This document shows positions 1 to 39,850 of a DNA stretch of 39,850 nucleotides, one piece after another. The DNA lies in NCBI RefSeq assembly GCF_000315625.1, contig NW_005434584.1, positions 155,430 to 195,279 on the forward strand, written 5' to 3'. Each line of letters starts with the position of its first letter. The first letter of the stretch is position 1. The position numbers and the translations under genes are program-made. The notes below the pieces were generated by a model that did no database searches, was not told the DNA's origin, and saw only the letters and a program-made list of their open reading frames with translations. This stretch comes from Guillardia theta CCMP2712. Taxonomy: Eukaryota; Protista; Cryptophyta.

Positions 1-53
1 AAAAAGAAGAGAAAGGGGGGGACCGGGTTTTGTCGCATCTACTTGTCCAAGGG

Positions 54-2294
54 TAGAGCAGGAGAAGAGAGATGAACAGGACGGGATTTATTTTGTCTTC
101 AGCTCCATTTGAGGAGAGAGAAGTTTGGAAATATTTCCTGCAGGTCTTGTCCTTCATCTTTCTGAGACCAACTTGCCTCATGCGCTTCTCCTTCCTGCAG
201 GTTGCTGGTGCTGTCGCCCACATGCACGAGCAGAGGATGATGCACAGAGACATCAAGGTGATATACTTAAACCCTCCTCCTCCTATTGTCTAGCCTAACT
301 GCCCCTCATCATCTTTGTGCTCACCTGATTTGACAGCCAGCTAACATTTTCATCTCTGCAAACAACGTCTTGAAGGTTCGCTTCTTGGGATTGATGACGA
401 ATACAGGTGTATGACAATTTCTTCAGCTTGGCGATCTTGGACTAGGAAGAGTTTTCTCTGCTGAGGTCACTTGCACTGTCCTTCTTATTCGCTCTAAATC
501 TTATTGGCATCCTCGTGTTGGTTTCGTCGTCATTTTCTTGGTCATTTGTTTTGCTCTTGTTGATGATGACAATATATTTTTGTTATTGTTCATGACGCTC
601 ACTTGCATTCAGTCGGTCGAGACTTTCTCCAAGGTAAAAGATTGATTTCATGTTCTCCCTTTCTCTGTTGTTCTCTCGTTATCACCCATCAAACATTGAT
701 CTTCTCCCTCCCTTCCTTTCTCTTGCTCTCCCTTTCTGCCTCCTTCTCACTGGTCTCATTGATGCCGGCAGGTCGGAACTCCCTTGTACATGTCGCCTGA
801 GGTTCTTCACGGGCAGGGCTACGACTTCAAGGTCTCGGCGAAGCTCCTCCTCTTGCTCTCACGGTCTCGCAGTCTGACATGTGGAGTCTGGGATGTCTCC
901 TCTATGAGTTTGCTACTCTCTCCTCCCCCTTCGAGGCGCCGAACCAGGTTCCCCCCGACCTCCCTTCCCCTTCCCCTCCTCCTCCTCTCCTTGCACATCT
1001 GATCTCTCTGAACCTCTGGATTCTGATTTCTTCATCTCCATCGTCTGAGTCAGCCTCCCCCTCGCCTGATCGTGTCCGATTGCTTCATCGTCTGTCAATC
1101 CCCAGTAACAGTATGGCAGAACCTCTACGACATCTTCAAGCGCATCAACGATGGAGACTTCGCTCCTCTCCCCGAGTTGTTCTCTCAAGAGCTCAGGTGC
1201 CGAACCGACGCCTCTAACCCTAAACCCCAAGTCTTCTCCTCTGATTGTGCGAGTAGAGGCCTCGTCAACAGGATGCTGCACAAGGACCCGAAGAAACGGC
1301 CCACGGGTGAGAGAAGATGTGGTGAAGTGTCTGCTCTCCTTCCTCCTTCTCCTCCTCCCTCTCCCCTCCTCCTTTCTCCTCCTCCTCCACCTCCTCCTGC
1401 TCCTCCTCCTACGGACTTCTTCTCTTCGAGTAGTCCTCGCCTCCTCATCCTCTCCTTCAATTTCAGCTTCTCTTTCTGGCACTGACTCCTTCCTTCTGTC
1501 TTCGTCTTCACCTCGCAGCTTCTGAGGCCTTCGCCTTCGCTCAAATGGCCTGCGACTCCTACCAGGAGCGACCGAGTGGACTGATGATGATGGTGAGACA
1601 GTCACACTTGTGGCTGTGTCATGAATCATCTTGACCTGATTCCTTGTGCAGATAGAGATCATTGATCTCTGCCAACTTCTCGACTACGAGGTGAACACAA
1701 GCACACACAAGTTGACTTGATGTTGTGTGATGCTATGGAAGATTTTAAGTCATACCCTATCATTGCCACTTCATCTTCATCTTCATCTTCATCTTCATCT
1801 TCATCTTCATCATCGTCATCGTCATTGTCATCGTCGCTGAAATAATGTTCTTCACTTTGATCCTAGTCAGCCAGCTGCACTGGTTCATCTTTCAGAACTT
1901 CCTCCTGATCTCCTTTTCTAAATTGTTTCTTAATCTGACGACATTCCATCTTATTGCAGGCTCTCTGTCGTGCTCAAGCCCTCCCTCCCCTCACACCAAG
2001 TTTCTTCACGCATGCTCATCCTCATCATGACATCAAGTTTCAATATTTCACTAGCCTTGTCCTCTGGCTCCTCCGCTTCAACGATGTTTCAGTCAGCGAG
2101 GACAGCAGGGACGGCAGCAGGCACCTCGAGACTCTCGACCCTCTCAACGTTTCTTCTCTCCTCCTCGACGCTTGCAAGCAGCTCGGCATCGGCAACGACC
2201 TCTCTCCTGTTCGACTGAAGACGTGAGAAGTTCTCCTCTCCCGCTCCTGTTCCCCTCATACCCTTCCCATGGTTTCTTCCTGGTTGTCATTCCT
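54..2294 (+). pseudogene. Partial duplicate of the NEK-IFT57 gene (kinase C-lobe exons plus IFT57 CH-domain exons), truncated at both ends
   Basis: Near-identical to 18298-20540. The differences I can see are intronic (e.g. 696 T/G, a 3-nt indel near 1447, one TCATCT unit near 1800) or in the first ~90 nt. Identity ends abruptly after TCATTCCT at 2294, inside an intron. Confidence 0.85.
1771..1836 (+). repeat. (TCATCT)n/(TCATCG)n intronic microsatellite
   Basis: Seen directly; the copy at 20011-20082 has one extra unit. Confidence 0.9.
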
Positions 2295-2830
2295 AGTTGG
2301 CATCAACAATGGAGACTTCACTCACACTCTGCCCGAGTTGAGAGAATTCCAGGGCTCTAGACGATGAGCTCTCTTGCTGTGAGATGAGGAAGAAGTTTGT
2401 CAACCTTGAAGAGTCGCCTCCTACTCACAGTCTGGTGGGAAAGCTCGCACGCTGCTGCTCTGCCGAGAGGGCTGAATGGTTAGGACGATCAGCTCCAGCT
2501 CAGATGTCAAGGCACTCAGTGTCTTATCTGAGTACGCTCCTAATCGCCAGGTTTAGGGTTTAGGGTTTTCCATGTGACCTCGAGGATCGCTGCCAGCATG
2601 CAGATCTGGACTCAATGCCCTCGAGGCAGCCGGAGCACCCCACATGAGCTGCCAAGGCATCATGCTGACGAGGACAAGGACCAGGACAAGGATTCAGCGC
2701 TGTTCGATGTCCATCAGCCCGCGCACAGACGACCTGACACTCGCTAACCGAATGAGGCACCTGAAGAGGCAGCTGCGAGACAGACAGACAGTCGGCGCGA
2801 GAAGGCGAGCTGACTCGGCTGGAGGGAACT
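2295..2830 (-). pseudogene. Possible fragment of a spliced minus-strand gene of unknown function, cut at the 2294/2295 junction
   Basis: Minus strand shows GT..AG intron-like segments (e.g. gtgagtagg...ctcacag; gtcacatgg...gattag) between open stretches (AYSDKTLSALTSELELIVLTIQP). No domain recognised. Confidence 0.3.
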
Positions 2831-3437
2831 GAAGGGGCTCAGAGTGAGGTCAGGGGGCCAACAAAAACTGCTTCAGACTCGTTAAATTTCTTTCAGATCC
2901 CCCTCACACTCTCCCTTCCGCTCGCAACTCACCTTCCTCCCTCATTTTAACGGATAGGCGGAGGGCCTGGTCTGGCTGTTTCCATCAGAGTGTTCCAGGG
3001 GCGAAGATGCCAAGCAGGAAGTCTAGCCAGCATCATGTGAGTGGCATAAGAGGAGATAGAGAAGTAAGGTTGAGCTTCAAAGGCTTGAGAGGAAGCGAAG
3101 GTCAATGCTGGGTTTTATAAACAATTCAGAGATTGCGAAGCAGATTTAGGTGGTGTCATGGGGAAAACAGTGGATTTGTGAGAACGGTTGAACTGCGACA
3201 GAGACGATTGGCTCACTCCCCATGCTGTACTACGAGGTATTTGCAGGCAGCATCCGAGGGCTCTTGCAGGAGAGAGTAATAAAGGCTCACTGAGTCAGAT
3301 CGTTTCTCCATTAGCGTTGTCATATATATCTATTTTTACTCACGAAGAAAAAAAAAGGCTTGTAAAGGGTGGGAGACAGAGCGCATTGGGATGGGCTTAG
3401 TCGGATCATGGGGCAGACGTACATCTATCTAGCTAAC

Positions 3438-6400
3438 TTACATTCCATACGCCATCGGCTGCTGACCGTACACGGGCGTCTGCACGGGCATGGGAGCAGC
3501 GGAGGCGTAGTCGACGGGGAGGACGGGGTAGGTTTGTGGGAGGTAGACGGGTACCATCTCCTCCACGGGAGGCTTAGCCACGGCAGCCGGGGCCAGGAAC
3601 TTGTAGGCCAGGAACCCGAGCAGGGCAGCACCGACTACTCCTCCGATCACTCCGCCGACGATGGCGCCGACGTTGGTGCTTGACCCTGGTGTCGTGGTGG
3701 TGGTGGTGGTGGCACCTCCGCTCGGGGAGGAAGAAGCAATCGAGACAGCGAGCTTGCGAGGATCAGTCTTCCACACAAACATCCTCGTGCTCGATGAGAG
3801 ACCAGCCCGAGTCTGTCCGTTGGCGAACTTGCCAATGAGCGTGTCGTTCAGAAACAGGCTTGCCGATGTCGCCGAGCTCGTCGACACAATCATCAACGAC
3901 GGTGCTGTCCAGGTCGAGTCCAGCACGGAGGGCTTGTTCGAGATCGAGTAGGCGTAAGGGCTGCTGAGCGTGTACACCTGCTGCTGGACCGGCTGATCGC
4001 CGAGCATCTGACCGAAGGAGTCCAGCACCCACACTGGCGACCCGGGCTCGTACACGTTGGCAGAGCTTGCGTTGATGGCGCTGGAGGTGGAAGACAAGAG
4101 GCTGCTGCCTGACGCCGTGTCAAAACCGTCCATGAGGTCCTGGAAGTAGAGAGGGTCTGCCGGGAACTGCGAGGGCTTGTAGATCTCTGGGTAGAGGAGC
4201 GAGGGCCTGATCAGCCTCTGGGTGAACTTGTTGGTCATGTCCACGCTCAAGAAGACCTGGTTGGTGAAAGTCTGGTAGGAGTAGGAAGTGCCTGTCACAC
4301 CAGGCAGGTTGCTGCCATCGCCGTTCTCGACGTAACGGTTGAGGGTCAGCTGCAGCGTCGGGTCAGTCGTGACCCCACTCCCCATGTTGCGCACTGAGAA
4401 TCCAGACACGGTGTACACACCACCCGCGCTCATCCCGTACACTGGGACAGCTGAGAAGCCAGTGGCACCGGGATACGCTGACTTCACGTTGAACTGCAGC
4501 GAGAACAAGTTGTTCGGGAAGTTGTAAGGCACGTTCTTCGTGTGCGCCGCGGCTGTAGTGCCACGTCTGCCTCGGTTGGCTGCCGCCACATCTCCGGCGC
4601 CTGGGACGAAAAAGATCTCCTGGTCCAGCTCCGCCCAAACGTTGCGCGTGATCCCGGCAGGGAGAGTAATGCTGCTTGACTGGGCAACATACCTCAAGTG
4701 CATAGACCTCCTTGCAAAGCTTGTTGCCTGGATCGTCGAGGATACTGTCGGGGACGATACCCACTTGACAGTCGCCCCAGCGCTGTGTGCAGACGCTGTG
4801 GTACCGAGCTGAGCCCTTGACACCTGCAGGTTGTTTCCGTTAATGTTGACAACCTGCAGCTGCTCGTTCGACACTTGAATGTAGTCGTTCAGCTTGAACC
4901 CGGATGCGTCCGTCAAGATAACGCTCGTCAAGGAGCTGTTCACAGCAACTGCAAGGGTGGTCTTCTGGAAGCTGGTCTTCTGCTGCAGGGTTACCAAGTC
5001 AGATCCCTCATGGAAGGACCACGTGTTGTAAGGACTGATGCGGTTGATTGTCAACTCATGAGTACCCACCGCCTGCACCTGATCCAGCTCTTGTCCCACC
5101 TTGATGTAGTCACCAGCAACAAAGGTAGAAACATCAAACACCCCAACCTTGTTGTACATGTACAACACAGACTCGTTCTTGGTGTGAGTGAGAGTGGGGT
5201 TTCCTCGAACCACTGTTAGAGATGACCCGGATACACCCGTGACCTGGAGGATCTCGGAGGTGCCCTGATACGTATCCACACGAACAAAGTCCCCAGCGCT
5301 GTAAGTAGAACTCACGTCCCCGTACAAGTTGACAACTGTGTCGTGTGCTGCCATGTCTTGGCTCAAGAGTCTGGCATCCTGAACAACATAGACCTTGGTT
5401 CCGGCAGGGATTACCAGCCGGTTGGTTGTACTCACCGATTGGGTCTGCGGATACATGGACACAAGATTCAATTTGCTATTTGCCGCGTCGATGGACGTAA
5501 CATTGAACACCTGTGCGTCGATGACCACCGTCGCTCCCGCACTGATCCCCTCGAATTGCTTTAAAGTAATATCCGTCAACTCTGTCGTTTGATTGACGGC
5601 TGTGGATACAGTGTCGTTGATGAATTTGACCAAGGTTGGCATTTTGTCGACCTTCTGGATGACAGTTCCAGTCTGGGGAAACTCTCCCTCGGTTGTGTTG
5701 GCCTGTCCTCGAGCGAAGCTGGAGCCTCCCAGATACTTGATCACCTCGTTCTGAGTCCCAGATGTCATCAAAAGGTAGTCGCCTGCAGCGATCCCATTCA
5801 TGTCAGACAAATCACTCGATGTGATGGCGGTATTTGCAGCGATGGTTTTTGTGAGAGTCTTGGGGTTGAAGACGTACGTGACAGGCGTCCCAGCATCTGC
5901 GGTTGCCTCGGCCGTGGTTGACTGCTGTCCACGAACAACCGTCAGGTTCTGCATCAGGTATCCGCTGGTCGAAGAGACAACAGATTGCACGAGCATGACC
6001 TCTCCCAGCATCTGGACATAGTCTCCAGCCTGAAATCCGCTGGAAGATGACCCCAGCACGGGGTCCTTCACCTGGATCAGCGGATCGCTTGCAGAAGCGA
6101 CCTTAGATACGAGCACCATGCCCCGCCGAGTGATGGTCGTACCAAGTGCGGAGGGCTTGGTAGTGGAAAACAATGTTCCAGCCGCGTGCTCCGCCGGTGT
6201 TGTCTCTAGCTCCCCTCTGGTGACATACACCAGATCTCCAGAGATCTCAGTCACCTTCATGATCTCGTTACCCAGCGTGATGTAGGCACCCGCAAACAAC
6301 GAGCTGTCACACCGGCCCTCAATGCGAGAGGAAGCTGCAATGTCAACGCTGTCTTGCCCACCACCGCGCCTGTCTTGTGCGAAGCAGGGAGAGTTCCGCC

Positions 6401-9400
6401 CTGTCCGCGGAGAACGGTCAAGCTGGTTCCCGTCGATGGCACTGATGAGATGAACATGATCTCGTTGTTGATCAGGACATATGTGCCCTGGCTGAACTGA
6501 GTTGCTTTGGTCAACGTCAAGGTGGTCGCAGTGGAGGAGACGTCTTGTAGCAGAACCGATCCTGGATTGAAAGTCCGAACGATGGTTCCGACTCCGTAAG
6601 TCCCCGTGGTGGTGTTGAACTGCCCTCTGTACACCGACAGCGTCGTAGACGTGAGCACAGAGTCAATGAGCAAAATCTCGCTCTTGATCTTGATGTAGTC
6701 GTTGGCGTTAAACCCTGCTGTGGATCCTACTGTCAAGATCTTGGTGGTCGCTGCTGCTCTGCGAGCCGACACCCCTTGGAAGGTGGTCACTGCTACACTC
6801 GCCGTTGAAACACCGTACACTCCGTCGCTAAACCCCGAGCGCAGAAGATAGTCAATCTTGGTCACCTGCTCCGCAGAGTTGCGAAGAGCACCCTTGCTGT
6901 ACGAAAGATCGCCTGGCCAGTAGAGAGGGCCAGGACTCAACGTCTCGGAGTTGGAGCCCTCCGTGAAGTAAACAAGGATCTCCGCACAGGGGTAGGATGC
7001 CCCTGCGTCCGAGGGAAAGAAGAGCTTGAGAGGGTTGGGGGTGTTCGGAGAGAAGCCGAAGCCAGCATTGAGAAGTACAGGGCTGTCAGTGTTGGCGTTC
7101 CACCCGATCGCTGTAAACGCCTCATCGGTCAGAACAGCTCCTGCCTGGGTGCCAACCGTGGAAAGGTAAGTTGGGCAGTTGTCCTGCGAACAAGGGAAGG
7201 TAGTGCAAGGGAACTGTGTGCAGAGTGACCCAGCACACGATGCCGTTCCTGGGCATGAGGGCAGTGGTGTCAAAGCAACATAACCCGCCGGCGTTGTGCA
7301 TGCAGTGGTTGAGCTGCACAAGGTGGGGATGATGTAGGAGCTGCTGCTGCATGTGGGTTGGATGGTAGTCGTGCCAGACGTCGCCTCTGTGAGAGCAATC
7401 TTTCTGACAAGCTCGACGCGAGATGCTACCAGTCCGTTCCTCACCAGGGCCTGAATGGTTGGCCTCGTAGCGCATGTTGTGGCTGACGCTGACACAAATC
7501 GAATCAGAGGTGACGTCACGTAGCCCGATCCCGCATTGATGACCTTGATGCGATACTGGAGTGGAAGAGTCGATGCTGTAAAACCCTTGCTGCTCGCAGT
7601 CAACGAGGAGGACGGTGCGTTGGTGTAGTAATCCACCTGCGTGTCCACGTACTCCAGACCGATCTCTGCCTGGACTCCGCCTGCGGGTGGGGGCTCCACA
7701 ATCACCTTAGGTACTTCACATGCAGAGGCGGACGCGAACATCTCGTTTGCAGTGATCTTGAAGATTAACGATCCCTTCATTCCCTGGAAACCCTTGCTGC
7801 GTTTGACGGTGTAGGCGTTTTCAGAGGCAACGGCCGACACACCGCTCGAGACTCGCATCTGCAGCGTCTTGCGGGTGTTGTACGCTCCATTCGCTGGGTC
7901 CTGAGCTGAGCAGACCTCCATCGCATTCCTGTTGTTCGGAGAGAAGAAGGCGCTTGGATTGGATGTCTTCTCACACTGGCCTTGACACTCGTTCGAAACG
8001 GTGGCAGACAGGGTCAGGGCAGAAGCTGTACAGGGGGATGTTATTGCTGTACCATCAGGGTTCGTACACTTTGATCCTGAGCATCCGCTGCAGGATATCG
8101 TGGCAGTCACCGACAGCCCTGAGGCACCATAACCATAGCCTTCCTGCGTCATCAACACGCCATCAAGGGTCAATCCCTCAGTGGTCCCTGCCACGGCGGT
8201 TGCAAACTTCGTGTAGATGTTGTATGTGCTGTCCGCCGATGCTGTGTCAAAGGCAAAGAACGAGGGTTTGCAGTTGGACTTTTGGTTTGCGGTTTGTGCC
8301 ATATAGTTCTGCTGGTACCCACCAGTTGTAAACAAAATGTCCCTCACTATTGGGATGTTCGCGTAGCCGGTTCCCTGCCGAGTGATCGTGTACTTTGGCA
8401 CACCGTTGCTCACAGAGGTGATTGTTATTTGCAACGTCTGCCCCCCACTCCTCTCAGGTGCATTGAAGATCAAGACGGCATTGGCGCAGTCCGCGAGATT
8501 CGCGTCCGTGGACTTGCCCTTGTACTGCAGCACAAAGTTGTTGTTCACATTCGTCAAAACTGAGGATGCCGACGGAAACGACCATGTCGGGACGCCCATA
8601 GCATTCGCCATCGGGTCCACCAGCCCGTTGGCATTGACTGGAGACGAGGTGATGCTCACGCTGGTGAAGCCATACACAAACCCTACTACATTGGTGCTAG
8701 ACGGCACTGTTACACCAGTAACACGAGAGTTGCCCCACATCGTGCCACTTCTCGAGTAGGTCTGAGAGGTCGCAGACCTGCAGGCCTGGTTGAAGCCGGC
8801 GATGACGGGCGAGTCCATGGAAGAGTGAAACGTGGGAGCCACTGCCGTTGATTGCAAAGTGGCAGCCTGCATCCCTGTAAAGGACGAGTAGGAATGTGAG
8901 CCAGAAACGTGTACTGAAGATGTGTTGAACCCAAGAATGGCCTGGGCTTTCGCTCCTGCGCATGCGCTGATCGCAGGGAATGAAACAGTCGGAGGCGTAA
9001 TGTACCCAGAGCCGCCGTCGGTGACTTGAATGGAGGAGATCACACTTGATGACGTCGTCTGCAAAGTTGCGGTAGCTGTCTTCCCAGATGGAGGTGCAGA
9101 GATCACCAGAGCCCCTGTGCACTTCGTGGTAAAATCCGGATTGGCTGAAGGTGCAGGAACTGTAGTTATCACGATAGACGCAACATAACCAGACGCAACC
9201 TCCGACGAGGTCTTGCGAGCCGAATACTTCTTGAACAACGAGACGGCAGCGTACGCGCTGGTTCCAAGTCCAGTCAGAGAGTCGTACTGATCTCTCTGTT
9301 GCTGGTACATAATCAGGTTGGAGTCTGGCTTCACCTGCACTCTTGATGTGTAGTTGTGTGAAAGATGCACAATCGCTACGGCATCACATGGAGTCTGAGA

Positions 9401-12400
9401 TGACGACGGGTTGGTGAACGTCACTGTCGGGGGGAAGAAGTACCCTGAGCCAGCTTCGGTCAGAGTCACCGATGTCACGCTGCCACCGCTGGCTGAAACG
9501 GTCGCTGTTGCCCGAGTACACAGGTAAGTGTCAGTAGGACACACCAGTGTGTTGGTCGTTGCGTCAACAATCTTATCCACGGACGGGTCTGAGATGGTTA
9601 CCGTCAACCCTGATGCACAGCTGGTTCCGGGGTTGATGATCTCGATTCTCTCGACGCTCGACCTCTGACCCTTGAGCATGAAGATTCCGTCGAAGCTCTG
9701 AGCCACGGTCGTTGCTGGTGGAACAACGCATGTCCCATGAAATCTCGCCGGTCGGAGATATCCGGACCCCCACATGGGAGGGGTGGAAGCCCAGGTGGTT
9801 GGAGCGGAGAAGATGGATGCTGTGGTGCTGGTCAAGGTACCTCCGTTGTTGACGGCGCTCCCCCCGGGGACCTGAGGCTGCTCGATGTTCTTTCCATTCA
9901 CTGTGCACGTTCCAGTCAACGTCCCTCCAAAAACCAGCATCCTCTCAGTGGTCGTTCCCTGCACTTGTACGTTGGAGTGTGGCACAGCCGCAGCAAACTG
10001 GAATCGTGTTCGTTCCTTGATTGTCTTGGAGGCGTCATCCGTAGAGGGAGTGATGTAGGCGTTCTGGTTCGATGGAACGGACTTGAACCTGTACCCAGGA
10101 ATGGTGATGCTGATGCTCTCGCCCTGTCTGATCCATTTCCCCTTCGCCACCTGCAGCTGCAGCTGCGTGTAGATGGTGTAGGGCTTGTTGGCAAGGTCGA
10201 TGCTCCTTGGCTTCTTTCCCTTGAGGTCTGTTACCCAATACACTCCGCCTGCTCCCTGCTTGATGATGTACTCGTTGGACCCAATCATCGCTGTCATGCC
10301 GGTGTACCGACCCACCTGCTCCTTAGGCTTTATCTCACAGTCCTTCACGAAGGATGCTGGAAACTCCTCTTCCACTACAAAGCACGATCCTGATGGGTTG
10401 TAGTCGACGATAGTCTGAGTCACCACGGTGCTCGTCACATTGGTCAACGATACATCGAACACAGGCAGATCAATCTGAGTCAGAGACGTGGATGTGGTGA
10501 CAGACGAAGGCGTCACAGTGGGGATGGAGGTGTACCCGCTGCCTTGCGACGTCAAGTGTGCACTTGCTACCGAGACAAGCACTTTCAGCGCAATCCCAGC
10601 CTTGCCACTCACTGTAGCTGACGGAAAGCCTGTGTACAGCCCTGATGCGGTGACATGCACAGCAGTGCTGCTGCTGTACAGAGATGTTACACTGGCCGTC
10701 GCTGCGGTGACTTGGTAGGTTGCATCGAACACGATAGTGTCTCCTTCCACCAGAGACGTTCCCGCGGCAATGGACACAACCTGCACTCCGACAACCTTGT
10801 ACAGCAGATGCCCGCTTGCAGTTGATGTCACGCCTGAGGAAGCCACGGTAAACGTTTGTCCAGCAAACGCCGACGTTCCAGTCACTTCCGTCAGCCCTCC
10901 ATATCGCACTCGCACGCTCGTGACCGATCCACCTGTGGCCGCAGTGTACTGATTGTTGCGGCACTTGAGCTGCATGCCGACATAGTCTGTCGCTGAAAGG
11001 GATGGGATGGTACTGCTCATCTTGTAGCAGACGTCCTGTGTATAACCGAGCATGTAAGTTCCTGCGTTTGTCACCTTCGTGAGACTCAGCGTGCGGGAGC
11101 CGCTCGAGAAGGTGATGTCGCTGTCCGGTAGGCCCCACGGGCACGACACGCGACTCCAGCACAGGTTCTTGTTCTTGTTGTAGCCGTCGTCGTCAGGAGA
11201 CAACACAAACAAGCCGTCCACGTCTCCGTCGCCTGACCGATGCCTATTCCCGTCCGCCACCCAGCCATCGCTGATGTACGCTCGAGCGCGATCTTCTTGG
11301 TAGTAGTTGAGCTCCCACTCCAGCTGTGTCGAAAACGTGGTGAAGGCCGGGTTAGGAGAGGAGGTCACGCCAAAGATGGGACCCGTGACTGCGACGTACG
11401 ACGGCAGATTTACAAAGAGCATATCTCCGGCATACAAATTCTGTTCCGCGGTCACTGAAAATGTCACATCGGATGTAACTGTTGATCCAAACTGCATCGA
11501 AGTCTTGGCAGATTTCATTCCGCTGTCGATCTCAGTGGTTACAAAGGAGTTCCCTGATACGACTGAGATCGCCTGTGCGGAAGCTTGCGTTGCTTGGTTG
11601 GTGAGTTGGAACTGTACCGTGTACACCGAATAATCGTACAAGTATGCTTGAGCGGTTGCTCCGGTGCCCGTTGGATCCGTAATCACAACCTTCGGGGGGA
11701 GAGTGTAGCCCGATCCAGCAGCAGTGAGAGAGATGGAAGTCACAGACTGGGAGGTCAGAGAGGCAGTGGCTTGTGCCGATGATCCAGTAGCAGACATCAC
11801 TCCAGCACAACTGCTCTTGGTCCAGAATTCCTGCCCAGGTGTCGTGTCGCAGATGACCACGGTAGGATTCGAGTATCCCGAGCCCCCAGCTGTAACAACA
11901 ATTTTGTACAGACCTTGCGTTCTCCTTGCAGAGACGTCAAAGTATGGATCGTACACGAGGGTTGGGATCGATCCAGAATAGATCTGGATGTTGTTGCTGA
12001 GAAACTTGCATCCTGTAGTGAAGGTGGTCGCTGGTACGATCGAAGCGGAATGAAGGTTCGTCCTTGAGTTCATAAACTGCCCATTTCGCACAACTTGGCA
12101 GGAAACGTCTGACTGCGCACTTGACATGCTACTAAATGGCCCGACAGTGATTGTCTGACCCGCAGACAGCTCGTAGTTCGGCTGCAGCTCGGCAGTGATC
12201 CACACGGTGCTGCTAGTCACGTTCGATCCAGAGCGCAAGCTTGACATGATGAACTGACGGTCTGCAATGTACCCAGCGCAACCTGAAGGCTCAGATGGAT
12301 ACCCATACACCATCCTGGTTTTGTCATTCTTGCACAAATACGTCTGCGTTCCCTTGTAGTTCGATGGTGCTGCTTGAGAGTCAACACTCAAAGATATGGC

Positions 12401-15400
12401 AGGGCAGGTCTTTGAGCCCACGTTGTTGTTTGTCATCATGAAACACATTTTATACTTCACATCTTGATTCAACGTCTGACCGGTTTTCAACTGAAATTGA
12501 ATGGTGGATTTGTCGTAGCTGGCAGCGTTGTCCTGGGGGTTCGAGCCAATCGTCTGGAACAAGCCGTTCGAAAGTGCACTGATTGCATATTCATCATACA
12601 AATTCACAGTTGTGCCAGAAGAAAACATCGTCATTCCCGTGAGAGTGAACGTTGTCTGCACGTTAATGTCAATGCTTGGACGCAACGTGATGCAGATCGG
12701 ATTCATGGCTGCTGGTGATGGGTTGAGCTGCCCAATCTCATACTTGTTAAACAGGTTTCGGGTGAGGTACAACGCTTGATGATCGCCTCGAAGGGGACCA
12801 ATCATTGCCTGAGAACTGGCCTGTTTGTTCTGCGCAAATTGCGACTGAACCGTTATGGTCGGACCAGACTGCTCGTTGTCCCCATTCACAAATTGCTTGA
12901 ACTGGAGAACATATATCCACCCAGGGTACATGCAGTTCGTCGCTTGGCCCTTGACAGGGAGCTGGCAGGAGCCCAGGGCAAGTTTGACTACCATCTCCCC
13001 ACTCGTAGAGCTCCAGGTCGTTTTTTCAATGTTTGGAAAATATTGATCTGCTGCAGCTGTTGCCGTCAAAGAGGTCCCAGGTGTATTCGTACCAGTCAGC
13101 CCCGATATGGTAATTTCGGGGCTGAAAGACGTACTGTCCATGTACATGTTCGATCTCAAGGAAATCGTGATCGTGTTGGATTTGGAAACGACCGACGTTG
13201 ACTGCGATATCAGCCTGGTCGGGAAGCCATAAGCGTACGATTTGAGCACACACACATCCCCATCCGTTTCACCATCTTGAAGTGCTCTGTCGACCGAGTT
13301 CTGCACCATCTGCACGTTCTGCGTGAACTGATTGTCTCCTGGACCGAGAGCTGACAAACTCAATGAGACAGTCTGACATGGATTAGCCGACACAGCATTT
13401 TTCAATACGATCGCAAACTTGATGTCCTGCTGTTGAGGGATGGAATAGAACATGTTGTTGGCTGTGTCATCCTGATTCACCGTCAAGACAGTTGTGCCTG
13501 CAGACCAGCTGGTAGTTCTGTGCAACGTTCCACCATTGATGACATCAATGAAGTGGGATGTGGGAGGATTCGATGGCGCTTCGAGTGTCATGGTGTCCCA
13601 GTTGAATGACGGGCAGGCTGTGATGATTGGCTGTGTGACAGTCTGTGAGCCTTGCAACCCTGACAGAGTGATTTGCGCCAAGTTGTTTTGTCCTGCACTG
13701 TTGGATTGCGTGGAGACCCTGTAGTTACTCCGGAGGGTGATGCAAATGTAGTTTGTGACATCAGGGCGAGTGGTTGTTTGTCCGATCTTGTACTTGATAA
13801 AGCCAGGTGCGGCGACGTATCCAACAGTGTTGCCCATGTTCTCCACGCTTTCTGCATTCACAACAGTAGAGCCCTTCGAAACTGTCACTGTCACAGGACA
13901 TGCAGCATTGCCACTGTTAGAATTCTGCCAGTCCCACGACAAGACATACGTGTTGCGTGCAGTCATAATCGTTGACACAGTGATCTTCAGCGCTCCACCA
14001 AGCGACCAGTCCATTTTGGGACTTACGGCCTGCAAGGTCGGGTCACCAATATCAATCTCCGTAGGATTGCCAGCAGAAGAGCACATGTCCGTCAAAGGGA
14101 TGCCACCGTTCAGTCGATTGCTCATCACAGTTATCTTTGGACTGTTGGTCTGGGTTCCACAGAGGCCTTGAAGACTGATCACAGACCCAGAATCGACATT
14201 GAAGTTTGGTGTCATAGTAACAAACACGTGCGTAAGCGATCCGGGATCACTGGAACTCTGAAAGATCGACGTCCTCAGCTTGTTGCCGACCACCTCGATG
14301 ATCTTGGAAGACGGTGAGACATCATTGCTCATCTGAGCAGACACGGAAGTTGAAGATGTGCAGAGGTCGTTGTTTTGGCAAATCTGTCCAGACAAGACAG
14401 CTTTGAGACTCTGGGAAGCTTGAGTATTGGATCCAGTCTTGAGTTTGAACGTGAAGGTTACCACCTCTCCAGCCTGAATGTAGTTGCCAGGTACAAGCTC
14501 GAATGACATGGTTCCAGCAGAGTCGAAATAAGCTTGATTCAAAACCTTGTTGGTCCCTGTTGATCGGAACTTGGCAGGTACGAATGCGTTCGGTGTGCCA
14601 GCCTCGCACTGGCATTTGGACTGGTAGAGGTCAATGTTGCCACTCGGTGTTGCTGAGCCCGACAGTCCGGTGAGTGAAACTGAGGTTGGGTTCACGGAAA
14701 CAGAGTAGATTGTCGCCGAGCTGATCAATGTCACTGTGATGCAGACATCTTGACTGGGCCCGTCGTTGTTTCCAGCAGCGGCCGCATATACAAACGCCGG
14801 CGCTGCTACTGTGCCGACTCCACCTGCTCCTTTCTGCACAGGCATGGGAGGATGGTCGGTCCCAAACCTCACAGATCGGTACTGGTCGAAGGGAACTTGG
14901 TACACCAGGTATTCACTTGTGCATGGAGTAGAAGGGAAGCTCGTGAGGTCTGATACAGCACACCCAAGAGAATTTCCCTCCGCTTGGTAAAAAGCAACGT
15001 TGGCGAGCTGATACCATTTCTCATCAATGCCACCTATCGGTGGCAATGGTCCAAGCCCGTTCTGCTTCCCGTTCACGTCGTAGTTCTGGTACATAGACAC
15101 CTTGTTGATGTACACGCCGGTGATTTGAAGAGCTGTCGGCATGTAAAGTCGCAACGTTTCTCGCTGAGAGTCCCAGTAGCACATGGAGAACGCGTTTGCC
15201 TTGATCTGCTTGAGATCAAAGGCATTGGAAGAAAGGTCTTGCACGATCCCATAGCATCCGGCTATCCCAGGCCCTGTGGCCGCCTGTTGTGATGAAACAG
15301 ATGCCGAGGCAGCCCATGGCTTGTTGATCACCTCCGAGATGCTCACAGATGCAGATGGATTGTTGAGCCATTGTACAGTGCTCTCAGTGGTATCCGATCT

Positions 15401-15750
15401 GTATGCTCCAAAGAGGTTGGAGCTTCCAGAGAACCTGGGGAGGAAGATCTCGATCACCGTGTTGGCTGACAGGATGTCCGAGCCCGACTTCCATGATCCC
15501 AAGGAACCCCAGTAGATCTTCATGTCGGTCGCCTTTAGATCAGTGACACCTCCTTCCAGCTGCAACTGAGCCATCTCGGCGACCGTGTACTTCACGCCTC
15601 CCGATGTCACCACGGCTGCCAACGTCCTCCCAGCGAACAAGCTCAAAAGAAGCAAGGCTGCCTGCTCAAAAGTCTGTGAGAAGAAAAGGAAACGCAAGAA
15701 AACAACTATCTCACCCCCCATTGGAGACAACATGCCCGCGCACGCTGCAT
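3438..15750 (-). CDS. Giant (~4,100 aa) type I membrane/surface protein with tandem beta-repeat modules; one frame break at ~6300-6350
   Basis: ATG at 15750 plus a 53-nt GT-AG intron (15714-15662) gives signal peptide MQRARACCLQWG-AALLLLSLFAGRTLA, in frame with ORF 15733-6257. ORF 6299-3438 continues the same repeat series and ends in an S/T stalk, a TM helix (VGAIVGGVIGGVVGAALLGFLAYKFL) and a short P/Y-rich tail. Confidence 0.85.
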
Positions 15751-16796
15751 GCTCGCAAGCGTGGAGCTACCCCTGGCAACACCCTCACGTGTCCGAGGGA
15801 CTTTATCAAGCCCTCGCGGAGGGGAGAGGGTCGCAGGTCCACTTTGTACCACAAATATTTGCTCAAATCGAATTCTGGTACCACCTGAAGCGGGGCAACA
15901 ATCATGCCGATGCCGTTACATTGCTGGTGGTGGTGGGGTACTTCAAAAAACTAGCCGTTATGCAGCGAGTAGGTCCGTTCGTTCTGCGGTACCTCACTTC
16001 CCCCTGGTACCCCCTTTGCCGTCGGTGATTACCTGCACCTTACCATACCTGCATCACAGGTGGTGGGTGGTAACCCACCCAACTCAATCCCTTTTATGAG
16101 AGGAAGGGTTTTTTATCAGGTTTGCGTGATTTTCAAACAATGGTCTCTTAATGTTGAAATCATTAGCAAAATATGATTTGCACCATCCAATAAATTGCAT
16201 TGGTCATGAAATTTGAATTTGCGTATCAAACGTTTAGTCAACACTTTTCAATACAACACCTCGCAGATATCTCAAAGTGTCTGACAGATGCAGGACAAGA
16301 GCATAAGGTTTTGCCCAGCAGGGTGGACACGCGCGGCCCTTCTCATCATGATGCACACTGAGATGCAAGCGGCCTGAAACACTCATTGACTATCATCCTT
16401 GCGCGAATGAATATGTTGAATCGGAGGCCTACGACTGAAGTCATCTGGAAGGATCTCTAATCTGTACAATAACACGATCGAGACACCTGTCCTCGCCCGT
16501 CCGAGGCTTTTATCAGGCTTCGCACTGACTTACAGTGATGTCACTGAGCGTACTGAGCCTAGTCCCGGAACCACTGCCAAATAAGTCCGGGAGTAAATCC
16601 TGTACTTGTCTGTACCCAGTACGGTACAACATGTCACACCCCGAAGCTGTACGGGTTGCAGATGTCTACAGCAAATGGCAGACAGCCTGGCAGTACGGTC
16701 TCATGAATGATGATCCCGGGCTCTCCGCCGGCGGCGGGCCGGGGGGCCGGCGGCGGCCGGCCGGCGGGGGGACCCGGTATCGGACGACGGATCGCA

Positions 16797-17173
16797 TGCC
16801 AGCCGTGCCAGTCAGATAGCGCCGAGTCAACCGGCCGTAAACCAACACGACTGGGCCATTACGTGTTTATCGAACTGGGGCGGCAATCATGGCATAGTAC
16901 GCCGGTTTGACGAACTTCCGCCGGAAGCCTGAGGAGACGGTCTGGGCCTACTAAGCCGTCTTGCTAAGGTCCCGGCTCATTTCTGGATGCTTGGGTTTCA
17001 CATCCTTGCATACAGTCTATCTCTCATGTGAAAGCTCCTCAATTCTGGTTCAATCGTCACGGTGCGTCTTGACTCAGCAAAACCTGTCTTGTTGCACTGA
17101 GCCGCTGAGGTCGATCCAAGTAATGCGGCATTACTTTGGCATAGTACAAGTCTAACAAACTTGTGCTCCGTCA
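16797..17173 (+). mobile_element. Solo LTR (copia-type family, related to 26040-26357)
   Basis: TG...CA ends (TGCCAGCCG...CTCCGTCA), flanked by TCGCA/TCACA (5-bp TSD with 1 mismatch). Colinear with 26040-26357 over blocks such as gccgtgccagtcagatagcgccgagt, gcatacagtctatctctcatgtg and tagtacaagtctaacaaacttgt. Confidence 0.75.
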
Positions 17174-17582
17174 TCACACCGCGGTTGAACGGTTTATCAG
17201 AGCCTGAAGCCTAGTAGAGAGACGGTCGGAGAGTTCGCCCCCCCCGGCGGGCCCGGGGCGGCCCGGCCGGGAGACACTTGCCCGGATGGATTGGGTGATG
17301 AAACCGTACGGTAGATTGTGCCTTTCTTTTTCAGTCAATAGAAGGATTGTGGAGGAGAGCAGGGAGGAGAGCAGATATCCTTTGGCGAGGGTGCGGTTGA
17401 GAGCGTTGTGAGAGAGCTAGGATCTTCTTGCTATGCGACGAAGTTGAAAGAGATGAATAGATGCCGCAGCATGCTCTTGAGATGAAGATATACCCGCTGC
17501 TGCCCCTGACATGAACGACCGACCCCTTGGTCAAATACTCCCTTTGCATGAGAAGAGACTGAGTTCGAAGGTTGTCTGAGAC

Positions 17583-20500
17583 ATGGAGGAGGAGGAGGAG
17601 GAGGAGGGGGTGCCTCAGCTCCATGGGGCTTCACCCAATGTGGATACGAGGAGAAGGCCAGCGACGAGAGGGACGAGGAAGGAGAGCGAGAGCCTGTCAG
17701 ACCTGGAAGACATAATCCCTGTCAACCAAGGTCGCCTGCAGATGTATGCCGTCGGCAAGAAGGTCCTTGCACACACTCGTAATCTGTTGCGCACACTCCC
17801 CCCACCCCCCTTGCTCTATCTTTCCCTCCCCCCTCGCATACACACACTTTCACTTCTTTCCCTCATCTTGTGCGTGCTTAGATAGGCAGTGGAAAGTTCT
17901 CAGTGGTATTTCGAGCGAGGATGTCAGACGGCAGGTGAAGGAGGAGGGTGGTGGAGGAGAGGAGAGGGTGAGCACATGGCTGCAGGAACGTGGCGCTGAA
18001 GAAGATCAACATCTTCGACATGATGGACGCGAAGAGCCGAAACAAATGTCTGAGAGAAGTAGATCAACTAGTCGGGAAGAGAGCGACGAGAGTGAAGGAC
18101 CTGTCGCAGGTTCACATGCTGCGAAGCATCAGCAAGCACGAGAACCTCATCGAGTATCTCGACGCCTTCATCGAGAACAATGAGCTCATGGTGAGGTGGT
18201 ACTGAGAGAAATGATATGTATGATCTGCTTGTTCAGATCGTGTTTGAGTGGGCTGAGAATGGAGACTTGCGAAGGCTCCTGAGAAGAGCGACAGGTAAGA
18301 GCAGGAGAAGAGAGATGAACAGGACGGGAATGATTTTGTCTTCAGCTCCATTTGAGGAGAGAGAAGTTTGGAAATATTTCCTGCAGGTCTTGTCCTTCAT
18401 CTTTCTGAGACCAACTTGCCTCATGCGCTTCTCCTTCCTGCAGGTTGCTGGTGCTGTCGCCCACATGCACGAGCAGAGGATGATGCACAGAGACATCAAG
18501 GTGATATACTTAAACCCTCCTCCTCCTATTGTCTAGCCTAACTGCCCCTCATCATCTTTGTGCTCACCTGATTTGACAGCCAGCTAACATTTTCATCTCT
18601 GCAAACAACGTCTTGAAGGTTCGCTTCTTGGGATTGATGACGAATACAGGTGTATGACAATTTCTTCAGCTTGGCGATCTTGGACTAGGAAGAGTTTTCT
18701 CTGCTGAGGTCACTTGCACTGTCCTTCTTATTCGCTCTAAATCTTATTGGCATCCTCGTGTTGGTTTCGTCGTCATTTTCTTGGTCATTTGTTTTGCTCT
18801 TGTTGATGATGACAATATATTTTTGTTATTGTTCATGACGCTCACTTGCATTCAGTCGGTCGAGACTTTCTCCAAGGTAAAAGATTGATTTCATGTTCTC
18901 CCTTTCTCTGTTGTTCTCTCGTTATCACCCATCAAACAGTGATCTTCTCCCTCCCTTCCTTTCTCTTGCTCTCCCTTTCTGCCTCCTTCTCACTGGTCTC
19001 ATTGATGCCGGCAGGTCGGAACTCCCTTGTACATGTCGCCTGAGGTTCTTCACGGGCAGGGCTACGACTTCAAGGTCTCGGCGAAGCTCCTCCTCTTGCT
19101 CTCACGGTCTCGCAGTCTGACATGTGGAGTCTGGGATGTCTCCTCTATGAGTTTGCTACTCTCTCCTCCCCCTTCGAGGCGCCGAACCAGGTTCCCCCCG
19201 ACCTCCCTTCCCCTTCCCCTCCTCCTCCTCTCCTTGCACATCTGATCTCTCTGAACCTCTGGATTCTGATTTCTTCATCTCCATCGTCTGAGTCAGCCTC
19301 CCCCTCGCCTGATCGTGTCCGATTGCTTCATCGTCTGTCAATCCCCAGTAACAGTATGGCAGAACCTCTACGACATCTTCAAGCGCATCAACGATGGAGA
19401 CTTCGCTCCTCTCCCCGAGTTGTTCTCTCAAGAGCTCAGGTGCCGAACCGACGCCTCTAACCCTAAACCCCAAGTCTTCTCCTTTGATTGTGCGAGTAGA
19501 GGCCTCGTCAACAGGATGCTGCACAAGGACCCGAAGAAACGGCCCACGGGTGAGAGAAGATGTGGTGAAGTGTCTGCTCTCCTTCCTCCTTCTCCTCCTC
19601 CCTCTCCCCTCCTCCTTTCTCCTCCTCCTCCACCTCCTCCTGCTCCTCCTCCTACGGACTTCTTCTCTTCGAGTAGTCCTCGCCTCCTCCTCTCCTTCAA
19701 TTTCAGCTTCTCTTTCTGGCACTGACTCCTTCCTTCTGTCTTCGTCTTCACCTCGCAGCTTCTGAGGCCTTCGCCTTCGCTCAAATGGCCTGCGACTCCT
19801 ACCAGGAGCGACCGAGTGGACTGATGATGATGGTGAGACAGTCACACTTGTGGCTGTGTCATGAATCATCTTGACCTGATTCCTTGTGCAGATAGAGATC
19901 ATTGATCTCTGCCAACTTCTCGACTACGAGGTGAACACAAGCACACACAAGTTGACTTGATGTTGTGTGATGCTATGGAAGATTTTAAGTCATACCCTAT
20001 CATTGCCACTTCATCTTCATCTTCATCTTCATCTTCATCTTCATCTTCATCTTCATCATCGTCATCGTCATTGTCATCGTCGCTGAAATAATGTTCTTCA
20101 CTTTGATCCTAGTCAGCCAGCTGCACTGGTTCATCTTTCAGAACTTCCTCCTGATCTCCTTTTCTAAATTGTTTCTTAATCTGACGACATTCCATCTTAT
20201 TGCAGGCTCTCTGTCGTGCTCAAGCCCTCCCTCCCCTCACACCAAGTTTCTTCACGCATGCTCATCCTCATCATGACATCAAGTTTCAATATTTCACTAG
20301 CCTTGTCCTCTGGCTCCTCCGCTTCAACGATGTTTCAGTCAGCGAGGACAGCAGGGACGGCAGCAGGCACCTCGAGACTCTCGACCCTCTCAACGTTTCT
20401 TCTCTCCTCCTCGACGCTTGCAAGCAGCTCGGCATCGGCAACGACCTCTCTCCTGTTCGACTGAAGACGTGAGAAGTTCTCCTCTCCCGCTCCTGTTCCC

Positions 20501-21873
20501 CTCATACCCTTCCCATGGTTTCTTCCTGGTTGTCATTCCTTGTCAACCTCTCCTGATCGCTGTTCTGGCTGAGCATGTGCCACAGGGGCTACGGGGAAGC
20601 CGTTTGCTCCCTCCTTCACTCCCTCCTTCTCCTCACCATGGCGAGAATGAAACGCAAGCTCGCGGTCATGTCGCATTCAGCGCGTGAGGAAGAAGAGGAA
20701 GAAGAGATCGGCCAAATGGAGGAGGAGGAGGAGGAGGACAGCGCGTGCGGATGGTCGTTATCCCCTCCCTCCCTCCATTTGTTGTGACTCGCTTCAAGGC
20801 CGGAAGCTCTAGACGGAGAGGCAGAGGAGGAGGCGGAGGGGGAGGGACAGGACCATCTGGTTGCTGTGCAGCCACCATGGGTGCCATGCGCGAGTGAGGA
20901 CCTGGAAAGGTCGACCCGCTGCTGGGGAGAGGAGCAGACAGCTGACGTCATGCTCAGGTTGAGCCTGCAGGAGCGACAGCAGGAGGAGTGGAGGATGCGG
21001 ATAGAGGTGTATGAGGGAGACTCGCCTTCTGGCCCGTCAAGGAAGTCCGCAGGCTCTCTCGAGGGACGTGAAGATGCAGCGGGCAAGGGCGGAGGAGATA
21101 GGTGAGACAGGATCAGATGTGGGAGGAGGGAGAGAAGGTAGAGGTTTGAATGCTGAGACGTCTGGGGCGTGAAGGAGGAGGGAAGAGAGGAAGGCAGCAT
21201 AGAGTGCTTGTGCATCTGCGTCGAATCGTCTCCATGAGCTTCTTGGCAGGTTTACAGCTGCGAGGGGTGGTAGAGACTTGCCAGCAGGAGGCGAGCTCGA
21301 TCAAGACGAGGGAAAGAGGACTGAACTCGAATGTGAGAGAGCGGGAGAGAGGCAGGCGGATTCTGATGAGATGCTTGTAGGACCACCAAGAGACGATCAG
21401 AGAGCTGAGAGAGGCAGCAGAGTGGGTGAAGAGCCTGCAGGAGTCCAGCTGAGAACAATTCACAGGGAGCTCACACAAGTCAGTGCCTCGTTCGAGCGCG
21501 AAAACGAGAGGATCGCACAGGTAAAATCAGAGGAGGCCCGAGATGCATGGCTGTTGAAGAACAAGGGGGTGAGGAGGGAGATACGCAGGAAATCTGAGCA
21601 AGAGTCCAGCTGCAGGCACATCATGACCAGGTGGCGGAGGAGCTGGAGGCTTCGAGAGTCCGTGTGGAGGACTTGGAGGTCAACGTGCATGACCGAAGCC
21701 CCACAGACAACATGCGCAAGGCAATCCCTTCCTTGCTCCCGCTCACACTTGATCCTCCTCGCCTGCTGCTCTGACTGCTGGAGCAGGCGATTCGCAAGCT
21801 GAAGGAGGAGCTTGCTGAGATGGAGCTGAGAATGGGGGTGGCGCTACACGAGCGGGGAGAAATGAAGCGTTGA
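17583..21873 (+). CDS. NIMA-related (NEK6/7-like) Ser/Thr kinase fused to an IFT57/HIPPI-like module; >20 short introns
   Basis: Manually spliced motifs: IGSGKFSVV, VALKKINIFDMMDAKSRNKCLREV, FEWAENGDL, HRDIKPANIFI, KLGDLGLGRVFS, VGTPLYMSPE, KSDMWSLGC, DPKKRP. These continue in frame into IEIIDLCQLLDYE...KFQYFTSLVLWLL...DPLNVSSLLLDACKQLG...LSPVRLKTGYGEAVCSLL and coiled coil ...IKTRERGLNSN...VAEELE...AIRKLKEELAEMELRMGVALH, which match IFT57. The 3' end is uncertain (stop at 21873, or up to ~22036 if another intron is used). Confidence 0.85.
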
Positions 21874-22119
21874 AATCTTTAGACCCTCTTTGTTCCGCCT
21901 GCAGGACATGGCAAGAGCCCTGGGCAGCAACTCGTCTGAGGCCTCGAAGCTTCACGTGAGGGATAGGAAGCGACTTAGAGGGAGAGAGAGCGCGAGAAGG
22001 AAGCGAGAACGAAGGGAGGTTCATGACGAGTATTAATCAGAGAGAAGACGAGGTATGAGGGGAAGGAGGGAGTGGGTGAGAGGAGGGCAGCCATGTTGCC
22101 ATCACGGGGGTTGGTTGTC

Positions 22120-25100
22120 TCAAGTCTTGTCGCTCACCTCCAGGAACTTGTTGAGTTTGTGCATCTGCCTCCTTCCTCCCACGATCGCGGCTCGATGAGG
22201 AGCAGACGAGACCGACAGTCCATGAGCTCCTGCCCCTGTCCGAAGGCCTCGGGCTCCGACCTGCTCCTCTATGAGCTTACTGTTGGCTATCTGTGTCATG
22301 TTGCGCGTTAGGATTGGATGCGTCTTCAGCATGCCCTGCAGTCGCTCGATCTCCTTCGACTCAGCCGCGAAGGCCTTCACGTCCTTCTCGTCCGCTTCGT
22401 CTCCCACCTCCAGGCTCTGCGACATCTTCGCCGTCCAGCTCTGCGACCGGCTTTTCCTTTGCCTCCTCTCCTTCAGCTTCGCCAGCTTCTGCGCCCATCG
22501 CACGCGCTTGCGCAAGGGCGCGAACTGCTCGCTGTGGGCGGAGACTCTGGTGACGCCATGCAGCCCGTCGGTGAGGTTGAGCACCTTCTTGAGAGACCCG
22601 CGCACGTCTCGAGGGAGCAGGAGGACGCTGTAGCCGCGAGGAGCCGAGGGATGGTGCGCCGCTCGGCCGCTCCTGTGGGTGTAGAGGAAGCGAGAGAGTG
22701 GCAGGTCGAAGTGGATGACATGGCGCACGTGCGGGACGTCGAGGCCTCTGGCCGCCACGTCAGTCGCCACCAGCACCCCCGAGTCGCCGCTGCTGCTGAA
22801 GCGATCCATCATCTTGAGGCGAGCCCGCTGCTGCATGGAGGCATGGAAGGGAAAGGCCGGGAGATCGAGCGCTGCGAGGATGGCGGCGAGACGTCGAACT
22901 AGAGAGATGTGGTTTACGAAGATGATGGTGCGACCAGGGTTGTGGAGGAGGAAGAAGTAGATGAAGAGATCTCTCTCCTCTTCCTTGCACTTCACGACGA
23001 TCTCCTTGACTCGCGACGAGACGATCCTCGAGGTTGTCACGTTGATCAGGATCGGCTTGGTTGACATCTTCATGATCCTCCTCGCCACCTTGAACATGTT
23101 GAAGTAGCTCGTTGGCAGCTCCATTTCTTCCTTCACCCTTTTCCTCTTAGTGGCATTTCCCCTCTCTGCTGCCTGCGAGTCCTTCGCCCTCCTGAGTAGG
23201 TAGCGAGGTTGACGTGGAGAGAATGTAGCGGAGAAGAGGAAGGCTTGTCTAAGAGGAGGAGAAACTTCGTCTCCAACCACCTCTCCCGAAGTCTCCTCTT
23301 GCTCGGCGACCAACCTCACCAGTCCCTTACTTGACTCAGTGCATCTCTTCTCCAGCTCAGTAAGAGGGGCAGGGCTTGCGATGCCCTTGCCCGACAGCTT
23401 CATCGGTCGAGCTTGAGGAAGAAGATCCAACAGTCGCCGAAGCTCTCGGAACCGCCCGGACTCAACAAGTCTGTCAGCCTCGTCCAGGACTATGAAGCGA
23501 AGCTTGAGCATGGCAGGACGCAGAACCGCATGGTCCGACTCCAGCAGCTCCCACAATCTTCCCTGTCAACTCCAAACCAACGAACGAGGAGAAGTTCAAG
23601 AGTCAGAGGCAGAAGAGCGTTTGCAATCAGCGAGAGAGCGAGCAAGGGAGGAGGAGAAAGAGCGAGAGGATGAGTTGCAAGAGGAGAAGGTGGTCGTGGA
23701 AGGAGAGAGAAGAGATCACCGGTGTGCCCACAACAATGGCTGGGTGACGAGAAAGCTGCCTTTCTTGCTTGACTTCTGCCAGGCCCCCGACCACAGGGAT
23801 CGCCTTAGGAAAAGAAATGGAGGAGGAGGAGAAGTTAGTGGCTTGAGCTGCGAGCTGAAGTACAGAGTTCAAGTGATGACAGACTTGCAGGGACAACTCC
23901 CTAGTAGGGGAGACAATGAGTGCTTCTATTTGCCAGGCCTGCGCGTTTGAGGAAGAGGAGGAGTTTGTGCGTGAGGCTCGTTCTTCATAGAGAGAGAGGA
24001 GGTGGTGAAGAATTGGAAGGCCGTACGAGAGCGTCTTTCCTGCTCCTGTCTCAGCGATACCGATGACGTCTCTCCTTGAGAAACGTAACAAGTCAGATAA
24101 AGGTAGGTACAAGTCAAAGTCGGTTCACCTCATTTCAATGGCTGCCAATATTGATCGATTCTGAATCTCTGTAGGCGTGACAAACCCTAGACGAGAAAGG
24201 GCATAATGGAGGTGCGGATGGAGGAGAAGATGCTTCCAAGCAGGAAGAAGTTCGATCTTCTGTTGTTGATGCTTCCAAGCAGGAAGAAGTTCGATCTTCT
24301 GTTGTTCTGCTTCAACTGTTCCATTCTCCATCTGCATCTTGTCGACTGACTCTTCGTCACCACGTCTTCCTTTCTTCCTCCTCGTCTCACTTGCAGTAGC
24401 ATTTGATGCCACTCGGTTCTGGCTCGCTGAAGCATTTGATGCTGGTCTGTCTGTTTTGCCCGGTGCTCCATCTGTCCATCTCTTGGATGAAGCGCATTTA
24501 GCATCGTGCTCCGCTAAGAAATGTGAGGTGTATCGCTCCATCAACTTATCTCTTCCTCCAGCAAAGTTCCCCTCCCACCGCTTCTTTCTGATGTTGAAGA
24601 CGTGGAGGGGAAAGTCAGACCCCGGAAGCTCCTCGTCCTTGAACGTGATGAAACCTGACTTAGGTAGCGCTCCTTTCTTCTTCATGATCTCCCTCCGCTT
24701 CCGGTTCACCACCTCCAACCATGCTTGGGCATCCACCGCAGGAGCTTCTCGCTCCTTCTCATCTGCCTCCTTCAGGGCAGCGGATGTTGAGGTTCCATGA
24801 TCGACAGGCATCTTGAGTCGGAGAGGAGAGTCAGCGTGTCGCTCAGCGTCGCATTCCACTACGTTCTCCTCGAGGTTCAGTCGTCCGATTTCTTTTCCTT
24901 TGCTGGAGTAAAGCAATGAAGAGTTGCTTGCGATGAAGCACCTGATCCCATTCACTTCGATGGCTTCCCATCCCGACGGCAGTCGACCAGTTTCTCCTCC
25001 TCCTCCATCCACTTCGATCAGTTCAGACTCGCTCAATTCGTCACCTGAGCCCAAGCTCTCATCCTCCTCATCCATGTCGAAGTTCACTGTATCAGGGGAT

Positions 25101-25537
25101 GAAGAAGAGTCAGTCTCTGGCTCTTGCGAGGGAACGAGATCATCGGAGAGCTCTTCGTCTTGCTCCTGGCTCACTGCTTCCTCCTCCTCTTCCGACATTC
25201 CATCATCCTTGGGCTTCCCTCTTGCTGTCCAGTGGCGAGAGAACGGCTTCCTCCTCATTGTCGCTCTCATCTCATCTCTCAATGCCGCCCCCGAGGAGAG
25301 TTTTCTCCTCTTGACATGCTTTTGCTTCTTCGAGGCGAGAGAAGATCTGCTAGCCTTCTTGTTCCTCCCTCCCCTGACGTCAAGAATGGACAGGCAGACA
25401 TGTGAGTTGGTCCCTTGAACGATCGCTCTTGACGAGATCTGTGCTCTGTGTTGCCAGGAGCTCGAACAATCGCACAGGAAAAGGACGAAGAAAGTGGAAA
25501 AATAGATGGGACGCAAGTGAGAGCAGTAGGAGAGCAT
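22120..25537 (-). CDS. DDX24: DEAD-box RNA helicase, DDX24/Mak5 family, with N-terminal signal-peptide-like extension
   Basis: Q motif (GFVTPTEIQ), AETGAGKT, PTREL, GGLAEVKQERQL, VGTP|GRLWEL, DEAD, SAT, HASMQQRARLK, ATDVAARGLD, HRSGR. Introns at ~24126-24077 and ~23721-23565. First ATG at 25537 (the track's start at 25555 is GTG). Confidence 0.85.
24229..24306 (-). repeat. Perfect in-frame 39-bp tandem duplication inside DDX24 (QQKIELLPAWKH x2)
   Basis: gatgcttccaagcaggaagaagttcgatcttctgttgtt occurs twice in tandem. Confidence 0.95.
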
Positions 25538-25586
25538 GGCGATCAGTGGAGCCACCTTATTGATTCATTTCATGTCACTTTGAGAC

Positions 25587-25861
25587 CTCCTTCAGCTCTC
25601 CTTCAGCTCTCCTTCAGCTCTCCTTCAGCTCTCCTTCAGCTCTCCTTCAGCTCTCCTTCAGCTCTCCTTCAGCTCTCCTTCAGCTCTCCTTCAGCTCTCC
25701 TTCAGCTCTCCTTCAGCTCTCCTTCAGCTCTCCTTCAGCTCTCCTTCAGCTCTCCTTCAGCTCTCCTTCAGCTCTCCTTCAGCTCTCCTTCAGCTCTCCT
25801 TCAGCTCTCCTTCAGCTCTCCTTCAGCTCTCCTTCAGCTCTCCTTCAGCTCTCCTTCAGCT
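25587..25861 (+). repeat. Perfect 11-bp minisatellite (CTCCTTCAGCT)x25
   Basis: Seen directly, ~50 bp upstream of the DDX24 ATG. Confidence 0.97.
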
Positions 25862-26039
25862 CTTCTCCAGCATCGTGAGATGATGCGACCGGTCATGCAT
25901 GTTCAGCCTCCGCTGTTACTATTTTACTCAAACTGGTTGACTCCAGCCCGCCTCACCAGTAGAATGGTGACCGATCGGACGGTAGACCGTCAGACGGTTC
26001 CGAAGTTCTGCGCGGCCTGTGCGCCGTTGATGGAGCGTA

Positions 26040-26368
26040 TGTCAGCCGTGCCAGTCAGATAGCGCCGAGTTAACAAAAACTCTCCTGTATACCAAGACGA
26101 CTTACGTGTTTCAAGGCGGCATGTAGCGTGTGGGACGAAGAGGGGGCTTTTCCTAGCCGTCTTGTTAAGGTCCTCTCATGTCTGGATGCTGGGGTTTCAC
26201 ATCCTAGCATACAGTCTATCTCTCATGTGCTCCTCAATACTGGTTTTTGTGTGCATTAAACTTGGTCTTGAGCAAAAACTGTCTTGTTACAACTAAGGTC
26301 GATGTGATATCTGCGTGACTTTGGACTAGTACAAGTCTAACAAACTTGTATTCCGTCGGTTATGAGCC
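26040..26368 (+). mobile_element. Copia-type 5' LTR followed by half-tRNA(iMet) primer-binding site; internal region lost
   Basis: LTR 26040-26357 is homologous to the solo LTR at 16797. It is immediately followed by GGTTATGAGCC, complementary to the initiator-tRNA anticodon arm, as in copia/Ty5-type elements. Confidence 0.7.
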
Positions 26369-27139
26369 TCGATTACATGCCCAATCATGTTGATCTTATA
26401 TTTGGTTAGTTGAATTGTTTACTGGAGTTTTTTCTTTCTTGGTATTGTTTTCATCGTTGCTGTTGAAAATTCATGCAATTCTTATCAAGCCTTACACATT
26501 CGGATGACTCCTCTCTTCAATCAGGCTCTCTCTAGCCGCAAGTTGTTTAGGCCTCTCATCTCAGCCTCAAATTGTTTGATTGATCTTCGAATAGGAAAAA
26601 CAAGCCTTTCCCCAGCCAGATTGGTCGGTCGAATATCTGCTTAACCGTGTGGAAACGCACTTGGGAGCTTATTCGATTCTTATTTTTCTTGATCTTTGAG
26701 TAGGATCAAATGGAACTACCAGGAGATCTGGCGGAAGTTTTCATGTACGGTCATGGAGCTAGGCTGTGGCATGCATAACTGGAGCTACTTCTGGATCGGC
26801 GAACAAGGTACAACTGCACAACAATCTTCAAATGCGGGAAACGGGGCATTTTACTTGAAAATCAAATATGACGATTCAGACAATGATTGGATTATTGTTC
26901 CTACAACGGACCCGAAACTACGTCTGACATCTGAACGCGTGAATCTGTTCACAATGATACGTTCTAGACGGTCCGATCAGGAGGCCAATCGACCTTAACA
27001 GGAATGTTTAATCAATCTCGGACGGCAGAAGCGGCCTACTAGCCTTCTTTCTGTGCAAGGGCGGCATATCTCAGCCTGCCCGGAGGACGATAGTAACCAC
27101 ATTACGTTCGCTTGTTGGTTTTGGGGTTCTTTTTCCTGT

Positions 27140-27760
27140 GGGGCTCTGATACAGGCTGAGACATCCCATCTTCTTCAGAGTCTTCGTGAAAACGTGATTT
27201 GAACCAACTCCGCGGGCTGGTTGACAGGCCATACAGGCTCTTCTTCAGACGAAGTAGTCTTCCCCTTGGTAAGGCGAGCTGTTCTGGAGGTAACATGTAA
27301 ATTTCCTCGTCGATATCTGCATTCAAAAACGCGGTCGAAATATCTCGCATCGTCAACAACCAGGTGTTTCCAGCGGCAATTGCACAAATGAGCCTAACGT
27401 TCTGGAAATCTGACGTTGGAGCATATACTGGACCATCAGTGGGAACTAGATTGCCCAGGATGACCAACCTCGCCTTAAATTTCGCAATCTCACCTTCAGT
27501 ATTGTATTTCAAATTGGAATGGAGCGATCTTCGCCTTTCGGTTTCTGGGATAATCCACTTCTTCCCACACTACTGCCGTTGAGTTCTTTAAGCTCAGCTT
27601 GCAACCATTGGTGTCTTTCTGCGCTCAGCAACATTTGCTTTCTGGTCTTCGGAGCTTGGATTCTACCGGTAGTGTCGATTCTGCTGCTGGCCGAATTGTC
27701 TGCCGCACTTGTCTGCAACAATTGAACCGTATTTCCCTGAGCTTCTGACTGAGACATCCA
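27140..27760 (-). pseudogene. Ty1/copia reverse transcriptase fragment (RVT_2-like), frameshifted
   Basis: PKTRKQML..W..AE..EL, KFKARLVILG, YAPT, DISTAFLNADIDEEIYM, LKKSLYGL..SPRSWF. Confidence 0.88.
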
Positions 27761-27799
27761 TGAACTTACACATGTAGGCCATCAGCATTTTGCTGTGAG

Positions 27800-28970
27800 A
27801 GGCTTGCTCCGGCCCGACGTTCGTCTCAGGGTAGTGCGTTCATCGCCGCTGTCGGACGCTGCAGCTGGTCCGAGCTCTCCCCCCCGACGTGAGCCTATAC
27901 CGGCACAGTTGCTGCTTTCTTCTGCTTGAGGCACTTTTTACCTTGTGCGAACGCCCTCATCATGACAATCATTAGTACCGGCGGGCAGCGCCGGCTCCTT
28001 GGCCGTCGATGGCTTTTTACCAGCAATGCTGGTTACTTTCGGTCTTGTGATTTGCTGTGTTATGTGTGCTCTAAATCTTCAATCCATCCTCATGGGCACA
28101 AAACCAAGGCCGGTCTCGAGCTACCGTATCCCGGGCCCTCAAGGCTTTCCCGCATCGCTATCATGCTCAGATCCAGACCTACTGCGCATGACAACCTTAC
28201 TCGAACAGTCAAGGCGATGCTCAGCGAAGCCGGCCTCCATTGCGTCCTCGATACACTGCCACGGTCGGGAATCCTCGGTCTCGACGGCAGGTACTCTCCC
28301 TGGTGCCGTGAAGTTTTATTCGCAGAAGGTGCTTGCTGCGTCACCTCGAGCGGTACCGTGCTCAGGCTGTGCCCAGCCTCCCTCTGTCCGCTCAGCCCCC
28401 GGCGGACCCCCGGGCAGCGCCGGCTCCTTGTCGGCGGCTGCTCTTTCTCCGTCCGCGGCCCGGCCAGCTTTGCGGCTGCTGCTTTTAGCTCTGCCAGTAA
28501 ATCCGTAGGCCTTGCTGCTGGTCCGAGCTCGCCTGCTTCCTCCCCGGCATCGGTCGGGTCCCGCCGGTCCTTGGGCCGCCCGGATGATTGCTGCGGCGTC
28601 GCCGTCGTCACGGGCGGTGTTGGTCTACCGGGCTACCGCTGACTCGGAGGCTAGCGAGGAGGAATTCCTCCTGCATGCTCCTGCTGCTAAAAAAGATACG
28701 GATTTACTGGCAGAAGGTAAAAAGTGCCTCAAGCAAAACAAAGCTGCTTGTTGCTGCTTGTTGCTTGATTGCTTGACCCTTCGGCTGCTTCGCGCTTGGG
28801 CTGGCGATGCCGGGTCTGCTGACGGTTGCCACTGTGCGCTGTGTGCCAGGAGGTTTAGCTTGTTCCTGCTTTGGTTTGCTTGTGGCACTTTTTACCTTCT
28901 GCCAGTAAATCTTCGAGTACCCCAGTTGCTTGTTCCTGCTTTGTTTTGCTTGAGGCACTTTTTACCTTCT
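27800..28970. mobile_element. Nested, scrambled fragments of the CRE-like non-LTR family (endonuclease pieces and 3' ends)
   Basis: 28084-28300 is homologous to 36020-36165 (PTAHDNLTRT, HPHG). 3'-end copies end at ~27944, 28504, 28911 and 28970 (+), with an inverted copy at 28700-28744. Confidence 0.8.
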
Positions 28971-29198
28971 TGTTAGGAAAACTTCCTACAAGTATCTCTC
29001 GATCCAGCGTTGACACACGAAGTGATCCCGTCAAGAAACCAAAGAACAAGCGCGCGACAGCAATGCACAATTCAACGGCAATTTACTCCAAATCCACGTT
29101 AGAGATAAAGAAAAGTAAGTAATCTAATTTCCTAAGAAACGAGACTGCCTAGGACACCTACTTAAGAAAGACAGGAAGTCAGTAAACATATCCTATCA
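28971..29198 (-). repeat. 3' LTR of chromovirus
   Basis: Direct repeat of 34511-34738; preceded on the minus strand by purine-rich AGGGAGCGAAA (PPT). Confidence 0.97.
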
Positions 29199-29266
29199 TT
29201 TCGCTCCCTAGCGCTGATAGATGAGAACACACTTCTCAGCTCCAACTTCGCTGCAAACACCAAGAA

Positions 29267-32200
29267 TCATTTAGCATTCACAAGATTGAAATCACGAATC
29301 ATTTTCCTCAACTCTGGAGTGCGAAATTCACGCGTAGACAACCAAGAATCATCCGACGACTTGTCATATCCTTTCCAACGAACCAGGTACTGCACACGAT
29401 TACCTTTCCCACGACGAGCCAAAATACGATCGACTTCAAAATACTGTCCATCGCGTTGAACCAAAGGCAACGGTGGTGGTTCAATTTCATCCAAGGAAAC
29501 ATCCCGAAAATAGTAAGGACGAAGTTTCGCCACGTTGAAAACTGTTTTCTTCATGTGTTGAAAACGCGGTGTGAACTCCAAGCGCACAGAGTTATCTGAA
29601 ACTTTCTCTTGTATCTTGAAAGGTCCAATGAAACGAATTTTCATCTTGCCCATGGACTCATGCAACTTCAAATCGCGCGTCGACAACATAACGAAGTCGC
29701 CAACATTGAATTGCAGATCCTTCCGAGATCGCTTCATAGTCTTCTCCTTCTGAATCGCTGACAACGTTAACGCATCGCGAGCCAAGTCGACGGCTGCCAT
29801 GATCTTGTCACGTACTTCCTCCACGTCCTCAGCACGATCGTCAGGAGTCAGGTCCAAAACTGTACGAACGTCTCTGCCATAGATGATCTCAAACGGCGTA
29901 AGATTCGTCGCATCTCTAACGGTCGTATTCCAAATTGTCTCCAGATGTACGAGATAATCATCCCAAGACTTGCTATCGTGCCGCATGCAGTAGATCCGCA
30001 AGGCTTCAACTATGACACTGTTGAACTTCTCAACTCGTCCCTGCGACTGCGGATGATAAACGCTGCTATGGCGTATGTCGATTCCCATGAGAGTGAACAA
30101 CTCAGTCCAAAATTCTGAAGAAAACAAACTCCCGTTGTCCGAGACCAACGTTTTGCAAATCCCTTGAGCACGATAAACCGTCTCGAAATACGCACGAGCT
30201 GCTCCTTTCGATGTGATCGTCTTCTTACACGGATACAAGAACACCCTGTTGGAAAACTGATCGAGAAACACCAAGACACTGTCGTTTCCCCGCTTCGAGG
30301 TGGGCAGCGCTGTAAGCAAATCCACTGAAATCTTCTCGAATCGCTCACGCGGAACCAAATGACTGTGCGGTTCGCCAGCCGCTCGTTGCTTGTAACTCTT
30401 GCCTTGCAAGCACTCCGCACACGAGTTGACATAGTTCGCGACGTCCTTACTCATGGTCGGCCAGAAGGCAATTTGCGACGCCTTCAAGAAAGTCTTCGTC
30501 TTCCCTACATGGCAAGAATCGTCATGAATCAGGCGCAAGAACTTCGCTCGAGAATGATAAGGAATACACACACGTTCCCGACCAAGCGAGTCCTTCCAAA
30601 ACAAGACTCCGTCTCGCAGAAAATAAGTTCGACGCTGCATTGGGACTAGGTTTCCCTGTTGAATGTCCTGGAGAACCTGCGCGAAATATCTGTCCTGCTG
30701 ATAATTTTTGACGACATCAGCTGTAAATGCGTTGTCTGTTGCTAGAGCGTAGCAGTGCGTAACAACCTCTGCATCACTGTCAGTCACCTCCATCACCTCC
30801 CCCTCCCCAGAGGACGAGATGGTACAAAGCAAGGTAGGATCCAAGTTGACCAAATCAGCACGCTGTCGAATCTCATCGTCTAACGCACTCTGTGACGGCA
30901 CAACCGTAGAATCGTTCGGACGAGATAGGTAGTCAGCGATGACATTCTCTTCTCCAGGAATGTAGGAGATTTCATCCAAATCGAAATCAGCAAGAATTTG
31001 ACTCCATCGAAACAATCGACCCGTGAGGTTGCTCTGCGTAAGAAGATACTTGAGACTCTTGTGATCTGTACGAACCAACACCCTGCGTCCGTACAAGTAA
31101 AACTTGAAATGAACCAATGCTGCAATCAATCCCAGAAGCTCTTTCTCGCGCACTGAATAATTTACCTCGGCACTGTTGAGACGCTTGCTGAAGAAGGCGA
31201 CAGGCAACAGATCTTCGCCATGCTGTTGTGTCAAGACAGCACCAATGGCGTAGTCGCTCGCATCGACCAACACGCAAGTAGCTAACGCTGGGTTGAAGTA
31301 CCTTAAAACAGGGGCTGATATCAAACGCTTCTTCAGCTCCTGAAAGGCCGCCTCTTGCGCGTCATCCCAACAAAACTTCACATTCTTGCGTAGGAGATTC
31401 GTTAGCGGAAGTGCTAACGCTGCGTAATCCGGCACATACTTCCTGTAAAAGTTCAACACTCCCAAAAACGACTTGAGTTCCTTCACTGCCTGAGGTGCCG
31501 TACGATCCACAATCGCTTGTACCTTTTTCTCTTGTGTCGAGACGCCTGCCTCGCTGATGTGGAAACCGAGGAAATCAATTTCAGAGTGAAACAGCTTACA
31601 TTTCGACTTCTTGACAAACAACTGCTCTTTGCGAAAGCGATCCAGAGCCTGTCGAAGCAAACGCTCATGTCTCTCCAAGCTCCCATAACTGATCAAGCAA
31701 ACATCGTCGATATAGCTCAGGCAATTCTCGAGACCTTGAAGAACACTCTCGAGAAATTTCTGAAATTGATTTGCCGAATCTACCAAGCCGAAAGGAATCC
31801 TCCGATACTGATATTTCCCAAACTTCGTGATGAAACAGGTGTACTTCCTCGACGCGGCGTCCAACTCAAGTTGCCAAAAACTTTTCGCCAGGTCGAGTGA
31901 GCTGATCCACAACCGTGCCCCAGGTTCTGAAGCATAACGCGCTCTCTCTTCCATGATCTTTCGACCCACTCGTTCTATCAGCTCCATCACCAACGGCAAT
32001 GGAAAGTTATCATTCCGGATCAAGCTGTTAACGAACCTCATATCAGTGCAAAAACGCAATGTACCATCAGACTTTTTTGTGAAGATTACGGGAGACGTAA
32101 ACTCAGACGTCGAAGGTTCAATGATCCCACGCTCCAACAAGAAGGCAAGATTCGCTTTCAACTCCTCCTCCAACGCGAGTGGCACAGGGTAAGGTTTCTT

Positions 32201-33037
32201 TTGCACCGCCTCAACGTTATCCTTGAGTCGAATCGTCGCCTTGAAGGACCGGTCAAGAACAACGTCGCTGGGAATGTCATCACGAATGACATCCGAATAA
32301 TCTTCCATGATCGTCTCGGCCGCCTTCTGCTCGAGACTCGTGGCACCATCTGTCGGCTGAGCCATCTCCAACAGGTTGCACAAATGTACCACGTACCATT
32401 CCGAATCGTTCTGCTTGAGGTCTCTCACTGCCTCAGTGTAAGAAAGTACCTGACACAGCGAGGCGTCCGCAGCCCCGAATTGCTTGTTTGTCGGGCAAAC
32501 AAGTAACGGAAGCTCGACCATCTTCTTGCGCCACTTGGCAAAGACTCTGGGGTGACCCGCATCAATCACGATCTTGTTCGCACGCATCCATTCCCATGAG
32601 AGGATCATGTCCGCATGCGGCAAGTCAAGCATGTAGAACGACCCACTACTCTTGAAACTGGAGCCTACGCCCAATTTTGTCTGGAAAACCATATCAGACA
32701 ACCTACTAGTCCCATCGGCCATGATAACTCGTTTGCGAACTTCTGCATCCGTGACCAACAGACCAAATTTGCGCACTGCCTTCGTGCTGATAAACGACTC
32801 TTCAGCAGCGGTATCGAGCAATGCATTAAGAACTATGGATTGATTCCCGAACCGAAAGGTCACAGGTACCATAGGTAGAGCTTTGATCCTGTGAGAGTCA
32901 ACGGTGATACGACATTGACGAACATCCCTAGGATCTTCTGGCGGAGGTGTGCCCGGGTCGAAGACAACATTCGAAGTCTGCAAACCCGTGCCCCCGTCGA
33001 TTGCGCCCTCCGCGGCAACCGACGTCACTGGTTTAAA
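29267..33037 (-). CDS. pol: Pol polyprotein (aspartic protease, RT, RNase H, integrase, chromodomain), reached by -1 frameshift from gag
   Basis: LLDTAA (protease), LDLAKSFWQ/PFGL/YIDD (RT), VDAS..EKELL..TDH..AD (RNase H), HHCC + DDE (integrase), YFEVDRILARR..QYLVRWKGY..DSW (chromodomain). ORF is uninterrupted. Confidence 0.96.
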   Translation of the reverse strand, partial: FKPVTSVAAEGAIDGGTGLQTSNVVFDPGTPPPEDPRDVRQCRITVDSHRIKALPMVPVTFRFGNQSIVLNALLDTAAEESFISTKAVRKFGLLVTDAEVRKRVIMADGTSRLSDMVFQTKLGVGSSFKSSGSFYMLDLPHADMILSWEWMRANKIVIDAGHPRVFAKWRKKMVELPLLVCPTNKQFGAADASLCQVLSYTEAVRDLKQNDSEWYVVHLCNLLEMAQPTDGATSLEQKAAETIMEDYSDVIRDDIPSDVVLDRSFKATIRLKDNVEAVQKKPYPVPLALEEELKANLAFLLERGIIEPSTSEFTSPVIFTKKSDGTLRFCTDMRFVNSLIRNDNFPLPLVMELIERVGRKIMEERARYASEPGARLWISSLDLAKSFWQLELDAASRKYTCFITKFGKYQYRRIPFGLVDSANQFQKFLESVLQGLENCLSYIDDVCLISYGSLERHERLLRQALDRFRKEQLFVKKSKCKLFHSEIDFLGFHISEAGVSTQEKKVQAIVDRTAPQAVKELKSFLGVLNFYRKYVPDYAALALPLTNLLRKNVKFCWDDAQEAAFQELKKRLISAPVLRYFNPALATCVLVDASDYAIGAVLTQQHGEDLLPVAFFSKRLNSAEVNYSVREKELLGLIAALVHFKFYLYGRRVLVRTDHKSLKYLLTQSNLTGRLFRWSQILADFDLDEISYIPGEENVIADYLSRPNDSTVVPSQSALDDEIRQRADLVNLDPTLLCTISSSGEGEVMEVTDSDAEVVTHCYALATDNAFTADVVKNYQQDRYFAQVLQDIQQGNLVPMQRRTYFLRDGVLFWKDSLGRERVCIPYHSRAKFLRLIHDDSCHVGKTKTFLKASQIAFWPTMSKDVANYVNSCAECLQGKSYKQRAAGEPHSHLVPRERFEKISVDLLTALPTSKRGNDSVLVFLDQFSNRVFLYPCKKTITSKGAARAYFETVYRAQGICKTLVSDNGSLFSSEFWTELFTLMGIDIRHSSVYHPQSQGRVEKFNSVIVEALRIYCMRHDSKSWDDYLVHLETIWNTTVRDATNLTPFEIIYGRDVRTVLDLTPDDRAEDVEEVRDKIMAAVDLARDALTLSAIQKEKTMKRSRKDLQFNVGDFVMLSTRDLKLHESMGKMKIRFIGPFKIQEKVSDNSVRLEFTPRFQHMKKTVFNVAKLRPYYFRDVSLDEIEPPPLPLVQRDGQYFEVDRILARRGKGNRVQYLVRWKGYDKSSDDSWLSTREFRTPELRKMIRDFNLVNAK
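32996..33037 (-). promoter_or_regulatory. -1 programmed ribosomal frameshift signal (U UUA AAC + stem-loop)
   Basis: Gag frame reads GCT TTA AAC CAG TGA. After a 6-nt spacer, CGUCGGUUGC pairs with GCAAUCGACG (10 bp, one G-U). The -1 frame is the pol ORF. Confidence 0.85.
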
Positions 33038-34443
33038 GCTGACGGTTGTTCAGACCTCGACAAGAGAGGGCACTTGTCTCTGAAGTGACCGAACTTCTGA
33101 CAGTTGTAGCACTTCACCTTCTTCTTGTCGAACTTCTTCTCCTTGCCCTGCATGTCCTCGCTCTGAGTAGGAGCCGACCGCTTGCCCTCATGACGAGGTT
33201 GTGCTTGGGTGAAATGAAGACTCGTCTGACCGTCTTGTGGGTGTCTCTGACGCAGATTAAGAGCTTCGCGATACAACTGCGGCAAATACTTGCCCATCTC
33301 CGACGGCTCCGCATGATAAGTAATCCCAAACGTCTTACCATCGCGTTCCATCAGCATGCTCAATTCCTTCCGTAGCATGGCACGCGCATAGTCCATTTGA
33401 ATCCCATCGACAAAGGCGCGTTCCCAGCTACCTAGCGCGACACTAGGTCTCTTGGACACAAGGTAGCACGCCTGCAGGTGTGTAACCATCGCCTGGAATC
33501 TTGCGGTGTACGCCTCGACGGACTCCTTGGGCCCTTGCCTAGCCTGCTTCTGCACATGACGCTCAAGTTTCTCAATAAACTCGAACGGTAACCATTTCAA
33601 CAACAGTTTCTCCACAAACTGTTCCCAATCACCATGCTCAGCTGAGAACTGATCTTGCTCAGCCATCGGGAGTGTAGCCCACCATAGCTGCACCTCCGGC
33701 CCGAACGCAGAGATGGCCGCTCCTACCCATCGATGGCGTGCTATACGGTGAAATTTACACCTGCCTTCGATATATCCGAGCCATGAGACCACCGACCTCT
33801 CCATGGTCTGCTCACCATTGTACTGCAACAATGACTTCGGATCCAGCTTGCAAATCTGACCACCGTCATTCTCCGCATGCTTAAGCTTGTGAGGCTTGTC
33901 CTCGGGTTCCCGAACCCGCTCACAAAGCAGTACACGCATCTCCGCTGCCTCCTTGGCAAGCCTACGGTTCTCTCGCTGGGATTCCTCAAGTGCCCTCACA
34001 AGATCCTGGAGTTTGCGATCAGCTTCTCTCTGGGATTCTGCGAGTGCATTTACGAGATTGTGCATCTTATCCATGTTGTTCTGTTCCACAGACCTGAGCT
34101 CTCTACATGTCCGGCGTAGGTGCTCATTTTCTTCCACGATGTCACGAAAACTGGCCTTCAAGGGAAGGGCGGGACCATCTCTTTCGTTTTCATCCCTACT
34201 CTCCAACCATGAAGGCACTGTACGACCACTGTCAACACTATCGTCACGTACAACAGCCTCCTGCTGGATGACAGTTTCCGACGGATCGTACGCATGTGAC
34301 TGCGGCGACATGCCTGTCACCGTAGGAAAGCGCGGCTCTGCTGACCCATTCAATGTCTCCTTCACAAAGCTGCCCAACCGCGACATGCTTCGACTCATGA
34401 AGTCCGAGACAACGCTACCTGACTGAATGCTCGTCCTATCCAT
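33025..34443 (-). CDS. gag: Gag with coiled coil, capsid-like region and CCHC zinc knuckle
   Basis: QGPKESVEAYTARF (MHR-like), CYNCQKFGHFRDKC; ATG at 34443. Confidence 0.93.
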   Translation of the reverse strand: MDRTSIQSGSVVSDFMSRSMSRLGSFVKETLNGSAEPRFPTVTGMSPQSHAYDPSETVIQQEAVVRDDSVDSGRTVPSWLESRDENERDGPALPLKASFRDIVEENEHLRRTCRELRSVEQNNMDKMHNLVNALAESQREADRKLQDLVRALEESQRENRRLAKEAAEMRVLLCERVREPEDKPHKLKHAENDGGQICKLDPKSLLQYNGEQTMERSVVSWLGYIEGRCKFHRIARHRWVGAAISAFGPEVQLWWATLPMAEQDQFSAEHGDWEQFVEKLLLKWLPFEFIEKLERHVQKQARQGPKESVEAYTARFQAMVTHLQACYLVSKRPSVALGSWERAFVDGIQMDYARAMLRKELSMLMERDGKTFGITYHAEPSEMGKYLPQLYREALNLRQRHPQDGQTSLHFTQAQPRHEGKRSAPTQSEDMQGKEKKFDKKKVKCYNCQKFGHFRDKCPLLSRSEQPSALNQ

Positions 34444-34494
34444 GTTTTCTTGAACAACTTCTTTCAACACAACAACTCCGAGAGGAAAACCAGG

Positions 34495-34507
34495 CCTTCG
34501 CGTACCA
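34495..34507 (-). promoter_or_regulatory. Primer-binding site (TGGTACGCGAAGG), probably initiator tRNA-Met
   Basis: TGG lies 3 nt after the 5' LTR; TGGTA implies a tRNA ending U72-A73-CCA, typical of eukaryotic initiator tRNA. tRNA identity not verified. Confidence 0.6.
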
Positions 34508-34510
34508 AAA

Positions 34511-34738
34511 TGTTAGGAAAACTTCCTAAAAGTATCTCTCGATCCAGTGTTGACACACGAAGTGATCCCGTCAAGAAACCAAAGAGCAAGCGCGCGACAG
34601 CAATGCACAATTCAACGGCAATTTACTCCAAATCCACGTTAGAGATAAAGAAAAGTAAGTAATCTAATTTCCTAAGAAACGAGACTGCCTAGGACACCTA
34701 CTTAAGAAAGACAGGAAGTCAGTAAACATATCCTATCA
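34511..34738 (-). repeat. 5' LTR of chromovirus
   Basis: Direct repeat of 28971-29198. Confidence 0.97.
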
Positions 34739-37715
34739 CTGACACCCTTTGCGAGCATCTCCGTTTGTTCGCCTCCTACCTCTCCAGCTACTATGGAGAC
34801 TCTGCTGACCTTCGACTCTTTCACAAAAGTCAGTCAGCCTCCGTTCAGTGTACCTCGGCCGGGCGTCTGTCAGGGCGATGTCCCCTCCAGCGTATTTTTC
34901 TGCCACAGTATCCACCCCCTGCTCCTCCATATCGCAGACTCTTTTTCCCTCTGTTCGAGTCTTGGCCTATGCTGACAACGTCGTACTTGTCGGTCCACTC
35001 GAGGATGCCGTTGCAGCTACGTCCGCTATGAAGAAGTACATGGTGGCTGATCTGAAGCTAGAGATTCAACCTCGCGAGTCGAAAGTTTACATCCCCTCCT
35101 GGCATCAACACCCTGATCTCTCGCAGCTGAAGAAGAGCCTTAAGCGCCGTCTCAAGACTCAACTTCTTCACTTCGAGGTCGTCACTGGCGGGATTACACT
35201 TGGCGGCCTGCCTATCGGCACGGATGGATTTCATGCTAGTCAGCTCCGAGCGAAGGTTTCTACCCTCAACAAAGAGCTCTCGAAGCTCGGGCTCGTCCAG
35301 CATGGCTTCATGTTCAAGACGCTGGTGAGGGCGAGCCATCTCCAGAAGCTGCGCTTCTTCCTTCAGGGGTCATCTCCGTTTCTCCCGCGGGTCCAATCAC
35401 AGATTCGTCGCTTTGATCTCTCTGTCCACCTGGCGCTTGAGAAATACCGTACCACCGCTGGCCTTCCTCGCAGTACCTCGCCGCGCATCCCGACCTGCTA
35501 GAGTTTGCGAGGTTCAAGCGGGAGCTTCCGCATAGTCGGGGAGGGGACGAGTTCACGCCCTCTGAGGGTCTACACCCCGCTGTTTACTATACGGCTATCG
35601 CTCGCTTCCTCGCTTGGTACTCTGACCAGCCCATGTCACGGACGTTGCCCCGCAGGATAGGGTCTGCAAGGTATAGGATTTACTGGCAGAAGATAAAAAG
35701 TGCCTCAAGCAAAACAAAGCAGGAACAAGCTGAACCGGCAGGTACACAGTCCACAGCGAGAAGCTGCACAAACACACAGTGTCTTGCAGTCTACCATCTT
35801 TGCTCATTTTCCTGAGCGTGACCTGAGCCACTCTCCGATGCGAGTCTCGAGCTACTACCTCCTCAAGGCCTTCCCGCACCGCTATGCTCAGATGCTCGAC
35901 TGCTATCTCCATGGCATGCCGATCTGCCAGTGTCCGACGGAATGTGATGGATGTCAGCGCGAGCTCGATCCCTCCGTTGCTGCACATCATCTCCAGACCT
36001 GCAAACGCCGATCCTCCAAGCTTCCCACGGCGCATGACAACCTTACTCGTACGATTCGGTCGATGCTGAACGAAGCTGGTCTTCAGAGCGTCATCGATAC
36101 AGTCGGGGATCCTCGTTCTCGACGGCAGGTACCCTCCCATCCTCATGGCCGCAAGATGAAGGGCGATATCCACATCCCTGGAATCCGCGATCGAGGGTCC
36201 GAGCAGTACGAGGGCTTGATGGCGGACGTGACGTTGGTCCACCCTTACATTGGTAGCTCTGCCGACCTGACCAAGTGGGGGGAGGTCAACCTCGACGCCC
36301 TCCATGTTGCAGCGTCTGAGAAGATTCGCAAACATCGCGCTGCATATGCCATGACTACTCCTCCTCGAGCGGTACCGTGTTCCTGTGTCCAGCCTCCCTC
36401 CGGACCCCCGGGCAACGCCGGCTCCTTGTCGGCGGCTGCCCTTTCTCCGTCCGCGGCCGCCCGCTTTGTGGCGGCAGGGAACGTCTCGACTGACAGTGGT
36501 CAGTCGGCTGCCTCCGGGTATCGCGTCTAAGGGATTTTATTCCTCCTGCATGCTCCTGCTGCTTGTTGCTTGATTGCTTGACCCTTAGGCTGCTTGTCTG
36601 CGCGGCTTCGCGCTTGGGCTGGCGCTGCCGCGTCTGGTTGCCAGCAGTGCTGGTTCTTTTCGGGCTTGTGTTTTGTGTGTGATTGTGCAGCTTCTCGCTG
36701 TGGACTGTGTGCCTGCCGGTTCAGCTTGTTCCTGCTTTGTTTTGCTTGAGGCACTTTTTACCTTCTGCCAGTAAATCCATTACCTCCTCGAGCGTTCATC
36801 CCTCTTGCCATCTCGACGGACGGTACCCTGCATCCTGACACCCTCCGCTTCATCTGGTATCTGGCGGACATCATTGCTCAGCGCTCGATGCCTCTTGAGG
36901 ATGCGGCGTTTGGTCGGCACTTCGTGCCTGATGATGGACCTGCTGCTGAGGTCTTGGCTCGCAAGCGCGCCGCCACCTATCAGCGCCTCACTATGCAGCT
37001 GACGCTGGAGGCGCTCTTGTCTGGTGCGAGGCGCATGACGCCCTTGCGGGCGCAAGCACTTCTCGAGCCAGAGGACAGCTCCTCCTCGGACTTTGTCGAG
37101 TCGCCCGAGGAGGAGTCTTCGAGTCGCCGGAGGTCTCCGACTCCGATGGGGGAAACACTTCGAGTGGCGCCGACGACCGGCGCGGACTCCGCTAGCGAGG
37201 CGTCTCCGTCCCTGTGACTGTGACGTCGGGTGCCTCCGGAGAGCTCGACACCACTGGGGTGCTTGCTGCTGGACCGAGCTCGCCTGCTTCCTCCCCGGCA
37301 TCGGTCGGGTCACGCCGGTCCTTGAGCATTGCTGCGGCGTCGCCGCCGTCACGGGTACCGCTGACTCGGAGGCTAGCGAGGAGGACTACCTCGAGCGGTA
37401 CCGTGTTCCTGTGTCCAGCCTCCCTCCGTCCGCTGCCCCAGGCGGACCCCCGGGCAACGCCGGCTCCTTGTCGGCGGCGGTCAATGGATTTACTGGCAGA
37501 AGGTAAAAAGTGCCTCAAGCAAAACAAAGCAGGAACAAGCTAAACCTCCAGGCACACAGCACCCAGCGAGAAGCTGCACAATCACACACAAAACACAAGC
37601 CCGAAAAGAACCAGCACCCAGACTGCTGGCACCCAGACGCGGCATCGCGGCTGCCCTTTCTCCGTCCGCGGCCGCCCGCTTTGTGGCCATAGGATTTACT
37701 GGCAGAAGGTAAAAA
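34739..37715 (+). mobile_element. Degenerate, 5'-truncated CRE/SLACS-clade non-LTR retrotransposon (RT + CCHC + restriction-like endonuclease), interrupted by copies of its own 3' end
   Basis: GVCQGDVPSSVFF, LAYADN (YADD variant), LKLEIQPRESK, GITLGGLPIG, LPHSRGG, C-x3-C...HHLQTC, AHD, KGD..ADVT..EKIRKH, FIPLAISTDG. Frameshifts present; ORF ends at 37217. Confidence 0.85.
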
Positions 37716-37720
37716 GGGGA

Positions 37721-37820
37721 NNNNNNNNNNNNNNNNNNNNNNNNNNNNNNNNNNNNNNNNNNNNNNNNNNNNNNNNNNNNNNNNNNNNNNNNNNNNNNNN
37801 NNNNNNNNNNNNNNNNNNNN
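37721..37820. other. Assembly gap (100 N)
   Basis: Run of N. Confidence 1.
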
Positions 37821-38496
37821 TCTCATTAGCTCTCCCCATGACTCGCCTCTGCACCCATCACCCCGAACCCGCGCGCCGCCTACAAGTTCAAACCCTGTCC
37901 CTCATTTACCCTTCTCCACCCCTGCTCCTCGCCGTAAGTAAGGCGAGCATATCCCGAGGGAGGGAGGGAGAAGAGCATGGAAGGAGGAGGGGAGGGATAC
38001 TTGCAATGGAGATCTCAGGATTTTTAATGAAAATTATTTGCTCTTTGATCGGGGGCAAAGGGACCTGTGTTTCGGTGGCACCCTATAGACATAGGGTAGG
38101 TATCTATATAAAACAACCGGTGTAGAAAAAAAAGATTGCCGTTGCTAGCTGGCATACGACTCCTTGATTTGAAAACAAAAATACTTATTGGCTGGATTTA
38201 CTACACTCGTCAATGGCTGACACTATGATAAGATTTCATGAGCGTGTATCGAAATATACGAATAACCCTACCCCCTCCATATCAGATAAACATACCGGTA
38301 CACAGGGTAGAGAGCAGCTAAGAGGCGTGTAAAGCCGGAACTCAAATGCTTAAAACGAATATAAAAGAGTACTGAGTGGTACAAATCATTCTGGTACAAA
38401 ATTGACTAAAAACTGTATGCTTATGATCAAATTAACAGGTACAAGTGTTTGTTAAAAGGATATTAATTTATAATTGGGCATTATTAAATGCCATGG

Positions 38497-39850
38497 AATG
38501 CCAGCCCAAGCGCGAAGCCGCGCAGACAAGCAGCCGAAGGGTCAAACAATCAAGCAACAAGCAGCAGGAGCACATCATCTCCGGGACTTTGTCGAGTCGC
38601 CCGAGGAGGAGTCTTCGCCGGAGGTCTCCGACTCCGATGGGGGACTCGGAAACACTTCGAGTGGCACCGACGACCGGCGCGGAGCTGGCGAGGCGACCGG
38701 CGCGGAGCTGGCGAGGCGTCTCCGTCCCTCGAGGTTTAGCTTGTTCCTGCTTTGTTTGCTTGAGGCACTTTTTACCTTCTGCCAGTAAATCCATCAGCTT
38801 CTCGCTGTGCGCTGTGTGCCTGGAGGTTTAGCTTGTTCCTGCTCTGTTTTGCTTGAGGCACTTTTTACCTTCTGCCAGTAAATCCGTAGAAGCGGGCGGC
38901 CGCGGACGGAGCAAGGGCAGTCGCCGACACTGAGGAGCCGGCGTTGCCCGGGGGTCCGCCTGAGGCAGCGGACGGAGGGAGGCTGGACACAGGAGCACGG
39001 TACCGCTCGAGGTAGTCCTCCTCGCTAGCCTCCGAGTCAGCGGTAAGCAGGAGCATGCAGGAGGAATCAAATCCCTTAGACGCGATACCCGGAGGCAGCC
39101 GACTGACCACTGTCAGTCGAGACGTCCGCTGCCGCCACAAAGCGGGCGGCCCGGCGCGGACGGAGGCTACGGATTCACTGGCAGAAGGTAAACGGAGAAA
39201 GGGCAGCCGCCGACAAGGAGCCGGCGTTGCCCGGGGGTCCGCCTGGGGCAGCGGACGGAGGGAGGCTGGACACAGGAACACGGTACCGCTCGAGGTAGTC
39301 CTCCTCGCTAGCCTCCGAGTCAGCGGTAGCCGAGTCAGCGGTAGCCGCCCGTGAGCGGCAATGCCCAAGGACCGGCGTGACCCGACCGATGCCGGGGAGG
39401 AAGCAGGCGAGCTCGGACCAGCAGCAAGCACCCCAGTGGTGTCGAGCTCTCCGGAGGCACCCGACGTCACAGTGAGGGACGGAGACGCCTCGCCAGCTCC
39501 GCGCCGCCGATCGTCGGCGCCACTCGACGTGTTTCCCCCATCGGAGTCGGAGACCTCCGGCGAAGACTCCTCTTCGGGCGACTCGACAAAGTCCGAGGAG
39601 TCTGGGTGCCAGCACTGCTGGCTTTTCGGGCTTGTGTTTTGTGTGTGATTGTGCAGCTTCTCGCTGTGCGCTGTGTGCCAGGAGGTTTAGCTTGTTCCTG
39701 CTTTGTTTTGCTTGAGGCACTTTTTACCTTCTGCCAGTAAATCCATTGCAGGAGGGATAAAACGCTGCTTGTCTGTGCGGCTTCGCGCTTGGGCTGGCGG
39801 TGCCGCGTCTGGTTGCCAGCTTGAGGCACTTTTTACCTTCTGCCAGTAAA
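38497..39850. mobile_element. Nested 3'-fragments of the same CRE-like family in both orientations
   Basis: 3' termini end at 38792, 38885, 39744 and 39850 (+) and start at 39171 (-). 39206-39600 is an inverted copy of 37083-37478. Confidence 0.88.

What the first reader, a model, noticed from the sequence alone, without database searches (positions are those of the whole stretch)
3438..15750. Giant, almost intron-free eukaryotic surface protein built from phage-structural-protein-like repeats
Seen: signal peptide, ~4,100 aa ectodomain, single TM, P/Y-rich tail, and three repeat classes. (a) N-terminal ~150-aa beta-sandwich units (IGQ..P..N.ICITL..ITLSGLxG, ~12000-14800). (b) About 9-10 copies of V/I-x-x-x-GSGY-x-x-PTV-x-I/F..G..ATAxA (e.g. 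~11880, 11710, 10535, 9445, 9005, 8365, 7525, 4380). (c) About 10 tandem copies of F-x-x-GDYI-x-I-x-x-EI-x-x-V...L-x-V-x-RG-x-x-GT-x-x-x-x-H-x-x-G (6720-4540). From recall, not searched: classes b and c are hallmark modules of baseplate/tail/neck proteins of marine T4-like myoviruses and some bacterial surface proteins. Only one intron in 12.3 kb, beside a gene with an intron every ~100-200 bp. Inference: phage/bacteria-derived modules were recruited into a membrane-anchored filament of a protist (adhesin, prey or virus receptor/decoy, hair or periplast component).
Basis: partly seen in the sequence, partly recalled or inferred. Interest (0 to 1): 0.8.

Follow-up and report, generated by a model that had tools for sequence, protein, structure and literature searches.

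The report
Giant cryptophyte surface protein, phage-like modules
This is a real gene of the alga Guillardia theta for a 4,109-residue membrane-anchored surface protein whose two main repeat types are the same small modules found in tail, baseplate and capsid proteins of bacteriophages (above all marine cyanophages) and in giant bacterial surface proteins; the supposed intron is in fact a 34-base gap in the reference DNA.

Summary
The window is Guillardia theta CCMP2712 (identical to GCA_000315625.1), where only a 424-aa fragment of this gene is annotated. The two long minus-strand ORFs (15733-6257, 6299-3438), the N-terminal hydrophobic segment, the single TM helix, the P/Y-rich tail and all three repeat classes are confirmed (5 a, 8 b, 9-10 c).

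The break near 6300 is not an intron. Contigs of three other runs carry 34 extra bases at 6306. These give one 4,109-codon ORF and restore a linker that all homologues keep.

The family has at least 9 paralogues in G. theta, plus Hanusia and Rhodomonas transcripts.

Class c is a small beta-barrel. Profiles built from the window alone hit phage Chi, JBD30 and VP1 virion proteins in the PDB, and an AlphaFold model finds the same proteins. Class b and c units hit many PHROG tail, baseplate and virion families but no Pfam family. A 6,405-aa cyanophage S-RIM50 baseplate protein carries both modules, and so do bacterial giant surface proteins. Class a and the rest of the protein have no named relatives.

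The function (extracellular coat, periplast or adhesion fibril) is inferred, not shown. The donor and route of transfer are unresolved.

The parts
3438..15733 (-). Whole coding region including the stop codon. As it stands in the window it is two ORFs out of frame at ~6306. With the 34 nt seen in other runs it is one ORF of 4,109 codons (433 kDa).
6306..6306 (-). Site of the 34-nt gap (frameshift) of the reference relative to contigs of runs X2, X3 and X5. The restored linker aligns with the 17 extra residues that all homologues have here.
   Evidence: (table 5c)
15608..15733 (-). N-terminus with the hydrophobic core AALLLLSLFAG and a ..TLA/AVV site, a probable signal peptide. An alternative start at ATG 15750 combined with a candidate 41-nt intron at 15674-15714 gives a more canonical N-terminus; this was not tested.
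14813..15607 (-). N-terminal unique domain (aa ~43-307), strongly conserved in the family, with no Pfam or PHROG match.
12362..14812 (-). Class a array of five tandem ~140-160-aa units (14372-14812, 13865-14293, 13337-13819, 12827-13243, 12362-12769). The motif is I.Q....P...N.I.VTL..N ... ITI.GL.G. There is no named relative.
7433..11974 (-). Central region in which eight class b units (GSGY..P.V core; 11786-11974, 11618-11806, 10445-10633, 9353-9541, 8915-9103, 8276-8464, 8042-8230 weak, 7433-7621) alternate with unique conserved domains.
7172..7351 (-). Cysteine-rich stretch (12 Cys in 60 aa) between the last b unit and the c array, with cysteines conserved in the family.
4488..6736 (-). 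Class c array of nine clear ~60-70-aa beta-barrel units (6536-6736, 6332-6520, 6126-6299, 5835-6059, 5616-5816, 5121-5327, 4950-5147, 4725-4922, 4488-4676) and one degenerate unit at ~5328-5615.
3744..4487 (-). Conserved membrane-proximal domain. It includes a degenerate b-like unit at 4344-4430 and has no match in Pfam, PHROGs or the Atlas.
3672..3743 (-). Ser/Thr-rich stalk just outside the membrane.
3603..3674 (-). Single glycine-zipper-like transmembrane helix.
3441..3602 (-). Cytoplasmic tail of 54 aa, P/Y-rich. The motifs VPVYLPQ.YP and YGQQPMAYGM-COOH are conserved in G. theta paralogues and Hanusia.
3365..3437 (-). Short 3' UTR. The 12,388-nt contig of run X3 ends here, 71-73 nt past the stop codon.

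Best explanation
The locus is a nuclear gene of Guillardia theta CCMP2712. It is one of at least 9 paralogues of a family seen so far only in cryptophytes. It encodes, essentially without introns, a 4,109-residue type I membrane protein.

The architecture is: signal peptide; a ~4,000-residue all-beta ectodomain made of about 35 modules strung end to end (a unique N-domain, 5 class a units, 8 class b units interleaved with unique domains, a Cys-rich knot, 10 class c beta-barrels, and a membrane-proximal domain); a Ser/Thr stalk; one TM helix; and a short conserved P/Y tail.

Shown here: classes b and c are homologous to small accessory modules of virion proteins of tailed phages (tail tip, fibre, sheath, baseplate, neck and capsid insertions, most abundantly in marine T4-like cyanophages) and of giant bacterial surface proteins.

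Inferred: these modules entered the cryptophyte lineage from a prokaryotic or viral source before Guillardia, Hanusia and Rhodomonas diverged, and were built into a host surface protein. The protein projects as a long, rigid, poorly N-glycosylated fibril or lattice element from the outer face of the plasma membrane (surface coat, surface periplast or adhesion). The conserved tail ties it to the submembrane layer or to sorting machinery.

The reference DNA carries a 34-nt frameshifting gap in this copy. Other data sets of the same organism carry the intact form.
For: Identity and reality:
- The window equals the 2012 G. theta assembly at 100% over 16,260 nt.
- A 424-aa fragment, GUITHDRAFT_165364, is 100% identical.
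- The flank holds an intron-rich kinase/IFT57 gene.
- GC content is like the flanks.

Family:
- Seven G. theta proteins of 3,639-4,176 aa at 43-57% identity over the whole-length alignment, and two Hanusia phi transcripts.
- Further Hanusia and Rhodomonas transcripts, and a 1,321-aa G. theta member with the same tail.

Intact form:
- 34 extra nt in contigs of 3 runs from 3 studies give a single 4,109-codon ORF.
- The restored linker matches the homologues.
- The X3 contig of 12,388 nt is the longest of its run and ends 71-73 nt after the stop codon.

Class c:
- A profile from the window alone hits phage Chi tail-tip protein 8vjh_A (E 2.7e-6), the VP1 capsid 9in6_M and the JBD30 J-like protein 8rk3_o. 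The family profile reaches E 1e-8.
- The AF2 model has pLDDT 82. The structure search puts the same four phage proteins on top, Z 7.5-6.0.
- BFVD gives dozens of phage models at TM 0.75-0.80, rmsd ~1 A and 30-44% identity.
- 28 of 50 units hit phrog_4406, 23 hit phrog_11439 and 21 hit phrog_1101.

Class b:
- 15 of 50 units hit phrog_701 and phrog_19630. Others hit baseplate wedge, tail fibre and head-closure families, with the best E at 3e-10.
- 92 of 93 tblastn records are cyanophages.
- The Atlas shape neighbours are T4 neck, gp8, gp53 and sheath clusters.

Both modules together:
- Cyanophage S-RIM50 YP_009302175.1 (6,405 aa) has 9 b units and 1 c unit.

Breadth:
- 2,884 cluster representatives at E<=1e-3.
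- Carriers sit on phage-like and bacterial contigs.

Secretory route and packing:
- N-x-S/T sequons number 15 against 46.6+-5.7 expected, with none in the first 1,170 aa. They are depleted in every paralogue.

Age of the arrays:
- A unit is 44-52% identical to the same-position unit of homologues but 16-36% identical to other units.
Against: - The function is not tested at all.
- The run kinds (RNA or DNA) are guesses, so transcription rests on contig shape and on transcriptome-derived homologues.
- The reference DNA and run X1 show the frameshifted form, so this copy could be a null allele in the sequenced line.
- Names or context were checked for only ~30 of the 150 best non-family hits. 'Cryptophytes only among eukaryotes' is therefore provisional. 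Class a has feature-level neighbours labelled Eukaryota in the Atlas.
- The class b model is mediocre (pLDDT 70) and has no PDB match.
- The tree of c units does not resolve one origin or a donor.
- Signal peptide and TM were judged by hydropathy and alignment only.
Confidence: 0.62

Rival explanations
1. This copy is a pseudogene or null allele in G. theta CCMP2712. The 34-nt deletion is real and fixed in the DNA, translation stops 21 codons after the shift, and at most a 3,158-residue secreted protein without anchor is made. The intact contigs would then come from another allele, a near-identical second copy or another subline.
For: The 2012 assembly and the contigs of run X1 both lack the 34 nt. 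JGI annotated only a 424-aa fragment.
Against: The 953 codons downstream are open and conserved. Three runs from three studies, identical to the window at every other base over 6 kb, hold the intact form. X1 may be the data behind the assembly and so may not be independent. Contigs drop minority variants.
Confidence: 0.2
2. The modules did not come straight from a phage or bacterium. They came through a eukaryotic virus (a polinton-like virus, virophage or giant virus) whose fibre genes already carried phage-type modules and which integrated into a cryptophyte genome.
For: Polinton-like viruses endogenous in cryptophytes, G. theta included, carry bacteriophage-like fibre proteins (PMC12220804, read). 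The modules are mobile between unrelated virion proteins.
Against: No viral hallmark gene lies next to this gene, and the flanks are cellular genes and non-LTR elements. The PLV domains named in that paper (collagen, phage tail fibre repeat, BppL_N) are not the b or c modules. Cultured-phage hits are overwhelmingly cyanophage.
Confidence: 0.15
3. The resemblance of b and c to phage modules is compositional (Ser/Thr/Gly/Ala-rich beta strands) or convergent, not homology, and the protein is a lineage-specific invention.
For: Units are short (50-70 aa). Single pairwise E-values are modest (tblastn 5e-4 to 1; hhalign probabilities 83-87%). Foldseek against the PDB gave nothing significant.
Against: Sequence profiles and an independent structure search pick the same four phage proteins. 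The match covers a specific motif (G-D-Y-I..E-I..V..L-T-V.R-G..G-T.A..H) at 30-44% identity and ~1 A rmsd. Hits are confined to virion and surface proteins rather than to S/T-rich proteins in general. Other S/T-rich parts of the same protein hit nothing.
Confidence: 0.04
4. The architecture is the same but the role is different: a component of flagellar hairs or scales, or a prey/bacterium-binding adhesin or virus decoy, rather than a general coat or periplast element.
For: Phage and bacterial carriers of b and c use them in host-contacting fibres and adhesin-like giants with PA14, FG-GAP or RTX domains.
Against: There is no direct evidence either way. A TM anchor with a conserved cytoplasmic tail fits a plasma-membrane resident better than a shed hair or scale.
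Confidence: 0.25

Closest known systems
Giant virion structural / 'baseplate wedge initiator' proteins of T4-like cyanomyoviruses (e.g. Cyanophage S-RIM50 YP_009302175.1, 6,405 aa; PHROG families 2885, 4406, 701)
   Same: They carry both the GSGY..P.V module (class b) and the GDYI..EI..V..LTV.RG..GT.A..H beta-barrel (class c) as repeated beads in multi-thousand-residue beta-rich proteins.
   Different: They are phage virion parts without signal peptide, TM anchor or cytoplasmic tail. They have no class a units, no N-terminal or membrane-proximal domains of the cryptophyte family, and a different order and number of modules.
Tail-tip / central-fibre (J-like) and accessory domains solved in phages Chi (8vjh_A), JBD30 (8rk3_o), GP4 (8jov_1) and the VP1 capsid insertion (9in6_M)
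   Same: The class c unit matches these domains by sequence profile (E 1e-8 to 4e-3) and by fold (Z 7.5-6.0, up to 30% identity).
   Different: In those proteins the barrel occurs once or twice, inserted in a larger virion protein. Here it occurs ten times in tandem in a cellular membrane protein.
Giant bacterial cell-surface proteins with FG-GAP, PA14 or RTX (HemolysinCabind) domains (metagenomic P0017 7,472 aa with 33 c units; P0019; P0030 on a 4.4-Mb chromosome)
   Same: Long tandem arrays of class c units in secreted, adhesin-like giants. These are the best non-cryptophyte scores in the exhaustive search (E 3.5e-130 to 1e-38).
   Different: They have prokaryotic secretion and context and other partner domains. 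None has the cryptophyte a-b-c order or the TM/tail.
[quoted passage not shown] 126 in PMC6212826)
   Same: A very large secreted or surface polypeptide of a cryptophyte that forms the extracellular layer. The size class and location fit what this gene predicts.
   Different: As far as I know no sequence is available for that polypeptide, so no comparison was possible. G. theta has a different, non-plate surface. The link is a hypothesis only.
Bacteriophage-like fibre proteins of polinton-like viruses in cryptophytes (PMC12220804)
   Same: A precedent for phage-type attachment modules residing in cryptophyte nuclear DNA.
   Different: Those are viral genes inside integrated elements and carry other named domains. 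This is a cellular, multi-copy membrane-protein family outside any recognisable element.

Membership tests
Class c module (unnamed phage virion beta-barrel; PHROGs 4406/1101/11439/7578) | Sequence signature hydrophobic-x-x-G-D/x-Y-I ... E-I/M-x-x-V ... L-T-V-x-R-G-x-x-G-T-x-A-x-x-H detected by external profiles | tested here: met
   28/50, 23/50 and 21/50 units hit phrog_4406, 11439 and 1101, best E 7e-10. The window-only profile hits 8vjh_A at E 2.7e-6.
Class c module (unnamed phage virion beta-barrel; PHROGs 4406/1101/11439/7578) | Small beta-barrel fold superposable on the solved phage domains | tested here: met
   AF2 pLDDT 82. VIA Z 7.5-6.0 to 9in6_M, 8rk3_o, 8vjh_A and 8jov_1. BFVD TM 0.75-0.80, rmsd ~1 A. 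Z is below 8, so the fold alone would be weak; it counts because the sequence profiles find the same chains.
Class b module (GSGY..P.V unit of cyanophage structural/baseplate/neck proteins; PHROGs 701/19630/5342/460/708/2885) | Sequence signature detected by external phage profiles | tested here: met
   15/50 units hit phrog_701 (best E 3e-10). 8/50 hit phrog_2885 (1e-9). hhalign to S-RIM50 gives 83%. 92/93 tblastn records are cyanophage.
Class b module (GSGY..P.V unit of cyanophage structural/baseplate/neck proteins; PHROGs 701/19630/5342/460/708/2885) | Shared fold | tested here: inconclusive
   AF2 pLDDT 70. No PDB match above Z 2.8. Atlas neighbours are T4 neck, gp8, gp53 and sheath clusters at TM 0.55-0.64 only.
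Eukaryotic type I membrane protein | N-terminal signal peptide, one TM helix near the C-terminus, short cytoplasmic tail | tested here: met
   Only two hydrophobic 19-mers, at aa ~25 and 4032-4040 of the intact form. Both are conserved in paralogues. Sequon depletion fits ER passage. No dedicated predictor was available.
Intact, expressed gene in G. theta | Uninterrupted reading frame in genomic DNA | tested here: not met
   The window, the 2012 assembly and the X1 contigs lack 34 nt at 6306, which shifts the frame.
Intact, expressed gene in G. theta | Uninterrupted frame in transcripts and evidence of transcription | tested here: inconclusive
   Contigs of X2, X3 and X5 give one 4,109-codon ORF. 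The X3 contig has gene-length and gene-end boundaries. However, the run kinds are not on record.
Any named (Pfam) domain family, including widespread eukaryotic ones | Score above the gathering threshold for any unit or inter-repeat domain | tested here: not met
   Nothing above the cut-off for the whole protein, for ten pieces, or for the a and c unit sets (b units lie within the scanned whole protein and pieces). The best hit was K1-lyase_Rider at E 0.047.
Surface periplast component protein of cryptophytes | Localisation in the extracellular periplast layer and self-assembly | not testable with these tools
   Only a literature pointer.

The most novel reading that the evidence does not exclude
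Cryptophytes built the main structural protein of their extracellular surface layer (the long-sought high-molecular-mass surface periplast or coat polypeptide) from bead modules captured from cyanophage virions or bacterial adhesins. The modules keep their original job of rigid, glycan-free, self-associating beta beads, so a eukaryotic cell coat would be assembled on principles borrowed from phage baseplates and fibres. The 34-nt DNA/contig discrepancy would then mark allelic variation (with decay of the null transcript) within a family under surface-driven selection.
Probability: 0.15. Interest if true: 0.85.

Novelty: new variant of a known kind. Interest (0 to 1): 0.63.

Why it matters
- It gives a sequence-level candidate for the molecular make-up of the cryptophyte cell surface. 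No component of that surface is known by sequence as far as the searched literature shows, and no paper mentions any of the family's gene identifiers.
- It defines two unnamed but very widespread modules of phage virions and bacterial surface proteins (2,884 cluster representatives at 50% identity). It gives the first confident model of one of them and shows it corresponds to already solved but unnamed domains in phages Chi, JBD30, GP4 and VP1.
- It is a clean case of prokaryote/virus-type structural modules becoming part of a multi-copy eukaryotic membrane-protein family.
- It corrects the reference annotation, in which a 12.3-kb gene is represented by a 424-aa fragment because of a 34-nt gap.

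Tried and rejected
1. An intron at the ORF junction is rejected. The only GT..AG intervals of the right phase (e.g. 44 nt) would delete residues conserved in all homologues. No joint is seen there, and other runs have an insertion instead.
2. tblastn of the whole 566-aa c region against cultured phages at E 1e-3 found nothing. A two-unit query at E<=1 was needed.
3. phmmer of the 3,138-aa ORF against the PDB found nothing. Profiles of single units were needed.
4. Foldseek of the c model against the PDB found nothing significant; the top rows were F1/V1-ATPase N-terminal barrels.
5. The class b model against the PDB found nothing above Z 2.8.
6. Class a found nothing in the PDB by profile, nothing in Pfam and nothing in cultured phages.
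8. The maximum-likelihood tree of 160 c units is unresolved. It has 60 columns, 14 starred branches, and cryptophyte units in at least 3 groups, so there is no donor inference.
9. The 33 letters of the insertion occur nowhere else in the window, and no flanking repeat explains the gap.
10. The Atlas feature search on the membrane-proximal domain gave no usable hit.
11. The identity of the 119-kb metagenomic contig that carries a/b/c/PA14 genes stays unresolved. It has no tRNA and no phage hallmark match.
12. Contamination by bacterial or phage DNA is rejected. The gene has eukaryotic flanks, paralogues on several scaffolds, homologues in two other cryptophyte transcriptomes, and a signal peptide, TM and tail.
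Full report
**What is in the sequence**

On the minus strand lie two long ORFs, 15733..6257 (3,158 codons) and 6299..3438 (953 codons), overlapping out of frame by 43 nt. GC content (0.50-0.58) does not differ from the flanks.

The translation begins with a hydrophobic segment (..QAALLLLSLFAGRTLA/AVV..). It ends with a Ser/Thr-rich stalk, one glycine-rich TM helix (window 3603-3674) and a 54-residue P/Y-rich tail.

- Class a has five tandem ~140-160-aa units at 12362-14812.
- Class b has seven strong units, one weak unit and a degenerate one near 4344-4430.
- Class c has nine clear units and one degenerate unit at 4488-6736.

**Whose gene it is**

A 424-aa protein annotated as GUITHDRAFT_165364 of Guillardia theta CCMP2712 is 100% identical to part of the second ORF. 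The locus fetched from GCA_000315625.1 (JH993054.1) is identical to window 1-16260 without a single gap. The window is therefore the published G. theta nuclear assembly, in which this 12.3-kb gene is represented only by a fragment.

**The junction is a 34-nt gap, not an intron**

- Around 6300 the two frames meet within ~20 nt.
- All homologues have 17 more residues exactly there.
- When contigs of four public runs were laid on 3300-9299, the contigs of X2, X3 and X5 (three studies) matched the window at every base. The exception is 33 letters lying between two pieces that both include base 6306, a net +34 nt (tables 5c and 8).
- Inserting those letters gives one ORF of 12,330 nt: 4,109 codons, 433 kDa, and no stop before the natural one. 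The linker then reads ..LPLALRAGVTTTQTSINITDTSSLFAGAYI... This aligns with Hanusia ..LPLTLKTAINSATATFLVSDVSALFVGNYI...
- No spliced joint was reported at this place in any run (table 5).
- The gapped form is in the 2012 assembly and in the contigs of X1, which may be the data behind that assembly.
- The kinds of the runs are not on record. X3 looks like RNA: its 12,388-nt contig is the longest record of the run, starts 71-73 nt past the stop codon, and by its length ends at the 5' end of the gene.
- I cannot tell whether the gap is a null allele, a subline mutation or a consensus artefact. The 953 open, conserved downstream codons argue against an old pseudogene.
- At the 5' end there is an untested candidate 41-nt GTGAG..CAG intron (15674-15714). 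Together with ATG 15750 it would give a more canonical signal peptide.

**The family**

The word search found seven G. theta proteins of 3,639-4,176 aa and two Hanusia phi transcripts, collinear over 84-99% of the query. They are 43-59% identical over the whole-length alignment (45-61% in the best local BLASTP alignment). The exhaustive search added further Hanusia and Rhodomonas salina transcripts and a 1,321-aa G. theta member that has the c array and the same TM/tail.

Unit number differs between members: nine c units in this gene and its Hanusia counterpart, six in most G. theta paralogues. A given unit is 44-52% identical to the same-position unit of homologues but only 16-36% identical to other units. 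The arrays are therefore old and are not being homogenised. The tail motifs VPVYLPQ.YP and YGQQPMAYGM-COOH are conserved.

**What the modules are: class c**

- No Pfam model reaches its threshold on the whole protein, on ten pieces, or on the a and c unit sets; the b units lie within those scanned sequences. NCBIfam gives nothing either.
- A profile made only from the nine units of the window hits three phage proteins in the PDB: the minor tail protein of the phage Chi tail tip (8vjh_A, E 2.7e-6, two sites), the capsid protein of Vibrio phage VP1 (9in6_M, 2.5e-3) and the J-like protein of JBD30 (8rk3_o). The family profile reaches 1e-8.
- An AlphaFold model of one unit (pLDDT 82, a small beta-barrel) was aligned to 48,161 PDB representatives. 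It puts 9in6_M, 8rk3_o, 8vjh_A and 8jov_1 (phage GP4 fibre) on top at Z 7.5-6.0, followed by the N-terminal barrels of F1/V1 ATPases.
- In BFVD, dozens of phage models match at TM 0.75-0.80, ~1 A rmsd and 30-44% identity. They include sheath, fibre and baseplate proteins of Synechococcus phages.
- The Atlas shape neighbours are gp15, gp18-domain-III and SU10-adaptor clusters of Uroviricota.
- Scanned singly, 28 of 50 units hit phrog_4406 (virion structural protein), 23 hit phrog_11439 and 21 hit phrog_1101 (tail fibre, tail).

**What the modules are: class b**

- 15 of 50 units hit phrog_701 and phrog_19630. Others hit baseplate wedge, tail fibre and head-closure families, down to E 3e-10.
- 92 of 93 tblastn records among cultured phages are Synechococcus or Prochlorococcus phages.
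- The model is only fair (pLDDT 70) and has no PDB match. Its Atlas neighbours are T4 neck, gp8, gp53 and sheath clusters.

**Both modules together and their breadth**

- A two-unit c query likewise finds 49 cyanophage records among 57.
- Both modules occur together in a named protein, the 6,405-aa 'virion structural protein / baseplate wedge initiator' of Cyanophage S-RIM50, which has 9 b units and 1 c unit.
- The exhaustive profile search of residues 2025-3134 found 2,884 cluster representatives at E<=1e-3 and 394 at <=1e-10.
- The carriers whose context I read were of three kinds:
  - a 295-kb circular jumbo-phage-like contig;
  - a phage-like 15-kb contig;
  - bacterial chromosomes, where the proteins also carry FG-GAP, PA14 or RTX domains and sit next to ECF sigma/kinase pairs.
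- The best non-cryptophyte hit, a 7,472-aa protein with 33 c units, belongs to the bacterial kind.

**The rest of the protein**

- The N-domain, class a, the domains between b units, the Cys-rich stretch and the membrane-proximal domain hit nothing in Pfam or PHROGs.
- Class a is absent from cultured phages and from the PDB by profile.
- Class a has one clear relative outside the family, at hhalign 98.4%, E 6e-15 and 30% identity. It is a 2,432-aa PA14/a/c protein on a 119-kb, ~62% GC metagenomic contig whose genes are same-strand and overlapping in prokaryotic style.
- Atlas feature neighbours of the a array are unnamed clusters labelled Eukaryota. This is a lead only.

**An additional feature**

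N-x-S/T sequons are strongly depleted: 15 against 46.6+-5.7 in shuffles, with none in the first 1,170 residues. The same holds in all nine homologues. This is what selection would produce in a protein that passes the ER and must stay free of N-glycans, for instance to pack tightly.

**How it most likely works**

Shown:
- the architecture of a type I membrane protein with a ~4,000-residue ectodomain of beta modules;
- homology of b and c to phage virion and bacterial surface modules.

Inferred:
- the ectodomain forms a long, stiff, bead-on-a-string fibril or a lattice element on the outer face of the plasma membrane (coat, surface periplast or adhesion);
- it is anchored by the TM helix and coupled by its conserved tail to the inner periplast layer or to sorting machinery.

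[quoted passage not shown] 1997, listed in PMC6212826).

The direction of transfer (prokaryote or virus to cryptophyte) follows from distribution: thousands of prokaryotic or viral carriers, against cryptophytes only among the eukaryotic sources I could read. The donor is not resolved. A route through eukaryotic viruses is possible, since cryptophyte polinton-like viruses carry phage-like fibre proteins (PMC12220804).

**Novelty**

Full-text searches for nine gene identifiers of the family returned no paper. Giant modular surface proteins, and the borrowing of prokaryotic domains by protists, are known kinds. The particular modules, their use in a membrane-anchored multi-copy cryptophyte family and the corrected gene model are new. 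I rate this as a new variant of a known kind.

Noticed in passing
window 3441-15733 (whole protein) and homologues P0007-P0015: N-glycosylation sequons (N-x-S/T) are 2-5-fold depleted in every family member despite ~24% Ser+Thr and 5% Asn. Here there are 15 against 46.6+-5.7 expected, and none in the first 1,170 residues.
   Followed up: partly
window 15674-15750: A candidate 41-nt intron (GTGAG...CAG, pyrimidine-rich) lies just after the annotated ATG. With the upstream ATG at 15750 it stays in frame and gives a shorter, more canonical signal peptide. The length of the X3 contig would then reach ~9 nt upstream of that ATG.
   Followed up: no
window 3929-3993: Short contigs of X1 and X2 replace 63 nt by 69 other letters here (table 5). 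This is probably a paralogue or allele sharing the flanking words. It is not seen in X3 or X5.
   Followed up: no
L004, L009, L010, L011 (ENA ERZ10646634 contig_14579, 119,101 nt, and a 103-kb twin): On a metagenomic contig of ~62% GC, at least 50 kb of same-strand, partly overlapping genes are nearly all built from a, b, c and PA14 modules (e.g. P0050, P0040, P0033, P0148). No tRNA and no phage hallmark match were found. It could be phage or bacterium, and it is the only non-cryptophyte carrier of class a seen.
   Followed up: partly
P0017 (7,472 aa; 25 near-identical members on 24-46-kb ENA contigs): A giant protein with 33 class c units plus PA14 and FG-GAP recurs in many metagenomes. It is the best non-cryptophyte match to the family profile (E 3.5e-130).
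   Followed up: partly
L002 (ENA ERZ19489113 s613.ptg000732c, 294,992 nt): A circular-named 295-kb contig with dCMP deaminase, primase and SNF2 helicase genes encodes a 3,526-aa protein with 29 class b stretches. It is probably a jumbo phage.
   Followed up: no
G. theta scaffold of 83,341 nt (P0008, P0010, P0020): Two full-length paralogues and a short 1,321-aa member (GUITHDRAFT_120759, with the c array and the same TM/tail) lie on one scaffold. This gene and GUITHDRAFT_115981 share scaffold JH993054.1. The family is therefore partly clustered.
   Followed up: no
window 3300-3607: In run X5 a 1,414-nt contig runs from outside the window stretch into the last 170 nt of the coding region on the same DNA. 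This suggests an overlapping neighbouring transcript, or that X5 contains DNA.
   Followed up: no

What the first reader, a model, noticed from the sequence alone, without database searches (positions are those of the whole stretch)
17583..21873. NEK6/7-type kinase fused to an apparently full-length IFT57 subunit
Seen: canonical GT-AG splicing gives one open frame from the kinase end (DPKKRPT|ASEAFAFAQMACDSYQERPSGLMMM|IEIIDLCQLLDYE) into an IFT57-like CH domain (FQYFTSLVLWLL; LKTGYGEAVC, cf. IFT57 LKxGYGExVC). An acidic linker and C-terminal coiled coil follow (LKEELAEMELRMGV, cf. IFT57 LKQETVEMDIRIGI). Established: IFT57 is an IFT-B2 subunit pairing with IFT38, and NEK kinases regulate ciliary length and disassembly. 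Inference: a kinase that could be built into IFT trains in place of IFT57, a direct way to deliver a ciliary kinase. Catalytic motifs (VALK, HRD, DLG, SPE) are intact.
Basis: partly seen in the sequence, partly recalled or inferred. Interest (0 to 1): 0.75.

Follow-up and report, generated by a model that had tools for sequence, protein, structure and literature searches.

The report
NEK kinase fused to IFT57 domain
This is a real, expressed gene of the alga Guillardia theta that joins an active NEK6/7-type kinase to a full-length copy of the flagellar transport protein IFT57; it belongs to an old family found in many flagellated protists and already noted in ciliates, whose function has not been tested.

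Summary
Window 17583-21873 (+) is one 26-exon gene of Guillardia theta CCMP2712 (GUITHDRAFT_144686). It encodes a 677-residue protein: a NEK6/7-like kinase (Pfam Pkinase, 224 bits; best solved relative NEK7) running after about 20 residues into a full-length IFT57 domain (153 bits, cut-off 40).

One 2266-base cDNA contig matches all 26 exons at 100% identity. Spliced contigs from three further studies show the same joins.

The architecture is not new. A 2017 Stentor kinome preprint reported NEK kinases with a C-terminal IFT57 domain in ciliates. My search found about 80 such protein clusters, from cryptophytes, Palpitomonas, haptophytes, oomycetes, a pelagophyte, dinoflagellates and ciliates. 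Their kinase domains form one clade (support 99), and all 76 checked keep the catalytic residues.

G. theta also has a separate, better-scoring canonical IFT57 and a single IFT38. The idea that the kinase rides IFT trains as an alternative IFT57 stays inferred; a predicted pairing with IFT38 gave only weak support (0.47, best control 0.01).

Side findings: a 99.4% partial duplicate 18 kb upstream, and a public gene model with four errors.

Verdict: a new member of a known but uncharacterised kind.

The parts
17365..21881 (+). Transcribed span of the NEK-IFT57 gene (GUITHDRAFT_144686), as covered by one cDNA contig. It has 26 exons; the 5' UTR begins at or before 17365.
   Evidence: L015 aligns at 100% identity in 26 blocks. 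Contigs of runs X1-X3 show the same joins.
17583..21873 (+). Coding sequence, 2034 bases, 677 residues plus stop. Exons: 17583-17762, 17882-17934, 17986-18058, 18110-18190, 18237-18294, 18346-18386, 18444-18500, 18580-18618, 18670-18708, 18856-18876, 19015-19074, 19116-19190, 19363-19439, 19500-19549, 19759-19832, 19892-19930, 20206-20468, 20586-20753, 20799-20909, 20958-21006, 21053-21101, 21250-21332, 21381-21421, 21466-21520, 21610-21720, 21787-21873.
   Evidence: Each exon's translation is found in P0014 at the expected residue, and the total of 2034 bases gives 677 residues plus the stop. Splice sites were checked.
17583..19832 (+). Fifteen exons for the short N-terminal tail and the NEK6/7-type kinase domain, including its natural C-terminal helix (residues 1-326).
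   Evidence: Pfam Pkinase at residues 55-306, 224.5 bits. Best solved relative is human NEK7 at 290-292 bits, against NEK1 at 180 and NEK2 at 148. Catalytic residues are intact.
19759..19930 (+). Junction. Exon 19759-19832 ends the kinase where human NEK7 ends. Exon 19892-19930 is the first IFT57 exon (profile position 1 at residue 326). About 20 residues lie between the two Pfam domains.
   Evidence: Joins 19549|19759, 19832|19892 and 19930|20206 appear in three studies and in L015.
19892..20753 (+). IFT57-type calponin-homology domain (three exons), followed by the start of the acidic linker.
   Evidence: Exon 20206-20469 scores 37.6 bits over IFT57 profile positions 17-96. Exon 20587-20751 scores 20.9 bits over positions 97-145. 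It aligns to the CH region of Chlamydomonas IFT57, chain 8ruy_M residues 78-253.
20799..21873 (+). Acidic linker and C-terminal coiled coil of the IFT57-like half (nine exons), ending in the conserved IFT57 C-terminal motif.
   Evidence: The last exon hits IFT57 profile positions 338-358. Residues 567-671 of P0014 align to Chlamydomonas IFT57 residues 342-445.
21721..21786 (+). GC-AG intron before the last exon. The public gene model misses it.
   Evidence: The donor is GC. The join is present in X1 and X3 contigs and in L015. The public model P0015 reads through it.
55..2297 (+). Partial duplicate of 18298-20543 (GUITHDRAFT_144684): the kinase C-lobe exons plus the first large CH exon, then a stop codon straight after the residues LKT.
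   Evidence: 99.4% identity, with the differences falling in introns. It is the only other copy in the genome. The public model P0016 equals residues 170-427 of the fusion. Its specific 3' sequence is present in RNA contigs of three studies.

Best explanation
Window 17583-21873 is one expressed gene of Guillardia theta. It encodes a catalytically competent NEK6/7-type kinase joined, with almost no linker, to a full-length but diverged IFT57 paralogue (CH domain, acidic linker, coiled coil). It is the cryptophyte member of an old NEK-IFT57 family that appears vertically inherited in Cryptista, Haptista, stramenopiles and alveolates.

Shown: the gene structure, the single mRNA, both domains, the intact catalytic residues, the family and its single kinase clade, and the separate canonical IFT57 and single IFT38 in the genome.

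Inferred: the IFT57-like half acts as a docking module. Most likely it pairs through its coiled coil with IFT38 and so places the kinase on a subset of IFT-B complexes, in the train or at the flagellar base. There the kinase would phosphorylate IFT, motor or axonemal targets, as other NEKs do in controlling flagellar length and disassembly.
For: One cDNA contig matches all 26 exons at 100% identity and carries one uninterrupted ORF.

Spliced contigs of three further studies show the same joins, with no depth in the junction introns.

Three G. theta and two Hanusia phi transcript isoforms all carry the fusion.

Pfam gives Pkinase at 224 bits and IFT57 at 153 bits. NEK7 is the best solved relative. 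Chlamydomonas IFT57 is hit in both the CH and coiled-coil parts.

About 80 clusters with the same architecture were found, in named ciliates, haptophytes, oomycetes, Chrysophaeum, Azadinium and Palpitomonas.

The kinase tree puts all 76 fusions in one clade (SH-aLRT 99), with subclades that follow taxonomy.

All 76 keep the catalytic residues.

An IFT57-like ORF that looked stand-alone is preceded by kinase exons on the same strand.

Predicted pairing with the IFT38 coiled coil scored 0.47 against a best control of 0.01; the three runs agree in at least 73% of contacts and the partner's pLDDT is at least 77.
Against: The docking step is untested. The complex prediction is rated weak, and it may only reflect likeness to the solved IFT57/IFT38 pair.

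The IFT57-like half evolves far faster than the kinase: 62% against 98% identity between Guillardia and Hanusia.

It fits the canonical profile less well than the genome's own IFT57, so its partner could have changed.

Raw RNA reads of run X17 were too few (16) to measure isoform ratios.

The tree holds no animal NEK6/7 and no full-length canonical IFT57. Its root, and the separation of the fused IFT57 copies from canonical IFT57, are therefore not established.
Confidence: 0.55

Rival explanations
1. The IFT57-like half no longer joins IFT-B. Its coiled coil serves only to dimerise or scaffold the kinase, as coiled coils do in other NEKs that activate by trans-autophosphorylation, or it binds a different partner. 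The protein would then act in the cytoplasm or at the basal body, independently of trains.
For: The IFT57-like half evolves fast (62% identity against 98% for the kinase). It fits the canonical IFT57 profile less well than the separate canonical gene. The IFT38 pairing prediction is only weak. From my own knowledge, NEK6/7 proper lack any dimerising tail and need a partner for activation.
Against: The whole IFT57 architecture, CH domain included, is retained collinearly across the family (profile positions about 1-354 in most of 76 proteins). A bare dimeriser would not need that. The C-terminal IFT57 motif is conserved. The IFT38 pairing passed its controls.
Confidence: 0.3
2. In cryptophytes the IFT57-like tail is a decaying remnant. 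Only the kinase is under selection, and the tail is tolerated baggage.
For: The divergence between Guillardia and Hanusia is asymmetric, and the acidic linker is only 36% identical. One region of the coiled coil appears shorter than in human IFT57; this was judged by eye against a sequence recalled from memory and was not computed.
Against: A 350-residue open frame spread over eleven exons is kept in Guillardia, Hanusia, a Rhodomonas-like transcript and an uncultured relative. It still scores 153-162 bits on the IFT57 profile end to end. The CH domain and coiled coil are 65-69% identical, well above the linker.
Confidence: 0.08
3. There is no fusion. The apparent gene is two neighbouring genes joined by read-through, by chimeric transcript assembly across the 2.2 kb duplicate, or by a genome misassembly.
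For: The junction lies inside a stretch present twice at 99.4% identity. De Bruijn contigs branch at 20469, and one contig joins the 5' end of copy B to the 3' end of copy A.
Against: The exons unique to copy B on both sides are linked in one 100%-identical cDNA contig. There is no in-frame stop and no IFT57-only transcript. The same fusion is seen in Hanusia and in about 80 other protein clusters. The kinase has no stop codon unless an intron is retained. Two direct repeats on one contig allow only one linear order.
Confidence: 0.02

Closest known systems
NEK kinases with a C-terminal IFT57 domain in Stentor coeruleus (SteCoe_18659, SteCoe_22983) and other ciliates (Stentor kinome preprint, bioRxiv 10.1101/168187)
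   Same: The domain order is the same: a NEK kinase and then an IFT57 domain in one protein. Ciliate proteins of this type (Blepharisma, Paramecium, Ichthyophthirius, Moneuplotes) fall in the same kinase clade as the G. theta protein.
   Different: The preprint describes the architecture as a ciliate feature. Here it is in a cryptophyte, and it also occurs in haptophytes, oomycetes, a pelagophyte, dinoflagellates and Palpitomonas. The G. theta IFT57-like half is among the more diverged. No member has a tested function.
Human NEK7 / NEK6
   Same: The kinase domain scores 290-292 bits against NEK7, far above NEK1 (180) and NEK2 (148). The catalytic residues and the activation-loop Ser are conserved. 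The kinase ends at the same point as NEK7.
   Different: NEK6/7 are kinase-only proteins, whereas this one continues into 350 residues of IFT57. The position I recall as the autoinhibitory Tyr97 of NEK7 is Leu here and in most relatives; the role of Tyr97 rests on my memory. Orthology to animal NEK6/7 was not tested by a tree.
Canonical IFT57 (Chlamydomonas IFT57 in solved IFT-B trains, 8bd7/8ruy; the G. theta orthologue on contig 48)
   Same: The layout is the same: CH domain, acidic linker, coiled coil and the C-terminal motif. It passes the Pfam IFT57 threshold and aligns to both ends of Chlamydomonas IFT57.
   Different: It is a second, diverged copy. The genome's canonical gene scores higher exon for exon. 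It carries a kinase at its N-terminus. Membership of IFT-B is not shown.

Membership tests
Protein kinase, NEK6/7 subfamily | Complete protein kinase domain with catalytic Lys, alphaC Glu, HRD Asp, DLG (DFG-type) Asp and APE-type Glu | tested here: met
   Pfam Pkinase 224.5 bits over profile positions 1-258 of 263. All these residues are present.
Protein kinase, NEK6/7 subfamily | Closer to NEK6/7 than to other NEK subfamilies | tested here: met
   Against solved structures: NEK7 290 bits, NEK1 180, NEK2 148. UniRef names the public model a NEK6-subfamily kinase. No tree including animal NEK6/7 was made.
Protein kinase, NEK6/7 subfamily | Kinase-only architecture (short N-terminal tail, no C-terminal domain) | tested here: not met
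   A 350-residue IFT57 domain follows the kinase.
IFT57 (Pfam PF10498) | Scores above the curated family threshold | tested here: met
   P0014 scores 153 bits and the Hanusia orthologue 161.6 bits, against a cut-off of 40. The exons hit collinearly.
IFT57 (Pfam PF10498) | Full-length layout: CH domain, linker, C-terminal coiled coil with the terminal motif | tested here: met
   Profile positions 1-358 of 360 are covered in Hanusia. Both ends align to Chlamydomonas IFT57.
IFT57 (Pfam PF10498) | Is the organism's orthologue of the IFT-B2 subunit | tested here: not met
   A separate gene on contig 48 fits the profile better (51, 47.5, 23.5, 21.6 and 21.8 bits). The fused copy is a paralogue.
IFT57 (Pfam PF10498) | Coiled-coil heterodimer with IFT38/CLUAP1 | tested here: inconclusive
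   Predicted complex with the single G. theta IFT38 scored 0.47 against a best control of 0.01. The verdict was weak support; that mark was reached by 51 of 78 solved complexes and 2 of 108 mismatched pairs.
IFT57 (Pfam PF10498) | Travels in IFT trains / localises to flagella | not testable with these tools
   This needs tagging and imaging, or flagellar proteomics.
NEK-IFT57 fusion kinases (as reported in ciliates) | NEK kinase followed by an IFT57 domain in one reading frame and one mRNA | tested here: met
NEK-IFT57 fusion kinases (as reported in ciliates) | Kinase domain groups with those of the other fusion proteins | tested here: met
   One clade of 83 rows (76 fusions and 7 truncated ones) with SH-aLRT 99, apart from 30 non-fusion NEKs. 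The tree used the quick method and is unrooted.
NEK-IFT57 fusion kinases (as reported in ciliates) | IFT57-like half of the fusion type rather than the canonical type | tested here: inconclusive
   A profile built from 77 non-cryptophyte fusions scores the window's two main CH exons at 80 bits and the canonical gene's at 80.5. Pfam gives 58.5 and 98.5 for the same exons. The tree does not resolve canonical against fused copies.

The most novel reading that the evidence does not exclude
The NEK-IFT57 protein is a genuine alternative IFT-B2 subunit. It would have arisen once before the split of Cryptista, Haptista, stramenopiles and alveolates. It would replace IFT57 beside IFT38 in a fraction of IFT-B complexes, so that some trains carry a built-in active kinase. 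That would be a hard-wired way to deliver or position a length- or disassembly-regulating kinase, lost or never present in animals, fungi and green algae.
Probability: 0.25. Interest if true: 0.7.

Novelty: new member of a known kind. Interest (0 to 1): 0.4.

Why it matters
How regulatory kinases reach and act on the intraflagellar transport machinery is an open question. Here a catalytically intact NEK kinase is fused to a complete IFT-B2 subunit and kept for a very long time across several eukaryotic supergroups. That is a natural experiment pointing to a direct kinase-train link.

The G. theta case adds no new principle, because the architecture was noted in ciliates in 2017. It does show that the family is not a ciliate oddity. 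It also provides a transcript-verified gene model and points to tractable relatives (Tetrahymena, Paramecium, Phytophthora) in which the idea can be tested. In the library I could search, I found no functional study of any member.

Tried and rejected
- **Joined protein not built.** Exons were searched one by one by reference. The full-length protein was used only as the database entries returned by the tools (P0014, P0007).
- **Splice-site enumeration.** Listing splice-site combinations to fill the joins that read laying did not show gave far too many solutions, and one run gave none because I had set an exon end wrongly. The cDNA contig L015 settled the structure.
- **phmmer with the 88-residue CH exon** against 1.8 billion representatives gave only 6 hits. 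Two were repetitive giants, which I ignored. It did lead to the Hanusia orthologue.
- **Word search with the IFT57-like half alone** found only the two cryptophyte clusters. The whole protein was needed to find the family.
- **Raw RNA reads of run X17.** Only 16 were laid, patchily, so they give no information on isoform ratios or transcript ends.
- **Complex prediction with IFT38** returned weak support (0.47, best control 0.01). I do not use it as proof.
- **Tree of the IFT57-like halves.** Only canonical fragments were available, so it did not resolve fused from canonical copies.
- **NEK7 Tyr97-equivalent position.** It is Leu in fusion and non-fusion relatives alike, so it does not distinguish them.
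- **Upstream of the window.** It reads N (withheld), so the 5' context of the partial duplicate could not be seen.
- **Wloga et al. 2006** on Tetrahymena NEKs is not held.
- **A first Pfam call** failed on a one-base coordinate slip and was corrected.
Full report
**Organism and locus**

The window is contig 90 (336,493 bases) of an 87.1 Mb, 669-contig assembly. The gene's product sits in a 90% cluster with EKX37860.1 / XP_005824840.1, [quoted passage not shown]. UniRef calls it a "NEK6-subfamily protein kinase", and it lies on a contig of exactly that length. An earlier scan note had already named the organism.

**Gene structure**

I then laid Logan contigs from three independent studies (X1, X2, X3) and raw reads of one RNA run on 17400-22100 (4701 letters).

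- The contigs are spliced, so they are RNA-derived.
- They show 15 listed GT-AG joins, including the three across the kinase/IFT57 junction: 19549|19759, 19832|19892 and 19930|20206 (splice sites checked).
- Depth in the junction introns is zero.
- The exon lengths add up to the contig length only if the intron 19191-19362 is also removed. This follows from my arithmetic and was later confirmed.
- The joins not listed by the tool could not be recovered by enumeration.

The matter was settled when the protein searches returned a 677-residue transcript-derived protein (P0014; MMETSP transcript and a JGI sample). Its encoding contig L015 is 2266 bases with one uninterrupted 2034-base ORF. L015 aligns to the window at 100% identity in 26 blocks from 17365 to 21881. 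The translation of every exon of my model is found in P0014 at the expected residue.

This single cDNA contig links the kinase exons that exist only at this locus (17583-18294) with the IFT57 exons that exist only here (20586-21873). The last intron (21721-21786) is GC-AG.

**The two halves**

- Pfam on P0014 gives Pkinase at residues 55-306 (224.5 bits) and IFT57 at 153 bits, against a cut-off of 40.
- Exon by exon, the IFT57 hits are collinear: profile positions 17-96, 97-145 and 338-358.
- Against solved structures the kinase is closest to human NEK7 (290-292 bits), with NEK1 at 180 and NEK2 at 148. It ends where NEK7 ends.
- The IFT57-like half aligns to Chlamydomonas IFT57 of the solved IFT-B trains (8ruy, 8bd7) in both its CH domain and its C-terminal coiled coil.
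- A language-model feature search puts it with IFT57 clusters (score 0.92), with CLUAP1 next at 0.82.

**It is not the organism's IFT57**

A six-frame scan of the whole genome with the IFT57 profile finds a separate gene on contig 48 with clearly higher scores (51, 47.5, 23.5, 21.6 and 21.8 bits). Apart from that gene, the only other strong hits are the window gene and its partial copy. The Cluap1/IFT38 profile finds a single strong locus (336.6 bits). The fused copy is therefore a diverged paralogue beside a canonical IFT57 and one IFT38.

**Relatives**

- The CH exon alone found a Hanusia phi protein in which the match starts at residue 335.
- Hanusia has two transcript isoforms (620 and 665 residues). 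Both are fused, and the IFT57 profile is covered from position 1 to 358 of 360.
- Guillardia and Hanusia are 98% identical in the kinase and 62% in the IFT57-like half.
- A word search with the whole protein listed 120 of 797 strong hits. Most of those from about rank 30 onward carry both Pkinase and IFT57.
- Local profile searches confirm 76 full fusions with the IFT57-like part starting right after the kinase.
- Named sources are Palpitomonas bilix, Chrysotila carterae, Chrysochromulina tobinii, Phytophthora pseudosyringae, Aphanomyces euteiches, Chrysophaeum taylorii, Azadinium spinosum, Blepharisma stoltei, Paramecium, Ichthyophthirius and Moneuplotes.
- A 384-residue ORF from metagenomes looked like a stand-alone IFT57-like protein. 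It is preceded on the same strand by three ORF pieces with kinase hits, so it is another fusion gene with introns.
- A Rhodomonas salina fragment shares its junction peptide with a 638-residue fused protein.

**Single clade**

In a tree of 113 kinase domains (IQ-TREE quick, LG+C20), all 76 fusions plus 7 truncated or partial ones form one clade with SH-aLRT 99. They stand apart from 30 non-fusion NEKs. Inside the clade the groups follow taxonomy:

- Palpitomonas with cryptophytes;
- haptophytes;
- oomycetes with ochrophytes;
- dinoflagellates with ciliates.

This fits one old fusion inherited vertically. However, the tree is unrooted, used the quick method, and lacks animal NEK6/7.

All 76 keep the catalytic Lys, alphaC Glu, HRD Asp, DLG Asp, activation-loop Ser and (75 of 76) the SPE Glu.

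Whether the fused IFT57 copies form a clade apart from canonical IFT57 is unresolved.

**Literature**

In the held library, a single paper connects IFT57 domains with kinases: the Stentor kinome preprint (bioRxiv 10.1101/168187). It reports two NEK kinases with a C-terminal IFT57 domain and says the architecture is found in other ciliates but not in most systems. Searches for functional work found none. So the kind is known, its wide distribution seems not to have been written up, and its function is untested.

**Mechanism**

- The shown facts are an active-looking NEK kinase, a complete IFT57 layout that is retained family-wide, and a single IFT38.
- From my own knowledge of the IFT-B literature (not checked against a paper here), IFT57 pairs with IFT38 through coiled coils in IFT-B2, and NEKs regulate ciliary length and disassembly.
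- The most likely working is therefore that the IFT57-like half docks the kinase onto IFT-B beside IFT38.
- A predicted complex of the G. theta IFT38 coiled coil with residues 515-677 of the fusion scored 0.47, against a best control of 0.01. The three runs agreed in at least 73% of contacts and the partner's pLDDT was at least 77. The tool rates this as weak support, and since the IFT57/IFT38 pair is solved it may reflect likeness only.
- The main rival is a docking-independent role of the coiled coil, such as dimerisation or a new partner. The fast evolution of this half favours that rival.

**The duplicate**

Window 55-2297 is a 99.4% copy of 18298-20543. Both ends of the copied stretch lie in introns, and the differences between the copies are in introns as well. 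It is the only other copy in the genome. It is the public model GUITHDRAFT_144684, which equals residues 170-427 of the fusion: the kinase C-lobe without the ATP-binding lobe, plus the first large CH exon, then a stop.

RNA contigs in three studies branch at 20469. One arm is spliced to 20586. The other reads on into sequence found only after the upstream copy. Depths in X2 were 20.2 and 11.3. So the fragment is transcribed at least at its 3' end.

This also explains a 427-residue "isoform" in the databases. It may be a chimeric assembly. The sequence upstream of the window is withheld, so where the fragment's transcript starts is unknown.

**Public model**

The 692-residue NCBI model differs from the transcripts at four places:

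- it keeps intron 18059-18109;
- it keeps intron 20910-20957;
- it starts the exon after 21520 too late;
- it misses the GC-AG intron, so it loses the conserved C-terminal IFT57 motif.

**Verdict**

This is a new member of a known but uncharacterised kind, of moderate interest.

Noticed in passing
window 55-2297 (compared with 18298-20543): A young partial duplicate of the middle of the gene (99.4% identical, with the differences in introns), annotated as GUITHDRAFT_144684. It could encode only a kinase C-lobe plus one CH exon. Its own 3' sequence appears in RNA contigs of three studies. The two copies flank the giant surface-protein gene at 3438-15750.
   Followed up: partly
window 18059-18109, 20910-20957, 21521-21609, 21721-21786: The public 692-residue gene model (XP_005824840.1) disagrees with the transcripts at four places: two retained introns, a wrong acceptor, and a missed GC-AG intron. 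As a result it lacks the conserved IFT57 C-terminal motif.
   Followed up: yes
window 19549-19564: An alternative donor 15 bases downstream adds five residues (GERRC) inside the kinase tail in one MMETSP isoform (682 residues). Other isoforms of 614 and 427 residues end early through retained introns.
   Followed up: partly
P0014 against P0007 (Guillardia against Hanusia): Divergence within one protein is strongly asymmetric: kinase 98% identical, CH domain 69%, coiled coil 65%, acidic linker 36%.
   Followed up: partly
P0113 (Aphanomyces euteiches, 1160 residues): The precomputed Pfam list gives a kinesin motor domain together with Pkinase and IFT57 in one predicted protein. This is either a triple fusion or a merged gene model.
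   Followed up: no
window 19572-19700: The CT-rich stretch in the intron before the junction exon matches dozens of places across the genome at 76-91% identity. It is a dispersed low-complexity motif.
   Followed up: no
window 17400-22100, run X17: All 16 raw RNA reads laid had the first mate on the + strand. They lay only downstream of 19441. They are too few to interpret strand or transcript start.
   Followed up: no
window 22120-23556 (- strand): A 478-residue open frame converges on the 3' end of the gene. By eye its sequence looks like an RNA helicase. RNA contigs run on from 21860 past 22100.
   Followed up: no
window 37721-37820: A run of 100 N (an assembly gap) lies inside the repeat-rich right end of the window.
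   Followed up: no
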